A stretch of 64,000 bases of DNA from SAR202 cluster bacterium bin87 (lineage in GTDB: Bacteria > Chloroflexota > Dehalococcoidia > Lucifugimonadales > UBA3495), in assembly GCA_002238825.1 (NCBI GenBank), contig MPNC01000004.1:5241-69240 (forward strand), in the 5' to 3' direction. Position numbers and translations under genes: made by a program. Numbering within the stretch: position 1 is the first letter of the stretch; the number at the start of each line of letters is the position of its first letter. The notes below the pieces were generated by a model. That model had not been told where the DNA came from. It searched no databases and saw nothing but the letters and a program-made list of their open reading frames with translations. Shown here piece after piece: positions 1-64,000 of this stretch.

Positions 1-195
1 CGGGACCGGCCACTGTTGCGAAGAGAGACGGCTAGAGGAATCAGGAACGCCAGCGCGAGCGCAAGCAATCCGATGACAAACAGCATGGCGAGATCCGGAG
101 GGTCCGTGTTCGGACGCCTTTTGCCTGGAGGCTTCGGCTCGTTTGGGTTGTCATGTCTCCGCCGTGTTCGCGACGATTCGGCCTGTGCGGACGCA

Positions 196-564
196 TCAAC
201 GCAGCCCGTGGAGCGGACACGTCACGACTCCACCGTCGTCCGGAACGAAGCCCAATAGGTCGGTGCCTTGGTGGGGGCAGATGTGGCCGTCGATCAGGCG
301 CCGGTCGGCATAGACTTCTCTGAGGTCGTGGAGCCACGGGACGTTTTCGTGGGAGTAGGGAGGGTAAGGCCCTTGGTACTTGCGCGCACGTAAGGACATC
401 CAGGACTCCGGATCGATTTCCAACCGGTGGATTTCGTCCAAAGCCAGCGGCTCTTCGCAACCATGCGGCGAGACGCAGGATATTGGCGTCGAATAAACCA
501 GGTTGAGGTGCGATACGTCAGGGGAGTCGAAGAGGAGGCGGTCGAGGTATTTCCTGATTTCCAT
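196..564 (-). CDS. Rieske [2Fe-2S] domain protein, C-terminus cut by an in-frame TGA
   Basis: 122-aa ORF ending ...DGHICPHQG-x17-CPLHGLR, which has the CxH...CxxH ligand spacing of Rieske clusters. Fourteen further in-frame codons (CVRTGRIVANTAET) continue to 151. Confidence 0.55.
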   Translation of the reverse strand: MEIRKYLDRLLFDSPDVSHLNLVYSTPISCVSPHGCEEPLALDEIHRLEIDPESWMSLRARKYQGPYPPYSHENVPWLHDLREVYADRRLIDGHICPHQGTDLLGFVPDDGGVVTCPLHGLR

Positions 565-753
565 GTTCAGGAAGCGGTAGTCGACGTGGACATCTTGGAA
601 ATCCGCCCCGATGTGCTCGCGGTCGGAGTGTACCGGTCCCAGGACGGGGAGCCAGCGTATCCGATCCGTGGGCCAGTGGGCGGTAGGAGTATGTTCACAG
701 TGGGTCGGTTACCCTTTCGGTCAACGACTGCGTGGATGCCAACGGGCTGCTGG

Positions 754-1442
754 CTATGGGGCCTGCTGGCTACCAGGCGCATCGAGGTGGCATCGTACGA
801 CCTTGACCGCGTCGGTCAACATGAACGCCACCTGCGCAGCGTGGAACGTGGTCATACAGAGTTCCTGTACATCGGGGTGGTTGTTCATGTGGTCCACGTT
901 GAGGCCGTACCTCTGGAGGTCGTCGAGCGTGATGACGCTGCCATGGCCCAGGTGTTGGTAGTAGCTGGAAATCTGGTCAGCAATATGCTGGCTGGTAGTG
1001 ACCTCAGGCGCATCCGGAGAGCGCGAATAGCTGTCGATCCAACCGCCGAGGGTCAGGCTCGACTCGGAAATGATGTGACGGGCGTCGTGGAATAGGCCGG
1101 GCGGTTGGGACACCAGAGCCATGAGATCTTCGCCGGTTCCCTCGGGGCTGCGCAGGCGCAGCAGCAGTTCGTTGCGCTCGTCCACCACGGCTTGGGCTGG
1201 CACCATCACGGAGCCGCCCATAGTCGGTACGACAACTAGCGGGTTGGTGGGGCTGAGCGAGGCAAAGCCTCCCAAGATGATCAGGTCGGCGGCGCAGGCT
1301 AGCATGGCAGCGGCCGACATGGCCCGCTGGGGCACGAATACCCTGATGTGCGCGTACCGGCCTCTGAGGGCTCTGACGATGGCCTGGGTGGCGGGCAGGG
1401 TGCCGCCTGGGCTGTGGAGAATGAGGTCGAGCTGGCGTTGGT
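754..1442 (-). pseudogene. SDH-family (Clp/SppA-fold) serine protease, C-terminal fragment
   Basis: QLDLILHSPGGTLPATQAIVRAL...RAMSAAAMLACAADLIILG resembles the core of serine-dehydrogenase-proteinase-type proteases. The ORF-track start at 1545 lies in island DNA. The missing N-terminal part is at 49603-50059. Confidence 0.7.
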
Positions 1443-1572
1443 CATGTGCGGCCATTGGCCGGTGAGGACCGGTGTAATGACCGAATTCCCGGTGCGCGCC
1501 GTGGGGATGCCGGTGGAAACGGAGGTTGGGATCGGGAACCGGCATTGCCCGGATAAAGCAGGGGTTTGAGTG

Positions 1573-1668
1573 TATTGAGGGCAGGAGGAAGGTTTTATGG
1601 GCAGGATGGGGAGTTTATGGGCAGGATTTTGAAATTACGGGCAGGTTGCCGAGTTTTTTGGGCAAGTG
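1573..1668 (+). repeat. Iteron-like array R1: 5 units phased at 20 bp (TTWTGGGCAGG)
   Basis: GGGCA cores at 1579, 1599, 1619, 1639 and 1660, each preceded by a T-rich run. The array lies ~130 bp inside the left island junction. Confidence 0.8.
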
Positions 1669-1701
1669 GTGTCGGGCTCTTGGCCGTGTGGGCCGGCGGC
1701 A

Positions 1702-1886
1702 GTGGAGGCTGAAGTTCAGGTCCGATGCCGAGGACGTGGCCCGATTTACCGAGATCCTGCTGTTGCTCCTGCTGCTGTTGATTGCACCTTCCTGGGGTCG
1801 ATCTCACCCGGGGCCGGGAGGCGCCAGGCGGTTGGCCGCTGGTTTGAGAGCCAGTTTAGCACATGGGTGCGTGGGCGGCAAGGCGA
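1702..1886 (+). repeat. Conserved ~180-nt non-coding element, family 2, copy 1
   Basis: Aligns with 2244-2417 (GTGGAGGCTGA...CCCGATTTACCGAG...GGGGTCGATC...GCGCCAGGCGGTTGGCCGC...GAGAGCCAGTTTAG.ACATGGGTGCG.GGCGGCAAGGCGA). Indels break every reading frame. Confidence 0.75.
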
Positions 1887-1931
1887 TGACAGGCGCGGGG
1901 AATCGCGCTTGTAGAGAAGGAGGAACGTACG

Positions 1932-2201
1932 ATGTTGACAGAAACCGTGGTTATCCCTTTCTGGTTTTTTCTCGTACCCTGGCTGACACTGTTGATCGTC
2001 GGTGCCTACACCATGTACCTCGTAGTCACTCCGGCCGCACGAAGTCCGGACCGAGCCAAAGGAACAAAATCCCAGCGAGGAGGAACACAAACGCAAACCC
2101 CCAACCACCCTGGCTCACGTGAAAACGCCTGCTTCCTCGGAGACTGCGCAACCACATCCCCACAGGAACCAACCCAATCAGAACGGAAACAACCCCGATG
2201 A
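1932..2201 (+). CDS. Small single-pass membrane protein (hypothetical)
   Basis: Strong SD (GAAGGAGGA) 7 nt before the ATG; N-terminal TM segment VVIPFWFFLVPWLTLLIVGAY. The tail has low GC3. The overlapping minus ORF 2026-2229 (2 TM, no SD) is an alternative. Confidence 0.35.
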   Translation: MLTETVVIPFWFFLVPWLTLLIVGAYTMYLVVTPAARSPDRAKGTKSQRGGTQTQTPNHPGSRENACFLGDCATTSPQEPTQSERKQPR

Positions 2202-2243
2202 TCTGAACTACTGCGACCTTGTCCAACATTTATCATCAACCTT

Positions 2244-2417
2244 GTGGAGGCTGAGTTTCTGGTCCGCTGCTGAGGAAGTCGCCCGATTTACCGAGGTCCT
2301 GCTGCTGCTGTTGTCACCTTCCTGGGGTCGATCACTGCCCGGGGCCGGGAAGCGCCAGGCGGTTGGCCGCTTGGTTTGAGAGCCAGTTTAGTACATGGGT
2401 GCGGGGCGGCAAGGCGA
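2244..2417 (+). repeat. Conserved ~180-nt non-coding element, family 2, copy 2
   Basis: See 1702-1886. It sits directly upstream of the next SD-led small membrane ORF. Confidence 0.75.
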
Positions 2418-2461
2418 AAACGGGCGATCTGTTTTTGTGACAAAGCCATTAGGAGGCTAAC

Positions 2462-2668
2462 ATGGAAAACCATATCTCCACCATCCTTGGCGCCATTGCC
2501 CTTTGTCTAGGCGGTCTGTACATCCTGGTTTTGATATTGCTCATAGAGATAGAGCGATTACCGCGCAAACTGCAAAACAGGCTGCAAGCACACCAGCGGC
2601 CCACCAAATCCAATAGCGAACCCGAGTCCGACGACGACTCCAACGCCACTGAGCCAGACCGTAATTGA
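2462..2668 (+). CDS. Small single-pass membrane protein (hypothetical)
   Basis: SD TTAGGAGGC 5 nt before the ATG; TM segment ILGAIALCLGGLYILVLILLI followed by an acidic tail. Confidence 0.45.
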   Translation: MENHISTILGAIALCLGGLYILVLILLIEIERLPRKLQNRLQAHQRPTKSNSEPESDDDSNATEPDRN

Positions 2669-2873
2669 TGACGCTCAGAAATATTGAGAGGCCGATACAG
2701 ACCTGGGCAACATCCCACAAAATCCCGGTCAGCACTTCCACAATTTTAGCGTTTATGTCGGGCGACGAAAGGAGTACATCCATGGCGGAACAAGTCACCC
2801 GCGAAGAATTTGATGACCTCAAAAAAACGGGTCGAGGCCATCGAAGCGTGTCTCGCCGTAGAGCCGTTATGGC

Positions 2874-3137
2874 TCACTCTTCTAAAAGCTGAAGCACAGC
2901 GCGAATCTCAACCTGCGCCCAGAATTGGCAAGCCTTCCAATCTTCTTCAGGGACGCAACTGAGCAGTTCACTGAGTTCCGGCGCCCGGTTACGGGCATCA
3001 GCTCTCTCAATAATTCCTTTCGATTCATCAGGCGTCATTAGCGCCAGTATCTCTCCCGGCAAATGCCGATGGGTCAAGTTCGTTCCGAAGGTGCCAGTAT
3101 CAAACGGTGCATTCGGCATCAAGTTCACCTTGGCCAT
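2874..3137 (-). CDS. Hypothetical protein
   Basis: 87-aa ORF with no recognised motif and a weak SD. Confidence 0.35.
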   Translation of the reverse strand: MAKVNLMPNAPFDTGTFGTNLTHRHLPGEILALMTPDESKGIIERADARNRAPELSELLSCVPEEDWKACQFWAQVEIRAVLQLLEE

Positions 3138-3386
3138 AGTTGGGCGTCCTGAGGGTAACAGGTGTGCTGGCCGCCGGGAATACCGACCTAGTCAAGGAAC
3201 TAGCCGACCAGCAGGACCCGCGCTACTGAGAGGCAGCCAATCCCACATTCCGGACCTCTGCAAGGCCAATCCAAACAAGAACTCTTCGTTTCTGCACGCT
3301 CCCGAGAACTCGAAACGTTGTACCTCAGCGATACGTACCGATACTCACTCGGGTCCACCCGACCAGAAAGCAAGGATGGTGAACCA

Positions 3387-3542
3387 ATGGCCTACATAGT
3401 TCTGACCGGCATCGCCGCGGTCGGCGTCATCTGCATGATGGTCGGGCTCTACACCGGCGAACCAGTCACTATCGGCGGCGCCATCGTAGCGCTGCTGGGA
3501 GGTGTCGGCGGGCTGGCGCTGAAGGCCATGACCGGCGACTGA
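3387..3542 (+). CDS. Small membrane protein (51 aa)
   Basis: Internal ATG of ORF 3318-3542, preceded by AAGGATGG. MAYIVLTGIAAVGVICMMVGLY...GGAIVALLGGVGGLALKA gives two hydrophobic segments. Confidence 0.5.
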   Translation: MAYIVLTGIAAVGVICMMVGLYTGEPVTIGGAIVALLGGVGGLALKAMTGD

Positions 3543-3555
3543 ACCGCAGCGGATT

Positions 3556-4176
3556 TTATCGAAACGTCCTTGCTCGTCCCGCGCGCCCGAGATTTGAATG
3601 ACGTGGTGAACTTCCTGCTCTAATCTCAAACTTGCCGAACTCGACCCACGCAACTTCGGATCGGAACAATTCACCAATCTTAGTCAAATCACGGTCGATT
3701 CCGCTACCGGGACGCAAAATCTTAATGTGCGGTTGGTAGTGTCGAGCCCCGAAAGCATTGGTCCAATCTGTTGTTGCCTTCCGGTTCTTGGTTGCTTTGG
3801 CGGTTTCCCTTCGGTACAAGTCTCTTCTCATATCTAAGACGGCACCGATAGCCCGGTTGCGCCTGGTCAGTCGAATTCCCACTGAACGTCGTGCTGGCTC
3901 CAGTTCCGGACGTGGGTTTTCCCCGCCTGGGGCCAACACCATGAAACGCGTTTCCACGGTATCGGCAGCAACCTGTATGGGTCGCGACGTAGAGACCAGG
4001 CCTTGTATGGGTCGCCTGGCCTCGTAAACGGTCAGATGGAGTCGCCGTTGGACCGCTTCGCTTGGGATGTTGCATTCATTGACCAGAAGGTCAGCAATTC
4101 TTTCCTCACATTGTTTAGTGACCCACAATAGCCCGAATACCCTAAAAGGCCGAAATACGGGATGACCAATTGGCAT
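3556..4176 (-). CDS. Hypothetical protein, possible 2H-phosphoesterase (LigT-like) fold
   Basis: RLHLTVYEA and QPHIKILRPG resemble the two HxT/S motifs of LigT (nLHLTLaF / HPHITLLR), but the second motif has K in place of T. SD GGAG is present. Confidence 0.55.
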   Translation of the reverse strand: MPIGHPVFRPFRVFGLLWVTKQCEERIADLLVNECNIPSEAVQRRLHLTVYEARRPIQGLVSTSRPIQVAADTVETRFMVLAPGGENPRPELEPARRSVGIRLTRRNRAIGAVLDMRRDLYRRETAKATKNRKATTDWTNAFGARHYQPHIKILRPGSGIDRDLTKIGELFRSEVAWVEFGKFEIRAGSSPRHSNLGRAGRARTFR

Positions 4177-4234
4177 GAAAGCTCCGACATACTAAGAATA
4201 TGGTCCCAAAGCGGCCTCGCCCGAAAAATGAAAA

Positions 4235-4993
4235 TCACAATCGTAAAGTGTGGGCACTATGACGCTGGCAACGGTCGCTGTTGTGGCCAGTAGTTTTTCC
4301 ACAAACGTTGCCTCGATTATTGACATATTGGCATGTCCAGTCTGGCAGTTCTATTTTCCATCTTGGACACGGAGTCGGTGCGTCAAATTGCGCCAGAGTC
4401 GTTTTTATGCTTTTTCGCCGTCCGACCGTCAGCACTTCGGGTAGCTGGGGCACTGGGTAGTCCGTGTTGATGGTTGCCAAAGCCTCTGGTTTGCCGATTA
4501 TCCAAAGTGCGCTGTTACCCGGGTAGTACCAAGATCGTCCTGCGCCTGCATATAGGATTTCCAGGGTAAGTCCGGATAGCCTTTTTCGCAGGCACTCCGA
4601 CCTGCCGATTCTGCCCGCAAGCTCTTGGACAGCTTTCTCACCGTCGAATCCGCTGTATGCGGCCGTGTAGTAGGGTTGAGGGATGTAAACAGCTGCGTTC
4701 TTCTCGACGCGGGCTGCCCCTTCGTGGTCTATCAAGATGCTGCCGATCCCGAAACTGAACCCCTCACACGGGTAGTGCCTGCGGATGGACCCTGTCGCGA
4801 TGATGCCGAAGCACGGGTTGTTGTCTTCGGTGAAAAGGACACCTTGGTTAGCGTGTCTGAACGCTTCCAGCAGTGCCCGACCGTATGCGGTGAGGCAATC
4901 GCCGTCGTGGAGGCAGCGTTGACGGTAGTCAGTCAGCCCACTGTTGCAGTGGTCCGTTGGACCTGTCCCTGGTTCGTGAGTGAACTGCGGCAT
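4235..4993 (-). CDS. Hypothetical protein with C-terminal Cys/His zinc-binding-like tail
   Basis: 252-aa ORF whose tail reads CPRW...CQYVNNRGNVCGKTTGHNSDRCQRHSAH. No family recognised. Confidence 0.55.
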   Translation of the reverse strand: MPQFTHEPGTGPTDHCNSGLTDYRQRCLHDGDCLTAYGRALLEAFRHANQGVLFTEDNNPCFGIIATGSIRRHYPCEGFSFGIGSILIDHEGAARVEKNAAVYIPQPYYTAAYSGFDGEKAVQELAGRIGRSECLRKRLSGLTLEILYAGAGRSWYYPGNSALWIIGKPEALATINTDYPVPQLPEVLTVGRRKSIKTTLAQFDAPTPCPRWKIELPDWTCQYVNNRGNVCGKTTGHNSDRCQRHSAHTLRL

Positions 4994-5064
4994 TACAACG
5001 TTCTCCCGATGGAAGCTGACTCATTGGCGGCTGTCGTCGTATCTCCACGAATTACACATGGTTT

Positions 5065-6159
5065 TCATTCGTCTGGCTCGATATCGCGAAACATCAGTTT
5101 GCCGTCGACACGGCTGGCATGTACCACCACAGATCCGTTCACCATGGAGCCAAGCCTGTCGTCCACTTCCTCACCCACATTGTTGATTGTCTGATTTTCA
5201 CCGTTTTCGTCCACGACTTCAATCCAGTCGCGGTCTAAGTGCAGGGCGCGCAGTACGCCTCTGATCAGAACATCCTCTCCCTCTGCCGCGACTGTGGACG
5301 ATAAAGCTTGAATTGCTCCGCTGATCGCATATTTGGTGTCGGGCATAAGAACGAGAGGGGCAGGCGAATCCGAAACGGCAATGGTCAACCGGTTGAATTG
5401 CTTACCATTTGGCACTAGGTCTCGTGTTAGCTTGAGGAAGGTCAATCGATAATCAACGTCCGGGACCATTTCGCTCAACATTCCTTCGGGAGAACCGGCG
5501 CACGCCTGCAATATGTCGTAGGCGCCGTCAACGATATCCTTTGGCGTCAACTCGTTGCTCTCAAGCGGCAGTTGCCGCGTTGGTTGGACAGACATGGCGA
5601 ATCGGTAGCTGCCTGGGGCGGCTTGGAATGTCCAAGGTCGATATGCATCTCGTATTTCCTTGCTTGGCTCTCCGCGTCTGCGATGCGGCAGCTGCTTCCA
5701 GTGCTCCACCGTTCGATAGAAGACCGTGGTTATTTTACGAATTTTCGAAGTTACCAAATCTGATGGAGCGCCTCCGTGCATGATTGTTCCCCCACTGAGC
5801 GAAACAATCATCTGGGCGTGGTGCATCTCCGACAGGGCTCGCTGCCACTTCATGGTTTCCAACAAATGCTGCAATTGCTCTCGTGCAAAATCGGGCAAGT
5901 GGCTTGACCCCAAACACCGGTGCGCCAATATGCTTGCTTCATCGAGCTGCATGGCTTTATAGCGCAGCGCAACTGCACTGACCGCGATAATGCCGAGGGT
6001 GCGCGTACTATTCGCGTCAACTCCCTGAAGGGCTTTACCCTCGGCATCTGCAGCCTTTGCATAGAGTTCCATTGCAGCAGAGGATTCCCCACGGCGCGTG
6101 GCAGCTTCCGCGTCGGACGCGAACCGTTCGCTCTCAATGTGGCGCTCCACCCAAGTCAC
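5065..6159 (-). CDS. Hypothetical protein (helical/TPR-like N-terminus)
   Basis: 364-aa ORF starting 2 nt after the stop of the upstream gene (6162), so probably co-transcribed. Confidence 0.6.
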   Translation of the reverse strand: MTWVERHIESERFASDAEAATRRGESSAAMELYAKAADAEGKALQGVDANSTRTLGIIAVSAVALRYKAMQLDEASILAHRCLGSSHLPDFAREQLQHLLETMKWQRALSEMHHAQMIVSLSGGTIMHGGAPSDLVTSKIRKITTVFYRTVEHWKQLPHRRRGEPSKEIRDAYRPWTFQAAPGSYRFAMSVQPTRQLPLESNELTPKDIVDGAYDILQACAGSPEGMLSEMVPDVDYRLTFLKLTRDLVPNGKQFNRLTIAVSDSPAPLVLMPDTKYAISGAIQALSSTVAAEGEDVLIRGVLRALHLDRDWIEVVDENGENQTINNVGEEVDDRLGSMVNGSVVVHASRVDGKLMFRDIEPDE

Positions 6160-6161
6160 GG

Positions 6162-6701
6162 CTACTCCACTTTGCCTAGACGTATCAATTTAGATTGAAA
6201 ACCAACCACGCCGGCCATGGCAGGGAGGTTGCTGTTTCCTGATGCCGCCTGCTGCAACTTGTCGTTTAATCTTCTGGAGATCGTTGCTGCGTTTCCACTG
6301 TCAACGCCTGACACTTCGAGACGGATGAAACGCTCCCAATCGTGAGGAGTGGCATCAAGGGGGGCCACATAGTAATCTGCTCCAGTTTCGGTTTCGGCGC
6401 GCCGAACTGCCACCAATGGACCCATCAACTCGACTGCGGCCAGGACACACGCATAGGCGCCCGCCTCAGTGGCGTCCGTCGTGTTGGCCCAAGCGTTTTT
6501 GATGCGTTCATCGGTAGAGGACCATATCGCCAAAGCGTTTAGCTGGTCTGCGTCCCAGCCGATTGTGAAATCGACCGGGGAGCAGTGGTGGCGGTCAAGG
6601 CACACTCGAGCCCCTTCGGTCCAATGTTCTGCAATCGAGTCGGTAAGGCCGTGATGCCGCTGCGACATGTCGGCTATTGGCAGGATCGGTTGGGACATCA
6701 A
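6162..6701 (-). CDS. Hypothetical protein, possible restriction-endonuclease-like (PD-(D/E)XK-like) core
   Basis: 179 aa. TEAGAYACV...TGADYYV...IRLEVSGV resembles an E...D...ExK layout, with S where K is expected. This is tentative. Confidence 0.5.
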   Translation of the reverse strand: MMSQPILPIADMSQRHHGLTDSIAEHWTEGARVCLDRHHCSPVDFTIGWDADQLNALAIWSSTDERIKNAWANTTDATEAGAYACVLAAVELMGPLVAVRRAETETGADYYVAPLDATPHDWERFIRLEVSGVDSGNAATISRRLNDKLQQAASGNSNLPAMAGVVGFQSKLIRLGKVE

Positions 6702-7037
6702 TAGTTCCTGGGATCAAAATCGGTTGAGGAACGCATCGCGCTGGCGTTTTGTGTATGGCCATTATGGCAAGGTGGTTAGAACTAGGTACATGGCCACGCC
6801 GAATGCCGACAAGATTCCCAGACCCATCCCGACCCGTACAGACATGGGCATCTGTTGACGGAAGGGGCGCGGAGTCCGATGCCTAATTCGGGCTGCACGG
6901 GGTTTCTGTTTCCTGCTCATCAAACAACTCCTGAGGCTGCGCATTTCGCGGCCCCTAAGGGTTGACATGAGCATTAGGCAGGTAGTATCCTAAGCCGGTT
7001 TTTGCTTGTGTCAGCTCTTTCAGAGCCGCACGAATCC

Positions 7038-7068
7038 GCCGGGGTGTAAAAGGCGCCCCGGCTTTTTT
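7038..7068 (+). terminator. Rho-independent terminator
   Basis: GCCGGGGTG-loop-CGCCCCGGC followed by TTTTTT. Confidence 0.7.
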
Positions 7069-7361
7069 GCGTGAATGATCGATTATTGAGTTATGGCGAT
7101 ATTGTTGCTCCGAGCCCCGAGTGGATGGGCGGTAGGATATCAGCCGGGAGGCTCGCCGGGAAGACCAGCCACAGGAAAGATGCCGAAGGTGGGTGTACGA
7201 TTGGAACTGGGCGAAAGAATGGAGCCAATCGGTCCGAAGAGCGAAAACGGTCGCCCTATCTCGTGAGCTTCACTATCGTAGCTCGCTCATCCCGTCCTCT
7301 CTGCTCGGACGGGATGCATAAGGCGCATTCACAGGCGTAACATCACGAAGGAAGGCGTCGC

Positions 7362-7541
7362 ATGCCAACCCTGTTTCCCGGTGTCAAAGTTTTCCTGGCC
7401 GTCTTGGCTGTTTTGGGGATTGTGGGCTTCGTCGGACTCGTCGTGGGCGTGTCGCGCCTGTACCTGGCGGCCACCGTCCTTGCCATGGTCTGGGCCGTTT
7501 GGGCGATCGTAGGCGCGGTCATGGCGAGATTGGACAAATGA
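7362..7541 (+). CDS. Small two-TM membrane protein (59 aa, below ORF-track cutoff)
   Basis: SD GAAGGAAGG 7 nt upstream. Product is MPTLFPGVKVFLAVLAVLGIVGFVGLVVGVSRLYLAATVLAMVWAVWAIVGAVMARLDK. Confidence 0.55.
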   Translation: MPTLFPGVKVFLAVLAVLGIVGFVGLVVGVSRLYLAATVLAMVWAVWAIVGAVMARLDK

Positions 7542-7613
7542 ACGAGTGAGGCCCTGATGTTCAGGTGTTGGCGGCCTTCTCGTCCGCCGCATCCACGGCC
7601 GGCGTTATCGCCG
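7538..7613 (+). repeat. 76-bp repeat, copy 1
   Basis: About 93% identical to 8404-8481 (AATGAACGAGTGAGGCCC...GGCCTTCTCGTCCGCCGCATCCACGGCCGGCGTTATCGCCG). Contains an ACGAG..AGGCC / GGCCT..CTCGT stem. Confidence 0.8.
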
Positions 7614-7739
7614 ACCGGGTGAACAGGTTGGGCGGCGGGCGGAACCTCGGACCGCCCCACCCGCCGGACGTTGACCACGCCGGGGCTATTGCCCCGACTG
7701 CCCGTCCTGGATTGTCGCCCCGTCTTCGCAATTTCCACC

Positions 7740-8309
7740 TCACCGCCAGTTGCCACGGTCGAACAGGTCGATGTAAATGTTTTCGTAAAGGTCGAGTTCG
7801 CCCGGTCTGTCATCCCCCGCGTAGCGCACGTAGGCCCCCACTCGAACCAACATCGGCTCAGTCAATTTGTCAAAGTCCACGTAATCAGGCATTGGGATCT
7901 CGCAGGCCCGGCCATCCTCATAAGCGTGATGGTGATGCTCGTCCTGGGGGTAGATTTCGCATGAAGTCCCGAACGACCAACCTTGATACTCGACGTTCAC
8001 ATCCCACTGACTGCGTTGGAACTGCCACCCGTCAGGCGGCGGCGGGGCATTGTTCACTATCGTTACAACCAATAAGGAATGATCTGATTCGTGATAGTAC
8101 GCCTCCGTGTGCAGGGAAACCTGGCCGGCCAACCCGAGAGCCGGATAGGGCGTAGGAGTCGGCGTCGGATGAATATGGTCAGTGCCGTCCTCGTGGGCTT
8201 GGACTATGTTGGCGACGGGTTGGGGCGACCATAAACCAGTGATGGCTATGACTCCCATCAATGCCAGGGCAGCCGCTATCGCCATGATCCCAAGGGTTTT
8301 GCGTGGCAT
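7740..8309 (-). CDS. Secreted/anchored His-rich hypothetical protein
   Basis: Start moved to MPRKTLGIMAIAAALALMGV (SD GAAGGAG 7 nt upstream). Signal-anchor present; contains HHHH and PTPTPTP. Confidence 0.6.
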   Translation of the reverse strand: MPRKTLGIMAIAAALALMGVIAITGLWSPQPVANIVQAHEDGTDHIHPTPTPTPYPALGLAGQVSLHTEAYYHESDHSLLVVTIVNNAPPPPDGWQFQRSQWDVNVEYQGWSFGTSCEIYPQDEHHHHAYEDGRACEIPMPDYVDFDKLTEPMLVRVGAYVRYAGDDRPGELDLYENIYIDLFDRGNWR

Positions 8310-8403
8310 GATTCGCTCCTTCGGTTGGGCCTGCCCCATAATAGAGGCCTCTGTCCCAAAATGCATCCCAAAACGGCTATTATGGGACAAAGCCCCTCCT
8401 CAT

Positions 8404-8481
8404 AATGAACGAGTGAGGCCCCTGCTGTTCAGGTGTCGGTGGCCTTCTCGTCCGCCGCATCCACGGCCGGCGTTATCGCCG
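8404..8481 (+). repeat. 76-bp repeat, copy 2
   Basis: See 7538-7613. Confidence 0.8.
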
Positions 8482-8570
8482 GCTGGACAGGAAAGGCCCG
8501 AGCGAAAAGCATGGCCGTGGTCTTGCCATAGACCAGCGCTGATTACGGTGGGAGGATTGGCTATCCACGG

Positions 8571-8948
8571 TCACAGTCCCACCTCGACCGCCAACGCTAT
8601 CGGCACCAGCGCCAGCGTCAGGATGAAGAATGCGAATGCCGCGATGGTGGCGAGCCAGCTGACCACACCTATCATGGTCTGGCCAAAACTGCGGTCACGA
8701 AGCCGATTATAGACCGTGCACAGCAGGGCTGCCGTCACGGAACAGAAGATGACCAGCGACGCCATCAGGACTCCGGGATTGACGGCGGCTCCCACCCCGA
8801 GGTCGATGTTGAAGCCGGCGATGTTCACGCCTTCGAGGAGCTGCACCACCTTGACGCTGCTGCCCACGGCGGCCATCAACAAGGCCGAGATGGATGCCAG
8901 CACCAGGTTGCAGGCCATGAGGTCGTAACGGGCGGGAGTTTGGTTCAC
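8571..8948 (-). CDS. Membrane protein (about 4 TM)
   Basis: GTG start with AGGAG 8 nt upstream; hydrophobic throughout. Confidence 0.6.
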   Translation of the reverse strand: MNQTPARYDLMACNLVLASISALLMAAVGSSVKVVQLLEGVNIAGFNIDLGVGAAVNPGVLMASLVIFCSVTAALLCTVYNRLRDRSFGQTMIGVVSWLATIAAFAFFILTLALVPIALAVEVGL

Positions 8949-9483
8949 GACTCGGGCTCCTGGTGTGGGATTGAGGTCAGCGGCTTGGCGTGGCTGGCGA
9001 ATGGCGGTTAGTGGATTGGCCCGAACGTGGTCAACGATAAGATAGTTCCTCTTCGCATGGTCGCCATGGAGTCAGTAGTGGGCGCGCGTGTACCGGCGGG
9101 CGCCGCGGCCGCGGCGGTTTGTCCGGTATTTGGCAGGATGCCACACCGGACCACGGAACAGCGCCTTGCGCCGTCTGGAAGGTTGCCGTGCTTTGCTCTC
9201 GCCAGCGGGGACGACACTGCCCGACCCGGTACGGGAAACGATGGTGGACTTGCCAGGTTCGGTGGGTGCGGTCCGCAACCGTTCACGCAGCCAGTCAAAA
9301 GCAGCTTTCATGGCGGTACCTCGGGAGCGGCTGTTTTGCCCGGGCGCTGCCGATGCCCGGGCGGTCCGCTGTTTTTAGTTTCCAGACACGCGGCCCGCCA
9401 TGTCAACGAATACCTGCACCAATTACGACTGGTTTGAGCGGGTCACAACCTCCGGACCGAATCACGGGTTTCGCGACGCTGCA

Positions 9484-9894
9484 TCAGCTGGCCAGGCTGG
9501 CGCCGGTCTCGTAAGTGAACTGCCACCCGAGCCGTGCGATGATCCAAAGGCCGTAGGCGGAAGTGGCTGAGGCGACGGCGATCGTCCAGGCTGTCACGAA
9601 CATCGGCACCGCGACCGCAGCCAGAGATAGCACAGCGAGGGCCGTGGGGCCGGCGACCAGGAACGTCACCAGCAGGGCGACGGAGACCTGTTTTTGAAGG
9701 CTCCAGGACCTGGCGGAGGCCACGTCTGTAGCCAGGCTGGTGCGGCAGTGACGCCACGCCCGGGCGGTCCAGAGGAGCATGGTCGGCTGCAGCAGATGAG
9801 CCAGGTGCCATGCAGTCCACGGCAGTAATGTGGCGTCGGTGGTCGTGAGGGTGGCTATGATGCTCAAGAGCACGACGAACGAGGCGGTGTCCAT
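9484..9894 (-). CDS. Membrane protein
   Basis: Start at MDTASFVVLLSII with AGGAGG upstream; several TM segments. Confidence 0.55.
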   Translation of the reverse strand: MDTASFVVLLSIIATLTTTDATLLPWTAWHLAHLLQPTMLLWTARAWRHCRTSLATDVASARSWSLQKQVSVALLVTFLVAGPTALAVLSLAAVAVPMFVTAWTIAVASATSAYGLWIIARLGWQFTYETGASLAS

Positions 9895-10162
9895 ACGACC
9901 TCCTGTTGGGTGTTGAAAAACAGCCCGAGGAGGTTGCACGAGTGGCCCTGCGACCTGTTATAATCGGTCGTGGACTGTGCGCCTCCTCGGGCGCGGTCTG
10001 TGCGCCCTTCATGGGCGCGGTTTGGGGGCCGTTACTCGTTAGCCTTGGAAGCGTTGGAGTGGCGGCCACTTTATTTCATTGGTATCGCATCATCCCTGGC
10101 CCTAGTTGGGCATCCTGATGGTATCAGGTTTGCTCGCCGCCGGGAACACCGAGCACAGAAAA

Positions 10163-10201
10163 CGCGCAGCACCGGTTTGCCGGTGCTGCGCGTTTGTCAT
10201 T
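10163..10201. terminator. Stem-loop, possible bidirectional terminator
   Basis: CGCGCAGCACCGG-TTTG-CCGGTGCTGCGCG, flanked by an A-run upstream and a T-rich tract downstream. Confidence 0.5.
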
Positions 10202-10298
10202 TTGTGACCTGAGGGCGGCGCCGTGCTGTGAGTACAACCCGGTGCGGTTTGCGTTTGCCCGGCCCGGCCGATGAGGCTTTCCGTCCGGAAGACCCTGC

Positions 10299-10328
10299 TT
10301 GACATATCGTCAACCCGGCGCGTATAAG
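10299..10328 (+). promoter_or_regulatory. Sigma70-like promoter candidate for the giant gene
   Basis: TTGACA, 18-nt spacer, TATAAG; about 60 nt upstream of the ATG at 10390. Confidence 0.4.
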
Positions 10329-10389
10329 CGCGTCCGGCCCCGCAAACAGGCAGGCACTCGCTCATGAACACGCCAGAGGATGAAACGCC

Positions 10390-13300
10390 ATGACCAGAAC
10401 GCAATTACCGCGCACCCGTCTTGTACTTCTTGGATTGACTGCCCTGGTGGCGATGCTAGCCATCGGGGCTTTGCTTTGGGGTGGTTCGTTCGTCGGGACG
10501 TCCTCGGCCCAGGCGCCGGACACGCCGCCGGACCCGGACGCGCCGGCGGTATCGGACGGGGAGTGCGGGGTTCTGTTCACCAGCATTCCGTACAACATCC
10601 CGCTGGGCGAGACCAAAGAGTTCCGCTGGCGGTACGAGAACGTCGACGTCGGCACGCTGATCATCCACTCGCCGGACCCGGACATTGCTCGCATTACCGA
10701 CAACACGGGCACATCGGTGTCGATGCGCGGCGAGAGCCGCGGGGTCGGCGAGATCACGCTATCGGCGCTGTGTGTGAACGAAGCCCAGAAGGGGCAGCGC
10801 ATAGCCGTATCGTCTCCGGTGGTGGTCGACAACGCGGACACGTCCGAGGCGCACGAATGGCCGCCGGTGGATGGCGGCGTCACGGGCCAGCAGGAGGAGA
10901 ACGCGCCCGATCTTGAGGTGCTGAGTCCGCTGGTGATTCCCAACCCTGCAACCGAGAAGAGCAACGTCAGGGTCGGCGTGCAGGTCCACAACGAGGGCGA
11001 CCAGCCGGCGCCGGCCACGACCGTCACGTTCTACCGGTCCACGGACGCCGTCATTACTCGGCGAGACACCAGCCTGGCGACCTACAACGTGCCGATCCTG
11101 TTGCAGTTCAGGCACCAGGCCTTCTTGTATCGGTTCACGGCGCCCGAGGTGAACCGCCGGACCACGTTCTACTACGGAGCGTGCGTCGCGGCCGTGAACG
11201 GCGAGGCCGACACCACCAACAACTGCTCGAAGGCCGCGACCCTGACGGTGAATCCGGAAACCGTAAACCCGCCGGTCACGGCGCCGGAGCGTCCGAACAT
11301 CAAGGCCTACTGGTCGGGCACCGGGTCGGGCGGTCGCTACGCCGAGGCCGAGTTCGAGCGGGTGGCTGACGACGAGGACTATTATCATTCCTACGCGGTG
11401 ACCACGCTCTGCGTCGGCAGAACCTGCTCGTCCACCAGCACGTCAGTGGAGACCATCGTTGACGACACCCCCGACGACTGCAACGAGCTCAACGACGACG
11501 ACTGCTACACCACAACGGAGCGCTACGTGTCGTTCATGACGCTGGGGCCGTCCAGCAGCGCGACGATCACGTTCTACGCCCGGGCGTGCAAGACCGGCAA
11601 CGTCTGCTCGGCCTATGCGTCCAGCTCGGTGCGGCACACCACCCTGCCGCAGGTGCCCACGCCCTCCGGGCTGCGGGTGACCGGCGTTACCGGCAGCAGC
11701 GTGTCGTTGTCGTGGAACGCCATATCGGGCGCCAGTGGCTACAGGGTGTTCTACTGGCGTACCGGCTGGAACACGTGGCGGGTCGCGGAAACCCTGACCG
11801 GCACGAGCCACACCCAGAGGGGGCTGAGCGCCGGCGTGCAGTATTACTTCATGGTGCGGGCCCGGGGCGACGGCGTGACGTACTTCAACAGCTACGGCAA
11901 CGCGTCGTCGTCGGTATCGGCGACCCCGACGAGACCAGTCACCTTCACGGTGTTCAACTTCTCGCCGAACCCAATTTACGCCGGCGGAACCAGCAACGTC
12001 TGGACGGTGCAGAACGGCGTGTCGAGCGTCTACATGGACGTGGACTACGCGGTTGGGAGCAGAAAGGACTCGTCCGGCGGGATCAACGTCCAGGTGCTGA
12101 ATTCCAGCAATCGGGTCACGTCCACCGTGGTGGTCGACAACGAGAACGACAGCGGTACGTTATCGGGCGTGTCCGCCGGTTCCCGCATTCGGGTCATGCT
12201 GGAAAATGACGCCTGGGACCAGCATGCGTCGCTCGTGACGCTCACGTTCCATTCCGGGAGCAGCGACAGCGCTCCCGTAATCGCCCGGGCGACGCTCCAG
12301 AAGGAACGGGAGCTGAGCCGGCCGGAAGAGAACGGCAGCCCGACGATTGAAAACACGCGCTCGGGCGCCGTCACCCTGCACTGGAGCCGGGGAACGGAGT
12401 ACGCTGGCCAGCGGCCGGACCACTACCTGTTGGTCATACCCGGCGCGAGCGGTACCTATTCCAGCGGGCTGAAGGTGGCTGACGCCGCCGACGTCGACCA
12501 CCGGATCTCGTCCGCGCGCAGCAGGAATTTGGAGGGGACCCACACCGCCAGCGTGCGCCACTGCAACGCGGCCGGCGGGTGTTCCGATGCTCTTCCCATC
12601 ACCTTCACACTGCCGGCCTACGTGCCGCCCCCACCGCCCGGTGACGTGTTCAACTTCTCGCCGAACCCAATTTACGCCGGCGGGACCAGCAACGTCTGGA
12701 CGGTGCCGAGCAGCGTGTCGAGCGTCTACCTGGACGTGGACTACGCGATTGGACAGAACAAGGACCTGACGGGCGTGATCAACGTTCAGGTGCTGGACTC
12801 CCGCAACCGGGTCACCTCCACGGTGGAGGTCAACAACGAGAACGACAGCACGACGTTGTCGGGCGTGTCCAGGGGTTCCCGCGTTCGGGTCATGCTGGAG
12901 AACGATGCCTGGGACCTGCATGCGTCGTCCGTGACGCTGACGTTCCACTCCGGGACCAGCGATAGCGGAGCTGAGATAGCCAAGGCGGTCGTCCAGAAGG
13001 AACGGAGGCCGAGCCAGGTCCCGCCGGACGGCGACCCCACGGTCAACAACATGTGCCCCGGCACCGTCACCCTGCATTGGAAGCGGGGGACGGTGCACGC
13101 TGGTCAGCGGCCAGACCACTATCGAGTGGTGATACCAAACCCGACCAATCGCAACGCCGCTCCGCTGTACCAGAACCTGAACGTGTCCGACGCCAACGAC
13201 CCCGTCAGCCTCCCAATCCGGGCTTCGCGGGACAATGGACTGGAGGGGACCCATACCGCCCGGGTGAGCCACTGCAACGCGGCGGGCGGGTGTTCGCTGC

Positions 13301-16300
13301 CGACGAGCATCAGTTTTACGATGCCGAAATGCACGACCGGCCCGCAGCCCCGTCCCGTATTCAACTTCTCGCCTAACCCGATTCGCGCAGGCGGGACCAG
13401 CACCGTATGGACGGTGCCGAGCGGAGTATCGAGCGTATACCTGGACGTGGACTACGCGACCGGGAGCATAAAGGACTCGTCCGGCGGCATCAACGTCCAG
13501 GTGTTGGATTCCCGCAACCGGCCTACGTCGACCGTGGCGGTCGGCAGTGAGGGTGACAGCGGGACGCTGGACGACGTGCGCGCCGGCTCCCGCGTGCGGG
13601 TCATGCTGGAAAATGACGCCTGGGACCAGGATGCGTCGCTCGTGACGCTCACGTTCCATTCCGGTGCCAGCGCCACCGGTCCCGCAATCGCCCGGGCGAC
13701 GCTCCAGAAGGAGCGGGAGCTGAGCCGGCCGGTAGCGAACGGCAGCCCGACGATTGAAAACACGCGCTCGGGCGCCGTCACTCTGCACTGGAGCCGGGGG
13801 AGGGAGTACGCTGGCCAGCGGCCGGACCACTACCTGTTGGTGATCCCTGGCGCGAGCGGCGCCTATTCCAGCGGGCTGAAGGTGGCTGACGCCGACGACG
13901 TCGACCACCGGATCTCGTCCGCGCGCAGCAGGAATGTGGACGGCACCCACACCGCCAGCGTGCGCCACTGCAACGCGGCCGGCGGGTGTTCCGATGCTCT
14001 GAGCATCACGTTCACGCTGCCGGCCTTTGTGACGTCGCCGCCGCCGACGCGGCCAATCCCGCCGACCATGGTTCCATCTCCTCCACCCCCAACGAATATG
14101 CAATTGGGGATTCACGGTAGCCGCTGGGACGCTCTTTCCCTGACGTATTCCAACAGTTCGTGGAGCCGGAGCAACGACCACTACTATCAGTTCCAGTTGC
14201 AGCAGCGAAGTGGGAGCAGTTGGTCGGCAGTCGGCACCCAGGTTGTTGGCACAGATGCCAGCACCACCGTTGTCGTCAACTTCCCCAACCAGAGGGGAGA
14301 TACCGAGACGTTCCGAGTCTTCGGCCAGCGTTGCACCAACAGTGGATACACGGTATGCGGCAACTTCGCCACCTCCGCAACGTTCGTTCTGCCCGCTCGT
14401 CCTCCCGCGCCAAAACCGGAGTCGTTGGCCGTGGACCCTCGCGTTGCGGGTACTCTGAACGCCACTTTTCGAACCCAAAGTTGGAGTTGGCAGAACGCTC
14501 CCCCCGGCCATTTCTATCAATTGCAGTTGCGAGAGCCCTCCACCGGTACCGTGGTGGACACCGTGGATGTGTCGCTGGCGAACCCGGGCACAATCTCGGA
14601 GGGATTCACCAACGTACCGTCGAACAAGGAATATCAAACCCGGGGGCGGCGTTGCACCTACGACACGAACGGGGTTTACACTCGCTGTGGTCCGTGGGGC
14701 GCGTCGGTTGGTATGCCGCCACCCCCGGTGATCACCAGGTTAGCGCCGCACGCCACCTCAAAAACCGCGGCCAACCTCACGTACACGTCGGGCAACCTGC
14801 CTGGCGTCAACAGCAGTATCCATCAATTTGAACGGGAGAAGCACGACGGCACAAACTGGGTCAGTCCGGCCATCCGTCACAGCGGCAGGTCTCCGCACGT
14901 CCTGACCGGCCTTGATGAAGGCGGGAGATACCGGGTCCACGGCCGGCGTTGCCTGGATCTCACCAGCAATTTCTGCGGCTACTGGTCGCCCCATTCGGAA
15001 ATCACGCTGAACAAACTCCAGAAACCGGAAGTCACGGTGATGCCGGTTGCGGCCGGCACCACGCCTGGCCAGCGTGAAGTGACCATCGAATGGCCGAACG
15101 ATCCATTGGCGAGCAATTACCGCGTCAATACGACGACCGTTGGGGCCACTAACCTTGCGCCGGTTCTCGTCGGTGCGACGTACTCGGCCAATCTGCGCCT
15201 GGAGGACGAATTGGACACGATGTCCGCCGAGTATTCGTTCGAAGTCGTTGCCGAAAACCCCGGCAGCAACTACGCCGACAGCGAACCGGCCAAAGTCAAG
15301 ATTGTCCGTGACCCCATCAAACGGGCTGACGGAGACAGCCGTAACGTAACCGGGGGTCAGGCCGCCATCACCTGGCACGCCCAACCGGGAGGATCAAACT
15401 TCTGGGTGTGGTACTGGCAATTGGGCCACAACGACGATGAGCAGGTTTGGTCGGGACACGACGACTTCATTTCTGAACAGAAGTCCAAGGCCAACACCAA
15501 CACCGCCCACACGGTGGGTGGACTGACGCAGAAATCAGTCTATGCGCTCCAGCTCCGGTGGACGGAGGGCGATACCGAGGTATTTTCCGGCACATTCTCT
15601 TACGTCTGGCCGCATGACGACTTTCCCAAGCGGGGACTGGGCGACCAGGGACGTGTGGCGTCGTATCCCTCATTCGGGCATTGGCCCAACCGGACCTACA
15701 CCTACCGTTTCTGCGCAGATACGTTCGACCCCTTCCAGGCCGAATGGTCGCACGCAATCAACGAAGCTTTCAACACCTGGGGTGCGGCGACTGACGGTTA
15801 TGTGAACATCGTTCGCAGCCCCGATGCCTGCACCGTGGGAGATCTGCGGCGCGGGCCCACATGGTTGAAGATGACCAACATGGTCGCAACGTCCCTGAAC
15901 GTCAACGAGGTCTACATGGTGAACGATGATGATTGGTCGTTCTTGCATAAGCTCAACCTGCTGCTGTTCATCGACGATCTCCAGGGAATTTGCGGGTTGA
16001 CCACGCCGTCGGGGTGCGCGATTTCCCGGGCATACGGACCCACCCAGAGCGCCAAGACGGAACTGAGCAACGCCGCGGGGTCGAAGAACGCGGTGGACAT
16101 CCTGTTCCGCGGCAGCAAGTTCAGTATGGGTGGTACATTCGTGCGTCCCACGGATACGTATTTCAACCAGTGCGATGGCGCCCGGGACACGAATGTGCAT
16201 CATTCCTATACCACGGCATTGCACGAGGCGGGACACGCGCTCGGGTTGTCGGGAAGGCTCATTGTCGCCCCCAACGATCTCTACGACGACATCGCGTGGG

Positions 16301-16503
16301 CCGTCTTCACCAGGAACGAACAGAGACTGGCGGAATTGTTCAACGACATCGGTAAAAACAGCCTCTATGAGGGTGGGCATCCCTCGGTCCCGATGGCGGT
16401 CATGAATTATGACCATGTTCCCGGAGCGTCTGGTGAACCGGACTGTTATCCCCACGCCTTCGACGTGATGGCAGTCTGGGCGGTCTATCAAACGGTGAAA
16501 TGA
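10390..16503 (+). CDS. Giant secreted multidomain protein (CARDB, FN3, three ~230-aa tandem modules, C-terminal metzincin-like protease)
   Basis: Signal peptide ...GTSSAQA. CARDB-like block (...VHNEGDQPAPATTVTFYRS...GEADTTNNCS). FN3 block (PSGLRVTGVTGSSVSLSWNA). HEAGHALGL zinc motif with a downstream AVMNY Met-turn. Confidence 0.9.
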   Translation: MTRTQLPRTRLVLLGLTALVAMLAIGALLWGGSFVGTSSAQAPDTPPDPDAPAVSDGECGVLFTSIPYNIPLGETKEFRWRYENVDVGTLIIHSPDPDIARITDNTGTSVSMRGESRGVGEITLSALCVNEAQKGQRIAVSSPVVVDNADTSEAHEWPPVDGGVTGQQEENAPDLEVLSPLVIPNPATEKSNVRVGVQVHNEGDQPAPATTVTFYRSTDAVITRRDTSLATYNVPILLQFRHQAFLYRFTAPEVNRRTTFYYGACVAAVNGEADTTNNCSKAATLTVNPETVNPPVTAPERPNIKAYWSGTGSGGRYAEAEFERVADDEDYYHSYAVTTLCVGRTCSSTSTSVETIVDDTPDDCNELNDDDCYTTTERYVSFMTLGPSSSATITFYARACKTGNVCSAYASSSVRHTTLPQVPTPSGLRVTGVTGSSVSLSWNAISGASGYRVFYWRTGWNTWRVAETLTGTSHTQRGLSAGVQYYFMVRARGDGVTYFNSYGNASSSVSATPTRPVTFTVFNFSPNPIYAGGTSNVWTVQNGVSSVYMDVDYAVGSRKDSSGGINVQVLNSSNRVTSTVVVDNENDSGTLSGVSAGSRIRVMLENDAWDQHASLVTLTFHSGSSDSAPVIARATLQKERELSRPEENGSPTIENTRSGAVTLHWSRGTEYAGQRPDHYLLVIPGASGTYSSGLKVADAADVDHRISSARSRNLEGTHTASVRHCNAAGGCSDALPITFTLPAYVPPPPPGDVFNFSPNPIYAGGTSNVWTVPSSVSSVYLDVDYAIGQNKDLTGVINVQVLDSRNRVTSTVEVNNENDSTTLSGVSRGSRVRVMLENDAWDLHASSVTLTFHSGTSDSGAEIAKAVVQKERRPSQVPPDGDPTVNNMCPGTVTLHWKRGTVHAGQRPDHYRVVIPNPTNRNAAPLYQNLNVSDANDPVSLPIRASRDNGLEGTHTARVSHCNAAGGCSLPTSISFTMPKCTTGPQPRPVFNFSPNPIRAGGTSTVWTVPSGVSSVYLDVDYATGSIKDSSGGINVQVLDSRNRPTSTVAVGSEGDSGTLDDVRAGSRVRVMLENDAWDQDASLVTLTFHSGASATGPAIARATLQKERELSRPVANGSPTIENTRSGAVTLHWSRGREYAGQRPDHYLLVIPGASGAYSSGLKVADADDVDHRISSARSRNVDGTHTASVRHCNAAGGCSDALSITFTLPAFVTSPPPTRPIPPTMVPSPPPPTNMQLGIHGSRWDALSLTYSNSSWSRSNDHYYQFQLQQRSGSSWSAVGTQVVGTDASTTVVVNFPNQRGDTETFRVFGQRCTNSGYTVCGNFATSATFVLPARPPAPKPESLAVDPRVAGTLNATFRTQSWSWQNAPPGHFYQLQLREPSTGTVVDTVDVSLANPGTISEGFTNVPSNKEYQTRGRRCTYDTNGVYTRCGPWGASVGMPPPPVITRLAPHATSKTAANLTYTSGNLPGVNSSIHQFEREKHDGTNWVSPAIRHSGRSPHVLTGLDEGGRYRVHGRRCLDLTSNFCGYWSPHSEITLNKLQKPEVTVMPVAAGTTPGQREVTIEWPNDPLASNYRVNTTTVGATNLAPVLVGATYSANLRLEDELDTMSAEYSFEVVAENPGSNYADSEPAKVKIVRDPIKRADGDSRNVTGGQAAITWHAQPGGSNFWVWYWQLGHNDDEQVWSGHDDFISEQKSKANTNTAHTVGGLTQKSVYALQLRWTEGDTEVFSGTFSYVWPHDDFPKRGLGDQGRVASYPSFGHWPNRTYTYRFCADTFDPFQAEWSHAINEAFNTWGAATDGYVNIVRSPDACTVGDLRRGPTWLKMTNMVATSLNVNEVYMVNDDDWSFLHKLNLLLFIDDLQGICGLTTPSGCAISRAYGPTQSAKTELSNAAGSKNAVDILFRGSKFSMGGTFVRPTDTYFNQCDGARDTNVHHSYTTALHEAGHALGLSGRLIVAPNDLYDDIAWAVFTRNEQRLAELFNDIGKNSLYEGGHPSVPMAVMNYDHVPGASGEPDCYPHAFDVMAVWAVYQTVK
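11950..14030 (+). repeat. Three tandem ~0.7-kb intragenic repeats
   Basis: Units start at 11950, 12645 and 13357 (VFNFSPNPI.AGGTS...). Units 1 and 3 are near-identical in their second halves. Confidence 0.9.
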
Positions 16504-17771
16504 TGATGCGAACGATGCTCACCGCTCTTATCGTGGGACTCGTCGGTTCGGCATGTGGCTGGGTGGGTTTTGCCTGGGATTCAACCACTTATTTCGGACC
16601 ACTCTCCCGACAGGAATTGTACGGCCCCGAAACCCGGGGGCTGGCGCCCTTATGGAGTCCCGATGGGAACCACGTGGCGGTGATCATCAAACGTGAACAC
16701 AACGTATGGCACGGTTACAGCGTGCCGACCTCCGGGGGCGTTCTGCACCGCCTGTCCGCCGCCACACCGGAGAGCATGCATGGGTCGCTGACGATGAGCG
16801 CCGGGGGCCGGCTGGCCTACGTGGACTATTGGTACGAGCCGCGTCAAGGTTTTGTGCGGCAGGGCACCGGCCCACACCACGCCACGATCGTGACAACCAA
16901 TTTTGACGCTACGGACCGTGTCGAGCTGGAGGTCCCATCCGCTTCGTACGTGTACGCCCTGGCGTGGTGGCCTGGACCTGACCTTCTGATTGCTCGCGTA
17001 TTCAGTGAACAGGACCGCGAAATCAACGGTTTGTACACGGTCGGCGCTGATGGAAAATTGGCGCGATTCGACGGTCCGGGTTTGGGGGATGCTTCTTTGC
17101 GGTATGTCAGATTCCCGGTATTCTCGCCGAACGGTGAACACATCGCGTATCTCCAATATGAACATGAAAGCAGACCCCCCGGACCGCAGCGGAGAGCGGT
17201 GATCGAAAGGGTCGACGGTCTTGGCTCCCCGGTGCAGGCTCCATTCGCTAAGTCCCCATTGGACACTTCGGCGATAGCCTGGGCTCCTGACGGTCAAAGC
17301 GTGCTGTTTGCAACAATGAAGCAACCGGAGGGTGAGCACCACTGTGGGGACGAAACCGATACCACGATCTGGCGGTTGAGCGTAGATGGCTCCGAGATTG
17401 AACCGGTAGCCGAGCTCCCCTCTACCGGCGGGGTATATTCGGTGCTCCCGTCGCCGCGCGGGGACCATATCCTGTTCCTCCACCCATGCGGCGAAGGCCT
17501 GAACGTCCTGACGGAAGGAGAGGTGCACACTCTGCCAACAGTGTGCTGCGTTCATAAAAGGCACTTTGCAGCCTCGTGGTCTCCGGACGGAACGCGGATT
17601 GCTGTTGTCGACCAACGCCAGGACAAGCAGCAAAGGATCCCCGCCCTGCAAGTCATGAATCCCGATGGGTCGCAGGTCACTACATTGATTTATCGAGAAA
17701 CGGACGGATCTTTGACACCGGGGCTGGAGCAGTCAAAAATCATCAAGGAGAACCATGCAGAAACTAACTAA
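16500..17771 (+). CDS. TolB-like / PD40 beta-propeller lipoprotein
   Basis: ATGA overlap with the upstream stop. Lipobox VGSAC. Repeated WSPDGNHVAV, FSPNGEHIAY, WAPDGQSVLF, WSPDGTRIAV. Confidence 0.8.
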   Translation: MMMRTMLTALIVGLVGSACGWVGFAWDSTTYFGPLSRQELYGPETRGLAPLWSPDGNHVAVIIKREHNVWHGYSVPTSGGVLHRLSAATPESMHGSLTMSAGGRLAYVDYWYEPRQGFVRQGTGPHHATIVTTNFDATDRVELEVPSASYVYALAWWPGPDLLIARVFSEQDREINGLYTVGADGKLARFDGPGLGDASLRYVRFPVFSPNGEHIAYLQYEHESRPPGPQRRAVIERVDGLGSPVQAPFAKSPLDTSAIAWAPDGQSVLFATMKQPEGEHHCGDETDTTIWRLSVDGSEIEPVAELPSTGGVYSVLPSPRGDHILFLHPCGEGLNVLTEGEVHTLPTVCCVHKRHFAASWSPDGTRIAVVDQRQDKQQRIPALQVMNPDGSQVTTLIYRETDGSLTPGLEQSKIIKENHAETN

Positions 17772-20004
17772 CGCCGCAAGCCCAATCCTGGTTGCGGTCT
17801 TCCTGGTCGTGGCGCTTTTGGCCTGCACGACAACGGAAGCAATGCCGGCGCCGGCTGCGCAGCCAGCACCGGATTCGGACTTCTCAACGCTGGAGCCGCC
17901 GTTATCGGAATCTCCCCATCCTGCGATGACGGCCCCCGCCATCGCCAGCACCCCGAGGGACGTGGGCCACATCACTGTGCTCCAGCCCCGGATCGAAGGG
18001 GCCATGTCCGACTACGAAATACTCGATGTCGAGACCCTGATGGAAAGCGGCCTTCATGGCTTCGGGGCGTCACCTGCCCACATCGTGGTCCGGGGCGCGC
18101 CGTCATTTGGTTCGGTCCGGTGCGAGTGGCACGGTCTGGCGCGCACCGCCGCACAGAGAGAAAGCGCACTGCGGCTGGTGCTGGACCTCGATGACACGGA
18201 CACCATCCCGAGCACGGAACAGGCGCGAACCACGCTCACATCCTACGTGGCGCTCCTGGCGCCGGAATTCCGCGACGCCATGCAAACCAACTTGGATCAC
18301 ATCATTGACGGCGGTCTGCTCGACGAGAGCCGTATCCTGGCCTGTTACGTTGATTACAAGGTGAGCGCATACCTGGTCGGCGCCGGCCCCACCACGCTTA
18401 CGGTGGCATACGACAATCTCGCCAAGAGCCGGTCCTACGAACTGTACAAGAAGGCCCATGCCGCCGGCCGCTATGGCGATGCGACGCTGCAGACGCCTGA
18501 AACATACGCCGCCACGGATGCGCAGGTCCTCGACCATTTCACTACCGAATTGACCAAGGATATAGTCGGCAGGGAGAGCGTGTTGTTGCTGGTCCCGATG
18601 GGAGCCCATAGCAACATCGCCGTCGAGGTATGGCAAACCATCGCCCAGTGGGATGTCCAGACCAGGAACGGCATGCAACACGCGGTGCGCTACGGTGTCG
18701 ATGAACACGAGCCCGGGCATTCCCAGATTCTGGCCAACCTGGAAAGTCGCATCAGCGTGGCGTCGAAAACCGACGCTCATGCCGGCAAGCGCATCACCGA
18801 CGCTTCCGGTTTGAACAAATACTACCGTGACATCGGCGCGTATGACGACATCACTCCGGGCGACGGCCTCAACGCAACCTTCATCCCCGACCAGCCGCCG
18901 CCGGTGACTTGGGACTGCTCTAACGGCAAGGCGGTGCCGCCTGCGCTATCGAACCCCGGGCTGCTGAAGGATTGCGAGACCCTGTTGGGTCTGCGCGATA
19001 CGCTCGCCGGGAACGTGGCCTTGAATTGGCACGACCAGGAGTATATCGGCCGGTGGCAGGGGGTTTACGTTTACGACCAGGTCTCGGAATACCGGGTACA
19101 GGAAATCGCACTGACCGGACTCGGCCTCAGCGGAACGGTTCCCCCGGAACTCGGCAACCTGGATGAACTCGGACGCCTTGAATTGCAGTCCAACAAGCTC
19201 ACGGGTTCCGTACCCGCTGAGTTGGGCGATCTCAAGGACCTGGGTACCCTGGGATTGGGCAACAATGCGTTGACGGGCTCAATACCCGCGGAGTTGGGAT
19301 CCCTGCCCAGGCTGTCATGGTTGAATCTGGGCAACAACGGCCTGACCGGGGAAATTCCCGTCACGCTGGTGAACCTCGGCAGGATGGAGAACCTGATTCT
19401 GCGGAACAACCAGCTGACCGGTGGGATCCCCGCCGGGTTGGAAAACTTGACCAATCTCGTACATCTGCGCCTGGACAGCAATCAGTTGACCGGAGCCATA
19501 CCTTCCGAGTTGGGCAGCTCTCCACGCCTCCGGCGGATGGTGTTGAGCGGAAATCGTCTCACTGGACAAATCCCCTCGACCCTGGGCAACATCGCCACCC
19601 TGGACCAGCTGTGGCTGGACGGGAACCAGTTGAGCGGGGCTATCCCGAGTGAATTGGGACGATTGGCTAAGGTGACGGACCTGGCTTTGACGAACAACCA
19701 GCTTACCGGCACGATCCCGCCCGAATTGGGCAACATGTCTCTCCTGCGATACCTGGACCTGGCCGGTAATTCACTCACCGGGTCGATACCATCACAATTG
19801 GGCAACCTGGCCAATCTGGAGGGGCTTCGTTTGCAGGACAACGGTTTGACGGGCGCTCTCCCGGCCGAGTTGGAAAATCTTGCCAGGTTGACTGGGCTGT
19901 ACGTCGGGAACAACAGCCTGACGGGGTGCATCCCGGCAAAGTTGCTGGCGGTGGCGGGAAACGACCTGTCCACTCTAGAGCTGCAGACCTGTCCCGCGCC
20001 ATAG
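17755..20004 (+). CDS. Lipoprotein with C-terminal plant-type leucine-rich repeats
   Basis: SD AAGGAG; lipobox LLAC. About 13 x 24-residue units LxxLxLxxNxLTGxIPxELGxL. Overlaps the upstream gene by 17 nt. Confidence 0.85.
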   Translation: MQKLTNAASPILVAVFLVVALLACTTTEAMPAPAAQPAPDSDFSTLEPPLSESPHPAMTAPAIASTPRDVGHITVLQPRIEGAMSDYEILDVETLMESGLHGFGASPAHIVVRGAPSFGSVRCEWHGLARTAAQRESALRLVLDLDDTDTIPSTEQARTTLTSYVALLAPEFRDAMQTNLDHIIDGGLLDESRILACYVDYKVSAYLVGAGPTTLTVAYDNLAKSRSYELYKKAHAAGRYGDATLQTPETYAATDAQVLDHFTTELTKDIVGRESVLLLVPMGAHSNIAVEVWQTIAQWDVQTRNGMQHAVRYGVDEHEPGHSQILANLESRISVASKTDAHAGKRITDASGLNKYYRDIGAYDDITPGDGLNATFIPDQPPPVTWDCSNGKAVPPALSNPGLLKDCETLLGLRDTLAGNVALNWHDQEYIGRWQGVYVYDQVSEYRVQEIALTGLGLSGTVPPELGNLDELGRLELQSNKLTGSVPAELGDLKDLGTLGLGNNALTGSIPAELGSLPRLSWLNLGNNGLTGEIPVTLVNLGRMENLILRNNQLTGGIPAGLENLTNLVHLRLDSNQLTGAIPSELGSSPRLRRMVLSGNRLTGQIPSTLGNIATLDQLWLDGNQLSGAIPSELGRLAKVTDLALTNNQLTGTIPPELGNMSLLRYLDLAGNSLTGSIPSQLGNLANLEGLRLQDNGLTGALPAELENLARLTGLYVGNNSLTGCIPAKLLAVAGNDLSTLELQTCPAP

Positions 20005-20123
20005 ATGGGGCACGACCACTGCTTGGACATTCCGGAATTCGCCGTGTATAGTGCGCGGGCCCGCTTCAGGCGGAGTTCACCATCCGACCCCTATTGGCGG
20101 TCACAACACCAAAGGACGTAAAC

Positions 20124-20882
20124 ATGACCCTTCCCGGCAACATCCGAACCCATCACCTGGCGCCGCTGGCATTGGCCCTCTTTTGCGCGCTGGCTCTGGC
20201 TCTGGCCCTGGCCGGCGTGGCCTACGCCCAGGGGCAGACGCCCTGCGCTCCCACCAACCTGAGCGTTTCTTCTTCCGACACCGAGGCCACCATTACGTGG
20301 CATGCCCCGGAACCGGGAGAGGGAACGTGCGAGCCCACCGACTACGAGGTATATGTGGACCGGGTTTCCGACGGCGACCGCACTGCGGGAAGCGAGGTAC
20401 TGTCTCCGTGGACCGCAACCGGACTGGAGCCGGGCACCGATTACCAGGTCCTGGTCTTCACCTACTCCGCCGACTGTGACGATTATTCGACAGAGCCTGC
20501 GGAGGCAACCTTCACGACCGACGGCGTCGATGCGGCGAACGCCGAGGAACCGGCAGAGAAGCACGCGCCCAAGCGGGTGCGCCGAATGCGGGCCGAAAGG
20601 GTCCAGGGAGAGGGCGAGTCCGATGACTCGGCAATCCTGACCTGGAACCCGCCCAGCACCAAGAACGGCAAGCACCACGCCGCCACCGACTACGCGGTCC
20701 TGGTCATCCGGGTGGCTGAGAACGGCGACAAGGCCGAGGTCTCGAACACCGACGAAATCACGGCAACGCAGTTCACGGTGGAGGGGCTGACCGAGGGCAA
20801 CTACCGCTTCAAGGTGGCGGCCTACAGCGCAGACTGCAACTGCTGGGGCACGTGGCGGTCGGTGAAGTACGCGCACGAATAG
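20124..20882 (+). CDS. Secreted FN3-domain protein
   Basis: Signal peptide ...LAGVAYAQG, then two FN3-like blocks (PTNLSVSSSDTEATITWHAP; AILTWNPP). Confidence 0.7.
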   Translation: MTLPGNIRTHHLAPLALALFCALALALALAGVAYAQGQTPCAPTNLSVSSSDTEATITWHAPEPGEGTCEPTDYEVYVDRVSDGDRTAGSEVLSPWTATGLEPGTDYQVLVFTYSADCDDYSTEPAEATFTTDGVDAANAEEPAEKHAPKRVRRMRAERVQGEGESDDSAILTWNPPSTKNGKHHAATDYAVLVIRVAENGDKAEVSNTDEITATQFTVEGLTEGNYRFKVAAYSADCNCWGTWRSVKYAHE

Positions 20883-21041
20883 GGGACGGTCGCACTCCCC
20901 CGCATCCATGACCCGGCTTGAGGCTATCCCTGGACCCCAAGCCGGGTCGATGATTCCGTGGTCCGCCCCGAGCTCCCCACCGCCGAGCTCCCACCGTGAG
21001 ATCCCGAATAGGCAATCGCCTACTGGCACCGGGCGTAAGAC

Positions 21042-21287
21042 ATGATTGTTGAAACGACAATGCGAGTTGAGAGCATAGGGCCCGAGGAATCGCGGGTCCT
21101 GTGGGGAGATTTGGAACTCCACGTGATGAGGACGCCCACCGGACGGTTCCGGGTGTACCCGAACTTCCATCATCCCGAGTTCAGCAGGTCCTTCAGCGAC
21201 TTCACGCGGGCCCTGGGCGAGGCGGTCCAGCACTGCATCGAGCGGGCGCGGACCGACGGCTCCTTATCAGCAGGGCCGCCGACGTGA
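21042..21287 (+). CDS. Hypothetical protein
   Basis: 81-aa ORF whose stop overlaps the GTG of the next ORF (GTGA). Confidence 0.4.
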   Translation: MIVETTMRVESIGPEESRVLWGDLELHVMRTPTGRFRVYPNFHHPEFSRSFSDFTRALGEAVQHCIERARTDGSLSAGPPT

Positions 21288-21613
21288 GGACCTACTTCAT
21301 TTTCGTGTTCCTGTTCTTTTGGTGGCCGCTGCTGCTGCTCACCTTTGTGCCCGCCATGGTGACGGGCGTCGTCTGTGGCTGGCGCATGCGAGGCCTCGAC
21401 TGGAAGAGGGGCGTGCTGGCGGGGTTGGTGGGCGGATTCGTCGGGCTGGGGTGCTCCATCGCCTGGTATGCGGTCGGAACCCCGGGCATGAACTTCACGT
21501 TCTGGCTCTACTGCAACCTGCTCCTGCCGGTTCCAAGCGTGGCCGGCGCCTGGATGATCTGCCGCCTCTGGTCGCGGACCAGGTTGCGACGGGGGCGGGG
21601 CGGCCTTGCTTGA
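21284..21613 (+). CDS. Membrane protein (GTG start)
   Basis: VRTYFIFVFLFFWWPLLLLTFVPAMVTGVV... gives 3-4 TM segments. This is the in-frame tail of ORF 21101-21613. Confidence 0.5.
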   Translation: MRTYFIFVFLFFWWPLLLLTFVPAMVTGVVCGWRMRGLDWKRGVLAGLVGGFVGLGCSIAWYAVGTPGMNFTFWLYCNLLLPVPSVAGAWMICRLWSRTRLRRGRGGLA

Positions 21614-22351
21614 AAATCGTCAAATCTCGAACGTTTCGGGCAAGGCCCTGGCGCCCTGCTTGCGCGCGCCGCTACCCGGCTGATAACCTTGGGCCAACAA
21701 CATAACCGCGTGCGATGAACGGGCACAAATACGGTCTCGCTGGCAGTCACCAGCGAGACCGATATGGAGCGCACCTGAAGGTGCTATCCCCAATTGCCCG
21801 GACATTTTACGCAGTACCACAAAGCAGGTTCCGGGGCGGCAGCTATTATCCTGCAGTCGGCTGACGATTGCAAGCGCCTCCGCCGTGGAATGACGGCGGC
21901 GCTTGATGAACAAGAAAAATCGGCGGAAGCGGGTTCGGAATCGAACTCAGCCAGCTGTGCGTCAGCACATGTCGGACTCGATGAGAATGGGTATAGGCCT
22001 TGGCGTGATGTGTGCAGCTCTCATCCTTATCGTGCTCGCGCTGATGTAAATTTCCATGCGGTGACGGCAGAGGGCGATACCGGCAGGCGCCGTATCGCCG
22101 GATTGCTGACGGGACGGTGGTTTCGACAATCCCAGGATGAGCGGCAAAAGGCTGTAAGGTCGGTCGCGAGCGTTCGCCTGGCGCCGTCGCAATCCAGCAA
22201 CCGCGAGTGATGTCGCTTGCTCCGGTCGTTGCCAGAATTGGGTGCTGATTGACAGGTTGCCCCTTCACGTTTCCAGGCAGGGGCGGTTCGAAGTACAAAC
22301 CTTTCCACATTCCTGATTAGTGGTCGCGGAATCGCAACGCCGCCGTTTTCA

Positions 22352-22396
22352 CGAGGCCGACTCCGTAAATGAGTCGGCCTCGTCGTTTCCGTTTTT
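22352..22396 (+). terminator. Rho-independent terminator without an obvious upstream CDS
   Basis: CGAGGCCGACTC-CGTAAAT-GAGTCGGCCTCG followed by TCGTTTCCGTTTTT. Confidence 0.55.
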
Positions 22397-22563
22397 CGTG
22401 AAATGCGGGCATCACCACGTCTTGACGTCCCTGTTATTATGCGTCGGGTTTTTTGAGGCGCGCCGTCACAGCACTCGGAAAAGCGCTCCGTTGCGGCAAA
22501 TCCGGCGGCGCAATCAAAGACCTGTCAGACCATGCAAGAGGAGAGATTGAATTGCATTCATCG

Positions 22564-24186
22564 ATGAAGAAACGACATAAAGCAACCGCAGCGCTGGTCG
22601 CAGTCATGGCGTTGGCGCTGGCGGCCACGTACTGGCTTCCGGGAACGGTTGGCGCGCAGACGGTGCCTCCGGACCCGCAGACCACTCCCCCGCCCTCACA
22701 GTCACCGGTCGTCACCTTCCGCGGCATCACCGAAGACAAGTGGAACGAGCTCAGCCCCAGGCCCGTTGGGCAATACCGGGGAGGGAACGCCGGCGACGAT
22801 TACGGCGTGAGCGACCTGCGGCCCTTCGAGGGCGGGCTGGAGGTCGGATGGACGTTCGCGCCCGCCGACAACATCGTGGGCGTGAAGCTGGAACGCCAGA
22901 TGAAAGTGGGCGACGATCATCCCCCCATGGGTTGGACCCTGCTGGAGACCTACACCGAGGACGCGCTGTACTATGATCAGACCGGCGCTCCCGGTTTCCA
23001 GTACCGGTACCGGATCACTCCCTACACTGCCATCCACACGGTCGGGACCATCCACGTGACGGATTTCACGGAGATGATTCCCAGAGATGGGTTCTTCGGC
23101 TACGCGCTCGCCGACACCACCCTGAAGGTGAGGGTCGTGCCCACTCCGGACTTCGAGACCACGGACGGCATATACAGCATCACCATGTTTGACAGCCGCA
23201 CCGATAGCGACCCGTATGAGTACATTGGGCGCAAACCCAGCAGGGAATTGGAGGGGCTCGTTGCCGACAAGGTGTATCGCTTCAACGTGAAGATCGTCGA
23301 GCCGGGTGGAGCCGGTTACGAGACCGTGCAGGAGATTGGCGATTTCTACATCATGACCGGCTTGCCGCCGTTGCCCGAAGCTCCGTCGCCCATTGTTGGA
23401 TTTGGCGTTGGCGGCAAGGGCATCAAACTGAACTGGTCGCGGGTGTTCAACCAGCACCGGAGCCAGTTCGCGTTCTTTGAAATCGCTCGCAGGGACGCCA
23501 AGAACTGGAACGCCCCGTTCGAAATGCTGGGCACCACGACGGGCCAGACTTTCCAGGAACAGCGGGTGACGGATTCGGACGTTGATCATTTCGAGTACGT
23601 GGTGAGCGGCGTCAGCTGGTTCCACCGGCACGGTCCCATACCGGAGCGCGGGCACGTATCGCCGGCGATTCCTCACCCCACCTGTGCCAACAAAGACACC
23701 GGTGACTCGTTGCCGGTCAAGTCTCTCGAACTGGCCCAGGGCCAGCCGAAAGCGCCGCGCAGCAACCGCTTTGCGTTCCAACCACAGCCGGTGGCGCTCG
23801 ACCCGACGGCGGGAACTACGGGCGACAACGCCTGCGGCGGTTTCAGCCCGTCGGACCTGTCGGATTACTTTGTGCTCCGGGCCACGCTCTACCAGGAATC
23901 GCTGTCCGGCAAGTGTTCGGACCCGGACCAGAGCTGTGTGGTCGTCAACCGGAGTCCTGAGGACATGGACATGGACGACTTCGAGCCCGTCATCGGTTCG
24001 TTCCAGCCGGTGGGAGCCTCCGGTAGCGCGTCCATCTGGTACGACCGTGACCTTGAACCGGAGAAGGGGCTCTACCGGTTCGCCTACCACATGTGCAGCT
24101 ACTCCGAGCCCCGGCTGTGCAGCGAGAACCCCTTCCGGAGCGACTGGCGGTTCCAGGGCGTGACGGACCTGCCGTTCAGTAGGTAA
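22564..24186 (+). CDS. Secreted FN3-like protein, paralogue A
   Basis: Signal ...TYWLPGTVGAQ. Collinear similarity to 26397-28019 along the full length. Confidence 0.8.
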   Translation: MKKRHKATAALVAVMALALAATYWLPGTVGAQTVPPDPQTTPPPSQSPVVTFRGITEDKWNELSPRPVGQYRGGNAGDDYGVSDLRPFEGGLEVGWTFAPADNIVGVKLERQMKVGDDHPPMGWTLLETYTEDALYYDQTGAPGFQYRYRITPYTAIHTVGTIHVTDFTEMIPRDGFFGYALADTTLKVRVVPTPDFETTDGIYSITMFDSRTDSDPYEYIGRKPSRELEGLVADKVYRFNVKIVEPGGAGYETVQEIGDFYIMTGLPPLPEAPSPIVGFGVGGKGIKLNWSRVFNQHRSQFAFFEIARRDAKNWNAPFEMLGTTTGQTFQEQRVTDSDVDHFEYVVSGVSWFHRHGPIPERGHVSPAIPHPTCANKDTGDSLPVKSLELAQGQPKAPRSNRFAFQPQPVALDPTAGTTGDNACGGFSPSDLSDYFVLRATLYQESLSGKCSDPDQSCVVVNRSPEDMDMDDFEPVIGSFQPVGASGSASIWYDRDLEPEKGLYRFAYHMCSYSEPRLCSENPFRSDWRFQGVTDLPFSR

Positions 24187-24221
24187 CGAGGCTCAAACAG
24201 CAACGGAGCGCATTCCGCGAC

Positions 24222-24251
24222 CGCGCCGGCCAGACTTGTCTGGCCGGCGCG
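24222..24251 (+). terminator. Stem-loop terminator
   Basis: CGCGCCGGCCAGA-CTTG-TCTGGCCGGCGCG. Confidence 0.55.
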
Positions 24252-24372
24252 AATGGGATTTGCGTCCCGAGGCGTTGTTGATATCTCATCTACCCCGGCA
24301 ATTCCTGTTAAGATAGAATTGGGGCCGGTCTGGATTGAAAAACCACTGATGAGTAAAACTCGAGGAGGCGAG

Positions 24373-26037
24373 ATGCAAACTACAATAGGATTTCGGCGAT
24401 TGGTGGCGCCGGTTGGATTGATGGCGGCGGTCTTGACCGCGGCTGCTTTGCTTTGGTCAGCATCGTCGGTTGCCGCGAGCCCGCCGCACCAATTGGCCGC
24501 CGCTGCGGTCGAATCAATAGAGATCACGTCCAAGACGACGGACGGGGTTGGATTGACCATCCCCTACGGCGCGGGCATGAAGAAAACCTACCGGCGCCCG
24601 AGCTATTCCCGGTACGCCGCCGGCGACGTGGTGGAGTTCGCCGTCGAGTTCGACCAGGCCGTGTCGGTCACGGGGCAGCCCCAATTGAACGTCCTAGTGG
24701 GCTCCGCCACCAGGACTGCAACCTACGCCAGCACGGACGAAGCGACCGTGCTGTTTGAATACACGGTAGTGGACGGGGAGAGCGACCATGACGGCATTTC
24801 GGTCGCCGCCAATTCCCTGCGGCTGAACGGCGGGACCATCGCCGGCGCATCCGATACCGCGGCCGACCTGACGCACGTCGCGCTGCCGGCGCAGTCACGG
24901 CACAAGGTTGACGGGGTGGCGCCCCGGCTGCTGTCGGTCAAGCTCGTTTCCAGCACCAACACTGCGGACGATGTCCTCAGCATTGGAGAAGAGGTGTTCA
25001 TCAAGCCGACGTTTTCTGAGTCTGTGCGGGCGTCCATCGCGGGACCGCCCAGCATAACGATCCAGATCGGAGAGGAACAGCGTCAGGCCAAATGGCACAG
25101 TGATTCCTTCGGCTTCTATTTCCGGTACTTCGTGCAGGAGGGTGACCTTGACCTGGACGGCATCAGCATTCCGGCCAACGCCATCAGGTTGAATGGCGGC
25201 ACGATGCAGGACATGTCGGGCAACCACCTGGTGCTGGCCAACGCTGGGGTGCCGTCCAACTGGGAGCAGGCGGTTGACGGCGTGCGCCCGACGGTGCAGC
25301 AGTTCCGGATCGTGTCCGACCCGGGCGACGACCGGACCTATTCCCCGGGCGACGCCATCGTCATCAGGGTGGCGTTCAGCGAAGATATGCGTATCCCTGA
25401 GATCAGGACCACCACCGAAAAGGGCAGCCATCGGGTCGTTCCGGCGCTGGCCCTCAACGTTGGCGATCAGGTCCGGTGGGCTACCTTTCGGGATGAAAGC
25501 GAAAACCATGCGTTTTTCGTCTACCAGGTGCAGGATGGCGACCGTGACGAAAACGGCGTCTCCATCGGCGCCAACGCCATCTCGCTCACGCATCACGGCG
25601 TGAATGGCGTCGTCGCCATGATCCGGGACGCGGCCGGCACCAGCGGGTGGGGAGCGAACGACGCGGTGTTGACTCACGCGAGGGTACGCAACAACGCCTC
25701 TCATAAAGTTGGCGGGCAGAGTACCGGGGACTCGGACGACGGGCAGCAGCTCGAAAAGCCGGGAACGGTCTGGCCCATCAGCGTGGCTGTGGAGAACCAG
25801 ATCGCAACCGTCTCGTGGGGCGCGCCGGATCACGGTGGCGCGGTGGAGCAGTACGTGGTCCGTCTGGGGAACGCCAACGGCAAGAATCGAACGGTCAAGA
25901 AAGTGGACGCGGACACGCTGTCCGTCACGTTCAACAAGAAGCAGAAGCGCGACAAAACCTACCGGGTCGAGATCTTTGCCAGGAACGCGGCCGGCAAGGG
26001 CGGGTCGGAGTACCTGTTTTTCCGGGTACCCGACTAG
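24373..26037 (+). CDS. Secreted protein with ~4 internal ~100-aa repeats and a C-terminal FN3
   Basis: SD GAGGAGG; signal peptide present. Recurring ...DGISVAANSLRLNGGTI / DGISIPANAIRLNGGTM / NGVSIGANAISL. C-terminal ATVSWGAPDHGG. Confidence 0.8.
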   Translation: MQTTIGFRRLVAPVGLMAAVLTAAALLWSASSVAASPPHQLAAAAVESIEITSKTTDGVGLTIPYGAGMKKTYRRPSYSRYAAGDVVEFAVEFDQAVSVTGQPQLNVLVGSATRTATYASTDEATVLFEYTVVDGESDHDGISVAANSLRLNGGTIAGASDTAADLTHVALPAQSRHKVDGVAPRLLSVKLVSSTNTADDVLSIGEEVFIKPTFSESVRASIAGPPSITIQIGEEQRQAKWHSDSFGFYFRYFVQEGDLDLDGISIPANAIRLNGGTMQDMSGNHLVLANAGVPSNWEQAVDGVRPTVQQFRIVSDPGDDRTYSPGDAIVIRVAFSEDMRIPEIRTTTEKGSHRVVPALALNVGDQVRWATFRDESENHAFFVYQVQDGDRDENGVSIGANAISLTHHGVNGVVAMIRDAAGTSGWGANDAVLTHARVRNNASHKVGGQSTGDSDDGQQLEKPGTVWPISVAVENQIATVSWGAPDHGGAVEQYVVRLGNANGKNRTVKKVDADTLSVTFNKKQKRDKTYRVEIFARNAAGKGGSEYLFFRVPD

Positions 26038-26058
26038 CGCCGGAAGCACGACCGGATT

Positions 26059-26095
26059 GTTTCGGCCCGCTCTCGTTCGGGGAGCGGGCCGAAAC
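26059..26095 (+). terminator. Stem-loop terminator
   Basis: GTTTCGGCCCGCTC-loop-GAGCGGGCCGAAAC. Confidence 0.55.
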
Positions 26096-26396
26096 GTGTG
26101 GACCTGACCCGGCCCGGCCCGGCCAATTTGGACTGGTGGGTTGCGCGCTGCAATCTGTCGCCGTCGCCGGTGCGCCTGACGAAACCGGAACTCGAACGTA
26201 TTGCGCGAATTACGATCTCGGCAGAGGAAAATTTTTGGAATTGCACCATCCGTTACCGCGGAAAAACACGGGACCGATTCGCTCGTGCTACCATTCCTGC
26301 CGACCCGTGCGACGCGTCGATATTGGTCCGAGCGTGAGCTCCGTTGCGGAGAGTTGAGGACGTGTCGCGGGGCAGAAATTTGCACCGAGGAGAGAA

Positions 26397-28019
26397 ATGC
26401 AGATCACGAGAAAACACCATATATCGGCGGCGCTGGCGGTGCTGATCGCGCTGACTATAGCTGCCACCTACTGGCTGCCCGGAAACGTGAGCGCGCAGAG
26501 CGCGCCCGCAGACCCGCCGGACGGCCAGAACAACGACCCCGCCGCTGTGGTGACGTTCAACGGCATCGACAGGGCGAAATGGGACGAGCTCAGTCCCCGC
26601 GACACTGGCAACAAGCGCGTGCGCCGGTCCTCCAACAGCTACGGCGTGAGCGACCTGGTTCCCTTCGAGGGCGGCCTGGACATCGGCTGGACGTTCGACA
26701 GCAGCGTAAACGCTGTCGGCTACAAGCTGGAACGGCAGATCAAAGTTGACGACGACCACCCGGGCGCGGGCTGGACCCTGCTGAAAACCTACACGGAGGA
26801 CACGCAGCACTACGACCGGACCGGCGCGCCGGGTTTCGAGTACCGTTACCGGATAACGGCGTACACCGCCATCCAGACGGTCGGGTCGGTCCACGTCACC
26901 GAGTTCACCAAGATGATCCCGCGCGATGGGTTCTACGGCTACGCCACCTCTGATACCGAGATGGCATTGTGGGTCGTGCCCACTCCGGATTTTGAGACGT
27001 CCGACGGCATCTATCGCATCACCATGTTTGACGGCCGTGACGACGTCGATGGTACGGAGGTCCATTTCGGGCGCGATACTGACGCGACCGTGGATGATGT
27101 CACGGCCCGCACGGTGTACCGTTTCAACGTGAACATCCTCGAGCCCGGTGGCGCCGGGTACGAGGTGGTGCAGGACCTTGGCGACTTTTACGTCATGGCC
27201 GGCCTGCCTCCGTTGCCGGACGCGCCGGCATCCGTCTCCGGCATGGGCAAGGGCGGTAAGGGCATCAAGATCAACTGGACAGCGCCGGCCAACGTCCACC
27301 GGAGCCAGTTCACGTTTTACGAAATTGGTCGCCGGGATGGCAAGAACTGGGAGTCCAAGTGGGAGATTCTCGGCACCACCACGTCGGGCGACTTCACGGA
27401 GCAGAGGGTGAAGGACCCGGCCATCGCGCACTTCGAGTACGGCGTACGCGGCGTCAGCTGGACCGGGCTGGTCGGTGCGTTCCAGGACCGGGGGCATGTG
27501 TCGCCCGTAGTGCCGTGGCCCACCTGCATCGACAGGCACACCCGCGAACGAATAGGCATTCGGCAGATCAAACTGGTATTCGACTACGAGAGCAATGCGA
27601 AGCGGGGGCCCAGCAACCGGTACGCGTTCAATCCGGAGCCGAACGGGTCAAACCCGGCGAATGACCCCAGGCACCACCAGGATTGCACCGGGTACCGCAT
27701 GGAGGAAATGGCCGACTACTACGTGCTCCGGGCCACCATATACCAGAAATCCCTGTCCGAGACATGTCCGGACCCGGAGAAGACTTGCGACGTCATTGAC
27801 CGGCGCAATCAGATCATCCCGCGCTCTGAGTACGAGCGCGTTCCTGGAGATTTCCTGCTGTACACTGGACAGCTCAATACCATGATCTGGTTCGACCGCC
27901 ACCCGGAACCGGTGAAGGGCCGCTATCAGTTTTCGTACCACATGTGCAGTTACTCAACGCCCTCGCTGTGCAGCATTGACGCAAAATCGGGACCCGAGCG
28001 TGACGAGGAGGGTCAATAG
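26397..28019 (+). CDS. Secreted FN3-like protein, paralogue B
   Basis: SD GAGGAGAG; signal ...TYWLPGNVSAQ. Paralogue of 22564-24186. Confidence 0.85.
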   Translation: MQITRKHHISAALAVLIALTIAATYWLPGNVSAQSAPADPPDGQNNDPAAVVTFNGIDRAKWDELSPRDTGNKRVRRSSNSYGVSDLVPFEGGLDIGWTFDSSVNAVGYKLERQIKVDDDHPGAGWTLLKTYTEDTQHYDRTGAPGFEYRYRITAYTAIQTVGSVHVTEFTKMIPRDGFYGYATSDTEMALWVVPTPDFETSDGIYRITMFDGRDDVDGTEVHFGRDTDATVDDVTARTVYRFNVNILEPGGAGYEVVQDLGDFYVMAGLPPLPDAPASVSGMGKGGKGIKINWTAPANVHRSQFTFYEIGRRDGKNWESKWEILGTTTSGDFTEQRVKDPAIAHFEYGVRGVSWTGLVGAFQDRGHVSPVVPWPTCIDRHTRERIGIRQIKLVFDYESNAKRGPSNRYAFNPEPNGSNPANDPRHHQDCTGYRMEEMADYYVLRATIYQKSLSETCPDPEKTCDVIDRRNQIIPRSEYERVPGDFLLYTGQLNTMIWFDRHPEPVKGRYQFSYHMCSYSTPSLCSIDAKSGPERDEEGQ

Positions 28020-28074
28020 CGTCCCGTTCCGCAAGTAGCGCAACCTGAACAGAAACGGAGCGAGCTCGAATCCT

Positions 28075-28104
28075 GGAGCCGGTCGGACATGTCCGACCGG
28101 CTCC
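28075..28104 (+). terminator. Rho-independent terminator
   Basis: GGAGCCGGTCGGAC-AT-GTCCGACCGGCTCC followed by AACCTTTTG. Confidence 0.65.
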
Positions 28105-28646
28105 AACCTTTTGCCCGGGTGTCGGGCAAAACCGGCTAAACCGGTTGTTGCCGGCCGTTTCGCGCACGCGCGCATCGTGCTACCATGCCGTCCCTTTGCG
28201 ATAGCAGGGGGCTTTTGATGGCCCCGCCGTGTGTGGCCCGGCGGGGCCTGAACAATTTCCGAGCCCTGGACCATTTCCGCCCAAACCCGATGCGCCAGCT
28301 CTGGCAAGCCCTGCGCCGGGGTCTCTACAATGAACAGCGCTTCCACTGCTCACCATTCTCCCGGGCAGTCGGGAGCCGCTGGTCAGGCGAAAGCCGAAAC
28401 CGGCAACGGGCCGAGGCGCTCAGTCCCAGCGCTTCGGCCCGCCGTGCATGTCCACAGCGCCCTGGCGCCCGGTCGGTTGCGAACTGCCGGCCCGGATGGT
28501 ATCGTGACGGTAATCTAAAACGCGGCAGGTCCCTGAAAAGCGAAAGCGCGGCGCTAACAACACCACGCTCTCGTCGGAATGGGGGATACCCCAGCTAACA
28601 CCCGGGAGGGTGTTGGCATGGTATTCCCCGGATTGTCCTATGTCAA

Positions 28647-28678
28647 GCCCCCGGCGAGGAATTTTCGCCGGGGGCTTT
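28647..28678 (+). terminator. Rho-independent terminator after a ~0.5-kb ORF-poor stretch
   Basis: GCCCCCGGCGA-loop-TCGCCGGGGGC followed by TTTGCTGTT. Confidence 0.6.
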
Positions 28679-28700
28679 GCTGTTCCGTCGGGAGGATGAC

Positions 28701-28877
28701 ATGGAGACTATCCACGATGTGGTGACTGGTGTGATGGCCGGGGGCGTGCTGGTCGGTATAGGCGCCGGATGGCGCCGGGTCCGCCGGATGTCGACCTACC
28801 ACCAGGTGGCCACCATGGGGCTGGCGCTGACGATCGCGGTACCGCCCCTGATGGCCCTGGCGTTACAGGCGCTGTAG
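28701..28877 (+). CDS. Small membrane protein (58 aa)
   Basis: SD GGGAGGA. Product METIHDVVTGVMAGGVLVGIGAGW...MGLALTIAVPPLMALALQAL. Confidence 0.5.
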   Translation: METIHDVVTGVMAGGVLVGIGAGWRRVRRMSTYHQVATMGLALTIAVPPLMALALQAL

Positions 28878-28901
28878 CGCCAGGGCCGCGCCAAGCCTTG
28901 C

Positions 28902-29549
28902 TCAGAAGTCGGCAGTCACGCCCTCCCGGTTGGGCTCGACCTCCATCCGGTCCAGGCAATCCAGGGCGCCGACGTCGCAGAAGCGGCATTCCGAGCTGCT
29001 GGGCACCCGGCTGGGCGGCGTGTCCGAGCCCAGCCGTCGAATCAGGGCCCCGAGGTCCTGAACGAACTGGCCGGACACTGCTTCCTCGGGTATCTGCACC
29101 GTGTGGTCGGGGTACACGACCTCGCCGCTCACCCGTACGTCCCGGTACTGGGGATACACGAACGGCAGGGCGTACTGGTAGATCATGACCTGCACGCGGT
29201 GCCAGGCCTGCTCCCGGCCCGACTTCACGTCAATGATGATGGCGTCCCGGTCGTCGAGCACCACGAGGTCGGGACGGCCCGCCAGCGTGGCGGTCTTGCC
29301 GCAGAGCTTGAAATCGTTCTGTCCCTCGACGTACACGAAGCTGCGGCTGTTGGCCCGTTTCTCCTTCTGTTCGTTGAGCAGCGCCGTATGGCGCATCAGC
29401 CAGTCGGCCTGGTCGAAGTCGGAGGGCTGGCGGGTCCGGTTCTTGTAGTGGGCCTTGAACCACACGCTCCACTCGCAGGAGTTCTCGCCGGTCAGCAGTT
29501 TGGGCAGCCAGGTGGTCCAGATGTAGGGTTGTTCTCGTCGTTGCAGCAT
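28902..29549 (-). CDS. Cas4-like PD-(D/E)XK nuclease with Fe-S cysteines (orphan)
   Basis: GRPDLVVLDD...IIIDVKSG...QVMIYQY gives D, DxK and QxxxY motifs. One N-terminal Cys (ENSCEW) plus a C-terminal CRFCDVGALDC. Confidence 0.7.
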   Translation of the reverse strand: MLQRREQPYIWTTWLPKLLTGENSCEWSVWFKAHYKNRTRQPSDFDQADWLMRHTALLNEQKEKRANSRSFVYVEGQNDFKLCGKTATLAGRPDLVVLDDRDAIIIDVKSGREQAWHRVQVMIYQYALPFVYPQYRDVRVSGEVVYPDHTVQIPEEAVSGQFVQDLGALIRRLGSDTPPSRVPSSSECRFCDVGALDCLDRMEVEPNREGVTADF

Positions 29550-29599
29550 GTTGTGTCTCCTTTGTCGTGACGGCCATCGTCAACTCGCTCGAGTTGACG

Positions 29600-31339
29600 A
29601 GCGGGCCGTAAGATCGTGTTACGGCCCGCCGTCGTTAAAAGGACGGTAGGCGTGGTGTCGTCGGGGCCGGGTTTTGGACGTTCCCAATCTGCGCAAACTC
29701 GGGTTTCAGGCCGAGCTCATAGATGGAGCGGATCAGAACGTACAAATTGTTGGCCAGCAGTTTGCAAAGAACGTTGTTGGCCTGGCTGGTCGGCGTTTTG
29801 CCTCTCACGCTGGCCCTGTACTTGTCCTTGATGTTCGCGAACGTCGATTCGACCTGGGACCTCTGGTGGTAGTGCTCGGCGAACAGGTCCTGATTGAGCA
29901 GGAATACCGCGAGGTGCCGGTCCCACAGTGAATTGTCGTAGTGAAACTTCGAATTTTTGCGGAACGGTATCCAGGCGTCAATGCCCAGCGTGTACAGCCA
30001 TTCCAGCGTGGGCTCGCTGAGATAGGCCGCGTCTGCCGTCAATTCGTCGACCGTAAATTGCGCTCCCCTCGTCTCGTTGAGCAATGTGGGCAACTGTGTG
30101 ATGTCGCCCACCGGCTGCACCGACGCGGTGGCCGCAGTGATGATGTGGGTCCTCACCCCGACGAGGATGTGGGTTTTGACGTAGGTGGCGCCCGTATTGC
30201 CGCGGCCGTGCTTCTCCTCTTGCCACCGACCGTACGAGGTCGTGCTGAAGCCGGAGCTGTCCGGAGCAAACGTTCGCTCGATGCTCTGGAGGGGCCGGGC
30301 CGACTCGGTTATGAGGGAGCGCAGCAGGTCGGTGGTCTCCGGCTGATTCAGAAAGCGAGTGCCGATGTTGTGTGAGAAGGGCTGGGAGATGAACCCTTCC
30401 TTCGCGAGTTCAATGACGGCAGATTTGAAACGGCGGGAGGACAGACCGGTATACTCGCGGAATATCTCCGCGAATACCATGTCCCTGACCGAGACTGGTC
30501 GGCGACCCTTCCCGTGGTGGGTTGGTTCCGGCACCAGCGCGCAGAGAGCATGGAGAAGCTGCTGAAGTTCCGGTTTCTCGTTGTTCTGCGCGAGGTTATA
30601 GCCCTCCCAGTCGCGCCGTCGCTTCTTCCGGGCGCCCTTGGCCGGGGGTGCCGCGTTCTTGCGGTCCTGCTGCGCCTGGGGCGGATGGTGGACGGCATCC
30701 GGAACAACGGGCCCGAACGTGAAGGGAGACGCATTCTTGGCCTTGCCGTCTCGCTCCAGCACTGCTTGCAGCGCGACAACATGTTTGCATACCCGCATCG
30801 GGTCCGGGCAGTTGCAATGGGGACCGTTCTCATCGACCGTGAGCTGGTAGTACACGCCGCTGCGCGACTGGGACTGGATTGACCAGCCGGTGGATGTTTT
30901 GACGATCGGTGTGGAAGCCGCGATGCGCTCGCCGCGGAGGAGTCGGCCTCCGTCGACCTTGCCATTCCCGGCCACATGGGTGGAAATCAACTCGGCATTG
31001 CTCATTTTCTCATCTCCTGCAACGCGTTCCCAACTCGTGCGGCCCGGGGCACGGTCCTGAGCTTCCGGCGGTTGCGCGGTTGGCGTCAGACCGTTCGGCC
31101 CGTCGGCACGATTGGGTGGTGGTCCGGAGAGTTGGCGCGAACAGTGCCCGCCCGCCGCATCGGACGGCGATGGGCTCTGCCGGTTGATTGCAGACTGTGA
31201 GTAGTCTAAACTGCTGTAGGGCCACTGGGGACACGAACTCTCCGGTGGACTAAGCGTCGCCGAGCGTTCGCACCGCTCGGCTGCGCTGTTGTTAGAACTA
31301 CTGTACCATTCGTCGTGTAAAACGGCAACGACGACGTCG
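29600..31339 (-). mobile_element. Insertion sequence (ends not resolved)
   Basis: Bounded only by the neighbouring genes. No clear terminal inverted repeats seen by eye. Confidence 0.45.
29635..31005 (-). CDS. DDE transposase (IS4/IS5-superfamily-like) with N-terminal SWIM zinc finger
   Basis: Start moved to MSNAELIS (SD GGAGA). SWIM motif CNCPDPMRVCKHVVAL. DDE residues in APDSSGF, LTADAAY and RSQVESTFANIK. Confidence 0.8.
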   Translation of the reverse strand: MSNAELISTHVAGNGKVDGGRLLRGERIAASTPIVKTSTGWSIQSQSRSGVYYQLTVDENGPHCNCPDPMRVCKHVVALQAVLERDGKAKNASPFTFGPVVPDAVHHPPQAQQDRKNAAPPAKGARKKRRRDWEGYNLAQNNEKPELQQLLHALCALVPEPTHHGKGRRPVSVRDMVFAEIFREYTGLSSRRFKSAVIELAKEGFISQPFSHNIGTRFLNQPETTDLLRSLITESARPLQSIERTFAPDSSGFSTTSYGRWQEEKHGRGNTGATYVKTHILVGVRTHIITAATASVQPVGDITQLPTLLNETRGAQFTVDELTADAAYLSEPTLEWLYTLGIDAWIPFRKNSKFHYDNSLWDRHLAVFLLNQDLFAEHYHQRSQVESTFANIKDKYRASVRGKTPTSQANNVLCKLLANNLYVLIRSIYELGLKPEFAQIGNVQNPAPTTPRLPSF

Positions 31340-31840
31340 CTAATGCCCCTCGGTCTCGCTGTCGTCCACATCCTGGTCGCGCAGACATCGGTAAACCCCC
31401 TGAGAAATCAGTTCCCAGTCGTGGGGATTTTCCCGTACCCACCGGTTGATGTCGGACCGCACCGTGTCGCGCGTGGCGCCGGCGGGCCACCACTGCTGTA
31501 TGACGTACGTCGCCACGTCCACGTCCAGCCGGCCTCCGGTCGCGACGGCAATCCGGTGCAGCCGGTCGCCCATGTTTCGGCATCCGTCCAGGTTCACCCG
31601 GGGAACGGCGCCTCCGGCCCAGTCGGCGGGTGGAGCCGGGGGCGCGCCCAGACTCCGCTCCATGGCGTCGGACATGTCCTCCCACACGCTGGAGATGGCC
31701 AACCGCAGGGACCGGCATCTGGCTTCCATCCGTTTGTAGATGGACCAGGTGGCGTCGCGCTTCTGTTCCATGTCTGCGAGCGTGCGCTGCATGGCGCCGA
31801 TGGTCGAGTTGGACCGTTGTATCTCCTGGTGGACAGTCAT
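31340..31840 (-). CDS. Coiled-coil + winged-helix-like protein (paralogue 1 of 3)
   Basis: N-terminal heptad-like region, then ...GDRLHRIAVATGGRLDVDVATYVI...WELISQGVYRCL. Same layout as 31888-32334 and 43617-44165. Confidence 0.6.
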   Translation of the reverse strand: MTVHQEIQRSNSTIGAMQRTLADMEQKRDATWSIYKRMEARCRSLRLAISSVWEDMSDAMERSLGAPPAPPADWAGGAVPRVNLDGCRNMGDRLHRIAVATGGRLDVDVATYVIQQWWPAGATRDTVRSDINRWVRENPHDWELISQGVYRCLRDQDVDDSETEGH

Positions 31841-31887
31841 GGCATCCTCAATTTATGACGTGCGTCGTTCGGTCCGAAGCGAGTCGC

Positions 31888-32334
31888 TCACTCGACGTGA
31901 ACGAACGTGCCCGGCTCGACGTGCTCCCATTTTTCGCTCTTCGACATCGCCCTGGAGATGGTCGCGCACAGCGAGCTGTGCTTGGCATCGCTGAGACCCC
32001 GCGTCTTGATCTCACGGGCCACGTCGGCGACGTGGACGCGCCCCGCCGTCAGTAGTGCCAGACTGCGGGCTACGTCCAGGTACATGGGGGTCATGCGACT
32101 GCTGCGTACTCTTGGATAGATTCGACCCACGTCGTGGACCGACAGCAGCGGTCCGCCGTCAAGGCCTGCCTCAAGGTCCTCGATATCTCGAACCACCGTG
32201 TCGGCCGGCTGGTCCAAGACGCGCAGGGCATCCCGCAGAATGCGCTTCTGCTCCCTGACGGCCTCGAGCCGGTTCAGCAGCCGCTTTTCGACCTGTTCGT
32301 ATTCGTCGATTTTTTCATGAATCGCGCAGGCCAT
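31888..32334 (-). CDS. Coiled-coil + winged-helix-like protein (paralogue 2 of 3)
   Basis: Start moved to MACAIHEKIDEY (SD GAAGAGGA). C-terminus ...LDVARSLALLTAGRVHVADVAREI...WEHVEPGTFVHV. Confidence 0.6.
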   Translation of the reverse strand: MACAIHEKIDEYEQVEKRLLNRLEAVREQKRILRDALRVLDQPADTVVRDIEDLEAGLDGGPLLSVHDVGRIYPRVRSSRMTPMYLDVARSLALLTAGRVHVADVAREIKTRGLSDAKHSSLCATISRAMSKSEKWEHVEPGTFVHVE

Positions 32335-32718
32335 GGCTTCCTCTTCGCTATGTGGCGACGCCTCTTGCATAAAACTCTGGTCTTGGTATAATGACAACAC
32401 GAAGGCGCAGGAGTTTCGTCCTGCGGTTTTGTTGGGGAGAAACCATCCAATCGGACAGCGCACTCCCCTCTCTCTTTTAGCGGCGGTCTGCCTGTCAAAA
32501 CATGACCGCCGCTTTTATTATGACGGCGCGTCGACGCCCTGTCAAACGCGGCGGCACACTCAAAACCCACGGTTTCGCAACATCGGTCATACAGTGCGAC
32601 TCCGAGTCGTGTTTCGGCCGCCCCGTCAGCCGAACGGTCGAAAATCCATCAAAACCGCTGGGGCTGGCGCTTGCCATAGCGCCAGCCCCCGTGAATGCCC
32701 GGCGTCCCGGGGCAGCCG

Positions 32719-32928
32719 CTACGTGGCGGATAGCACCCAGGCCACCACGCCCACCAGAACTGCCCACGTGAGGCCCATCAGGCTGACGCTGCAACCGAAA
32801 CCGGTCGCATACCGGTCCTGGCGGGACAGGTCGCCGCGGTCCATCTTCCGCCAGAACCGGTACGCCAGCCAGCCCAGTCCCGCAATCGTCAATGCCGCCA
32901 CCGGCGCCGCAATGAAGATGCTCAACAT
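32719..32928 (-). CDS. Small two-TM membrane protein
   Basis: 69 aa with AGGAG upstream. Confidence 0.5.
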   Translation of the reverse strand: MLSIFIAAPVAALTIAGLGWLAYRFWRKMDRGDLSRQDRYATGFGCSVSLMGLTWAVLVGVVAWVLSAT

Positions 32929-33068
32929 GGTTCACCAATCTCCTGTTCCCGGATTGAGGTCCGGCTGATAAAATCGGCCAACCAGGTCAACGAAACAGCC
33001 TGGCGGTCGCACGCCGGGTTTGGTCATCGGCCACCTGCGGGGTCGGCCCTCCCTTAATCGGAGGTCCC

Positions 33069-33323
33069 TCAGCCAGTCTGTCCGCCGTCCGGCGCGTCCT
33101 CCCTGAGGATCACGTGCTGTGCGAGGTTCATGCCCCTGCGCACTTCGGTGGCGTAGTTGGCGGGCAGGCCGGCCTGCTCAACGAATCGGGCACTGAGGCG
33201 CCCTTCGAGCTCGGCAGAGTATCTGATTCCGAACAGCAGACAGGCCGTGACCTTGGTTTTGCGCTCAGCGCCGTGATAGGTCCGGCTCAGCATGGCGACA
33301 AGCTCTGCCCTGGTTAAATCCAT
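33069..33323 (-). CDS. Hypothetical small protein
   Basis: 84-aa ORF; no family recognised. Confidence 0.45.
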   Translation of the reverse strand: MDLTRAELVAMLSRTYHGAERKTKVTACLLFGIRYSAELEGRLSARFVEQAGLPANYATEVRRGMNLAQHVILREDAPDGGQTG

Positions 33324-33440
33324 GGCCGGATTATATTGACGCCCAATTGGGCCGGCAAGGCGGCGCTCGCTCCAGCCAATTGCGAAACTGCTTGGTCACT
33401 GTGGCCATTCGGGCCGGCGACCTCACAAAGGACGAACAGC

Positions 33441-33842
33441 ATGATGGAATCCGCTTTCAGAAATCATCTTCGCAGCCAGCTTAGGTGGGATGGCCGGCGC
33501 CGGTTCCAGGAAAGTACAATCCAAAATCGGATCAGCAACTGCAAAAACGTCGAGCGGCACGAAGGTGACCTGGACCATCATTTCGACGTCGACCGGTGCC
33601 ACAACCTGCTCCACCGGCTGACCTACTCCGCTGCGGACCTGGACATGAAAAGAGAGCCCAACCATAACGTCCCCATCGATGGCGACATCAGAAACGGTTC
33701 CGCAACTCTGAAATCGGCTGTAAAACTCTACGCTGAATTTCGGCAACGCCGATTTCCAAAAGCCCTCCTCAATGACCAGATGCCCGATACGCTGGTGCGG
33801 AATTGCTCGACAGGACCACCAGTGACACCGGGCGCCTGGTAA
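33441..33842 (+). CDS. Hypothetical protein
   Basis: Start at MMESAF (AAAGGA upstream). Divergent from 33069-33323. Confidence 0.45.
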   Translation: MMESAFRNHLRSQLRWDGRRRFQESTIQNRISNCKNVERHEGDLDHHFDVDRCHNLLHRLTYSAADLDMKREPNHNVPIDGDIRNGSATLKSAVKLYAEFRQRRFPKALLNDQMPDTLVRNCSTGPPVTPGAW

Positions 33843-34057
33843 CTTATTTACGCGGCGGTTTGGCGTATTGGCAGAGCCGTCGCGATTGCATGGTACAGGG
33901 CAACCTGTTACCGTCCGATCACTGCGTCCGGGTTCTGCGTCATTCTGCGCTCCCAACATACGTGCTCAAGCAGCGGCGTTTGTACCGCCTCTGCGGTGCT
34001 TGTGCCGGGTCCGACGACCGTAGCAAAACGTTACCCGCGGTCTCAGGGAGGTTTCAA

Positions 34058-34489
34058 GTGCGTTTGTGGGTACCGATTGTTATCGCGATATTGGCGGTCG
34101 CAACCTGCCAAGACAGTTCCGTGAGCGCACTGGAATGGAGAGAAAGAGTGCATCGTGAGGATACATTCGGTTTCCCTCATCCGTCAGTATGCTACAGTTT
34201 GAGCCATGACGCTCCAGTAGCTGGCGATAATCAAGAGTTGTACATACAGCAAGTAAACACCTGGGTTGCCAGTCATGGCTTTAGTAGTTTGCATGGGGCT
34301 TATTGTATGACATTGATTACCGTAGCGTTTGCTGAATGGTCCGGTGATGTCGATAAATTTGCTTTTCATTGCGGAAATGCTGTCAAGGCAGTAGAGAAGT
34401 ATGGTTCTGATGAGGACATGCATGGATATTTTACTGCCATGACGCTTGGACCGCTTGACCATTGCGTTGCCGCAAAATATTTTGATTAG
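34058..34489 (+). CDS. Lipoprotein (hypothetical), in a low-GC patch
   Basis: GTG start after GGAGG; lipobox AVATC. Local GC is clearly below the window average. Confidence 0.5.
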   Translation: MRLWVPIVIAILAVATCQDSSVSALEWRERVHREDTFGFPHPSVCYSLSHDAPVAGDNQELYIQQVNTWVASHGFSSLHGAYCMTLITVAFAEWSGDVDKFAFHCGNAVKAVEKYGSDEDMHGYFTAMTLGPLDHCVAAKYFD

Positions 34490-34594
34490 CAAAAATGCGT
34501 TGACCGGCCGGGAGCGCTACGGGAGAACGGGGGCCAACCGCAACCGCACCGTGGGCGATTCTCCACTCGGGAATCGGTTGGTCCCGTCAGCGCT

Positions 34595-34936
34595 TCACGG
34601 GCGGCGCACCAGGAACCGGCTGCGACGGCAGATGGCGCACAGGGCCCAGGTTATGGCCGCGGTGGGTACGGGAACCAGCAGGTAGGGGACCAGGGACTTC
34701 TGTGATGGTTCCAGCGAGACCGTGGCGAAGTACCAAATCGCCATGAGCATCACGCCGGAAGTGCCGCCCAAGAAGCTGACCAGTAACCAGGCCAAAACGG
34801 TTAGGCGTTTCCAGAAGAAGCAGATAGCGGCGGTCAGGATCGCTGGCCCGAACGTCAACGGCAGGATGACGGTCCAGCCGGCGAACAGCAGCAGAAAGGC
34901 CGGAGCCAGCACTGGAATGGAGTCTTCGCCCAGCAT
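34595..34936 (-). CDS. Membrane protein
   Basis: Start at MLGEDSIPVL (SD GAGAGGA); 4 hydrophobic segments. Confidence 0.55.
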   Translation of the reverse strand: MLGEDSIPVLAPAFLLLFAGWTVILPLTFGPAILTAAICFFWKRLTVLAWLLVSFLGGTSGVMLMAIWYFATVSLEPSQKSLVPYLLVPVPTAAITWALCAICRRSRFLVRRP

Positions 34937-35314
34937 GGATTCCTCTCGATATTCCAGATGGTTGAGGCGAACCGAGGCTCGATTGGGTGACGACATTCGT
35001 TGCCGTGACGCGGACCGTTGATGCTGCCATCAACGCATCCCCCCGCCTCTGCGTCCATTATAGGGCCCAGAGCCCCGTACGCCAGAGCTCCGTTCAGACC
35101 AGAACGGCCGGTTCGCCTCGCTGTGGGACATGACGGGTGGATGCCTGGACCTCCCTAACTCCAAACTATTTTGATTTGGAGCCGCAGCGCCGGCTCGCAT
35201 CACGTCCGGGCGGACTTCTTCTCATGCGGCAAGCAGCTGAAGGGGGCAGGGTTCTTTGACCCTGCCCCTGATGATCTGATCGACGGCGTTCCTGTTGCGA
35301 ATATATGCGCAATG

Positions 35315-35344
35315 TTGATAAATCAAATCTTATATGCCTATATT
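35315..35344 (+). promoter_or_regulatory. Sigma70-like promoter candidate
   Basis: TTGATA, 18-nt spacer, TATATT, in an AT-rich patch. Confidence 0.3.
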
Positions 35345-35519
35345 GTACCCAGCCCGATGCAAAGAAGGTGTTCTGAAGCCAACCAGTCCATAGCACGCGG
35401 TAGGAGGGATCTTCAAGGTCACCTGCCGAGGCGACAGCCTGCCACCTTGGCCGGCAAAGTTGAGGTGCGAGCTGGAGCATGAATACCTCGGGTATGAGTA
35501 AGGGCAACCAGAGGGTCCC

Positions 35520-35630
35520 ATGGAAATCCTGTTATTGTTCGGCGTTTCCGCGTTCTGCCTTGGCCTGGGGGCTGCATTGGGCATTGGCGTCTGTCGCCTG
35601 ATATGGAAATGCCGGCGTCGGATCCGGTGA
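35520..35630 (+). CDS. 36-aa hydrophobic peptide with basic tail (below ORF-track cutoff)
   Basis: Product MEILLLFGVSAFCLGLGAALGIGVCRLIWKCRRRIR. AGAGGG upstream; a stem-loop follows at 35640-35663. Confidence 0.35.
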   Translation: MEILLLFGVSAFCLGLGAALGIGVCRLIWKCRRRIR

Positions 35631-35746
35631 CACACCCAAACGGGCGGGATTTGCCTGCCCGTTCTTACGAGGGCCCGAGCTGATGCTCGGGATCCAATTT
35701 ACAGACGATGGTGTATCAAACCCCAAACCTGTGTTGAGCATTTCCG

Positions 35747-36559
35747 ATGAACGCAACGACCCAACCCGCCGGCGCCATATGGCCCGCCGCTCCGACACTT
35801 TTCGTCGAGGCTTTCGGACATCTCCGGACTCCGTTCGATACCAGCAGACTGATTGACGCCGAAGATGAAGACCTGTACAGCGTTTTCCGCACACGCTCCG
35901 AGCTGATGAGCTGGTACGGCGCGGACCGGACGACCCGGCGCCCCCTGGCCTGGGGTATGCACGAGGCGGAGATCACGGCCAACGCGGACAACTCGGGGCC
36001 CGACGCGACGCGCGTCGCCTATGTTCAGGTTGGAATGGCGTCGTCCCATCCCGCCGATGTCGCGCTCCGGCTGCCCGCGCTCATCCAGTGCTTCCACGAC
36101 GCTGTGGACCGATTTGGCGATATCGAGCTCTCGGCCATCCAGGTAACGGTGGATTCGATTGCCCCCAGCCCCTCCAGTTGCTTGAGCGATCTGATCAGCC
36201 CCACAAACTGGTTCAACACCGTCACCAAGGGCCAGATTGATGCGATCATCACCTTCGACCAGGGATCCCTCGGGGATGCCGAAACCCGGCGCTTCGCCAG
36301 ACTGCAAAGGGGAGTGAACGCACCATTCGCTTTCGGGCCACTGGCCAAGGCTCCCGCTGAGCATTGTATCGCCGAGTCCGACGAGATGTTCAATTCCTTT
36401 AGGGATTCCCTCCAACCCGCCGACGTAGGGCTACCGGTTACCCTGTCCGAATGGACACCCAGTGCCATCGGCTGGGTTCTGGCCGTCGTCGTCGATTGCA
36501 TTTGCACCCACGCAGTGGACAGCCAAGAAATCATCATCCGGATTACGCGCATCGACTGA
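35747..36559 (+). CDS. Hypothetical protein
   Basis: 270-aa ORF with normal composition; no motif recognised. Confidence 0.55.
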   Translation: MNATTQPAGAIWPAAPTLFVEAFGHLRTPFDTSRLIDAEDEDLYSVFRTRSELMSWYGADRTTRRPLAWGMHEAEITANADNSGPDATRVAYVQVGMASSHPADVALRLPALIQCFHDAVDRFGDIELSAIQVTVDSIAPSPSSCLSDLISPTNWFNTVTKGQIDAIITFDQGSLGDAETRRFARLQRGVNAPFAFGPLAKAPAEHCIAESDEMFNSFRDSLQPADVGLPVTLSEWTPSAIGWVLAVVVDCICTHAVDSQEIIIRITRID

Positions 36560-36631
36560 CCTCGAACATTGGCGCCGCGGCTGCAATCGCCGCTGACCGG
36601 GGTCGTCCCTCCGACTGCGGTGGCAGCTCCG

Positions 36632-36931
36632 CTAGGGCTCCGGCGCGCCGTCTCCCATTAGGGAAAACACATCCCCCGTGACCAAACTATAGGTGGTAAA
36701 GCCGATCGCAAGAAGGACCGCCAACGCAAGGACTCCAAACGTGACCTGCTCGGTTGTCGAGCGTCGCGCCGATGTCCCGCCAGAGCGGACCTTGTCCCGT
36801 TGTTCTTTGACCAGCAGAGCGCATATCCACAAAAACCCCACCACCATGACGACTACCAACCAGAGCACGCTCAGGAAAATCAGGACGGCCCCGCAGCCCA
36901 AACCAGCGCTGGACGTTGATATTTTGTTCAT
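36632..36931 (-). CDS. Membrane protein
   Basis: SD GGAGGG; 2-3 TM segments. Confidence 0.6.
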   Translation of the reverse strand: MNKISTSSAGLGCGAVLIFLSVLWLVVVMVVGFLWICALLVKEQRDKVRSGGTSARRSTTEQVTFGVLALAVLLAIGFTTYSLVTGDVFSLMGDGAPEP

Positions 36932-37059
36932 GCGAGACCCTCCGGGGGGACCTGATTGAGCGCGTAATCGTCGGTACGGGGTTTATCCGCGCAGCGACCA
37001 GTCGCCGCATGCGCGAGTGGTTCATTGGCGCGGGACGGTCCACGGCGTTTCACAGTGGG

Positions 37060-37245
37060 TCACTGGGCGTCCCAATCGGTGGAAGTCGGGAGCGTGGGGT
37101 ATGACTGAGGCGGTGGTGCCAATCTGTGTTCGTGTTCTTCAATCGCCAACGCATAAGAGGCTGCCATCCAGCAAAAGACACCAAAGATGATGACCCAGGG
37201 AAGAACCCAGACCGTGATGACCGTGATGGTATGCTTCCGCATCAT
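37060..37245 (-). CDS. Small membrane protein
   Basis: SD AAGGAG; TM segment ITVITVWVLPWVIIFGVFCWMAA. Confidence 0.6.
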   Translation of the reverse strand: MMRKHTITVITVWVLPWVIIFGVFCWMAASYALAIEEHEHRLAPPPQSYPTLPTSTDWDAQ

Positions 37246-37278
37246 TCAGCTCCTTACCGCGCCCTGGAGGATTAGACC

Positions 37279-37653
37279 ATGTTTTCCGCGTTGATGAGCA
37301 GCACCCTCAGTCCCGATTTCACTGACTACCTTGGGCTACTTATCATGTTTGCAGTGCTGAGCCCACTCTGCCTTCTGCTGGGCCTGCTGCTGGGCCTGAT
37401 TGTTGGTTGGGTATGCCATCACTTCATGGATGTGCCGCTGGGCCGGGCCATGGGGGCGGGAACTCTATCGGGTGCGGCATACGGTTTGTTTGCGTTCATG
37501 TTTCTGGTCAGTTTGGATGAAATCTCGTTCACAACTTTCTTCGTGGGCATTCCGGTGGTCAGCATCCTGGCCGCGGGATTCGCCTGCTGGATGCTGGACC
37601 GGGACGACGAATACACGAGCAACACAGAAGTGGCGGCGACTGGCGGTCATTAG
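37279..37653 (+). CDS. Membrane protein
   Basis: SD GGAGGA; 4 TM segments. Confidence 0.6.
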   Translation: MFSALMSSTLSPDFTDYLGLLIMFAVLSPLCLLLGLLLGLIVGWVCHHFMDVPLGRAMGAGTLSGAAYGLFAFMFLVSLDEISFTTFFVGIPVVSILAAGFACWMLDRDDEYTSNTEVAATGGH

Positions 37654-37671
37654 CCCGGCGTTCCGCCCTGC

Positions 37672-37908
37672 ATGGCCGGTCAGATTGTCGTCGTCATCCT
37701 ACCACCCAAGCAGCCGGTGTCGGGCCAGAGACCCAACCGGGTCAAGAAGCCGGTGATCCGGCAGCTTCGGAACCGGACGGAACTCAACGATGTGAGCGGC
37801 GTTGCGCTGGCCCGGATACAAGATACAATGCCGGCAACAGCCACGGCGGTGTACGCGAGAATAAAAACCGGTCGGGACGGACCACCGCAGCGCATGGATT
37901 TTGCATGA
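37672..37908 (+). CDS. Hypothetical protein
   Basis: The only support is the ATGA stop/start overlap with the next gene. Confidence 0.3.
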   Translation: MAGQIVVVILPPKQPVSGQRPNRVKKPVIRQLRNRTELNDVSGVALARIQDTMPATATAVYARIKTGRDGPPQRMDFA

Positions 37909-38291
37909 CGTTAGCGCCGCTATTCTCATCGGTGGGCGAGGGTTTTTTCGGCAGTGATATTCATTACACCCTGGTCCTGTTCTACCTGCTCTACGTGTGG
38001 CTCCCCATAGCGCCCGCGGCAGTAACCGGGGCCATCGGCGGCGTCGCCATCAGGCGCGTGGACTCGATACTGGCCGCCGCATTGGGCTTTGGCATCGGCT
38101 TTGCGGCCATGTGCGGCAACCTCGTCCTGTTCGCCGGAATATTGCGCGTTGACTCTTTTGTTCGCAACCCCGCCCCCTATGCGCCGGCAACGGCCGTCGA
38201 GATCGCGGCGCAGGCCGGTGGCGCCGCCGTGGGCGTGATCGTCACGCTGGCCATCCTGTGGGTCTGGCGCGCCGCCGAGAGGGACTCGTGA
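37905..38291 (+). CDS. Membrane protein
   Basis: 128 aa with 4 TM segments. Overlaps both neighbours (ATGA upstream, TGATG downstream). Confidence 0.6.
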   Translation: MTLAPLFSSVGEGFFGSDIHYTLVLFYLLYVWLPIAPAAVTGAIGGVAIRRVDSILAAALGFGIGFAAMCGNLVLFAGILRVDSFVRNPAPYAPATAVEIAAQAGGAAVGVIVTLAILWVWRAAERDS

Positions 38292-38767
38292 TGAGAGGTT
38301 GCCTGCTGTCGGTGGTCTGGTCCTGCCTGGCGATACTGGTGCTCGGCACGGGAAGTTGCGCCCTGTGCACGGCATTGCTTCTTCCCCTTTCGGCCAAGAT
38401 GATGGGTTGCACGGACTGCCCCGTGCTTGAGGTGGGCGACCCGGATGCTGCGTGGGACCGTCTGGAGCCGGACACCGATTATGTCCTGGTGGGATGCCAA
38501 AACGGCGAGTTTCACGAGGCGGATGGACACCAGTGGTTCGTCATCGGCAACGCCCGGCAGCACGAAGCCGGCGGCCCTCAGGCGGTTGCGGTGCGGGAGG
38601 GCGAGAGCCGTCGAAATTGCGGTGCGGGAGGTCCGTGTTCGGTGCGGATTTGGAGAAATGAATGCTTCCGGATGCTGGTCAGCTACCAGCCGGAGCATCG
38701 CGACCCCTCGGGCGCGGAGTGGCTATCGTTCGCCGTCCATGACTCAACCAACGACTTCGACGATTGA
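38291..38767 (+). CDS. Cys-rich secreted/anchored hypothetical protein
   Basis: Start at MRGCLLSVVWSCLAILVLG, overlapping the upstream stop. Confidence 0.55.
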   Translation: MRGCLLSVVWSCLAILVLGTGSCALCTALLLPLSAKMMGCTDCPVLEVGDPDAAWDRLEPDTDYVLVGCQNGEFHEADGHQWFVIGNARQHEAGGPQAVAVREGESRRNCGAGGPCSVRIWRNECFRMLVSYQPEHRDPSGAEWLSFAVHDSTNDFDD

Positions 38768-38906
38768 GCCCCGCCATCGCTCCTGTCGCGATCGACGGCG
38801 TTCAGACACGTCGCTCCGAATGGACATGGCTATCCTCTGAAAAACGGCTGGGGACGGACCTGCTCTTTGCGCGGGTTTTCGATCCATTATAGACGTCGAG
38901 TTCCGT

Positions 38907-40109
38907 TCAGAAAGGCCGGAGCGCCTCGCAGTGGGACGTGACCAGGCGGATTCCGTCGACGTCCCATTTTGCCACCGCCACGGTCGGCTGGCCCGGCTCG
39001 CTGATGGTGGCCGTCATGACGACCCTCTTTTGCGACTTGTTGAACGGGACCGAGTACAGGCCGCGTACCGCCGGCCGCAGCTCGCCCATGGCGCCCGGAT
39101 TGATCTGAGTGCGGTCGGAGAGCACAATCCACTCTCCCTCAATATCGGCCAGCGACGGCGGCCCGTACTTCGTCTCCTTTTCGGGGTCGATGAATTCCTG
39201 GTAGAACGCCAGCAGGATGCGGACACTGCGGTGCGTCCGGTCGCGCAGCTGAGCCACCAGCGTGTCGGGGGCCGGATCGCTCTCGAACTCCTGTGCCCCC
39301 TGGCCGATAAACCACCGCTTCTCCACCCGCTCCCAGATCTCGTCAAAATCATCCTGTTCTCGGGACGTCAACTGCAGGCCGTCCACAAACTCCAGCAGCC
39401 CGGCGGCGTATTCCAGCAGAGCATAGTGGGGGACGTCGCGGTATTGGCTGAACGGATCTCGTGAGGAGCTGGGACGGTCTGACGCCTGGGCCGTGACGGG
39501 ACCCTGCCAGTCGATGTACATGGTGCGGCCGCCGCGGGTGTCGCACTGGTAGGTGAGGGTCGGCGGCTGCGTTCCGGTCTGGTGCAGCGCCTCGTTCCAG
39601 AACCGGTGGACCTCACGGTCTCCATAGTGTTGCTGCTCATCCAGCATCCAGCTGCCAAACCGCGTGGTGGCGGGCGGCACGGGCGTCGGCGTAGGAGCCG
39701 CGGCCGGAGTTGCGGCCGGCGTGGGCGTTTCGGCAGCAGTATCGGCCGGCGTGGCGGTGGGGGTGATTGACGGGACCGGCGTTGCCGTAGCGGCGGACCG
39801 GGTAACGGGCGCCTGGCGCGTGACCTCCACCGTCTGCGGGACCGCCACTTCGCGCGTGACCTCGACGGTCTGCGGAACCACGACCGTGACGGGCACCTGC
39901 TGCGTCGCCATCACCTGGCGCGTGACCTCGACGTTCCTGACCGTTTCGACCGTGACGGGCACTTCACGCGTGACCTCAACCTCAATGGTTTCGGGCTCGA
40001 CGGTCTCGGGTTGGCCGGTGCATCCGGCGACAACTGGCAACAGCAGCAGACTGATGGCGAGGATTGTGCCCATCGGTCGGGCAATGACTGGATTGCGAAA
40101 GTGTGACAT
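38907..40109 (-). CDS. Lipoprotein with VEVTRxV-type repeats and an unknown C-terminal domain
   Basis: Lipobox VVAGC; repeated EVTREVPVTVETV/EVTRQV; Pro/Thr/Ala linker. Confidence 0.75.
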   Translation of the reverse strand: MSHFRNPVIARPMGTILAISLLLLPVVAGCTGQPETVEPETIEVEVTREVPVTVETVRNVEVTRQVMATQQVPVTVVVPQTVEVTREVAVPQTVEVTRQAPVTRSAATATPVPSITPTATPADTAAETPTPAATPAAAPTPTPVPPATTRFGSWMLDEQQHYGDREVHRFWNEALHQTGTQPPTLTYQCDTRGGRTMYIDWQGPVTAQASDRPSSSRDPFSQYRDVPHYALLEYAAGLLEFVDGLQLTSREQDDFDEIWERVEKRWFIGQGAQEFESDPAPDTLVAQLRDRTHRSVRILLAFYQEFIDPEKETKYGPPSLADIEGEWIVLSDRTQINPGAMGELRPAVRGLYSVPFNKSQKRVVMTATISEPGQPTVAVAKWDVDGIRLVTSHCEALRPF

Positions 40110-40134
40110 GATACAAATTCCCGGGATTCTGGAA

Positions 40135-40407
40135 ACGCTTCATGCTTGGACAACGGGAATCGCAGCATAAAGCGGTTGATTACGGGGAGGTACCGCCCAA
40201 GACTGCAGTACAAATGCACGAATTGCACTCTGTTACAATTCGTCCGTTTGACCCCACGGCAACCGCTAAATAGAATATTTGACGGCCTGCTTGGCCGAAG
40301 GGCTTCTCCGTCTCGGCGGAGGCTGCCCAAAAGTCGCGCCCGCTTCTTGCTCAAGCGGGCGTGACATGGTTGTCGGCCTATTTCGGACTGGCCCGAGCAG
40401 GGTTCAT
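40135..40407 (-). promoter_or_regulatory. sORF + structured leader element, copy A
   Basis: sORF MNPARASPK (40407-40378), then conserved hairpins and a long-range AGCGGTTG/CAACCGCT helix. Lies directly upstream of 38907-40109 on the same strand. Confidence 0.55.
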
Positions 40408-41269
40408 GGCAAACCCCGCGTTCGGTAACAGGTAGAGGAAGGACCCGCGGCAGCAATTCGTCCAGCGAAGCAGCGTCCGGGTCACGTCCGGTGGCGTCGC
40501 GTACTTGGGGGCGCCCGATGTGGCAGTGTTGAGATCAGCGGGCGCAGGCATGCTGAGACGCCCCTGGCGCGGACTGTCGTTATCTGCTTCAATCACCGTG
40601 GCACCTCCCTTGCAGTACGCAGGTTAGGTCGCTTGCCACAACGCCTATAGGCCCGGTTGAACTCCGCAAGGAAGGCATGGAAACCTTCTGCGTTGTCGGT
40701 TCAACCGAGTGTGCCCCGAGGGGACACAAGGCAACCATAAAGACGTTGTGGCGTCGCTCACGTTATCACAGGCGTTCCCGGGGTGCAATGCCGACCGCGC
40801 GGTACATTTTCTCTCCGTCCTTTATACATGGCAGGGCGCAATGGCCAAAGAGCGCTGCTGGAGAAATCTGAGACCGTTTGGCGGCGCGCGCGCGACATTG
40901 CGTCGCGGTATGGCGTGTGATACCGTCAGCCATGCCACAGTAATTGCTTATGCCACACGCTCGAAGAGCGTACCCACACTGGCTGCCCATTTAAGGACGG
41001 CAGGGAAGTTTTGCCTTCTCTGCGGCACAGTGTGGGGCGTCGTTACTGTGGCAAGTACCTGACCGTTCCGGTCGCAGGGGAGGTTCCACAATGCCTGATC
41101 GACTGAATTCGCGCTTCTGAGGCCGCATCTTTCGCTCGAACCCGCACTGCCTCCTTCGCTGCGACGTACGTCGTGTGGAGCAGGATGCCACTGCCGCCCT
41201 CCTGACGGAGTTGGCGGCCCCGGTCGTCCCGACCCATCTCTCAACCCATCGCCTGGTCAAGGAGTCCTG

Positions 41270-41512
41270 ATGAACCCCGCTCGGGCCTCTCCCGCGTAGT
41301 CTTGAAAAGTCGTCGCGCCCGCTTGAGCAAGAAGCGAGCGCGACTTTTGGGCAACCTCCGCCGGGACGGAGGAGCCCTTCGGCCAGCAGGCCGCCGGGTA
41401 TTTTATTCAGCGGTTGCCGTGGGGTCAACGGGATGAAGTGCGAACAGCGTCGCAATTCACCCTCCGTTCTACCGTCCCTGGTGGAGCATCCCCGGAGGCA
41501 ACCGCTTCATGC
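41270..41512 (+). promoter_or_regulatory. sORF + structured leader element, copy B
   Basis: SD AAGGAG, sORF MNPARASPA (41270-41299), then the same conserved blocks. Upstream of 41572-42066. Confidence 0.55.
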
Positions 41513-41571
41513 TGCCATCTTCATGCTCCAGGCATGAGGTCGTGTCTCCGCCCCCCACTGGAGAACCCCTC

Positions 41572-42066
41572 ATGCCGCTCACGACGGAGCTCAAGTTATC
41601 GAGACCCCCGGCAGGACGGAGCCGCCTGCCAGTTCTGGCCACGGCCCTGTCATTTTTGTTGCTGGGCGCCGGATCTTTGGGCTGTATCCCAAATCCGGCA
41701 GCTGGCGAGCAAACGCGGTCGTCATGGGGCGCCTGCGCAACCAGGACAGACCAACTGCCCGTTCCCGTCGTGAGGGCCGGGACTACCGACCGGCTGGTGT
41801 TTCTGGGCGTCTCCGTTTCCGACACCGGCAGCCAGCAGGCCGACGCGATCCTGCTGTATCGCTATACGGCGGACCGCGACATCGACCCCATCGCTGAAAT
41901 CCCGCTGTCGGACGGTGCCGGTTCCCAGTCCTTCTATATCGTGCCGGACCCGGACGTCCACGAAGGGTTCGATGCCAGAACCATCAGGCGCAACGCCGTC
42001 GGCCAGACGGTCTGTTCCTTTGACGTCGGGCCGACCGATACCTTCTTCGATTATCGGATTGATTAG
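41572..42066 (+). CDS. Lipoprotein (hypothetical)
   Basis: SD GGAGA; start MPLTTELK...; lipobox GSLGC. Confidence 0.6.
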   Translation: MPLTTELKLSRPPAGRSRLPVLATALSFLLLGAGSLGCIPNPAAGEQTRSSWGACATRTDQLPVPVVRAGTTDRLVFLGVSVSDTGSQQADAILLYRYTADRDIDPIAEIPLSDGAGSQSFYIVPDPDVHEGFDARTIRRNAVGQTVCSFDVGPTDTFFDYRID

Positions 42067-42122
42067 CCCGTGCCTCTTGGCGTCACGACGACGGACCAGA
42101 CCAGGATGCAGAGGATGGAATC

Positions 42123-42518
42123 ATGTTGAACCGCTACATGCCCGCCGTTGGCCTGGCTTTGAGCGCCCTGTTGGTCATGAGCTGTAGCCTCGCCACCGCG
42201 ACCTCCGCTCCGGACCGTCGTTCCACTGATGCCTGCGCGGTCTACTTCATTGAAGATGTTTACCAAACGGCGGTTGGCGATTCCCTGCGCGTTGACTGGA
42301 GGCACCGAGGACCGGTGTACGCGGACCGAGGGAGGCTCAGGATCGAACGTTCACGCCGAGACCTGATCGTGCCCATGGCTGAGCAGCACTACACCCTTCC
42401 GAGCGACCACCATGCTGGCCCGGGCCAGTACGCCATCACCATCACGTACATCTGTGGGCCCGAGCCGTTGCAGCAGGCTCCCGCGGTTTACGACACCGCG
42501 ACCGTGACCGTGCGTTGA
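42123..42518 (+). CDS. Lipoprotein (hypothetical)
   Basis: SD GAGGATGG; lipobox LVMSC. Confidence 0.6.
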   Translation: MLNRYMPAVGLALSALLVMSCSLATATSAPDRRSTDACAVYFIEDVYQTAVGDSLRVDWRHRGPVYADRGRLRIERSRRDLIVPMAEQHYTLPSDHHAGPGQYAITITYICGPEPLQQAPAVYDTATVTVR

Positions 42519-42582
42519 TGCGAGAGCATTCCAGGCGCACCACAACTTTAATGGCCAATCACGCTACTGACAGGAGGATCCC

Positions 42583-42830
42583 ATGATCCACGCCCGAGCC
42601 AGCCCAACGTCTTGCTGAAATGATGTAGCCCCCGCTTGAGTAAGAAGCGGAGGCTACGTTTGGGCATCCACCGCCAGGACGGGGGCGCCCTCGGCCAGAA
42701 GGCCGCTGGATAGTTTATCAGCGGTTGCCGCAGGGTAAAACGGACGTCAACTACGACCAAATCGTGGCCGTCCGATCATCCTCCTTACCAGGCAGGGATG
42801 TTGCCCGGAGGCAACCGCTTTGCGTTGTGT
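42583..42830 (+). promoter_or_regulatory. sORF + structured leader element, copy C
   Basis: SD AGGAGG, sORF MIHARASPTSC (42583-42618), then the same conserved blocks. Upstream of 42952-43308. Confidence 0.55.
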
Positions 42831-42951
42831 GGTTCGTTCCCACCGCGTGACGCGGAGCCTCCTGCATTCACTTTTCATGGATACGACAGACTTGATTGTG
42901 GTCGTCCCGAAGTCCATTGGGATGATTCAATCTGAAGACGGGAGATACGAA

Positions 42952-43308
42952 ATGGCTGGTTCTAGGAACACAGGCCCCACCACAAGTGCAACCGCGACCC
43001 TGCGGGCGACATTTGGGATGGTGGTGGGCGTCGCGATTGGATTCGTACCCTTAGTGTTTGTGGTGATTTTGCTTCCCGACAAAATAGACTTGGTCGTATT
43101 CCTGGCCGGGTGTGCATTGTTGGGATCCCTGGCCGCAGAATTGGTAGAAATGACAAGCAACCATCCGACAACACTGCAATCAGGACCGAGGTCAATGTAT
43201 CGCCATTACGTGCAGACATTCAACTTAGCACGCTTCCTATGGAGAGTGGCCTCTTGGTCCATGCTGGCGACGGCTGGATATATCTTAGCCCAACTGCTGA
43301 AGAGCTGA
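42952..43308 (+). CDS. Membrane protein
   Basis: Start at MAGSRNT (SD GGGAGA); 3 TM segments; lower-GC patch. Confidence 0.5.
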   Translation: MAGSRNTGPTTSATATLRATFGMVVGVAIGFVPLVFVVILLPDKIDLVVFLAGCALLGSLAAELVEMTSNHPTTLQSGPRSMYRHYVQTFNLARFLWRVASWSMLATAGYILAQLLKS

Positions 43309-43616
43309 TAATTGCCGTGTGACCAGCGCTCTACGGTCTGCATTCATTTTGCCTGACCAAGAGGCCCCAAGGTCCCACGCCGGAGCCAGCCCAACGTCTG
43401 CCTGTCCAGTTTCGCAGAGACTTAAACCAAGGTCTCGAGGCCATATGCATCAGGTCCTGGACTCGGTTTGCCGGCGGATTCCAAAATCGCGTCGTCCCGT
43501 GACCGGTTCCTATAGACCGACCGGACTGACCTCACAGAATATAGGACAATCTTCCCCTGGATCTCTATCGCGGCCCGGCTGATGGGACCCACAGTATGTC
43601 CTTTAGCGTCATGAGG

Positions 43617-44165
43617 TTATCGACACACGGTCGACACTGGTGATTCTTCGCTCTGGGAGATATAAGGCGAAGAATCACCAGTGTCGACCGTTGAGTATTC
43701 GTTCGACCTTGGTTCCTCTTCCTTGGTCCCAGTGCCAACGTTGTCGAACGAAATCAAACGGTATAGGCCCGTCCCTCTTTCCGTGTCCCATTCGTCGCTT
43801 TGGCTGAATTGACCGTGTAGTGAAGATTTGACGCCACTGGGAGATGGCTTCCCTCCTTTCGCGTCACTGATGATCTTGCAACCATCCGCAAGCTTGAAGA
43901 TCCCACCAGTGCGTCTGGCGATATCTTTCGCCATCTCCATGTATGTCATTCCGAGGTCGATTTCGCTGGTTTTGACGTGGGAGTGCAATCCGTAGCGGGT
44001 GGGGTCAGGTCCAGCGCCGACCCTGGATTCACACACGGCCAACGTCGTCTGTAACGATTGGATTTGATGCTCCGTTGTTTGCAGATCCGCCCGTAGATCG
44101 TCCGCCTTGGCACTCAATTCACTCATCAGGGCGTTCAGGTCGTCAACAGTACTGGTCTTGACCAT
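43617..44165 (-). CDS. Coiled-coil + winged-helix-like protein (paralogue 3 of 3)
   Basis: N-terminus LNALMSELSAKADDLRADLQTTEHQIQSLQ, then ...MEMAKDIARRTGGIFKLADGCKII...WDTERGTGLYRLI. Confidence 0.6.
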   Translation of the reverse strand: MVKTSTVDDLNALMSELSAKADDLRADLQTTEHQIQSLQTTLAVCESRVGAGPDPTRYGLHSHVKTSEIDLGMTYMEMAKDIARRTGGIFKLADGCKIISDAKGGKPSPSGVKSSLHGQFSQSDEWDTERGTGLYRLISFDNVGTGTKEEEPRSNEYSTVDTGDSSPYISQSEESPVSTVCR

Positions 44166-44528
44166 GGCTTTCCTCCGGTTGGTCGAGCGTCTTTTTTCAT
44201 CACTGGTGCAATGGGTTTGCAGGCCATAGAATTTAAGGGTGCACGGGGAGTATCCCGTGTTGGAGCCCGTAAGGGCAATCCAGAGAGGCGGACGGGTGTC
44301 GAACCCGCTTAGCGTGATTTTCGATCACGTGCATGGCCGTCATGCTCCCGCCTCCCACTCGATAGAGGGTCGGACGCTCTGCCCGTCATAGCGATGCGTC
44401 CGGCTCTCGGCACCCATTCTGACTGGGAGTATGAACCCCCGTCAAGCGGTAACGCAACGTGTCTTGCGGCACACAGTAGCCGAAGCACCTTTATATCGCG
44501 TAGCCGATCCAAACGGATGGAGATCCAC

Positions 44529-44690
44529 ATGCCCGCGTTCTCACCGCTTTGGTCGTTCCCTTGTCCTGTTTGCAACGAGGGACTAGACACCGTTGACTGG
44601 CGACCCCGCGGGCAGTGCACCAACTGCGGGACGATCGTTGCAGATCATGCAATGCCGAACGAGTGCAACCCGGCGAAATGTTGCCGTTGA
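44529..44690 (+). CDS. Small zinc-ribbon protein (possibly frameshifted)
   Basis: SD GGATGGAG; CPVCN...CTNCG. A second CPHC ribbon follows in another frame (44615-44800). Confidence 0.3.
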   Translation: MPAFSPLWSFPCPVCNEGLDTVDWRPRGQCTNCGTIVADHAMPNECNPAKCCR

Positions 44691-44998
44691 GCCTCGGCCC
44701 ATTTTCGTCGTTCCAAGACCAGGTCCATTGGTACTTGGGCCAATGTCCCCATTGTCGCAACGCGCAGCTTGATACTGGCGTTCGGTGGCCCAATCCCTAG
44801 GGCGGAGAGACATGCCGCTGCTTTTCTTGCGGCGGTGGCTTGGTCATCACGCTAATGTATACGATCCAGTAAACAATGGCTTTCGGACATGACAACCGTC
44901 CATTCGCACGCTGTCGCGGTGTACACATTCCCAGCGGTTCCGATCAATTACCCATCGATGATGGCTCGAAACAATCAGACAGACAAGAGGATGAGAAA

Positions 44999-46669
44999 AT
45001 GAGTGATGACGACCGGATTCCGTACCTGGGTTCTGCTAAGTTGCACAATGTTTCTCCGTTTGGCTCTGAGGTCACGTTCCAATTCGACCCGAGAGTGAAC
45101 GTTCTGATTGGCACGAACGGTACGGGTAAAACTGCTGCCCTGAAGACGGTCTCCGGAGAAGGTCGTAGCCGGTTCGCACAGTCTACCGACAAGCAGTCGG
45201 CGCGTGTGAAAAGAACCATGGAACCCGAGCGCGTTGACTTCGAGAATACGGCGACCGTCCGCGTCGGGCCGGCGCGAGCTCCGTTGACTCCTGAAATGGT
45301 TCTCAGCGACCTTCGGCAGCTCGACGTTCAGGGAATGGTTGCCAAACGGCTGGCATGGGTGAGCAACATCGCCTTCGGAGCGATGGCATTGGCTTGGATT
45401 TATATTGGAGCGCTGGCTGGCGCCTCCGCACGATCTGGCACGAATCCTCAGTGGCTGCAAATTGAGACAGTCAATCTGCTCGTTCCTTTTGTGGTCTTTG
45501 TGATATCTGTCATCTTATACCGGAGTGCCTTGTCGCCACATCGTCTCACATGGTTGCTCAACCTACTAATGGGCAATCGATTGCTGTCGGAGGCTTTGAG
45601 TTCCGAGTTCCAAGTCTCATCGATCTTCATGTTTCAGTCGGTTTTAGCCGTCAATCGGCGCTGGCTGAGGCCTAAAGCAAGGTCGGACGACGACCCGCGC
45701 TCTCGCGCTGCGAATGAAGCCGCCAATCTGGCCCTTGACTGTGCGAAAAGGATTGCGCCGGAGGTGTTTCCCGCAACTACGTCGTTGGAAACCGGGAAAA
45801 TAAAGGTCCCTTTTAATATTCTCTGGATGAAGAAGACGCGTTCCATGGACGATCCTTTGTCCACCGTGCAGACGCGATACAACCCAACCCCCCTACATAT
45901 CACCGATCTGAGCGCAGGCACTCAGAACACGTTGCTTATTGCTTGGTACCTCGCACTCAGTCTCGCCTACAGGAACAAATTCCGAGAAGACTGGAAGGAC
46001 CTGCCTGCGATCCTCTTCATTGACGAAATTGAAAACCACCTGCACCCAGCATGGCAACGAAGATTGATCCCAGTGTTGCTTGAGCATTTCCCCAACTTGC
46101 AAATAATCGCCACAACGCATTCGCCCTTCCCGATAGCCGGACTGAAGGCAGGGCAGGTGCATACCCTGTATCAAGATGACGATGGGATAACCCGCGTGGA
46201 GACCAACGAATACGACATCGTTGGCTATACCGCTGATGAGATCCTGCATCGGTACCTGGAAATGCAGGACCCAACGGACCTGGAGACGGCGGAGGCAGTG
46301 GAGGTGCTGCGGTGGCTACAGAGTCTGTCGCCCCTGCTCGAAGAGAAGTCGGCGGAGACATGGAGAGCAGCGATGGTCAAGGAGTTGCGCGCTCTAGCGG
46401 CCGACGACGAATGGAGATTTGAGGACGACATAGCCATGCGATGGCTCACTGGCGAGATCAAATCCCCCCTTGCTGCCCAGACACCGCTTGAAGGTGATGC
46501 GGAATCATGGCGCCAGTCGATGATGGGGTCGTTTGAGTCGTTGGTGGGAGTGGATATCCTTTCCGGCGGCACGGTGGCAAGGCAGCGAAAGACATTGGAG
46601 GAGCAAATACTCAACGGCACGTTCCCAAAACATAAGAACTTTCAGGGCGATGAAGGTTCGGAAGCCTAA
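44999..46669 (+). CDS. ABC/AAA_21-type ATPase (PtuA-like) with a hydrophobic insert
   Basis: Start at MSDDDRIPYL (SD AAGAGG). Walker A GTNGTGKT, signature LSAGTQ, Walker B ILFIDEIENHLHP, H-loop ATTHSP. Hydrophobic segments LAWVSNIAFGAMALAWIYIGALAG and LLVPFVVFVISVILY lie between Walker A and the signature motif. Confidence 0.85.
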   Translation: MSDDDRIPYLGSAKLHNVSPFGSEVTFQFDPRVNVLIGTNGTGKTAALKTVSGEGRSRFAQSTDKQSARVKRTMEPERVDFENTATVRVGPARAPLTPEMVLSDLRQLDVQGMVAKRLAWVSNIAFGAMALAWIYIGALAGASARSGTNPQWLQIETVNLLVPFVVFVISVILYRSALSPHRLTWLLNLLMGNRLLSEALSSEFQVSSIFMFQSVLAVNRRWLRPKARSDDDPRSRAANEAANLALDCAKRIAPEVFPATTSLETGKIKVPFNILWMKKTRSMDDPLSTVQTRYNPTPLHITDLSAGTQNTLLIAWYLALSLAYRNKFREDWKDLPAILFIDEIENHLHPAWQRRLIPVLLEHFPNLQIIATTHSPFPIAGLKAGQVHTLYQDDDGITRVETNEYDIVGYTADEILHRYLEMQDPTDLETAEAVEVLRWLQSLSPLLEEKSAETWRAAMVKELRALAADDEWRFEDDIAMRWLTGEIKSPLAAQTPLEGDAESWRQSMMGSFESLVGVDILSGGTVARQRKTLEEQILNGTFPKHKNFQGDEGSEA

Positions 46670-47478
46670 TGCGTGGCGTAAACAGGGGTGCTCCTCCAAG
46701 GAGTGTGAATCTTGAAAAGTACCAGCACGCCAATGCTGAAGGGAGCGGTCTGACCAAGCACGACTATGACTTGTTGCGAAGGCGGTTGCATGGTGAGTTC
46801 GGCGGCTTATGCGCCTTTTGTGAGCGTCCAGTGCCCAGGAATAGCAGTCCCGGTGCGGTAGACCACTTCAGACCCAGGAACCCAGCCACCGGTTCACAAC
46901 TGGCCCACTTCGGCGCTGACTTGACGTTCATGTGGCTGAACCTGATGTATGCATGCCCTGAGTGTCAGACAAGAAAAGGCAACAAGTGGCCGGGTACCCT
47001 GAAGGCTCAAGACGAACAGGCAATTGACAGAGGTCTCTCTCAGCTGGCTACAAGCGATGGATGGTCGTACTTGCCTGTCTCGGTCGATGTCGGGTACGTG
47101 AACCCCAATGGAATTGATGACCCAGCGGAGGGATATTTCGAATACGACGAAGTTGAGTACCGTATAGCTCCCTCCCGCGATTTGCCCGACGACCGGCGCT
47201 CGAAGGCTCTCCGAACGATATTCGACATTGGATTGGATGAAGAATCGTTGTCCCAGGAGCGCCGCAACCACATTGATGTCATCAAGCAATATCTCGAATC
47301 CAAAGGAACGCGAAGGAGGACAGAAGAGATAGGCGCATTGGTTAGCCGCCACCGCCGGAGAAAACTGAAGGATACAAAACCAAGTGCTTACGGGCCGAGC
47401 GTGCGTTTCACTGGATTGGTATTGTTTGCCCACCAACATGGGTGGTTGGAAACCGCAAACAACAGGAATATGCCATGA
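46669..47478 (+). CDS. HNH endonuclease (PtuB / TIGR02646-like)
   Basis: TAATG overlap with the ATPase gene. CAFCERPV...VDHFRPRNP...WLNLMYACPECQTRKGNKWP. Confidence 0.8.
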   Translation: MRGVNRGAPPRSVNLEKYQHANAEGSGLTKHDYDLLRRRLHGEFGGLCAFCERPVPRNSSPGAVDHFRPRNPATGSQLAHFGADLTFMWLNLMYACPECQTRKGNKWPGTLKAQDEQAIDRGLSQLATSDGWSYLPVSVDVGYVNPNGIDDPAEGYFEYDEVEYRIAPSRDLPDDRRSKALRTIFDIGLDEESLSQERRNHIDVIKQYLESKGTRRRTEEIGALVSRHRRRKLKDTKPSAYGPSVRFTGLVLFAHQHGWLETANNRNMP

Positions 47479-47855
47479 TCTTATTTAATTCTTACGACAC
47501 TTACCCAAGTCCCAGGATCACACTACAAGTTGCCAGAAACGCAAGGGACCAGTCCATCTTTGACAGCAGAACCGTAGACGCCATCGTGGACACCGGCTTT
47601 AACGGTTGGCTGACTCTGCCTTTTGAAACCATTAATGAGTTGTTTCTCGAGCCAGTCGGTACTGATACTCTTATTCTCGCTGATGGTACAACCACACAAT
47701 CTCACCGATACAGGGCAAGCGTGTGGCTTGGACAGATTGAACGGGAGTGCTTGGTGCATCGGTTGCCAGGCGAACCGAAATTGGGCATGGCATTCCTTAG
47801 GCATGTAAACATCACGATAAGAAACGGCGAAGTCCAGGTCGACCCGCCCTACTAA
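47475..47855 (+). CDS. Retropepsin-like clan AA aspartic protease (DTGF type)
   Basis: ATGA overlap with the HNH gene. AIVDTGFNGWLTLP active-site motif; ~126 aa single-lobe size. Confidence 0.7.
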   Translation: MILFNSYDTYPSPRITLQVARNARDQSIFDSRTVDAIVDTGFNGWLTLPFETINELFLEPVGTDTLILADGTTTQSHRYRASVWLGQIERECLVHRLPGEPKLGMAFLRHVNITIRNGEVQVDPPY

Positions 47856-48131
47856 TTACACCCCCTTACGCACGCGCGGGGGTCGAGACCCCTGGGCCGT
47901 GTGCGAGTCCGATGCGCGTCCACGGTTCCCCGACAGTGCGAACAGGAACACTACGACGGTCGCGCGTGCTCCATCGTTTCGTGAAATCGGGCGTAGATGC
48001 CAGGAAGCATTTCTGGTATACAATCTGGCCACACGGCGCTAATCGAACCGTATGGCCCACGAGATTGTAGCGCAGGCAGCGCTGAGCGCGACGGCGTGAC
48101 ATCCAACTCTACTGACGCAAAAGGAGGCCTC

Positions 48132-48587
48132 GTGTTCCGAACCCGCACTTTCCTTTTGACCCTATGCGTGATGACAGCGCTCGCCCTCGCCTGCTCTTCC
48201 GCACCCACTACAAGTGACCAGCAATCGGTTCAATACGTCTCCAGCACCCTCGCGCCCGATCAGTCACACTGTGACTTGACCTACCCTACCAGCGCAGTTG
48301 ATCACGTTTTCACTGTGGGTACCCACGTGAACGTGCAGGGTGAGATATGGGCGGATGGCGAATGCCAGGGCGTCACTCAAACCCTGCAAGGACTGCTCCC
48401 GAAAGGACTTACCTTCACGACTGATGGGAGCAGGCGTCGGTGGACAATCTCCGGCACTCCCACGCAACTGATGGCTAAAACGGTCTACACGATCGAGGCT
48501 ACTGCTGAATGCTGCCGCGGCGGATTTCGGTCCACATCCACGTCAGTCAGCATTACAGTAGCGGAGTCAGGGTCAGTGAGTTATTGA
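48132..48587 (+). CDS. Lipoprotein with Ig-like (He_PIG-type) domain
   Basis: GTG start after AAGGAGG; lipobox LALAC; LPKGLTFTTDGSRRRWTISGTPT. Confidence 0.6.
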   Translation: MFRTRTFLLTLCVMTALALACSSAPTTSDQQSVQYVSSTLAPDQSHCDLTYPTSAVDHVFTVGTHVNVQGEIWADGECQGVTQTLQGLLPKGLTFTTDGSRRRWTISGTPTQLMAKTVYTIEATAECCRGGFRSTSTSVSITVAESGSVSY

Positions 48588-48630
48588 ACAATCCTGCTGA
48601 ATGAAGGGACAAAGCTGAGGACCAGAAGCC

Positions 48631-49083
48631 ATGCACTCGTTCATGTCCAAAATGCCAGGCCTCATCATGGTGGCGGTTGTGGTCTCGTTGGTGGCGATGG
48701 CGCTCACCCATATGGATCTCCTGCCGCCATCTTACAGAACCCCGATCCTTGACATGGTTCGGGATGAAACCGATTGCGCCACCGCCACAGGCAAAGACGA
48801 CTGTGCCCATACCGTCATGCAACTACGGTCCCTGATGGCAGCCTTGGCAGCTGCGATGTGTACCATATCAACCGTGGCCGCGAGCACTAGGAAATGGCAG
48901 GCAATCTACGGCAGCATCGCTGGGCTCGCTGCTCTGAAAGCGGTGTTCCACCAGTTCATGTACATCATGGACGGCAGCCTAACGATACCGCTCACTGTGG
49001 TAATAGTCGCCGCCATGGTATCGGTGATTCCAGCTGTTGCAGTGCTTAGCATCAGCAGCTCATACGCTGAGAAAAAAGAGTGA
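48631..49083 (+). CDS. Membrane protein
   Basis: 150 aa with 4 TM segments. Confidence 0.55.
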   Translation: MHSFMSKMPGLIMVAVVVSLVAMALTHMDLLPPSYRTPILDMVRDETDCATATGKDDCAHTVMQLRSLMAALAAAMCTISTVAASTRKWQAIYGSIAGLAALKAVFHQFMYIMDGSLTIPLTVVIVAAMVSVIPAVAVLSISSSYAEKKE

Positions 49084-49130
49084 CCGACCTTCTGAGTGGG
49101 AGCATGAATGCCCCTACGGGATAGATTGAA

Positions 49131-49406
49131 ATGCGTTGGAGTAATTTGTTGATACTCCTGCTCCTGGTCGCCGTCGCGTGCGGCTCCCAAGCCTCCCCCG
49201 CGCCCGATTTTCGTGCGGTCTGTACCAGGGCGCATGACGCCATCGCCCCCACGGTCGAGCAATACGTCCACCACGGCGCGCAACGGCCATGGGCCTACCA
49301 GCTGGCGATCTCTGACCATGCGCAACATCGGGGACTGACGCCGGCGACGCTGCATAAGGTCCTGGAGCCGTGCGCTGCTGAGCTCGCCCCTCTCAAGCGG
49401 CGATAG
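49131..49406 (+). CDS. Small lipoprotein
   Basis: Lipobox VAVAC. Confidence 0.5.
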   Translation: MRWSNLLILLLLVAVACGSQASPAPDFRAVCTRAHDAIAPTVEQYVHHGAQRPWAYQLAISDHAQHRGLTPATLHKVLEPCAAELAPLKRR

Positions 49407-49465
49407 ACTGTCGGCGCCAAAATCGGGTATGGTGAGCGCCGCCGCCCTGCAAGGCCCTCAGAGTT

Positions 49466-49580
49466 TATTTATGGGCAAGTCGCGGAATTTTTGGGCAGGT
49501 GACAGAATTTATGGGCAACTTCTGGAATTTATGGGCAAGTCGCGGAATTTTTGGGCAGAATCGAATTTTTGGGCACCGCC
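49466..49580 (+). repeat. Iteron-like array R2: 6 units phased at 20 bp (GAATTTWTGGGCARN)
   Basis: GGGCA cores at 49473, 49493, 49513, 49533, 49553 and 49571. The array ends ~20 bp inside the right island junction and has the same orientation as R1. Confidence 0.85.
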
Positions 49581-49602
49581 TCGGGAACCTGGTCCCGTTG
49601 GT

Positions 49603-50059
49603 TGAGTTTGTTAAGAGTGTCGCCGAAGGTGGCGATGTCATCTTCGTTGATGACGGCGTCGGGAGATGGTCCGCGGTCTCCGCGCCGGAATGCTCCGGCG
49701 TACAGGATGGTGTCCCGTCCCGTCTCCTCGCTCATTTGCTGGAGGTTGTGGAGGATGATGGATTCGCAGGCGGCCAGGTCGCCGCCGGCGTCGCGGATGG
49801 AGTGGACCAGTTCCGGGGGAGGGGGCATATCGGGAGTGTCCTGTTGAGGCGTGTACGGGTCGAATGGTGGTCCCCAGGCGTCCTCAGAGCGTCTGGAATC
49901 TTGGTACTCGGAAATGAGTTCGATGTAGTGCAGCAGCATTTGGTTCCTTTCACGGTGACGTGCGGCGTTGTCGGAATCTGGTTGATCCGAAACCCGCTCC
50001 GGCGTCTCACGGAAGGGACGTTCAGGCGAGGAATGCTGCTCTTGCTCTGGACTTTCCAT
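49603..50059 (-). pseudogene. SDH-family serine protease, N-terminal fragment
   Basis: ...RDTILYAGAF...AVINEDDIATFGDTLNKLNQR, then reads into island DNA (DQVPEAVPKNS...). It continues in frame at 1435 if the island is removed. Confidence 0.7.
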
Positions 50060-50266
50060 GGTTGTCGCTGGCAGTCCGTGGTTGGGAACGTGTTGGCGGT
50101 GAATGTATCACGTCAACAGGCATTCCGTGAGATCCGGCAGCGGGTTCGGTGTGGCGATGTTGGCTGGACTACCGCGTGGTGGAACCAGCGGTCGCGTCGT
50201 TAGTGATGATGGCGGATTTTATTGATTGTCGGTGAGCAGCGTGCGGCAGGATTGGTTCCCGGGCAT

Positions 50267-50310
50267 CAAAAATGGCCGGCGCGCCTCTGGTAACCAGAGG
50301 CGCGCCGGCC
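50267..50310 (-). terminator. Rho-independent terminator
   Basis: Perfect 17-bp stem GGCCGGCGCGCCTCTGG/CCAGAGGCGCGCCGGCC, with a T-run on the minus strand. Confidence 0.7.
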
Positions 50311-50347
50311 GCGAATCGTTGTTGATTGGGGACGCGTGGAAGTGTTG

Positions 50348-50512
50348 TCAGAAAAGGGGCATTTGAAGTTTCTTCGCGTTCTCCCGGCTGCGTTTGTGCG
50401 CGGCACGCTGGGACTCCGGCTTTGACGGCTGCGGAGCAGATTTCCCTCTGGCGCGTTTCGGTTTCATCTCGGCGGTTTTGACGCTTTGTTTGGCATCGGT
50501 CTTGCGATCCAT
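50348..50512 (-). CDS. Small Lys-rich basic protein (54 aa, below ORF-track cutoff)
   Basis: Product MDRKTDAKQSVKTAEMKPKRARGKSAPQPSKPESQRAAHKRSRENAKKLQMPLF, followed by the terminator at 50267-50310. Confidence 0.35.
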   Translation of the reverse strand: MDRKTDAKQSVKTAEMKPKRARGKSAPQPSKPESQRAAHKRSRENAKKLQMPLF

Positions 50513-50857
50513 GGCCTTGGTGCTCGAGGTGGCCTTGCTTGCCGCCTCGCTGCCCTTTTTCTTACGCTTTCATGATACCGAATGGTCGTGTGATGGGTGT
50601 TTTTTTAGTATGGACTGTGCTAATGTGAGAATCAATAGACGAAAGAAATGACCGGCGCGAGTGCATCCAGCACCATTCACTGGCGTCAATATTGTCATGT
50701 TGCCGGAAGAGCATGGTCCGGGAAGCGGTGCCGTCCGGCGTTAAGTGCATTGGTCAGACGGCTCGCTCCGACCCTCAAGTATTTTTCACGATGCGACGGG
50801 CGAGTGGCTGGTAGCGTCGCCGCATTTCTTTTGGAACTGACACAAGACGGAGGATAT

Positions 50858-51310
50858 ATGAAGGACAAAAAACGGAATCTGGCTCTGCAGTACTCGCGAA
50901 CGGCTGTATGGAACGATGAGGAATCCGGCAGGTCACTCGGCGCTCAGGAGGAGGCCTGCAAGGAGTACGCGGCCAAGGTGGGCTTGGTCGTCGTCTCCGC
51001 GCGCGATTAACGGGAAATCGGTGACGGGTCGGTGACGGACGCTCACCGGCTAAACAAAAAGGTCCGTTGAATTCGGCCCAATGCCGGATTTGCTTTGGTC
51101 GACCGGCTGGCCGCATGCGGCCCTTGGTGTAATCGTCGCGGCGATGACCGACAGGGGCCGCTGATCTTCGGTCGCATGGTTGGGGCGGTTTCGCTTGCGA
51201 GTTCCGCTTACCGACATTTTCAAGTCTGGCCTGTGGCCTGGGTCGGCGACCGCCGTGAACCTGAAAGTGTTGGGCTCGTGTGCTTACGTAACCGAAAAAT
51301 GGGGCGTTAG
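50858..51310 (+). pseudogene. Serine recombinase remnant
   Basis: SD GGAGGA. MKDKKRNLALQYSRTAVWNDEESGRSLGAQEEACKEYAAKVGLVVV fits the resolvase/large-serine-recombinase N-terminus, but YSRTA has Ala where the catalytic Ser is expected. Stop after 50 aa. DGS... and ...VDRLA... pieces follow in other frames. Confidence 0.55.
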
Positions 51311-51335
51311 CAGCGCAGCCATCACACGCTTGTAG

Positions 51336-52239
51336 TCATCGGCTTCCCGTGTCGGAGCTCAGGCGGCTCACGAGATCAAATAGCCATTCTGTGGCCTCGG
51401 GGTAGTGAGCTATATCCAGCACGAATTCCTGTCGCCTGCCGACGCTCCGCAGGGAGGCGTGGTTCGCGTCATGCCGCCACCGTCTGAGGTTGGGGTGGTA
51501 AGTCAAAGGCCGCTTGTTCCCCTCTGGGTAGAACCACCGCGGCAGCCGCTATTGCGAAACGCCGGCTCCGTTGGGATCGGTCAGGACCAGCCGCTGGTCG
51601 AACCCGGGGAACACGCTCCGTCCTGCGACTTCGCACCCGTCGCCGCTCAGGTCCAGATGCGTGTCGCTGCGTAGACGGTGTTCTGGTTGCCGCGGTAGCT
51701 TCCAGAGAGGTGCGGATGGTGGCGTGCCCAGGGGAGGTCGTTGGGCCCGATGTCGGCAACCCGATACTTCTGGTCAATGTAGCCCAGCCCCACAGGACGT
51801 GGATCTCTGGGTGCCACGGACGAAGTGCCATCGTTGGGCGGTTTTCTCCACTCAGTGGTAGAGGCCGAAGAGCAAGAAGACGTCGCCGGCGCCAACGCCC
51901 TGCCTTTCGAGGTGCCCCTGCGCGATGCCGGCCAGGCCGAGCATCCCTCGCCACTGTTGCCAAGCGGCACGGTCTTTGCGTGCCGGTACGCGTTGAAGTT
52001 GAGGTCGGGGTCGAGGTGGACGCGTTCCCTTCCGCTGATTCGGCCGCTGGTGATGCCAGTAACGACGGTGGCGATGTCCAGGTCGCCGTGTTGCAGGTCT
52101 TCGAACCGTTCGCGGTCTCCGGACGGGATGGGCAACGAGAACATCGAGCCGTCGGGAAGGATGGGGCTGGGACAGCCGCCTGACCCGGAGTCGAAGCCCT
52201 TGTGGCTGAGGATCAGCTTCTGCGGCTTCAGAGTTTCAT
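51336..52239 (-). pseudogene. Multi-frameshift pseudogene of unknown family
   Basis: Collinear coding-like pieces lie in three frames: KPQKLILSHKGFDSGSGGCPSPILPDGSMFSLPIPSG...; GMLGLAGIAQGHLERQGVGAGDVFLLFGLYH; GLGYIDQKYRVADIGPNDLPWARHHPHL; RLPRWFYPEGNKRPLTYHPN...GRRQEFVLDIAHYPEATEWLFDL. Confidence 0.55.
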
Positions 52240-52343
52240 CCCCAAGAATTGGTTGGGCGAAACGGTAGCATCCGCGAGTTGCGGCATCTACCTATGCGGC
52301 GGTGAGGCGCCTGTCAGCGTTTTGGTGGCACACCATGTGGGGA

Positions 52344-52456
52344 GGCCTTGCCCGTAAAATCAAGAGCGTGCCCGTAAAATCAAGAGTTTGCCCGTAAATT
52401 CGACGTTTGCCCGAAAACTCCGAGCATGGACGATTTTTGGGCAAGACCTCGGGCAA
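52344..52456 (-). repeat. Iteron-like array R3: 4 reverse units at 20-bp phase plus a convergent forward unit
   Basis: TGCCC cores at 52349, 52369, 52389 and 52408 (TGCCCGTAAAATC type), then GATTTTTGGGCAAG at 52431-52444. Confidence 0.8.
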
Positions 52457-52595
52457 GGGGAGCGCAACGGGATCCTTCCAATACCGCGGATAAATCTCAC
52501 AACGCCGAAATGCAGATGGCAGAAAAGCCGGCGGTCAGACATGCCAGCCACACCAACCCAGCGATGATTTTCTGCTGTCGCGGGGTGAGCCGCAT

Positions 52596-52946
52596 TTACG
52601 AGCCTGTTTCCGTGATGCGATCTGCCTGGCGGTAACCCTCCAACGTTAATCGGTAGGTATCATCGGCAACGTGCTCCGCCCAGTGGGCAGCGGCTATCTC
52701 TCTCGCTGCTTCGCGATACTCGAGCGAGGTGCGGTGACTTGTCCCGCTGTCCGGCATAGTTTCGTCGCCTGCGGTACAAGTCTCGATACCAGTTGGGTCC
52801 GCAACCATACCGTGTGGGCCCGACACTTTCGGTAAGTCGAATGTGATCAGCCCTTGTCTGGTTCCGCCTCCCTTTGCGGCTCTCGACAGGATGGCTTTGG
52901 CCTTGTCGGACATGTTAGCTCCGAAAGGGTCGAACGGCGATACCAT
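52596..52946 (-). CDS. Hypothetical protein
   Basis: Start at MVSPFDPF (SD GGAGG). It is the only ORF between arrays R3 and R4. Confidence 0.45.
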   Translation of the reverse strand: MVSPFDPFGANMSDKAKAILSRAAKGGGTRQGLITFDLPKVSGPHGMVADPTGIETCTAGDETMPDSGTSHRTSLEYREAAREIAAAHWAEHVADDTYRLTLEGYRQADRITETGS

Positions 52947-53130
52947 AGCCAGCGCCTCCAGTTGTTTCAGATATCTGAGCCTACAACCCCAAGGCAAGCC
53001 TCGACCCCGAGGGTGAGCCATAAGGCAACGCTCAGACGTGGGATAGTATACTATCGCCCTCCTACAATGGACCCGCTGGAAAGGCCGACCAATGCGTGAC
53101 GGTAACCGTAACTTATCTGACGCATTTCAG

Positions 53131-53206
53131 CCGCCCGTGACGGTGTCCGAAAACTCCAGCACTTGCCCGAAAACTCCGCTATTTTAACGATTTTACGGGC
53201 AAGGCC
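53131..53206 (-). repeat. Iteron-like array R4: 2-3 reverse units plus a convergent forward unit
   Basis: TGTCCGAAAACTC and TTGCCCGAAAACTC lie 20 bp apart, followed by GATTTTACGGGCAAGGCC. Confidence 0.75.
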
Positions 53207-54050
53207 CATGTGGGGACGGGTTTGGTTGCTTCAGGTGGTTGCCCCCGTGGTTCATTGTGTCCGTTTCGGCGGGTGGTGCCTGCCGGGCGGCGCGCCGAGA
53301 GCTGGCCGTATCCGCTTTGGATGCTGTCGCAGGGACGGATGGGGCTTTCGCCCTCCTTCGTCTCGAGTAAAGGCGGAGCCTCAGCAGACAAAGGGTACAG
53401 CGGGTGTGCCCCACTTCACTCGGGAAGTCGCAATCTAAGCAGATGCCGAATGATGTTCGCTGGGCCCGAGATAGGGATTGGGTGTTTGGCCGTACCTTTT
53501 CGATGGATGGATCGGAAACCTGAGATTCTCGAGCGTCCACTTCTGCCTGTATGCGCTGGAGCAATTCCGCGTCGCTGATTCGCTGGATAGGTTTGGCGCC
53601 TTGCGCTCGTCGACGCATTTCCGAGTACGGTCGTAGCGATACGCGGTGTTTTTCAGCGCAATCTGGGCAACGAGTTTGTCCCTCGATTGTTGTGGCTGGG
53701 CAGCTTATGCAGAGGCCGTTGTCCTTTTGGCGCTGGCGACGTTCGGCGGCGCGTTTCCGGTCGCGCTCTCGTTTCTCTGCCTCCGTGAGGCGGGGTTTCT
53801 TCGGTTTGGTGGCTGTGCGAGTTTTCGGATGTCCTTGGCTGGTGCTGGTCGGCTTGCATGGAACGGAGGTGATTTCTGGGGTACCCTCTGCTGAAGGCGC
53901 GTGCAGTGCCGACTCTGGGTCGTGTGAGGAGTGGGTTGCAGCGTTATCACGGTGGGGTTGCCTTACGTTGTTACGACGACCAGATTTGCCTTTGTTGCTT
54001 GGCAACGGGACGGTGATCTCGAAAATTCTTTTGGAATACCGTATCGGAAC
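53193..54050 (-). CDS. Basic protein with two zinc-ribbon-like modules (start unresolved, non-ATG)
   Basis: KRERDRKRAAERRQRQKDNGLCISCP...RCPDCAEKHR and FGICLDCDF...RCTLCLLRLRLYSRRRR. The upstream half of ORF 53193-54620 is translated REP repeat. Confidence 0.4.
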   Translation of the reverse strand, partial: VPIRYSKRIFEITVPLPSNKGKSGRRNNVRQPHRDNAATHSSHDPESALHAPSAEGTPEITSVPCKPTSTSQGHPKTRTATKPKKPRLTEAEKRERDRKRAAERRQRQKDNGLCISCPATTIEGQTRCPDCAEKHRVSLRPYSEMRRRAQGAKPIQRISDAELLQRIQAEVDARESQVSDPSIEKVRPNTQSLSRAQRTSFGICLDCDFPSEVGHTRCTLCLLRLRLYSRRRRAKAPSVPATASKADTASSRRAARQAPPAETDTMNHGGNHLKQPNPSPHGPCP

Positions 54051-54108
54051 GACGGGTGGACTTTGCAAAGGCCCTGCCCGGTCCGCGCGGCTCACCCGTA
54101 CCCGTTTT

Positions 54109-54375
54109 GTCATCGCGAGGAGCGACGCGACGCGGCGATCTCGTTCCCGCATTGGCGTTCCTTGCCCCAACGAGATTGCCACGCTTCGCTCGCAATGACG
54201 GTTCCAGAGAAGACGGTACCAGAGAAACTGGGTACGCGTGAGGTCCCAGGGCATTTCCAAAGTAGCTTTTGTCATTGCGAGCGCAGCGCGGCAATCTCGC
54301 TCCGGGGCATGACTCATACGGGAAAGCCTTGTTGCATCGACGGGATTGCCACGTCGCTCCGCTCCTCGCAATGAC
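54109..54375. repeat. REP-like palindromic repeat cluster (4 units)
   Basis: GTCATTGCGAGCG.AGCG.GGCAATCTCG and its complement. The same units recur at 58309-58403 and 59565-59655. Confidence 0.85.
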
Positions 54376-54469
54376 GGGTGGACTTTGGAAAAGGCCCTGG
54401 TGAGGTCCGCGCGGGGTTTGACTCCACCCGCCAAGGCTGCTAATCTGGAATCGTTAACAACTGAACCGT

Positions 54470-54811
54470 AAACGCCTGCCGGTGGCCCGTTAGTAGCGCG
54501 ATCAATCCCCAGCGCACGACGGGCTGAAAAGGAAATCCGGTGAGAATCCGGTGCGGTCCCGCCACTGTAATTGGCGAGACGCCCTCCCTTTCGCATCCCC
54601 GTGGTGCGAACGCAAGCCACTATCCGCCATCGAGCGGACGGGAAGGCGGAGGAGCGTCGTTATCAGCCATCAGCCAGGAGGCCTGCCAGCAGGTGTGTTC
54701 CAGCTGCACTTCGTGGAACGAGTGGGCGGAATCCCGGTATACCCAATAGCAAGACCGGTTCCCAGCCGCAGGCTCCGTCGCCCGACCGCAAGAGTGCAGT
54801 CGGGTTTTTTT
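54470..54811 (+). promoter_or_regulatory. Cobalamin (B12) riboswitch with intrinsic terminator
   Basis: GAAAAGGAAATCCGGTGAGAATCCGGTGCGGTCCCGCCACTGTAA (B12 box) ... CAGCCAGGAGGCCTGCCAGC. Terminator CCCGAC-loop-GTCGGG plus T7 at 54781-54811. Confidence 0.85.
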
Positions 54812-54983
54812 GTTATGACTAATGAACGACCACTCCCTGCGCTGCTCCGGCGGACCGGTTCCTCCTCCATCGGCCCGTCGGGGCGCGCTTTCGTCAATTT
54901 GCCTTGCCGTCGCCGCTGGGTGATAATCGACCCAACGCACCCGTCGAACGGCCCGGGCGCTACGCCAATTGAGAGGTGACTGC

Positions 54984-55424
54984 ATGAGCGACGTCATGCT
55001 CCGCGAGATACTAGAAGAATGCCGCGACGGGGTCGACGGCATCGGATTCAACGAGGTGGTGGTGATGCTGGAAAGCACGGCCGCCTCCGCCGAGGTCTAC
55101 ATGGACTTCGACGACCTGCGGTTCACTCCGGACGGGCGCATCGTGACCCTCATGGTGCCCGGCGGCACCCACATGCACCTGGACATGTCCAAGATCCGCG
55201 AGGCGCAGTTCATCCACACCACCAACGACCAGGGCCTCCCCTCGTACCAGTTGTGGATGCGCGACGGCGACGGCAACCCGGCCATGCGCGTCTACCTGCG
55301 CAAGTCGGACGACGACGCCACCAACCCGCCGCGCCACGGCTTCTTCATGGCCCTGCTGGACAAGTACCCCAGCAAGATCGACCTGCCCGCCGAGGCCTAT
55401 GGCTCGGCCGGCGAGCACCCGTAG
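54984..55424 (+). CDS. ChuX/HutX-like small tetrapyrrole-binding-type protein (tentative)
   Basis: 146 aa, the first ORF after the riboswitch. Loose collinear resemblance to ChuX (…QLWMRDGDGNPAMRVYLRKSD…). Not verified. Confidence 0.5.
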   Translation: MSDVMLREILEECRDGVDGIGFNEVVVMLESTAASAEVYMDFDDLRFTPDGRIVTLMVPGGTHMHLDMSKIREAQFIHTTNDQGLPSYQLWMRDGDGNPAMRVYLRKSDDDATNPPRHGFFMALLDKYPSKIDLPAEAYGSAGEHP

Positions 55425-55462
55425 AGCCGGTCCTCGTCGGCATAGCGGGTGGGCGAATTTAC

Positions 55463-55583
55463 ATTGATGCACAGGATAGACAGGATTGGATGTAGCGTTC
55501 TGGATGCGGCGCCGCTCGTGACCATACGATGAACCGAACTTCCGATCAATACCGCATACATCCTGTTTATCCTGTGCATCGAT
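55463..55583. repeat. 24-bp inverted repeat pair
   Basis: ATTGATGCACAGGATAGACAGGAT at 55463-55486 and its near-complement at 55560-55583. A related GGATACACAGGATG occurs at ~59705. Confidence 0.7.
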
Positions 55584-55628
55584 GTGAGAAGAAACGTGGG
55601 TACGCATGAGTGACCGCATGAGGTTGAC

Positions 55629-57005
55629 ATGACCTCCGCCGTAGTCATCGCCGGCGTCCGCTCCGGCGTCGGCAAGACCACCATTGCCAGCGGCGTCATG
55701 GGCGCGCTGGCCCGCCGCGGGATGCGGGTCCAGCCCTTCAAGGCCGGCCCCGACTACATCGACCCCTCGTACCACACCATCGCCTGCGGAGTGCCCTCCC
55801 GCAACCTGGACACCTGGCTGCTGCCCCATCCTGTGGTCTCCGAGCTGTTCCACCGGGCGGCCGGCGCGGCGGACATCGCGGTGGTCGAGGGCGTCATGGG
55901 CGTGTTTGATGGCCACTCCTCCTTGGATGAGGACGGCTCCACGGCCGAGTTGGCCAAGCTCCTCGACGCCCCGGTGATCCTCATCGCCGACGCCGGCAAG
56001 GTCGCCCGCAGCGTGGCCGCCGAGGTGTTGGGCTACCAGCAGTTCGACCCCGACCTGCGCGTGGCCGGCGTGATCCTCAACGGTGTGGGCAGCGAGCGGC
56101 ACCTGGAGTTCTGCCAACCCCAGATCGAGGCGACCACCGGCCTCCCCGTGGTGGGCTGGCTGCCCCGTCGTGATGACCTGGTGCAGCCCGAGCGCCACCT
56201 GGGCCTCATTCCCACCGCCGAGGGCACCGTCATGAACGACTGGTACGACGCCCTCAACGCCCAGATTGAGCAGACCATCGATCTGGACGCCATCGCCCGC
56301 ATCGCGGCCACCGCCGGCCGGCCCCGGGCGACCGCCGAGGGCGTCTTCCCGGCGACGCCGCAGGCTGCGCGTGCTGCCATCGCCGTGGCCCAGGATCGCG
56401 CCTTCTCGTTCTACTACCAGGACTCGCTGGACCTGCTGGCAGCATGGGGCGCGGAGATCGTGCCCTTCTCGCCTCTGGACGACGAGTCGCTGCCCGACGG
56501 GGTGGGCGGCGTCTACCTGGGTGGTGGGTTTCCGGAACTGTTCGCCGCAGATCTCTCCGGCAACGCCGGCATGCTGGAATCGATGCGACGAGCCGTTGCG
56601 CGCGGCCTGCCCATATACGCCGAGTGCGGCGGCCTGATGTACCTGGGGCGCAGCCTCTCCGACCTGGACGGCCAGCAGTACCCCATGGTCGGCGCAATTC
56701 CGGTCGTGTCCTCGATGGAAGGCCGGCGGCTGCACCTGGGCTACCGGGAAGTGTCGGCCTGCGGCGACGGCCCCCTGCTCACCGCCGGCCAGCAGGTGCG
56801 CGGGCACGAATTCCACTGGTCGGTGCTGCAGGACCCGCCCGACGCCGCCAGCGCCGCCTACCAGGTGGTCAACCAGGATGGTCGGCCCGAGGGCTTCCGC
56901 GCCGGCAGCGTGTGGGCATCCTACATCCACGTGCACCTGGGCAGCCGGCCCGGCCTGGCGAAACGGTTTGTGGATATCTGCGCGGCGGCAAAGGGAGGGT
57001 TTTAG
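55629..57005 (+). CDS. cbiA: Cobyrinate a,c-diamide synthase
   Basis: VIAGVRSGVGKTTIASGVMGAL...FKAGPDYIDPSYH, with a C-terminal glutamine amidotransferase part (YAECGGLMYL). Confidence 0.9.
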   Translation: MTSAVVIAGVRSGVGKTTIASGVMGALARRGMRVQPFKAGPDYIDPSYHTIACGVPSRNLDTWLLPHPVVSELFHRAAGAADIAVVEGVMGVFDGHSSLDEDGSTAELAKLLDAPVILIADAGKVARSVAAEVLGYQQFDPDLRVAGVILNGVGSERHLEFCQPQIEATTGLPVVGWLPRRDDLVQPERHLGLIPTAEGTVMNDWYDALNAQIEQTIDLDAIARIAATAGRPRATAEGVFPATPQAARAAIAVAQDRAFSFYYQDSLDLLAAWGAEIVPFSPLDDESLPDGVGGVYLGGGFPELFAADLSGNAGMLESMRRAVARGLPIYAECGGLMYLGRSLSDLDGQQYPMVGAIPVVSSMEGRRLHLGYREVSACGDGPLLTAGQQVRGHEFHWSVLQDPPDAASAAYQVVNQDGRPEGFRAGSVWASYIHVHLGSRPGLAKRFVDICAAAKGGF

Positions 57006-57680
57006 ATGGCCACCCCGACGACAACTGTGTTGCCTACTCTTCTGCGTACCGTCCGCATGCCTTCGGACTTCGAGGGCTATGTACTGATTCCGCTGGCAGA
57101 GTTCGGTCTGTCGCTGGACAGTCCAGATTTGGGCGTCTGGCTGGAAGGATTTGCAGGGCGAAACAAAGACGCAGTGGGCGATTTTGAGATCACCGCCCGT
57201 GGCGAGCTGAAAATCATGTCGCCGATAGGAATGCCAGGAGACTGGCACCAGGCTGAGATCATGACCAGCCTGGGAGTGTGGGCGCGAGAAGCAGGCGGTA
57301 GAGCGGGTGACCCCACGTCGGCGTTTTGGCTAGTTGATGGCTCTTTACGTGGCCCTGACACTTGGTGGATGTCCGCAGAACGCTGGAACTCGCTGCCAGC
57401 AGAGGCACGCAAGCCGTTCCGGGCCGGGGTTCCCGATTTCCTCGTCGAAATAGTGTCGTCGTCCAACCGGGAATCGGAGCTGGAAGATAAGGTGGAAGTG
57501 TACTTGCAAGGCGGCGCGCGCCTGGTCTGGGTGATCAACGCCCGCCTGCGTCGCGTCACCGTATACCGCGCCGGCGCGGAGCCGGAGATACTGCAGGACC
57601 CGGATATGCTGGGTGGCGGCGACGTGCTGCCCGGCTTCGCCTTCAACGTGCGCGAACGCATTTTCGACAACGTCCCTTGA
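57006..57680 (+). CDS. Uma2 family (DUF820) endonuclease
   Basis: VPDFLVEIVSSSNRESELEDKVEVYLQGGARLVWVIN. Confidence 0.8.
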   Translation: MATPTTTVLPTLLRTVRMPSDFEGYVLIPLAEFGLSLDSPDLGVWLEGFAGRNKDAVGDFEITARGELKIMSPIGMPGDWHQAEIMTSLGVWAREAGGRAGDPTSAFWLVDGSLRGPDTWWMSAERWNSLPAEARKPFRAGVPDFLVEIVSSSNRESELEDKVEVYLQGGARLVWVINARLRRVTVYRAGAEPEILQDPDMLGGGDVLPGFAFNVRERIFDNVP

Positions 57681-57722
57681 TCTCGATCAGTTTGATGAAA
57701 GCAATGCAGGAGGGATGCTCAC

Positions 57723-58292
57723 ATGACTACGCAGGAAACGCGCCACGGCCCGCAGTCGGTTCGTGGCCCCCGCATCAACAAGGGCCTGGTGATCGTTAAC
57801 ACCGGCAACGGCAAGGGCAAGACCACCGCCGCCATGGGCGTGCTGATGCGGGCCTGGGGCCGCGACATGAAGGTCGTGATGCTCCAGTTCATCAAGCACA
57901 CCACCGCCAACTTTGGTGAGCAGCGCGCCGCCGAGAAGATGGGCGTCACCGTCCGCGCCATGGGTGACGGCTTCACCTGGCGCTCCCAGGATCTGGACGC
58001 CAGCGCCGATCTGGCCCGCGCCCTGTGGGAGGATGCCAAGGAGGTCATCGCCGCCGGGGAGTTTGACCTGGTGATCCTCGACGAGTTCACCTACCCCATG
58101 CACTACGGCTGGCTGCCCGTTGAGGACGTTGTCGACGCCCTCAAAGCCCGCCCCGAGATGCAGCACGTCATCATCACCGGCCGTCACGCTCCGGAGGCCC
58201 TGGTCGAGTACGCCGATCTGGTCACCGAGATGAACGTCGTCAAGCACCCCTACGACGCCGGCATCAAGGCCCAGCCCGGCATCGAATTCTGA
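57723..58292 (+). CDS. cobO: Cob(I)yrinate a,c-diamide adenosyltransferase
   Basis: [26 protein letters not shown]...VILDEFTYP. Confidence 0.9.
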
Positions 58293-58308
58293 CCTGGGCG
58301 CCGCCGCC

Positions 58309-58403
58309 GCATGGGTGGTCGTCACCGCGAGGAGCGCAGCGACGTGGCGATCCCGTTCCCGTGGCGATGGTTGTTGCCCTGACGAGATTGCCACGCTTCG
58401 CTC
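58309..58403. repeat. REP-like palindromic repeat pair
   Basis: Same family as 54109-54375. Confidence 0.85.
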
Positions 58404-58428
58404 GCAATGACAGGAGCCGGGAATATTC

Positions 58429-59499
58429 ATGAGCATCTCACCACTGGTTGACCAGACCATCGCCGCCGTCGGCCCGCTGGACGCCGCCGCAGTTGCCGCC
58501 GCCGAGGCCCGACAGGGCGTGCTCACCAAGCCGCCGGGGAGCTTGGGCCGGCTGGAAACGCTGTCCATTCAACTGGCGGGCATACTGGGCCAGCCGGTAC
58601 CGGAAATCACCGGCAAGGCGGTAATCGTGGTGGCCGGCGACCATGGGGTCGCTTCCGAAGGGGTGTCAGCCTATCCTGCCGAGGTCACGCCGCAGATGGT
58701 GTTCAACTTCGTGGCCGGTGGCGCGGCCATCAACGCGCTGGCCCGTCACGCCGGCGCAAACATCTCCGTCATCGACGCCGGCGTGGCCGTGGACCTCGAC
58801 CCGCAGCCCGGCCTCACCATCGCCAAGGTCGGCTATGGCGCCGGCAACATCGCCCGTGGGCCTGCCATGAGCCGGGAGGACGCCGTCCGTTGCCTGGAGA
58901 TCGGCATCAACGCCGCCAATGAGCAGGCCGACGCCGGCGCCAACCTCATCGCCGGCGGCGACATGGGCATTGGCAACACCACGCCGTCGGCCGCCATCAC
59001 CGCCGCCGTCACCGGCGCGGACGTGGCAACGGTCACCGGCCGGGGCACCGGCGTGGACGATGCTGGCCTGGAGGGCAAGATCGCCACCATCCGCCGCGCC
59101 CTGGAGTCGAACCGGCCCGACGGCGGCGACGGTCTGGACGTGCTCACCAAGGTGGGCGGGTTCGAGATCGGCGTGCTGGCTGGCGTCATGCTGGGCGCAG
59201 CCGCGCGCAACTGCGCCGTCGTCGTCGATGGGTTCATCAGCGGCGCGGCGGCCCTCATCGCCTGGCGGCTGTGCCCGAACATCGCCCAACGCTACATCGC
59301 CGCGCACCGCTCCGTCGAGCCGGGCCACAACGTCGGCCTGCAGGCAATGGGATTGTCCCCGCTGCTGGACATGGAGATGCGCCTCGGCGAGGGCACCGGC
59401 GCGGCCCTGGCCATGCCCATCATTGAGGCCGCGGCCAAAACCCTGGCGGAGATGGCGACCTTCGCCGAGGCCGGCGTCTCCGACCGCGAGGACGGTTAA
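58429..59499 (+). CDS. cobT: Nicotinate-nucleotide--dimethylbenzimidazole phosphoribosyltransferase
   Basis: LTKPPGSLGRLETLSIQLAGI...GDMGIGNTT...EMRLGEGTGAA. Confidence 0.9.
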   Translation: MSISPLVDQTIAAVGPLDAAAVAAAEARQGVLTKPPGSLGRLETLSIQLAGILGQPVPEITGKAVIVVAGDHGVASEGVSAYPAEVTPQMVFNFVAGGAAINALARHAGANISVIDAGVAVDLDPQPGLTIAKVGYGAGNIARGPAMSREDAVRCLEIGINAANEQADAGANLIAGGDMGIGNTTPSAAITAAVTGADVATVTGRGTGVDDAGLEGKIATIRRALESNRPDGGDGLDVLTKVGGFEIGVLAGVMLGAAARNCAVVVDGFISGAAALIAWRLCPNIAQRYIAAHRSVEPGHNVGLQAMGLSPLLDMEMRLGEGTGAALAMPIIEAAAKTLAEMATFAEAGVSDREDG

Positions 59500-59564
59500 C
59501 GAACCGAAACGCCAGCCCGGTTAAGAGCCTCGATTCCTCACGCGTACCCAGTTTCACCGGAACC

Positions 59565-59655
59565 GTCATTGCGAGCGAAGCGCGGCAATCTCGTTGGGGC
59601 ACGGAACGCTACTACGGGAACGCGATCGCCACGTCGCTTCGCTCCTCGCGATGAC
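59565..59655. repeat. REP-like palindromic repeat pair
   Basis: Same family as 54109-54375. Confidence 0.85.
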
Positions 59656-59751
59656 AAAATGGGTACGCGTGAGCCTCGATTCACCGGGATATACATGATC
59701 AGCCGGATACACAGGATGTGTTCCCGATCATTCTGCGCATCGCGGTAAATT

Positions 59752-60636
59752 ATGCGCTATCTGTTCGCCTCATTCCTGGTGGCGCTGTCCTTCCTGACGC
59801 TGCTGCCGGTCGGGGTGACAAACCCCACCGACGCCGAAATCTCCCGCTCCCGGGGCTGGTACCCCATTGTTGGCCTGCTCTACGGGCTGATGCTGGTGGG
59901 GTTGGTCGGGCTGTTCATCCTGGTATCCCCGATCCTCGCCCGCACTCTGCTGGCGGTCGCGCTGCTGGTGATCGTCCCGGCCCTGGTCAACCGGTTCCTG
60001 CACCTGGACGGCCTGATGGACTTCTGCGACGCCATGTGGGGCGGTCGCACTGTGGAACGGCGGCTGGAGATCATGCGGGACTCCCGCGTGGGCTCGTTCG
60101 CCGTGGCCGGCTGCCTCTGCGTGCTGCTGCTGAAGTTTGCCGCTCTGTACACCCTCGCTCTGTCGGACGCGTTTTTCGTCTCCCTACTGGTCTTCCCGGT
60201 GATATCGCGGTGGTCCATGGCGCTGCTGCTGACGGCCTTTCCCTACGGACGCCAACAGGGGATTGGCAGCGCGTTTTTCGCTGGAAACCGCCCCTGGCTG
60301 GCGACCGCGCTGGCCCTGCTGACCACGGTCGTCGTGTGCTGGCTGTCGCTGGGCGTGGTGGGCGTATCGGTGCTGGCAATGTCGTCACTGCTGGCCCTGG
60401 CATTGGGCCTCTGGACCGCCCGTCGCCTGGGCGGCGGTCTCACCGGCGATTGCTACGGCGCCGCCAATGAGATCATCGAAGCCTTCTCGTTGTCCTGCTT
60501 CGCGGTATGGCTCCATTTCGCCGTACCGTCCTATGTCGATACCGGTTACGGGTCCGGCGTCTTCTTCCGCTACCTCAATTGGCTGCCATTGCAGCGCGGC
60601 TGGTTCTCGTACAGCGGGATCGGTCTGACCAACTGA
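59752..60636 (+). CDS. cobS: Adenosylcobinamide-GDP ribazoletransferase (cobalamin synthase)
   Basis: MRYLFASFLVALSFLTLLPVG...HLDGLMDFCDA; polytopic membrane protein. Confidence 0.85.
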   Translation: MRYLFASFLVALSFLTLLPVGVTNPTDAEISRSRGWYPIVGLLYGLMLVGLVGLFILVSPILARTLLAVALLVIVPALVNRFLHLDGLMDFCDAMWGGRTVERRLEIMRDSRVGSFAVAGCLCVLLLKFAALYTLALSDAFFVSLLVFPVISRWSMALLLTAFPYGRQQGIGSAFFAGNRPWLATALALLTTVVVCWLSLGVVGVSVLAMSSLLALALGLWTARRLGGGLTGDCYGAANEIIEAFSLSCFAVWLHFAVPSYVDTGYGSGVFFRYLNWLPLQRGWFSYSGIGLTN

Positions 60637-60641
60637 ACTCT

Positions 60642-61622
60642 ATGGATCCGATAGCCGCCGCGCTCACCGCCCTGCCCATCCCGCTGGACGTGCTGGTTCT
60701 CCTGCTGGCGCTCCTGCTGGACCTCACGCTGGGGGAGCCGCCCAACCGCCTGCACCCCACGGTGTGGATCGGCAACACCGTTGCCCTGGCGGAGCGGATT
60801 GCGCCCGGCGCGTCGGCAGCGTCGTCGCTGCAACTGGCCTTCGGCGCCGGCATGGCCCTGCTGATCCCGGCAGCCTGGGGCGCGGCGGCATGGGCGCTCG
60901 CCTTCGGGTTGATACAATTGCACCCGCTGGCCTATGTCATCGTGGTCGCTGTGCTTCTGAAAACCACCTTCTCGGTGCGGATGCTGCACCGGGTCGCCGC
61001 CGGCATCGGCTCGATCCTGACCGCCGGGGACATCGCGGAGGCGCGGCGTCAGATGTCGTCCCTGGTCAGCCGCGACACATCCCAGCTAACCGCCGGCCAG
61101 ATGGCCGCCGGCGCCATCGAGTCCGTCGCCGAGAACATCACCGACAGCATCGTGGGCCCGCTGCTGGCCTTTGCCCTGTTCGGCCTGCCCGGCGCGGTGG
61201 CCTACCGGGCGATCAACACCCTGGACAGCATGGTCGGCTACCACGGCCGCTACGAGTACCTGGGCAAGGCGTCGGCGCGGCTGGATGACCTGGTTAATTT
61301 GATACCAGCGCGGATCGCGGCGCTGCTGCTGTGGCTGTCCACCGCCGTGCTGCCCAGCATGGCCGGCGGCCGGGCCTGGCGCATCATGTTCGCCCACCGT
61401 GGCCGCACCGAGTCGCCCAACGCCGGCTGGACCATGGCGGCCATGGCCGGCGGCCTGGGCGTCACGCTGGAAAAGGTCGGCCACTACCGCCTCGGCGACC
61501 CCGCGCCGGAGCCCGAGGCGCAGCATATCGGACGCGCCACCCGCGCCCTCTACGTCACCACTGCGCTGGCCGCCGCCGCCGCCATCGGCATCGTCTGGCT
61601 GCGGTGGGCGTACTGGCCGTAG
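60642..61622 (+). CDS. cbiB: Adenosylcobinamide-phosphate synthase
   Basis: Start moved to MDPIAAAL. LGEPPNRLHPTVWIGN...SPNAGW motifs; membrane protein. Confidence 0.85.
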   Translation: MDPIAAALTALPIPLDVLVLLLALLLDLTLGEPPNRLHPTVWIGNTVALAERIAPGASAASSLQLAFGAGMALLIPAAWGAAAWALAFGLIQLHPLAYVIVVAVLLKTTFSVRMLHRVAAGIGSILTAGDIAEARRQMSSLVSRDTSQLTAGQMAAGAIESVAENITDSIVGPLLAFALFGLPGAVAYRAINTLDSMVGYHGRYEYLGKASARLDDLVNLIPARIAALLLWLSTAVLPSMAGGRAWRIMFAHRGRTESPNAGWTMAAMAGGLGVTLEKVGHYRLGDPAPEPEAQHIGRATRALYVTTALAAAAAIGIVWLRWAYWP

Positions 61623-61669
61623 TGTAAAATGCGGGCAAGGCCATCCAGGACGGCCACAGGGGGTCACCG

Positions 61670-62254
61670 ATGATCGTCATGCGCCACGGAGATCTAATGA
61701 CGCTCTCCGAGTACCGCCTCACTCCGGAAAATGACGGTGTTTGGGACCTGATTGACGGGGTGCTGGAGAAGCAACCCCTCGCTACCTTGGTACACCAAAT
61801 GGTCCTGGGCGAATTGTTAACTCGGATCAATGAGTTCACCACTGCAACCGACCCGTCGCTGGGGCTCGGAATCCGCAATATCGGCGTGGCGTTTTCGGAA
61901 TCCTTCGCGCCTACGCCCGACATCGTCTATGCGCGTCGCGAGCATTTCCACCTGATGCGCGGCAGTTTCATGGAAGGCACCCCCGATTTGTTGGTTGAAG
62001 TCCTGTCTCAGGACCGTGACCGGGATCTGGTGAGGAAGCGAGACAGATACGCTGCCGCAGGAGTTCCCGAGTACTGGATAGTTGACCCGGACAACGAGAT
62101 CATTCTGGTTTTGGAACTGTCTGAAGGCCAGTACGTGGATCGAACGGTGCGCCGCACCGAGGCTCTGACAACGCCCACGATACCGGGCTTTGAATTGTCC
62201 TTGGAACGTCTTTTCGGGCACCAGTTCCTCGCGCAGCTCCGCGAAAACGGTTAG
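61670..62254 (+). CDS. Uma2 family (DUF820) endonuclease
   Basis: TPDLLVEVLSQDRDRDLVRKRDRYAAAGVPEYWIVDP. Confidence 0.8.
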   Translation: MIVMRHGDLMTLSEYRLTPENDGVWDLIDGVLEKQPLATLVHQMVLGELLTRINEFTTATDPSLGLGIRNIGVAFSESFAPTPDIVYARREHFHLMRGSFMEGTPDLLVEVLSQDRDRDLVRKRDRYAAAGVPEYWIVDPDNEIILVLELSEGQYVDRTVRRTEALTTPTIPGFELSLERLFGHQFLAQLRENG

Positions 62255-62264
62255 GCTCGCAAGG

Positions 62265-63407
62265 ATGGTAGACGAAGCTTCATACCCCAACCCGCCGGCC
62301 CGCCCCGTCCACGGCGGCATCAAGGAGGCCGAGCTGCGCGAGCTGGGCCTGCGCCTGGAGGACTGCCTCGACTTCTCCGCCAGCGTGAGCCCCCTGGGGC
62401 CGCCGGAAGGTGTCGCCGAAGCCATCGCCGCTGTTGACCTCACCGCCTATCCCGACCCCCACTGCCTGGCGCTCACCGAGGCCATCGCCGCGCACCACGT
62501 CGGCGACGGCGTGTCCATCGGCAACGTCATCGTCGGCAACGGGTCCACCGAGATCATCCACCTGCTGACCCGCGTCTGGATCGGCTCGCCGCCGGCAGGC
62601 TGCGCTCGGGGCGCGCTGTTGCTGACGCCCACCTACGGCGAGTACGACGGCGCGGTACGCATCTCCGGTGGCAAAGTGAAGACCCTCACCGCAACCCGGT
62701 GCAGCGGCGGGTTCGCGTGGGACACGGCAGCCGTCACCGCCGCCATCGCCGCCGAGCGTCCGTCGCTGACCTTCATCTGCAACCCCAACAATCCCACGGG
62801 CGTGCTGATGGATCGTGGTCAACTCGCGATGATCGCCGACGCCGTTGCCAGCGTTGGCGGCCTGCTGGTGGTCGACGAGGCCTACATCAACCTGTCCGAG
62901 CAACGCGCCGAAGCCGATGTGATTGCACTGGCCGCAGGCCACGGCTCGGTGGTCGCGCTGCGCTCCATGACCAAGGACTACGCGCTGACCACCCTGCGCC
63001 TCGGCTACGCGGTGGCCAGTGAGCCGGTCATCGCCCGCCTGGCCGCGCTGCAGCCCGACTGGAGCGTCAACGGCCTGGCCCAGGTAGCGGGTCTGGTGGC
63101 CATCGCGGACCCGTCGTACCTGGAGCGGGCGAGAGCGGCAGTGGCTGCCTCCCGCGACTGCATGGTGGAGCGCCTGTCCGATCTGGGCATCCGCTGCTAT
63201 CCCACGGCGGCCAACTTTGTGCTGGCGCAGGTGGGCGACGCCGGCCGGCTGCGGGACGACCTCGCCCGGCGGGGGCTGTTCGTGCGGGACTGCACGTCCT
63301 TCGGCCTGCCCGACTGCATCCGCATCGGCCTGCGCCCGGTGGAAGACTGCGAGAGGTTGGCCGATGCCATCGCCGAAGTGATGGATTCCGGCTCAAGGCC
63401 GGAATGA
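62265..63407 (+). CDS. cobD: Threonine-phosphate decarboxylase (class I/II aminotransferase fold)
   Basis: Start moved to MVDEASYPNP. HGG...LDFSASVSPLGPP...NPNNPTG...SMTKDYALTTLRLGY (PLP Lys). Confidence 0.8.
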   Translation: MVDEASYPNPPARPVHGGIKEAELRELGLRLEDCLDFSASVSPLGPPEGVAEAIAAVDLTAYPDPHCLALTEAIAAHHVGDGVSIGNVIVGNGSTEIIHLLTRVWIGSPPAGCARGALLLTPTYGEYDGAVRISGGKVKTLTATRCSGGFAWDTAAVTAAIAAERPSLTFICNPNNPTGVLMDRGQLAMIADAVASVGGLLVVDEAYINLSEQRAEADVIALAAGHGSVVALRSMTKDYALTTLRLGYAVASEPVIARLAALQPDWSVNGLAQVAGLVAIADPSYLERARAAVAASRDCMVERLSDLGIRCYPTAANFVLAQVGDAGRLRDDLARRGLFVRDCTSFGLPDCIRIGLRPVEDCERLADAIAEVMDSGSRPE

Positions 63408-63469
63408 CCAAGCGAAGTAGCCGGAATGACTGAGTAAAGCTGCCGTAATGACCAAGTGAAGGGAGCAAC

Positions 63470-64000
63470 ATGGGCATCATCTATATCACCAGGCACGGCG
63501 AGACCGAGTGGAACGCCGAGGGCCGCATCCAGGGCCACACCGACGTGCCGCTGTCCGACCGGGGACGCGAGCAGGCGCAGATGCTGTCGCGCCGCCTCGC
63601 CAAGGTTCAAATCGACGCCACCTATTCGTCCGACCTTGCTCGCGCCGCCGAGACCGCCCGCGTCGCTCTGGGTGAGCGGGACATCCCCATCACCTTCACC
63701 GAGGAGCTGCGGGAATACAGCAAGGGCGTCTTTGAGGGCCTGACCGAGGCCGAGTACCGAGAGGCCTACCCCGATCTCTACGAGCCGTCCCTGGAGAACA
63801 ACCTGGACTTCGCGCCCCCCAACGGCGAGACCATCCGCGACACCAGCGCCCGTCTGGCCCGCATCGTGCAGCGGGTGAAGCACGCGCACCTGGACGAGAA
63901 CGTCCTCCTCGTCGGCCACGGCGGCAGCCTCCGCGCCGGCATCGTCTCCCTGCTGGATCTCCCCCTGGAGGCCAACTGGAAGTTCGCCATGCACAACTGC
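63470..64000 (+). CDS. cobC: Histidine-phosphatase family, alpha-ribazole phosphatase-like (partial, runs off the window)
   Basis: SD GAAGGGAG. MGIIYITRHGETEWNAEGRIQGHTDVPLS...LLVGHGGSLRA. Open frame to position 64000; absent from the ORF track because it has no stop. Confidence 0.8.
   Translation, partial: MGIIYITRHGETEWNAEGRIQGHTDVPLSDRGREQAQMLSRRLAKVQIDATYSSDLARAAETARVALGERDIPITFTEELREYSKGVFEGLTEAEYREAYPDLYEPSLENNLDFAPPNGETIRDTSARLARIVQRVKHAHLDENVLLVGHGGSLRAGIVSLLDLPLEANWKFAMHNC

Follow-up and report, generated by a model that had tools for sequence, protein, structure and literature searches.

Phased repeat arrays in a SAR202 cluster bacterium are subterminal repeats of a 48-kb transposon with an IS4/IS5-type transposase

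Background

In the inverted repeat of IS903 the transposase is bound by the inner part, while the outer bases have a catalytic role. Elements of the IS903 group are about 1.05 kb long and give rise to 9-bp duplications (PMC3281130). Transposon ends holding several sites are already known as a type of feature, and the transposase of the locus described here falls within the equally known IS4/IS5 superfamily. For a relative of the small IS5/IS903 elements this type of element is unusual, considering its length (11-48 kb), its Tn7/Mu-like multi-site ends and the constant pairing of its transposase gene with a Cas4-like nuclease gene.

The locus is situated in the window, i.e. the whole stretch of 64,000 nucleotides of DNA that was analysed, in which an earlier note had pointed out two arrays of short repeats, R1 and R2, just inside the junctions of an island. 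The arrays were proposed to be phased sites for cooperative protein binding tied to island borders, with integrase arm sites, iterons, centromere-like sites and transposase subterminal repeats as the options, and no binding protein was named. The general reading is supported by the present study while three of the four options do not fit, and a candidate binder can now be put forward, the SWIM-DDE transposase encoded at 29635-31371 on the minus strand.

Results

Repeat arrays and limits of the 48-kb element

Reading of both regions bore out the five units of R1 and the six units of R2 and their phase of about 20 bp (Table 1). The GGGCA cores are located at 1579, 1599, 1619, 1639 and 1660 in R1 (spacing 20, 20, 20 and 21) and at 49473, 49493, 49513, 49533, 49553 and 49571 in R2 (spacing 20, 20, 20, 20 and 18), and the plus strand carries every unit of both arrays. 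In the whole window TTWTGGGCA occurs 12 times against 0.85 expected, a number of copies reached in 0 of 100 dinucleotide-preserving shuffles of the window, and the arrays R1 and R2 are far beyond chance. A weight-matrix scan, which the earlier note had suggested, was performed with a 19-nt matrix built from the array units (consensus approximately GAATTTWYGGGCAAG) and revealed matches of at least 18 bits in four clusters of the window only, R1, R2 and two further clusters, R3 and R4. Rfam scans, which covered the window together with 14 array-bearing loci, gave only a cobalamin riboswitch, tRNAs and rRNA and no RNA family at the arrays, and on this ground a reading of the arrays as RNA repeats was dropped. 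Almost all array-adjacent genes are without a Pfam family and no binder could be named from these neighbours.

Besides R3 and R4, the earlier note had overlooked an inverted unit at 1541-1557, a repeat of TCGGGAACC and an element of 863 bp. The inverted unit forms an imperfect terminal inverted repeat together with the tip of R2, and the final R2 unit (…TTTTTGGGCACCGCC) is itself the terminus of the canonical left end of a 48-kb element. The tips read GGCATTGCCC… and …GGGCACCGCC and an identical 9-mer is found on both outer sides; its left copy was located by searching for the sequence beyond the R2 tip and is directly followed by GGCATTGCCCGGATAAAG. The true junctions are 1540/1541 and 49580/49581, with R1 beginning 28 bp inside the former and R2 running up to the latter, and the distances proposed before, about 130 bp for R1 and about 20 bp for R2, were wrong.

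Table 1. Features of the two elements and their surroundings, in positions of the window
Feature	Position	Strand	Remarks
R1, 5 subterminal units	1569..1668	+	20-21-bp phase; oriented opposite to adjacent tip
R2, 6 units	49463..49580	+	all in orientation of its own tip
R3, left end of 863-bp element	52345..52447	-	tip and three same-orientation units (20, 20, 19 bp), then one opposite (+) unit
R4, right end of 863-bp element	53140..53205	.	two minus units, then terminal unit on plus
48,040-bp transposon	1541..49580	-	canonical orientation has transposase gene forward; inverted tips, 9-bp duplication, empty sites, restored ORF
Target-site duplication TCGGGAACC, left copy	1532..1540	.	9 bp; single copy in empty-site contigs
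Target-site duplication TCGGGAACC, right copy	49581..49589	.	9 bp
Terminal unit GGCATTGCCCGGATAAAG, canonical right end	1541..1557	-	inverted relative to R1; pairs with R2 tip
Protease gene, 3' part	754..1540	-	ClpP/SDH-type serine protease, interrupted
Protease gene, 5' part	49590..50059	-	joined ORF with 1540..754
DDE transposase	29635..31371	-	N-terminal SWIM zinc finger (~160-200); DDE_Tnp_1 at residues 366-543; candidate unit binder
Cas4-like PD-(D/E)XK nuclease	28902..29549	-	directly downstream of transposase gene; Pfam PDDEXK_1 2.8e-10
166-aa conserved protein	31340..31840	-	just upstream of transposase; homologues of 29-40% identity, same position in both Dehalococcoidia elements
191-aa protein	31888..32463	-	conserved in two of three elements
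216-aa protein	7740..8390	-	conserved in three of three elements, 36-57% identity
Non-autonomous derivative, 863 bp	52344..53206	+	perfect terminal inverted repeat GGCCTTGCCCGTAAAATC; 116-aa ORF
116-aa ORF of small element	52596-52946	-	
Duplication CATGTGGGGA, left copy	52334..52343	.	10 bp
Duplication CATGTGGGGA, right copy	53207..53216	.	10 bp

The element is inserted in a protease gene of this sponge-symbiont bacterium, and in the 3' part of this gene the apparent ATG (1543-1545) falls within the transposon tip. Deletion of 1541-49589 joins 50059..49590 to 1540..754 and restores 1257 nt, i.e. 418 codons and a stop, with no internal stop. The Pfam/NCBIfam match of the restored protease is no longer than that of the truncated form, and the interruption therefore rests on the continuity of the ORF together with contigs in which the site is empty. 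These were found in related strains, represented by public sponge-metagenome runs from other samples at 90-99% identity to the window. Contigs of three runs match 900-1537/1540 and then continue with GCCTGGTCCCGTTGGTTGAGTTTGTTAAGA or TGATCCCGTTGGTTGAG…, which is the window from 49590 onward, and in the same contigs the match starts again at 49581, with TGGGGATGCCGGTGGAAACGGAGGTTGGGA (window 1502-1531) in front of it; one contig of 3832 nt spans 900..1540 joined to 49590..52215. The empty site holds one copy of the duplicated target. For the small element an empty site was found in four runs, where the contig joins 52332/52343 to 53206/53217 with a skip of 873 nt, 11 nt fitting both sides. Since contigs of related strains skip each of them, both elements are discrete insertions, polymorphic between populations that are related. 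The window is 100% identical in several sponge-metagenome contigs of ~147-365 kb and the 48-kb element is 100% identical in every contig carrying it, hence there is no sign of recent movement in that population. Some 4 kb to the left of where the window begins, the contigs L001 and L002, which are otherwise identical, differ by a ~3.4-kb indel with small genes including an HNH endonuclease, which is another polymorphic insertion beside the window.

The left terminus of the small element is the 18-bp sequence GGCCTTGCCCGTAAAATC and its right terminus is the perfect reverse complement, and from these perfect termini it follows that the motif unit represents the inner part of a terminal inverted repeat whose outermost bases are GGGCAAGGCC. 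The repeat unit of the arrays is accordingly a copy of this inner part; the outermost GCC is found only at the tips and internal units are without it. The target duplication is 10 bp here and not 9 bp. An 841-nt contig of run X10 carries 52460-53072, including the 116-aa ORF, at ~94% identity and with both flanks different, and the ORF thus also occurs outside the ends of the small element in a related strain. Between the big and the small element, at 51647-52144, there is a 165-aa ORF with a partial match to Nmad3 (nucleotide-modification-associated).

Architecture of the ends

The offsets of the units were measured from the tips with the transposase gene taken as forward. At the left end the tip is followed by units in the orientation of the tip, with offsets of 5, 23, 43, 63, 83 and 103 nt in the window element (R2), 5, 23, 43 and 63 in the element of contig DAOUJD010000094.1, 6, 24 and 44 in locus L067 and 5, 25, 45 and 64 in the small element. 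At the right end the tip is followed by a gap of ~29 nt and then by units of opposite orientation, with offsets of 34, 54, 74, 94 and 115 nt in the window element (R1), 33, 53 and 73 in the element of OZ244805.1 and 35 in the small element. All subterminal units consequently point one way along the element and the two ends are structurally different; this direct orientation is a conserved feature of the family. The earlier description of the arrays as direct rather than inverted thus holds as a family trait for the subterminal units, but not for the tip unit 1541-1557. The offsets are conserved across elements with differing neighbour genes, the tip motif of the family is GGCNNTGCCC and the inverted repeats begin with GGC (tips GGCCTTGCCCGTAAAATC, GGCGTTGCCCAAAAAGTC and GGCGGTGCCCAAAAATTC).

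Iterons and type II/Ib centromeres typically consist of direct repeats about two helical turns apart in two or more clusters, and the arrays might on this ground belong to an integrated plasmid-like element, as the iterons of its replication origin or as centromere-like sites for its partition. The limits of the arrays however coincide exactly with the insertion junctions, an element of 863 bp is bounded by the same arrays, and no Rep, ParA/ParM or ParB/ParR family was recognised in any scanned or called gene, all of which makes such a role extremely improbable.

Transposase, nuclease and other conserved genes

The transposase matches Pfam DDE_Tnp_1 (PF01609) with 3.9e-20 and 72.9 bits, the cut-off being 23, and a comparison of 19 homologues showed the CxC…CxH motif, D371 and D447 to be invariant and E508 to be at least 90% conserved, while the SWIM family PF04434 was matched in relatives of the transposase. 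No curated IS family model attains its cut-off for this protein; the best is NF033579 (IS5_2) with 104.2 bits against a cut-off of 140, and the others score lower. The AlphaFold model, with a mean pLDDT of 46.6, is too poor to define DNA-binding domains, and a PDB sequence search gave no significant match for the nuclease or the transposase profile. No inverted repeats of its own, of the kind an unrelated nested IS might have, were found around the DDE gene.

The nuclease matches Cas4 models below their cut-off, and at four other loci it adjoins the DDE gene or lies close to it. The 166-aa protein and the 216-aa protein both gave no Pfam match. Among the Pfam matches of scanned or called genes there is neither an AAA+ regulator (TnsC) nor a target selector (TnsD/TniQ, CRISPR), and the only ATPase found among the scanned or called element genes is the Septu PtuA described below.

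Relatives in other genomes

When one genome per species was scanned for three units at 20-bp phase, 31 loci were found against ~0.004 expected by our own estimate. About one third of the 31 are plain 20-mer tandem repeats and the remaining loci, in Dehalococcoidia, Acidobacteriota, Arthrobacter and Halobacillus, have a conserved core and variable spacers. The earlier note had also suggested looking for a co-occurring recombinase in relatives, and two Dehalococcoidia contigs found by their arrays alone, OZ244805.1 and DAOUJD010000094.1, carry transposases of 55-63% identity. In OZ244805.1 an 11.1-kb insertion splits dctM (tips GGCCTTGCCC, 9-bp duplication CCTCCGAGG) and in DAOUJD010000094.1 a 12.4-kb insertion splits comEC (tips GGCGTTGCCC, 9-bp duplication TGTCCAGAT), so that four insertions show four different flanking duplications, TCGGGAACC, CATGTGGGGA, CCTCCGAGG and TGTCCAGAT. 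Common to all three large elements are the transposase (~60% identity over ~530 aa), the nuclease (54-75%) and the 166-aa and 216-aa proteins. An IS630-family insertion is present near the right end of the OZ244805.1 element, and in the DAOUJD010000094.1 element a tip-like unit (…TTCGGGCAAGGC) stands right after the homologue of the 216-aa gene.

These elements also bear on the proposal that the arrays are arm-type sites of a tyrosine or serine integrase and that the island is an integrative element or a tandem accretion at an att site. Direct arrays at both ends and the tandem-looking succession of R1-R4 ends would be expected from accretion at a single att site, an HTH/ImmA-like gene is found near one Dehalococcoidia array, and near the left end of the OZ244805.1 element (locus L064, 3542-4084) a 180-aa ORF has the N-terminal SAM-like domain, and only this domain, of a phage integrase. 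The flanking repeats of 9-10 bp are however unrelated in the four insertions and share no common core, the targets were found within three different ORFs, those of the protease, dctM and comEC, the ends are tips of an inverted repeat, the precomputed Pfam matches of the genes called across the 48-kb element include no integrase catalytic domain, and the conserved gene is a DDE transposase. An integrase is therefore very unlikely to be the binder, and the differing duplications, intragenic insertions and inverted tips do not suit iterons or centromere-like sites either. Transposase subterminal repeats, the fourth option, are favoured by the inverted tips, the differing duplications and the conserved DDE transposase.

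Further relatives of the transposase and nuclease were found at other loci. In L067 (transposase of 57% identity) the nuclease is directly downstream and a matching left end is present 9 kb upstream, and in the distant L112 (36% identity) the nuclease is also directly downstream of the transposase; at least ten transposase and nuclease homologues agree in the length of their longest contig, which we take as a sign that they lie on the same contig. The transposase family comprises 794 cluster representatives at an E of 1e-30 or better, and a metagenome scan gave 235 transposase relatives, mostly from soils, where most SWIM-DDE loci are without this exact motif near the gene. Loci L085, L104 and L127 have ends similar to those of the window element, L104 without a definable duplication.

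An all-against-all comparison of the ORFs around arrays of different phyla revealed the 216-aa protein as the only common neighbour. In Acidobacteriota, eight loci (L033, L042, L046, L053, L054, L056, L057 and L058) have the same core (…TTTTTGGGCAAG) at 20-bp phase, as have the arrays of three viral contigs (L009, L015 and L018). Each of these acidobacterial and viral loci has a tip-like unit TTTTTAGGCAAAGCC, often followed by a hairpin CCCCTGAGGGG, and both end types are present; no transposase was found in the DNA fetched around them (8 kb for the acidobacterial loci). When viral contigs were scanned for a two-unit pattern, 13 loci were obtained, several of them showing a '<' then '>>' layout; these 13 did not serve as evidence because their contexts are inconsistent (terminase, excisionase).

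The conserved small proteins raise a further explanation, in which the units are operators of a regulator of the element (the 166-aa, the 191-aa or the HTH_73 protein at 33069-33293) that controls end-proximal promoters or transposition immunity, the transposase reading the tips only. Three small proteins are conserved with the transposase, R1 is situated between divergent genes, some acidobacterial arrays are followed by a TTGACT hexamer and the internal units lack the terminal GCC, which would all agree with such a role. The units are on the other hand copies of the inner tip, the part which the transposase would have to bind, the offsets from the tips are conserved despite the differing neighbour genes, and the 863-bp derivative retains arrays but none of the conserved small proteins. 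As a full account of the arrays this explanation is unlikely; an operator role for the internal units alone, or as a second function, is possible.

Cargo and surroundings

Most of the genes between R1 and R2 are without a family. At 44876-47478 a PtuA-like AAA_15/AAA_21 ATPase (PADLOC PtuA, 6.6e-36) is followed by a PtuB/HNH-like protein, a pair that appears to be a Septu defence system among the cargo of the transposon. The region 10390-28019 encodes a block of very large proteins of secreted type, with fn3, CARDB, LRR and PD40/WD40-like repeats, including a 2037-aa ORF with three internal repeats of ~700 nt and two genes (22453-24186 and 26397-28019) that have long DNA stretches of 74-79% identity in common; these giant repeat proteins are eukaryote-like, of a kind typical of sponge symbionts, and lie inside the transposon. 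Inverted repeats of ~130 nt (40236-40365 and 41312-41440, 82-93% complementary) enclose ~950 bp of the 48-kb element and contain weak motif-like matches in their arms, and 40236-41440 may be another small mobile or MITE-like insertion. The 216-aa gene is flanked by direct repeats of 67-78 nt (7537-7618 and 8404-8486, 93-95% identical).

From ~54.4 kb to the right end of the window the sequence is core genome, with the cobalamin riboswitch (54463-54704, 94 bits) upstream of a cob operon in which two Uma2-family genes are interspersed. Dispersed palindromic repeats, GTCATTGCGAG…CGAGATTGCC, occur in both orientations in this core-genome part (54086-54376, 58321-58411 and 59536-59678), around the riboswitch and inside the cob operon. 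The window contains no tRNA genes.

Discussion

The study established the insertion of the 48-kb element, its exact limits and polymorphism, its target duplication, the architecture it shares with its relatives and the genes linked to it. R1 and R2 are very probably the subterminal arrays of a 48,040-bp transposon inserted in a ClpP/SDH-type protease gene with duplication of TCGGGAACC, their units being bound by the transposase. That the arrays are transposase-binding subterminal repeats is the most likely reading considering the identity of the units with the inner tip and the conservation of their offsets. We infer the identity of the binder, the cooperativity of binding and the role of the nuclease; rivals for the binding of the units are the conserved 166-aa or 191-aa protein and a host factor.

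In the mechanism we propose, the SWIM-DDE transposase of the element would bind each unit and, as the 20-bp spacing corresponds to two helical turns, the bound protomers would be placed on one face of the DNA and could form a cooperative synaptic complex. Only the tip copies would be cleaved and joined, which would give the staggered 9-bp duplication. By analogy with TnsA in Tn7 one may speculate that the Cas4-like nuclease cuts the second (non-transferred) strand. The unequal arrangement of the two ends would give them separate identities, as in Tn7 and Mu, and the 863-bp derivative with its R3/R4 ends would be moved in trans.

What was an unexplained island is in this way defined as a mobile element, for which exact ends, the target duplication and an empty-site allele are known and a candidate machinery can be named, and all that it carries may from now on be regarded as transposon cargo. 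A functional pairing would represent a second, independent cut-and-paste machine of a nuclease and a DDE transposase, and a compact system in which the setting of end identity by repeated end sites could be studied. With the end motif one also has a simple probe for further such elements in metagenomes. A wider proposal, in which we have less than even confidence, is that the elements constitute an undescribed family of large-cargo transposons in Chloroflexota, and probably in Acidobacteriota and others, where a two-enzyme SWIM-DDE/Cas4-like cut-and-paste machinery might have evolved independently of TnsA/TnsB, the arrays might encode end identity, and, in sponge symbionts, eukaryote-like surface proteins and defence systems might be moved between genomes.

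The literature searched holds no description of a DDE and Cas4-like transposon or of this element family, and the combination of a Cas4-like nuclease, a SWIM finger, 11-48 kb of cargo and direct 20-bp arrays appears to be undescribed in that literature and unnamed in databases. Among eukaryotic elements, Mutator-like, hAT and CACTA transposons likewise have short transposase-binding motifs repeated subterminally, MuDR-type transposases have a SWIM zinc finger and Mutator shares the 9-10-bp duplications. The element described here is however bacterial, has an IS4/IS5-type catalytic domain and shows strict 20-bp phasing, and the comparison of homology with these groups covered the SWIM motif.

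Compared with Tn7 and Mu, the likeness consists in several site copies per end of which only the outermost is at the cleavage point, in two differing ends and in a large cargo including a defence system, and for Tn7 also in a gene for a nuclease of PD-(D/E)XK fold adjoining that of the DDE transposase (TnsA and TnsB in Tn7). The transposase is nevertheless of the DDE_Tnp_1 (IS4/IS5) type and not rve/TnsB or MuA, the nuclease is PDDEXK_1/Cas4-like with no rve or TnsA family matched, neither an AAA+ regulator (TnsC/MuB) nor a target selector was recognised, duplications measure 9-10 bp against 5 bp in Tn7, and the subterminal sites are direct along the element where those of Tn7 and Mu are mirrored. 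The multi-site, unequal ends are a functional resemblance only to Tn7-like transposons.

With IS5/IS903 the elements share the DDE_Tnp_1-type catalytic domain, and both the best curated model (IS5_2) and the best annotated tblastn match in a plasmid collection, ISEc35, belong to the IS5 family. The identity of ISEc35 to the transposase is 27% and confined to the catalytic domain, and the ISEc35 inverted repeats, GGCGTTGTTGCTCAAATC and GGCCTTGTTGATCAAATC, resemble the tips found here (GGC start, GGCSTTG….AAATC). The 9-bp duplication of the IS903 group is found again in TCGGGAACC, CCTCCGAGG and TGTCCAGAT, with 10 bp in the small element. Different from IS5/IS903 are the additional N-terminal SWIM zinc finger, the length (48.0, 11.1 and 12.4 kb against ~1 kb), the presence of cargo and of four or more conserved genes where IS5/IS903 have a transposase only, the linkage to a Cas4-like nuclease and to two or three other conserved genes, and the 4-6 extra site copies at 20-bp phase per end in place of a single inverted repeat. 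The division of the IS903 inverted repeat into an inner and an outer part would, by analogy, match the difference between the tips and the internal units of the arrays.

Follow-up and report, generated by a model that had tools for sequence, protein, structure and literature searches.

The window analysed here, a 64,000-nt stretch of a contig from SAR202 cluster bacterium bin87 (Chloroflexota), carries three full copies (A, B and C) and one fragment (D) of an element, S. This element appears to be a ~330-nt control cassette placed before surface-protein genes of sponge-symbiont Chloroflexi. It would combine a tiny peptide ending on the motif RASP with a folded mRNA leader, in which the ribosome-binding site of the following gene is masked, and with a probable antisense RNA of ~90 nt encoded on the opposite strand. 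Two further full copies (F and G) lie in other assemblies, and a partial copy (E) lies on a separate low-depth contig from the same sponge metagenomes; all three come from related sponge-associated Chloroflexi. The family thus comprises five full copies besides the partial copy E and the fragment D. The cassettes and their neighbouring features are:

38907–40109, minus strand: cargo A, the gene of a 400-aa lipoprotein
40109–40445, minus strand: S copy A, whole cassette (nhmmer E = 1.4e-90 and alignments), reaching the gene A start codon (40109)
40590–40800, minus strand: U1, upstream partner element, a promoter and SD-sequestering 5′ UTR that feeds S(A)
40886–41100, plus strand: U2, same element as U1 in divergent orientation, feeding S(B)
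41233–41574, plus strand: S copy B, whole cassette (nhmmer E = 3.5e-92), reaching the cargo ATG at 41572
42535–42905, plus strand: S copy C, the segment absent from the matching intergenic site of locus L025; right edge ± ~10 nt
43346–43404, plus strand: fragment D, a decayed SD and sORF piece in which AAG replaces ATG and GASP replaces RASP
L030:2358–2690: copy F, full, other assembly
L032:4925–5256: copy G, full, other assembly

Distribution and modularity of the cassette

Alignment confirms the three copies that the original prediction had placed in the window (core alignment: A, 40135–40410, minus strand; B, 41268–41515, plus strand; C, 42581–42833, plus strand), and nhmmer E-values of 1e-85 to 1e-92 exclude chance for them. 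The listed borders of A, B and C are approximate, our own, and wider than this core. The fourth sORF-like piece, originally bounded at 43371–43404, is real and slightly larger: fragment D shares 18 of 19 bases with the sORF region of C, where chance would give 0.03 such matches (nhmmer E = 0.007). It breaks off before the first hairpin, P1, and sits where the gene for cargo C is truncated compared with its orthologue in L025. In all five full copies the 3′ end is at or adjoins the start codon of a co-oriented gene. Copy E, rebuilt from read and contig differences, keeps the architecture and was left out of the covariation analysis as too incomplete; the statistics below rest on the five full sequences, of which A and B belong to one inverted duplication.

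Among known RNA families, Rfam 15 gave no relevant match: the gathering-threshold scan of the window finds a cobalamin riboswitch only, and at E ≤ 10 the region 40000–43600 yields two chance-level matches of 18–19 bits against gathering thresholds of 44–114. The family seems narrow, since no further copies came from exact-pattern scans of large collections of genomes and metagenomes, nor did any come from those of viral collections, an absence that says little as the window's own contig is not in these collections. The one genome match was due to chance, within a gene resembling release factor 2 (prfB) by translation, while scans of viral contigs returned 0 matches and 7 unrelated ones, and the metagenome-contig scan 7 unrelated ones. 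No match to S was found by blastn among plasmids and phages. A protein-coding remnant is ruled out by 1-nt indels between copies and by antisense ORFs without frame conservation. The omega-RNA of TnpB, considered after a TnpB gene was seen adjoining a lipoprotein homologue in locus L021, has no similarity to S. An 11-mer, GGTCGTCCCGA, occurs in two exact copies, at the right edge of C and in the region upstream of B.

The cargo proteins of A, B and C are mutually unrelated by BLASTP, as had been read from the sequence. A fusion is suggested for cargo A, whose first 12 codons (MSHFRNPVIARP) resemble the N-terminus of the large upstream protein of related operons. By BLAST, cargo C is the truncated orthologue of a 204-aa membrane protein of L025, and a word-indexed search for its homologues returned none beyond the window's own protein. 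Comparison of related genomes indicates that S is modular, with the same genes occurring there without it. L025 is 91% identical over the flanking genes B1–B2, with 78 nt in place of the window's 433 nt, and the cargo of L032 (U, S and an RCC1-like gene) is 71% identical to that of L019 (U and an RCC1-like gene), from which S is absent. IS elements and TnpB genes are frequent in related loci. S usually lies downstream of U, a second and more widespread 5′-UTR element whose copies U1 and U2 have a -10 of the form GATAAY; neither U nor the SD-sequestering hairpin at the 3′ end of S was part of the original prediction.

Putative leader peptide, sense structure and a probable opposite-strand core

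The sORFs that were first reported are present in all three window copies, as are the SDs reported for B and C:

40378–40407, minus strand: sORF A, MNPARASPK-stop
41270–41299, plus strand: sORF B, MNPARASPA-stop, with SD AAGGAG at 41259–41264
42583–42618, plus strand: sORF C, MIHARASPTSC-stop, with SD AGGAGG

All five full copies have RASP in the sORF, the readable part in E is ASP, and none of the six readable copies shows a variant. Pairwise differences in the RASP codons of the five full copies are all synonymous in frame (21 versus 0 non-synonymous), compared with 4/21 and 0/23 synonymous/non-synonymous in the other two frames, and include the switches AGT/TCT/AGC for Ser and CCG/CCC/CCA for Pro. 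Because RASP persists through these synonymous changes, the sORF looks translated; it is under coding constraint. Translation from the sORF's own start puts only four residues ahead of the Arg in B, C and F. In A and F the frame can also be entered from the U start codon (in A it is open upstream to GTG 40596, the start codon from U1; 72 codons), and in G it can be entered at an ATG that lies 16 nt beyond the U start; these longer in-frame ORFs of A, F and G (57–80 codons) have no conserved sequence. By inspection, neither the short nor the long translations contain a consistent hydrophobic signal or transmembrane segment. P1 follows the stop codon at a distance of 12 nt (6 nt in C), and the sORF ends 200–250 nt upstream of the cargo start. 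A second candidate sORF after P4 (MLRF...PP, with the anti-SD read as Pro-Pro) gave no coding signal (23 synonymous versus 89 non-synonymous differences, like other frames).

The 3′ half of S contains P4, a 10-bp long-range stem (AGCGGTTGCC/GGCAACCGCT) with a variable insert inside, followed by P5 and P6:

40171–40267, minus strand: P4 of A (40258–40267 with 40171–40180), enclosing the variable insert
40118–40135, minus strand: P6 of A, a pairing of the anti-SD UUUCC with the cargo-A SD GGGAA (SD unpaired probability 0.08)
41409–41564, plus strand: sense 3′ half of B; P4 41409–41418 with 41497–41506, P5 41508–41513 with 41531–41536, P6 anti-SD 41545–41549 with SD 41560–41564
42720–42879, plus strand: sense 3′ half of C; P4 42720–42729 with 42810–42819, anti-SD CCTCC 42858–42862, terminal ATG 42877 in the cargo frame

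Six pairs of the sense structure are changed on both sides, compared with 2.0 ± 1.0 in shuffles (0 of 500 reach six). P4 shows a U-A to C-G change and sense-strand wobbles in E, F and G, and P6 covaries as UUUCC/GGGAA, UCUCC/GGAGA and CCUCC/GGAGG. The predicted unpaired probability of the cargo SD is 0.00 to 0.12; copy C is without a local SD partner for its anti-SD. As modelled, P4, P5 and P6 are sense-strand RNA structure, closing with an anti-SD/SD hairpin that sequesters the cargo SD.

Upstream of P4 lies the core, where divergence is lowest (identity is ~90% here and ~50% in the insert). The conserved blocks originally listed were all recovered: P1, a 13-bp hairpin with the loop GAG(C/T)AAG, the block TTTGGGCA (in A, B and C), P2 (CCTCCG...CGGAGG), P3 (GGCC-N4-GGCC) and the P4 stem. 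The reported C(UUCG)G-type loop was not upheld, being merely the P2–P3 linker with one U lost in C, F and G. The core and the antisense units predicted from it are:

40283–40365, minus strand: core of A, the proposed antisense target region; P1 40333–40365, P2 40300–40328, P3 40283–40297
41312–41393, plus strand: core of B; P1 41312–41344, P2 41349–41377, P3 41380–41393
40248–40375, plus strand: predicted antisense unit of A; -35 TTGACC 40248–40253, -10 TAGAAT 40271–40276, ~92-nt RNA 40284–40375 (-51.5 kcal/mol, z -5.3)
41302–41428, minus strand: predicted antisense unit of B; -35 TTGACC 41428–41423, -10 TAAAAT 41405–41400, ~91-nt RNA 41392–41302 (-53.0 kcal/mol, z -5.2)
42615–42739, minus strand: predicted antisense unit of C; -35 TTTACC 42739–42734, TGn and -10 TAAACT 42717–42712, ~90-nt RNA 42704–42615 (-49.1 kcal/mol, z -5.5)

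Read in the sense direction, the non-canonical cells of P1–P3 comprise eight A·C or C·A and no G·U, whereas those of P4, P4a and P5 comprise 14 G·U and two A·C; counting minimal independent events only, the G·U to A·C ratios are 0:6 versus 8:2 (Fisher ~0.004, our own calculation). All transition mismatches of P1–P3 turn into G·U on the antisense strand, and mutational bias is ruled out as the cause since the asymmetries are opposite in two adjacent segments. Comparing A·C with G·U in adjacent helices is a reusable approach to finding sense and antisense RNA genes that overlap, with no need for expression data. The core folds better as antisense than as sense RNA in all five full copies (by 2.8 to 8 kcal/mol; z -4.6 to -5.6 versus -2.8 to -4.5), with an identical three-hairpin fold in all five predicted antisense RNAs. 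A predicted sigma-70-like promoter points into the core on the opposite strand, away from the cargo. Its -10 fits TAnAnT in six of six copies (TAGAAT, TAAAAT, TAAACT, TACACT, TATAAT, TAGAAT) and is preceded by TGn in C, E, F and G; the promoter scan called it in A and B (10/12 matches each) and in G (TCGACC-16-TAGAAT with TG), and in F a weak -35 accompanies a perfect TGnTATAAT. No canonical intrinsic terminator was found at P1 on either strand by a terminator scan, the U-runs being short on both sides. Taken together, the core predicts a ~90-nt three-hairpin antisense RNA, and S would include a probable gene for it on the opposite strand.

It is unlikely, in our view, that S is instead, as the original prediction mainly read it, a purely sense-strand cis-regulatory leader, in which a ~250-nt P1–P6 structure and the leader peptide act as an attenuator or riboswitch-like element and the opposite promoter is only an AU-rich joining region. 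The coding constraint on the sORF and the covarying sense helices P4, P5 and P6 are consistent with such a leader, as are full-length sense folds (z -3.5 to -4.7), the UUUU after P1 in A, B and G, and the compensatory changes in P1, which are valid equally on both strands. However, the mismatch pattern of P1–P3 is the reverse of that in the 3′ half, the core is the less stable in sense in every full copy, the U-run is lost in F (UCUC) and E (UCUU), and the antisense -10 is kept in six of six copies whereas E, F and G no longer allow a sense TAnnnT reading; the lack of an Rfam match also speaks against it. The ~220-nt sense leader first described survives in its 3′ half, through covariation, but not in P1, TTTGGGCA, P2 and P3, which behave as opposite-strand sequence with a predicted promoter of its own. 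Likewise, the suggested control by leader peptide or RNA structure keeps its support in the sORF and the sense 3′ structure, while the most conserved blocks fit the other strand.

Origin and proposed working of the cassette

The original prediction had also considered a promoter-carrying mobile cassette. Mobility is supported, with S absent from the L025 site and from orthologous operons, but the predicted promoter faces away from the cargo. That S is no more than a non-autonomous mobile repeat (MITE/PATE-like), conserved through recent spread and affecting genes incidentally, is highly improbable. The presence/absence polymorphism relative to L025 and L019, the common IS elements and TnpB genes, the position of fragment D at a rearrangement boundary beside a Septu island and a possible 8–9-bp inverted match at the edges of C (ACCACAA...TTGTGGT) would suit such a repeat. 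The hallmarks of MITEs and PATEs are nonetheless lacking, as the copies share no terminal inverted repeat and show no target-site duplication, including at the filled and empty site of C, and the scans of plasmids, phages, viruses, genomes and metagenomes found no further copies. Four whole sponge metagenomes contain only two local copies and one other within 80% identity (only A and B map to B, and only C, D and E to C). The fixed position and orientation of the full copies against a start codon, the uneven divergence, the compensatory changes and the purely synonymous RASP differences form a pattern of selection, unlike that of recent copying.

Least probable of all is an invertible switch with A and B as its arms, in which recombination of the inverted 74-nt, 93%-identical cores would flip a ~860-bp promoter segment and phase-vary surface proteins: the inverted repeats I3 and I4, the divergent promoters between the arms and the surface-protein cargo agree with it, but contigs from four metagenomes at ~50x depth run unbranched through A (39774–40824) and B (40798–42338), without a joint at the element edges, although rare variants can hide in contigs, a flip would change little since what lies between the arms is itself a symmetric inverted duplication (U1/U2), no recombinase is among the ORFs scanned, and C, F and G are single and without an inverted partner.

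We therefore favour, with a probability of roughly 55%, the reading of S as a modular ~330-nt regulatory cassette that is read on both strands and precedes genes for surface, secreted and eukaryote-like repeat proteins in sponge-associated Chloroflexi. On the sense strand, the cargo mRNA would include a short ORF, translated from an SD of its own and ending with Arg-Ala-Ser-Pro-x-stop. Cargo translation would be off by default because the CCUCC box of P6 pairs with the cargo SD. On the opposite strand, a sigma-70-type promoter inside the cassette, with the 5′ strand of P4 as its spacer, may drive a ~90-nt RNA with hairpins P3′, P2′ and P1′, a perfect complement of the leader between the sORF stop and P4. 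This RNA could bind the leader just behind the sORF and lower cargo expression, for example through duplex cleavage or blocked downstream unfolding. A ribosome pausing on RASP or terminating there would abut the pairing site and might modulate the antisense interaction, and P6 would also have to open for the cargo to be translated. A model in which antisense binding frees the cargo SD by alternative pairing was rejected: constrained folding with the target blocked left the predicted SD accessibility unchanged, so that no thermodynamic link between antisense pairing and P6 was found. Recombination may swap the cassette between genes, together with the SD, the start codon and the small number of N-terminal codons that it carries.

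A bolder and rather doubtful extension is that S, together with U, constitutes a previously undescribed plug-in gene-control cassette, in which a convergent cis-antisense RNA and a minimal stalling peptide with RASP work together on one leader and the unit, with its SD, start codon and N-terminal stub, is recombined between genes for surface and eukaryote-like repeat proteins. If so, sponge symbionts could rewire the expression of host-interaction genes. Lipoproteins and the LRR and RCC1/WD40 repeat proteins are thought to mediate host contact; sponge-associated Chloroflexi are uncultured and, to our knowledge, almost nothing is known about how these lipoproteins and eukaryote-like repeat proteins (LRR, RCC1/WD40) are regulated. 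The locus offers a concrete, testable regulatory unit made of a peptide, a predicted antisense RNA and a masked ribosome-binding site, and it also reveals the more widespread U.

Comparison with known systems

Like the MITEs Correia, ERIC and BOX, S is a small structured intergenic repeat that would be co-transcribed with its neighbours and may carry promoters; unlike them, it shows no terminal inverted repeats, target-site duplication or high copy number, and it has peptide-coding constraint. With IS10 RNA-OUT/RNA-IN and other mobile cis-antisense pairs it shares a compact modular build and, as predicted for S, an inward promoter for a stable hairpin RNA that can pair with the 5′ region of the neighbouring mRNA, whereas S has no transposase, inverted repeat ends or target-site duplications and would control unrelated host genes. 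Unlike in a trp-type attenuator, the run of U behind P1 varies between copies, a ribosome on the sORF stop codon falls short of P1 and no alternative pairing was seen in the folds. Leaders of the ermC/cat type likewise have an upstream short ORF and a regulated SD held in an anti-SD hairpin. In ermC the stalled ribosome directly remodels adjacent hairpins, whereas in S ~200 nt and the large P4 domain separate the sORF from P6, with no alternative pairing in silico.

The peptide itself recalls the RAPP-like arrest peptides (SecM RAGP, ApdA/ApdP RAPP, ApcA RAPG), with which it has in common an invariant Arg-Ala-x-Pro near the C-terminus of a small co-oriented uORF. Known RAPP-like arrest peptides require an upstream segment within the exit tunnel, whereas the peptides of B and C have only 9–11 residues and no tunnel-spanning segment; the sORF of S also has no signal peptide or transmembrane segment and ends one to three codons after the Pro. 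RAPP-like motifs are reported close to the C-terminal end of small ORFs that precede diverse genes (PMC10987492, PMC12992588). RASP itself is reported to occur naturally in place of RAGP in the arrest core of SecM; it is one of the motifs given for SecM-clustered uORFs (PMC10987492) and is not among the sequences assayed for stalling (PMC10987492, PMC12992588). If the RASP sORF does stall ribosomes, it would be among the shortest RAPP-like arrest units known, and the class would then reach into a new phylum and cover a new kind of regulated gene.

Antisense RNA, leader ORF and masked start are also combined in plasmid rep control (R1 CopA/tap/repA, IncI/IncB Inc RNA/repY/repZ and IncI2 AS RNA/repR/repA; PMC8053102). 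Both there and, as predicted, in S, a ~70–110-nt stem-loop RNA arises from the complementary strand inside the regulated leader, which contains a short ORF, and the translation start of the regulated gene is structurally masked. Unlike that of CopA or Inc RNA, the antisense target in S begins after the sORF stop, leaving the ribosome-binding site of the sORF uncovered, and with 200–250 nt between sORF and cargo start, direct translational coupling is not evident. S further differs from the plasmid systems in its cargo of chromosomal surface and repeat-protein genes, in its three predicted hairpins and in having no sequence similarity to them. In our reading, S would be a new variant of control by antisense RNA and leader peptide.

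Distribution of the cassette S

The original prediction described three copies of a short ORF (sORF) joined to a ~220-nt structured leader, each in front of an unrelated secreted or membrane protein gene. These copies, A (40407-40135, minus strand), B (41270-41512) and C (42583-42830), are genuine and lie where they had been placed; they align over ~330 columns with a mean identity of 76% and long invariant blocks, and are referred to here as the cassette S. The sORFs, the Shine-Dalgarno sequences (SDs) of B and C, hairpin P1, TTTGGGCA, the CCTCCG/CGGAGG and GGCC-N4-GGCC motifs and the long-range pair AGCGGTTGCC/GGCAACCGCT were all recovered. The proposed UUCG tetraloop is a mere linker and is not conserved across copies. 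A profile built from A, B and C matched only these three in the window, plus a 59-nt 5' fragment, D (43346-43404), which is the fourth sORF-like piece suspected at 43371-43404.

Rfam, a suggested check, holds no family for S. Exact-pattern scans of genome, viral and metagenome collections returned chance matches only, and blastn against plasmids and phages gave no match to S. When assembly contigs of four sponge metagenomes were compared with B and with C at 80% likeness, B recovered only A and B, and C recovered C, D and a new partial copy, E, located on a contig of other depth (8-23x vs ~60x) and with an sORF ending ...GCC AGT CCA AGA TAA (ASPR*). Two further full copies, F (L030:2358-2690) and G (L032:4925-5256), were found in other assemblies at loci with homologues of the lipoprotein cargo, the cargo being the gene directly behind S; a profile search of ~400 kb of related DNA yielded no more. 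So far, S is restricted to a narrow lineage. The window itself is part of a contig from a sponge-metagenome MAG (GCA_026713265.1, also JGI 3300027532), and protein homologues of the window proteins are labelled Chloroflexi.

Strand assignment of core, 3' half and sORF

On the evidence of its helices, which are tuned to the antisense strand, and of a conserved promoter there, the conserved core of S (hairpins P1-P3) appears to belong to the opposite strand. Counting non-Watson-Crick cells per helix in the five full copies gave 8 A·C/C·A and 0 G·U cells for P1, P2 and P3, as against 14 G·U and 2 A·C cells for P4, P4a and P5 of the 3' half; a sense-strand A·C is a G·U on the antisense strand. The three mismatches in P1 each have their own position in A, B and C. 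With minimal independent events only, the counts are 0:6 vs 8:2 (Fisher ~0.004, our own calculation), and a strand-specific mutation bias cannot account for neighbouring segments that differ in sign. The ~90-nt core is predicted to fold into the identical three antisense hairpins in every full copy, and the antisense is the stabler strand in 5/5 copies (-46.9 to -53.8 vs -43.5 to -48.3 kcal/mol for sense; z-scores -4.6 to -5.6 vs -2.8 to -4.5). A predicted sigma-70-like promoter on the P4 side faces the core, its -10 (TAnAnT) being kept in 6/6 copies and its weak -35 boxes going with an extended -10.

Predicted antisense promoters and, for the window copies, transcripts
A: TTGACC-17-TAGAAT; transcript 40284-40375 (+)
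B: TTGACC-17-TAAAAT; transcript 41392-41302 (-)
C: TTTACC-16-TAAACT; transcript 42704-42615 (-)
E: GTGACC-16-TACACT
F: weak -35, perfect TGnTATAAT
G: TCGACC-16-TAGAAT, with TG

The last antisense hairpin, P1', is followed by U-rich GACUUUUC, GACUAUUUC or AUCAUUUC, an arrangement that falls outside the terminator rule of the prediction scan. We estimate the probability of an antisense RNA gene within S at roughly 0.6. A purely sense-strand leader does not explain all of these features: it accounts for the sORF and for P4-P6, but leaves the strand asymmetry, the energy difference and the conserved -10 unaccounted for.

The 9-mer TTWTGGGCA, which comes after P1 in copies A and B of S, has 12 occurrences in the window vs 0.85 expected. 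Most of them make up two arrays whose period is exactly 20 nt (1593-1664 and 49467-49575) and which look like iterons or operator arrays, and single sites occur at 40324-40332, 41345-41353 and 52435-52443.

The 3' half, comprising the long-range stem P4, the small hairpin P5 and the anti-SD/SD hairpin P6, is likely to be a sense-strand structure. In P4 of copy F a U-A pair is replaced by C-G, and P4 carries sense-strand wobbles in E, F and G; P5 shows the same replacement in C, along with many G·U pairs. In P6, a CCUCC box pairs with the cargo SD and covaries with it, as UUUCC/GGGAA (A), UCUCC/GGAGA (B) and CCUCC/GGAGG (F, G). The covariation anticipated for the helices was borne out, with both-side changes in 6 pairs over all named helices vs 2.0±1.0 when shuffled; 0/500 shuffles reach 6, and slid controls gave 0-4. 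The cargo SD has a predicted unpaired probability of 0.00-0.12 in A, B, F and G, and the sequence indicates that the 3' half masks it.

The sORF peptides are MNPARASPK, MNPARASPA, MIHARASPTSC, MNLARASPT, (TTG)NGIRASPT and ...ASPR. Across the four codons of the Arg-Ala-Ser-Pro (RASP) motif, pairwise differences among the five full copies comprise 21 synonymous and 0 non-synonymous changes, compared with 4/21 and 0/23 (synonymous/non-synonymous) in the other two frames, and the Ser codon varies between AGT, TCT and AGC. Such a pattern is direct evidence in the sequence that selection acts on the peptide, and the sORF is probably translated. In B and C the short ORF stands alone, behind its own strong SD. 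The RASP frame of A and F is open upstream as far as a start codon supplied by U, a second 5'-UTR element upstream of S, and that of G to an ATG 16 nt downstream of the U start codon; these extended ORFs span 57-80 codons of unconserved sequence. A possible second small ORF (41509-41571, +, and homologous sites in A, F and G) starts with an AUG or UUG that closely follows P4 and lies ~10 nt behind a GGAGG, and reads MLRF...(H/N)(D/E)(A/V)xPP, with the anti-SD read as Pro-Pro codons and, in B, the frame shared with the cargo gene B1. Its substitution pattern carries no coding signal, and we rejected it as coding.

Modularity of S and the upstream element U

Comparison of loci indicates that S is optional, since L032 (U-S-RCC1-like gene) has it and L019 (U-RCC1-like gene) does not, before cargo proteins that are 71% identical. 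Over B1-B2 (41616-42534), L025 and the window share 91% identity, and the intergenic region measures 78 nt in L025 vs 433 nt with S(C) in the window. The junctions of S are located within coding regions. Homology of B1 to L025 begins at ~codon 15, and cargo C (42877-43308, +), an orthologue of the 204-aa L025 membrane protein that is truncated to 118/143 aa and 40% identical to it, has its N-terminus extended from a cassette-borne ATG at 42877. Gene A (38907-40109, -) is an intact lipoprotein onto which a 12-codon N-terminal stub, MSHFRNPVIARP, appears to be fused; the stub is similar to how the large partner protein of related operons begins (MAHFFNGVRRYP). Fragment D is positioned exactly at the cut-off of the cargo-C gene, beside a Septu (PtuA/PtuB) system. 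We infer that S moves as a unit by recombination, with its own SD, start codon and short coding stub. A MITE would account for the presence/absence pattern, but this explanation fails, S having no termini shared between copies, no target-site duplication at the C site, a low copy number in four sponge metagenomes and an uneven, selection-like divergence.

An exact 11-mer, GGTCGTCCCGA, occurs at 41222-41232 (~40 nt upstream of sORF B) and at 42900-42910 (right edge of the S(C) insertion), and may reflect recombination microhomology or chance. The Septu-type defence pair (44876-47478, +), a PtuA-like ATPase (597 aa, E=7e-36) and a PtuB-like HNH protein (269 aa), lies just past both fragment D and the shortened membrane-protein gene, a position that suggests island insertion there. 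In one related assembly, a TnpB-like gene (OrfB_IS605/Cas12f-like; L021:4693-5946), 55 nt upstream of the lipoprotein homologue, occupies the place held elsewhere by U or S, and several IS21, IS110 and DDE transposase genes surround related lipoprotein operons.

U is spread more widely than S. Copies A, B, F and G of S each have U upstream of them; in five other loci (L019, L022, L023, L031, L034) U adjoins the start codon of a lipoprotein-family gene or large partner gene without intervening S, and in a sixth, L025, likewise without S, it lies ~95 nt upstream of the B1 homologue.

Positions of U
40590-40800 (-): window, feeding S(A)
40886-41100 (+): window, feeding S(B)
L019:2869-3081, L022:3984-4194, L023:1696-1917, L025:9180-9371, L030:1989-2181: other loci
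L031:6442-6623, L032:4590-4785, L034:9817-10005: other loci

The element consists of a promoter (TTGCGC or TTGACC, then TGTGATAAY) and a ~165-nt 5' UTR with a long closing stem (GCCACAG...CUGUGGC). Covariation was found in 14/24 predicted pairs, the anti-SD GCCUUCCUUGCG pairs with the U SD CGCAAGGGAGG with two compensatory changes, and Rfam gave no match to U in the window. U appears to be a riboregulator not described before, one that acts by SD sequestration on a family of operons for lipoproteins and repeat proteins. In the A and B sides, [U-spacer-S] is duplicated in inverted orientation about a centre near 40843, and the two halves have diverged; an inversion switch between them has no support, as contigs are unbranched in four metagenomes, and the idea could not apply to C, F and G, which are single copies.

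Elsewhere in the window, a cobalamin riboswitch (54463-54704, +; 94 bits) precedes apparently cobalamin-related genes. Around the genes downstream of it, ~90-126-nt palindromic repeats (54086-54211, 58321-58411 and 59553-59678, with shorter pieces at 54265-54376), 84-90% identical and present as both direct and inverted copies, resemble MITE or REP elements. A 2037-aa ORF (10390-16503, +) contains ~700-nt tandem repeats (11950-13656; 84-86% identical), and two paralogous genes for fn3-containing proteins (22801-23541 and 26640-27383), 3.84 kb apart, are 74-78% identical. LRR and WD40/PD40 proteins, eukaryote-like kinds that are typical of sponge symbionts, are also encoded.

Proposed working and known systems

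S is very probably functional, and we tentatively propose that it combines an antisense RNA, a ribosome on the sORF and P6. The antisense RNA would pair with the leader right behind the stop codon of the sORF, with a U-rich tail that is the predicted complement of the 12-nt spacer after that stop, and would repress the cargo through duplex cleavage or a block on later unfolding. A ribosome paused on RASP, or terminating there, would abut the pairing site and tune pairing, and translation start of the cargo would also require P6 to open. In silico, no thermodynamic link between antisense binding and P6 was found, which makes both the coupling and the direction of any effect uncertain.

R-A-x-P cores (RAGP, RAPP, RAPG) have been reported as ribosome-arrest motifs, and such motifs occur close to the C-terminal end of small ORFs that precede diverse genes; RASP is named among the motifs of SecM-clustered uORFs (PMC10987492, PMC12992588). 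The S sORF resembles RAPP-like arrest peptides, but differs in having neither their upstream tunnel segment nor a signal sequence (signal peptide). Unlike in the control of plasmid rep genes, the antisense target of S does not overlap the leader RBS and there is no translational coupling. With these defining features tested, S is therefore a member of neither family, and its closest working analogue is the antisense-RNA and leader-peptide control of plasmid rep genes (PMC8053102).

Follow-up and report, generated by a model that had tools for sequence, protein, structure and literature searches.

INTRODUCTION

In the characterised Septu and retron-Eco7 systems, the ATPase PtuA restrains the nuclease PtuB, which cuts phage DNA or tRNA-Tyr, and the Septu- and retron-type PtuA proteins form soluble complexes (PMC12819146, PMC12673091, PMC13096335). 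PtuA of retron Ec78/Eco7 carries a two-helix insert in its ATPase domain (residues 255-310) that makes PtuA-PtuA contacts. This flap-like insert is missing from PtuA of E. coli Septu (PMC12819146, PMC12673091). Our comparison of PtuA domains is drawn from these retron-Eco7/Ec78 papers. As retron PtuA carries such an insert and E. coli Septu PtuA carries none, the region between the ATPase lobes appears to tolerate lineage-specific helical inserts.

Here, we describe an operon in a 64,000-nt stretch (hereafter, the window) of contig MPNC01000004.1 of the SAR202 cluster bacterium bin87, which derives from an Aplysina aerophoba sponge metagenome. A first-pass annotation of the window had read the operon as a Septu-like ATPase-HNH pair whose ATPase might be membrane-anchored, extended by a translationally coupled retropepsin gene. 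We consider it probable that the locus encodes a transmembrane (TM)-anchored type I Septu pair that was acquired horizontally, and that the retropepsin gene is confined to this locus as a passenger or recent addition.

RESULTS

Gene layout and genomic setting

The operon comprises three overlapping genes with the following features:

44999..46669, + strand: gene A, ptuA-like ABC/AAA_15-AAA_21 ATPase, 556 aa, with a two-helix hydrophobic insert (PADLOC, Pfam, PDB profile, fold)
45110..45133, + strand: Walker A motif GTNGTGKT, aa 38-45 (read from the sequence)
45350..45430, + strand: predicted TM helix 1 (TM1), aa 118-144, bounded by R117/R145 (hydropathy; inside modelled helix 98-146)
45461..45520, + strand: predicted TM helix 2 (TM2), aa 155-174, bounded by E156/R175 (hydropathy; modelled helix 157-178)
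45908..46048, + strand: signature LSAGTQ (aa 304-309) and Walker B/ENHLHP block ILFIDEIENHLHP (aa 338-350) (read from the sequence)
46669..47478, + strand: gene B, ptuB-like HNH nuclease, 269 aa, zinc-finger HNH and helical C-terminal domain (PADLOC, motifs)
47452..47478, + strand: lineage-specific ptuB read-through tail ETANNRNMP and stop codon, whose TGA is part of the ATGA at the protease start (ortholog alignment)
47475..47855, + strand: gene C, clan AA (DTGF) retropepsin-like protease, 126 aa, partner-less (TIGR03698, HMMER family, AF2)

When the sequence was read, the three overlapping genes and every motif quoted in the first-pass annotation were found in place. Genes A and B overlap by 1 nt within TAATG (46667-46671), and genes B and C by 4 nt in ATGA (47475-47478). 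A longer ORF for gene A starts at 44876; the start at 44999 was favoured on the basis of homologue N-termini and an AGAGGA Shine-Dalgarno sequence. Scans for sigma-70 promoters and intrinsic terminators gave scores no better than those for shuffled sequence.

The operon lies in a low-GC island. GC3 amounts to 0.55-0.68 over 42.8-49.1 kb as compared to 0.74-0.81 for most genes measured outside the island, two of the outside genes having lower values (0.59 and 0.66). The GC content of gene C (0.493) is the lowest of the three operon genes (0.549 and 0.540 for the other two). The locus occurs with 100% identity on 21 contigs from several samples. Five contigs that were compared shared 100% identity over 5 kb, with no variation among them.

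Two neighbouring ORFs had been described earlier as a coiled-coil/wHTH paralogue and a zinc-ribbon protein. Both exist, one encoding 182 aa on the minus strand (43617-44165) and the other 98 aa with a CxxC...CxxC pattern (44394-44690), but a tblastn search of the window for a second copy of the 182-aa ORF returned that ORF alone, so that the description as a paralogue found no support there. Neither ORF matched Pfam or PADLOC significantly, and the 98-aa ORF carries no gene call on the five identical public contigs. No defence-family matches were obtained for the ORFs flanking the operon.

Genes A and B resemble a type I Septu pair

Our data support the assignment of genes A and B as a stand-alone, retron-less type I Septu PtuA/PtuB pair. 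Gene A matched the PADLOC PtuA model (E 5e-36) and, above cutoff, the Pfam families AAA_21 (7.9e-22, 79.1 bits) and AAA_15 (1e-16, 62 bits). A profile of the clade of insert-carrying PtuA proteins to which it belongs (the TM clade, see below) matched PtuA chains in the PDB (9vh1, 3e-21; 8ee4, 1e-20), and the top Foldseek matches of the AF2 model of gene A were all PtuA chains (prob 1.00). In Walker A, residues N40, G43 and K44 are invariant in homologue alignment A2, and the signature and Walker B columns are invariant in alignments A1 and A2. The block ILFIDEIENHLHP aligned to the block IDEIELHLHPKWQ of Ec78 PtuA. The motif TTHSP occupies aa 372-376, and C-terminal helices were modelled at aa 428-538 (AF2). 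[quoted passage not shown]

Gene B contains the motifs CAFC (48-51), DHFRP (65-69), NL (91-92), CPEC (96-99) and RKG, and the zinc-finger/HNH residues C48/C51, D65-H66, N91 and C96/C99 are present. It matched the PADLOC models HNH_I-A (1.2e-17) and PtuB (3.4e-16); the Pfam HNH match was weak (15.6 bits, below cutoff). Of 81 other PtuA loci, nearly all have an HNH homologue directly 3' of ptuA. According to the sequence, the catalytic motifs of genes A and B are all intact. Thus, PADLOC, the PDB sequence matches and the predicted fold back the earlier reading of the two genes as Septu PtuA and PtuB. Of the profiles that the first-pass annotation had named as checks, PADLOC PtuA/PtuB and Pfam AAA_21/AAA_15 matched; TIGR02646 (39.6 bits for gene B, cutoff 52.15) and TIGR03698 (gene C, see below) remained below cutoff.

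The NCBIfam PtuA and PtuB equivalog models are built on the effectors of retron Ec78. Gene A scored 118.7 bits against NF041760 (cutoff 500 bits) and gene B 63.7 bits against NF041761 (cutoff 150), showing that the two genes are homologous, not equivalent, to the Ec78 effectors. The pair might nonetheless belong to a type I-A retron (Septu type II) as its effector part, the reverse transcriptase (RT) or ncRNA having been missed: the scores of the PADLOC models ATPase_I-A (2.1e-32) and HNH_I-A are close to those of the Septu models, and it is PtuA and PtuB of retron Ec78 that give the best matches in the PDB and NCBIfam. However, no ORF with an RT motif was found near the operon, and the sole YxDD-type match in the window falls into an unrelated 2037-aa ORF ~29 kb upstream. 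An Rfam search yielded neither a retron nor any other ncRNA. The window locus and the other TM-clade loci have no flanking non-coding element in common, and the latter have no conserved upstream neighbour. Moreover, gene A lacks the RT-contacting N-terminal extension of Ec78 PtuA (Walker A at aa 38 versus 93). With RT-motif ORF, Rfam match and conserved upstream element all absent, we rejected a retron and consider this explanation extremely improbable.

Two further assignments were rejected. The AriA model of PARIS (AriA/AriB) matched gene A less well (3.3e-23) than the PtuA model did, and gene B encodes an HNH protein where PARIS has the DUF4435/Toprim protein AriB. A Gabija/OLD-type system was dismissed on the same grounds, namely an HNH nuclease as partner and the absence of a Toprim domain.

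The hydrophobic insert of PtuA

The insert of gene A comprises ~80 residues between the Walker A and signature motif lobes. The best 19-mer of TM1 has a Kyte-Doolittle (KD) value of 1.84 and a summed Hessa dG of +0.6; TM2 reaches a KD of 2.40 (19-residue maximum) and a Hessa dG of +2.4. By Hessa dG, the window PtuA is thus at the weak end of its clade. The insert is common to all ~55 full-length clade members and contains two uncharged, non-amphipathic segments of ~19-22 residues, each member having exactly two such 19-mers with KD values of ~1.2-3.15 (usually >1.6) and dG values of ~-4.8 to +5.5. By comparison, ~60 ordinary PtuA relatives are devoid of the insert (peak KD ~1.0-1.7, dG at least +3.8). 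In a neighbour-joining tree calculated from the ATPase lobes only, the insert carriers form a single clade. TM-clade cassettes elsewhere are found amid transposases and SIR2, TA and RM genes.

The two segments of the clade show mean Eisenberg hydrophobicities of 0.80 and 0.74, hydrophobic moments of 0.09 and 0.12, and 0.12-0.16 charged residues per segment. The flanks are rich in K/R (2.65 K/R vs 1.02 D/E before TM1, 3.06 vs 0.20 after TM2), whereas the ~15-residue loop between TM1 and TM2 is acidic (0.84 vs 2.51). According to the positive-inside rule, K/R-rich flanks and a short acidic loop point to a TM hairpin with both termini inside (N-in/C-in). A basic RR motif after TM2 is kept across the clade; within the insert, hydrophobicity is retained and the sequence is poorly conserved. 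In the AF2 model of gene A, the insert forms helices 98-146 and 157-178 with a pLDDT of 52-78. Judged from the hydropathy scales, the charge bias and this medium-confidence model, the hydrophobic insert of the clade PtuA is most likely membrane-spanning. The earlier suspicion of a membrane anchor was therefore strengthened: the segments were confirmed, the charge bias fits a TM hairpin, and the trait defines a whole clade. In the literature searched, in which the name search was swamped by 'septum' matches, we found no description of a TM-hairpin PtuA, a trait common to ~55 relatives, or of a protease-linked Septu system.

Alternatively, the hydrophobic helix-loop-helix might be buried and serve oligomerisation, as an apolar equivalent of the coiled-coil 'helical flap' of retron PtuA. 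The precedent is the Ec78/Eco7 insert (255-310), which mediates PtuA-PtuA contacts and is absent in E. coli Septu PtuA, and the AF2 confidence over the window insert is only moderate. The segments of the clade are, however, uniformly apolar, nearly charge-free and poorly conserved, with moments of 0.09-0.12 at Eisenberg values of 0.74-0.80. Together with the positive-inside pattern in the flanks of ~50 sequences, these properties form the signature of lipid-exposed helices, unlike that of coiled coils or protein-protein interfaces. In addition, the insert precedes the signature lobe by ~130-190 residues as compared to 40-95 for the Eco7 coiled coil, as inferred from the lobe alignment. We regard a buried flap as distinctly less plausible than a TM hairpin, indeed as quite improbable.

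The retropepsin-like gene C

Gene C carries the DTGF motif at aa 39-42 and is a divergent member of TIGR03698 (46.3 bits, E 4.2e-12, cutoff 57.35). A k-mer-indexed homologue search with gene C returned gene C alone; its 727 relatives come from an exhaustive HMMER search. All 23 aligned relatives share residues D39, T40, G41, F42 and G104. The AF2 model has a pLDDT of 87.5, and its top fold matches in the PDB are proteases of EIAV, RSV and XMRV (TM-scores 0.48-0.66).

The first-pass annotation had treated the retropepsin as a possible extra Septu component. In such a true three-component system, the protease would be a translationally coupled partner of PtuAB, for instance a second effector or an enzyme that processes or activates PtuA or PtuB. 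The exact ATGA overlap, an AGGA ribosome-binding site of its own 7 nt upstream, the intact DTGF and psi-psi-G motifs, the confident retropepsin model and the 100% identity of the locus on 21 contigs are in line with this proposal, as are weak matches to PADLOC aspartyl-protease accessory models (E 0.011 and 0.021). The comparison with other loci argues against it. Using tblastn and a family HMM, we found a protease next to ptuB at 0 of the 81 other PtuA loci; the only matches were three weak, distant ones that lie 5' of ptuA at 1.6-6 kb, one in the opposite orientation. According to the gene calls, all 11 orthologous TM-clade loci are two-gene cassettes that lack the protease, including the closest ones with 62-66% identity. 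The nearest homologues of gene C are P0122 (49% identity) and P0123 (43%), neither of which adjoins PtuAB; their neighbours are transposases, a Cas3-like gene and Fic. The best gene C orthologue in a set of 1.84 billion cluster representatives reached no more than 49% identity.

The protease family has a dedicated partner of its own. At 77 of 80 sampled metagenome loci of the family, a conserved gene for a protein of ~90 aa lies immediately 5' of the protease gene, and a 4-nt overlap of the two, like the ATGA here, was called 31 times. A partner HMM did not detect this gene in the window. A partner remnant in or upstream of ptuB was likewise discarded, as a filters-off HMM search of the window returned nothing. 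Gene C, P0122 and P0123 constitute a tiny partner-less subgroup.

As a separate observation, the ~90-aa protein and the DTGF retropepsin make up a widespread two-gene module, the partner of which has no Pfam or NCBIfam match.

The overlap itself can be explained by the structure of the protease gene. The family has a conserved Met-Ile start, so that any in-frame upstream ORF would stop at ATGA. The overlap proposed earlier as a sign of translational coupling is exact, but the ATGA is inherent in this start. Eight of nine aligned orthologous PtuB proteins end 0-2 residues past the conserved ...RFTGLVLFAxQxGW(F/L), and the remaining one (L001) has a separate, unrelated tail. The window ptuB is longer by 8-9 codons and is the only aligned copy that enters a downstream gene start; the added tail has the look of an insertion by-product.

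Taken together, the protease is not conserved beside any homologous ATPase-HNH pair, its closest homologues reside in unrelated contexts, and its family has another upstream partner. The retropepsin therefore did not hold as a third Septu component, an outcome for which the first-pass annotation had allowed, and we judge a three-component system unlikely. We conclude that gene C is probably a lineage-specific passenger rather than a conserved Septu component. It is probably co-transcribed with ptuAB, and the 4-nt overlap, the AGGA site, the intact gene and the 21 identical contigs make co-expression or a local function possible.

DISCUSSION

A proposed membrane-tethered PtuAB pair

We propose that a sponge-associated Chloroflexota bacterium of the Dehalococcoidia class acquired a PtuAB module horizontally, and that PtuA of one small monophyletic clade gained the ~80-residue insert between the Walker A and signature lobes. 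This insert would form a two-helix TM hairpin. Its two ends, like the entire ATPase, would be cytoplasmic, and its short acidic loop would face the outside. Given a hairpin with cytoplasmic ends, the PtuA oligomer with bound PtuB is predicted to be tethered to the membrane on its cytoplasmic side. If the characterised systems are a guide, PtuA would restrain PtuB until infection, upon which PtuB would cut nucleic acid; an anti-phage function of the TM-clade PtuAB is likewise inferred by analogy. Tethering may position the complex at the site of phage DNA entry. Alternatively, the hairpin may supply the PtuA-PtuA contact that is made elsewhere by soluble helical inserts. At the window locus, a partner-less protease copy would have landed directly behind ptuB, and ptuB reads through into the protease start.

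A more far-reaching proposal assigns the hairpin an essential function beyond passive anchoring and holds that the co-expressed retropepsin was recruited at this locus to process or regulate the complex. In one version, the PtuA ring would assemble in the membrane where the phage genome enters, and the HNH nuclease would meet the DNA there; in another, the hairpin would be a second, membrane-perturbing effector freed on activation. We give this proposal little credence. If true, an ATPase-nuclease(-protease) immune complex would reside in the membrane, a kind for which no counterpart has been described.

A TM-anchored PtuA with a passenger protease remains our preferred reading. A TM-PtuA clade would be the first sign of Septu ATPase-nuclease machinery working from the membrane, and it bears on how and where Septu senses infection. 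Together with the soluble paralogues from Dehalococcoidia, it offers a natural comparison for the contribution of localisation. The protease serves as a caution: a 4-nt overlap alone is poor evidence of functional linkage, as the overlap was traced here to the gene structure of the protease family.

Comparison with known systems

Gene C shares the D-T-G-F and hydrophobic-hydrophobic-Gly motifs with the clan AA DTGF proteases (TIGR03698; retroviral proteases, Ddi1, Rickettsia APRc) as well as the single domain of ~125 aa, whose predicted retropepsin fold would need a homodimer. It differs from the family by scoring below the curated cutoff and by the absence of the ~90-aa upstream partner.

Predicted TM helices are also a trait of Tmn, a YobI-family TM P-loop NTPase (PMC13001434), and of the 2TM effectors of retrons and CBASS. 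Tmn is likewise a P-loop NTPase defence protein, but its ATPase family is unrelated. In contrast to Tmn and the 2TM effectors, the window hairpin resides inside an ABC-type head with a nuclease partner, and nothing points to the membrane as the target.

The PtuA matches that are best in both sequence and fold (9vh1, 9n69, 9nnb, 9kjx) belong to the retron I-A/Septu type II systems (Ec78 = Retron-Eco7, Ec83), where the ATPase domain of PtuA likewise contains a two-helix insert particular to the lineage. The window locus is distinguished from them by the lack of RT, ncRNA/msDNA and the N-terminal RT-binding extension. Furthermore, its insert is hydrophobic and apparently differs in primary-sequence position from the coiled-coil domain of Eco7.

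The closest resemblance is to type I Septu of E. coli (PDB 8EE4, 8EE7, 8EEA, 8SUX). Both have a two-gene ptuA-ptuB cassette without RT, a PtuA ABC-type ATPase with Walker A, signature, Walker B/ENHLHP and H-loop, a PtuB zinc-finger HNH protein with a helical C-terminal domain, and a mobile/defence-island setting. As in E. coli Septu PtuA, Gln is absent from the fifth signature position (T308 here). Three features set the window locus apart: a PtuA with an ~80-residue insert and two predicted TM helices, whereas the characterised PtuA proteins are soluble; a PtuB that is ~40-50 residues longer than typical ones; and, at this locus only, a retropepsin gene joined to the 3' end of the operon.

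Operon layout and Septu identity

The operon comprises three ORFs in the same direction:

44999–46669 (+), ptuA-like ATPase gene, 556 aa
46669–47478 (+), ptuB-like HNH nuclease gene, 269 aa
47475–47855 (+), DTGF retropepsin-like protease gene, 126 aa

The ATPase and nuclease genes meet in TAATG (46667–46671) and the nuclease and protease genes in ATGA (47475–47478), and a purine-rich ribosome-binding site lies 7–9 nt 5' of each start. Reading the sequence reproduced these overlaps and all motifs quoted in the first-pass annotation. An alternative, longer ATPase ORF opens at 44876; the agreement of homologue N-termini and public gene calls argues for a start at 44999. The protease was assigned the start at 47475 rather than the upstream GTG because the N-terminus of its family reads 'MI..'.

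The proposal that the first two genes encode PtuA and PtuB of Septu was borne out by concordant Pfam, PADLOC, PDB-chain, and Foldseek matches. For the ATPase, scores exceeded the cutoffs of Pfam AAA_21 and AAA_15; dozens of PtuA models in PADLOC (lowest E 5e-36) and the retron ATPase_I-A model matched as well. The nuclease, which has the zinc-finger HNH layout CxxC...DH...N...CxxC, matched the PADLOC models HNH_I-A (1e-17) and PtuB (3e-16) and, below cutoff, TIGR02646. Scores against the NCBIfam equivalogs, which derive from retron Ec78 effectors, fell well under the cutoffs (PtuA, 118.7 of 500 bits; PtuB, 63.7 of 150 bits). A profile of the insert-bearing PtuA relatives (TM clade) matched the solved PtuA chains of Ec78 (9vh1, 3e-21) and E. 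coli Septu (8ee4, 1e-20), and the best 43 Foldseek matches of the AF2 model of the ATPase (pLDDT 75.9) were PtuA chains. Scanning GTDB representative genomes yielded 78 PtuA loci, all from Dehalococcoidia or other Chloroflexota MAGs; in nearly all of these and of three additional loci, the gene directly 3' of ptuA is an HNH homologue. A type I-A retron was ruled out, as neither a reverse transcriptase nor a retron RNA nor a conserved flanking non-coding element was found at the locus. The two genes are therefore a stand-alone type I Septu pair. The nucleotide-binding motifs of the PtuA ABC ATPase and the zinc finger and catalytic His of the PtuB nuclease are intact, and the Septu core itself is ordinary.

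Soluble PtuAB loci are numerous in Dehalococcoidia MAGs, and some are tandemly duplicated: one locus (L043, 7179–11399) carries two ptuA-ptuB pairs in series, another (L058, 9293–11459) one ptuA followed by three consecutive PtuB-like HNH ORFs.

A conserved hydrophobic insert in PtuA

The homologue search set apart ~55 full-length relatives of the ATPase (33–66% identity, ~550 aa). Ordinary PtuAs (~450 aa) align with it over the two ATPase lobes only, and the alignment places the extra ~80 residues between the invariant R93 and F210. The insert sequence is weakly conserved, while its hydrophobicity is kept. In each TM-clade member, exactly two 19-residue windows combine a Kyte-Doolittle (KD) mean of ~1.2–3.15, usually >1.6, with a summed Hessa dG of ~-4.8 to +5.5, whereas none of ~60 ordinary relatives has two such windows (maximum KD ~1.0–1.7, dG at least +3.8). 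The window protein, with KD values of 1.84 and 2.40, lies near the weak end of the clade. Across 49 full-length members, segments 1 and 2 have Eisenberg hydrophobicities of 0.80 and 0.74, moments of only 0.09 and 0.12, and 0.12–0.16 charged residues per segment. K/R and D/E counts are 2.65 versus 1.02 N-terminal of segment 1, 0.84 versus 2.51 in the loop of ~15 residues between the segments, and 3.06 versus 0.20 C-terminal of segment 2. This distribution is positive-inside, as expected for an N-in/C-in hairpin with a cytoplasmic ATPase. Both segments are helical in the AF2 model (98–146 and 157–178), with moderate confidence.

In a neighbor-joining tree built on the ATPase lobes only, all insert carriers fall into one clade, which points to a single acquisition. 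The two-segment test flags 55 of its 56 members; the remaining one, P0035, has a weaker second segment. Only two full-length insert-bearing copies occur among the 78 PtuA loci from the representative genomes, and the sequence of one more close relative ends upstream of the insert. The two hydrophobic segments reported in the first-pass annotation are thus real and conserved, and most likely form a transmembrane hairpin. We found no description of a transmembrane PtuA in the literature searched.

The PtuB proteins of the clade (46669–47478 in the window and orthologues in L001, L002, L004, L005, and L087–L092) are ~40–50 residues longer than ordinary PtuB (261–279 aa versus 216 aa for retron-Eco7 PtuB). 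The added block, GTL...DGW.Y.PVSV..GYVNPN, is C-terminal to the HNH domain and absent from L003, the most divergent member.

The protease gene

The third gene encodes a divergent clan AA DTGF protease (TIGR03698, 46.3 bits versus a cutoff of 57.35). Nearly all of its 727 HMMER relatives are stand-alone proteins of ~120–125 aa with invariant D-T-G-F and G104, and the closest PDB matches of its confident model (pLDDT 87.5) are retroviral proteases. Its GC content is the lowest of the three genes.

At the 81 other PtuA loci, tblastn and the family HMM detected no homologue adjoining ptuB, and yielded three weak, distant matches 1.6–6 kb 5' of ptuA. Among the inspected TM-clade loci (L001–L005, L087–L092, and partial L006 and L093), the 11 with flanks are two-gene cassettes, surrounded by transposase, TA, SIR2, helicase, and RM genes. 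In a library of 1.84 billion proteins, only P0122 (49%) and P0123 (43%) exceed 40% identity, and neither adjoins PtuAB. P0122, the closest homologue, carries a ~25 aa insertion; its gene has a DDE transposase on one side and, on the other, a DUF4276 fragment and then a Cas3-like HD-helicase gene (L094, 2314–4765); P0123 adjoins Fic. The P0122 locus is likewise a mobile/defence-island setting and lacks the canonical ~90-aa partner described below.

The wider family was sampled at 80 metagenomic loci (L098–L177). At 77 of these loci, the protease gene is directly preceded by a conserved gene for a ~90-aa protein, and in 31 cases the gene calls overlap by 4 nt; example loci are L114 (908–1183 and 1180–1452) and L165 (protease at 1095–1466). 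The consensus of this ~90-aa partner is ..RYSKEEvARRGeeIYErrIRaqVE..GKFlVIDIETGeYEID.DeleAtdRL..rPDA....RIG..AAYRLG. It matched no Pfam or NCBIfam family and was not found in the window. The pair looks like a widespread two-gene module, for which we found no annotation, and is possibly toxin-antitoxin-like or defence-related. Partner and protease genes frequently share an ATGA, which is part of the Met-Ile start conserved in the protease family; an upstream ORF in the appropriate frame will therefore always stop there. Eight of nine orthologous PtuBs end 0–2 residues past ...RFTGLVLFAxQxGW(F/L), and the window PtuB extends by ETANNRNMP into the protease start, a pattern consistent with a secondary nuclease/protease junction.

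The protease is thus a genuine gene and not a Septu component. It is not conserved beside homologous ATPase-HNH pairs, an outcome that the first-pass annotation had named as refuting its reading, and a 'Septu plus retropepsin' system is not supported. Given an intact and probably co-transcribed gene, a locus-specific, co-opted role is conceivable.

Genomic context

Twenty-one public contigs carry the locus with 100% identity, among them MKWU01000014.1 from an Aplysina aerophoba sponge metagenome (PMC5099237, PMC5649159). Around the operon, 42.8–49.1 kb holds only small ORFs without family annotation, several apparently encoding secreted or membrane proteins by inspection. GC3 is 0.55–0.68 here versus 0.74–0.81 for most measured genes outside, and we read the region as a horizontally acquired variable island.

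A ~240 nt element is repeated at 40110–40420 (-), 41255–41510 (+), and 42565–42822 (+), with a partial copy at 43358–43404. The repeats lie directly 5' of three different small secreted/membrane-protein ORFs (38907–40109 (-), and starts at 41509 and 42820). A GC-rich hairpin, GTCGCGCCCGCTTGAGCAAGAAGCGGGCGCGAC, is part of the element. Next to the start codon, two copies have CCCGGAGGCAACCGCTT as their 3' end and the other one a variant of this sequence. The element had no Rfam match and could be a shared leader/regulatory RNA or a MITE-like repeat. The 833-nt gene-free gap 5' of ptuA contains a weak tRNA-Sec model match at 44284–44355 (-) (27.7 bits, E 0.044, under the gathering score), where ARAGORN found no tRNA; the match could reflect a decayed tRNA, the remnant of an attachment site at the island, or chance. 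The right-hand margin of the low-GC island holds 4–5 tandem copies of a 20-nt ATTTATGGGCAAGTCGCGGA-like unit (49467–49558). At 43627–43691, at the 3' end of a minus-strand 182-aa ORF, two perfect 25-nt inverted-repeat arms enclose a 15-nt loop; the structure looks like a terminator and accounts for spurious microRNA-family matches in a permissive Rfam scan. Just outside the island, a 165-aa ORF (51647–52144 (-)) matches Nmad3, nucleotide modification associated domain 3 (E 3.9e-12). A cobalamin riboswitch lies at 54463–54704 (+) (RF00174, 94.4 bits, E 3e-22). Since GC1 of the long minus-strand ORF 55011–57248 is implausible (0.85), the regulated gene is probably plus-strand and downstream.

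Proposed mechanism

In systems described in the literature, PtuA oligomers hold PtuB by way of C-terminal helices and keep it restrained until infection, after which PtuB cleaves phage DNA or tRNA-Tyr (PMC12819146, PMC12673091, PMC13096335). By analogy, PtuA oligomers would restrain PtuB here until infection, whereupon PtuB would cleave nucleic acid. Judged from sequence, the predicted hairpin would tether the complex to the membrane's cytoplasmic face. Speculatively, tethering might place it where DNA enters or, alternatively, replace the soluble helical inserts through which PtuA-PtuA contacts are made in retron-type PtuA. The transmembrane PtuA clade would represent a novel form of the known Septu ATPase, of moderate specialist interest.
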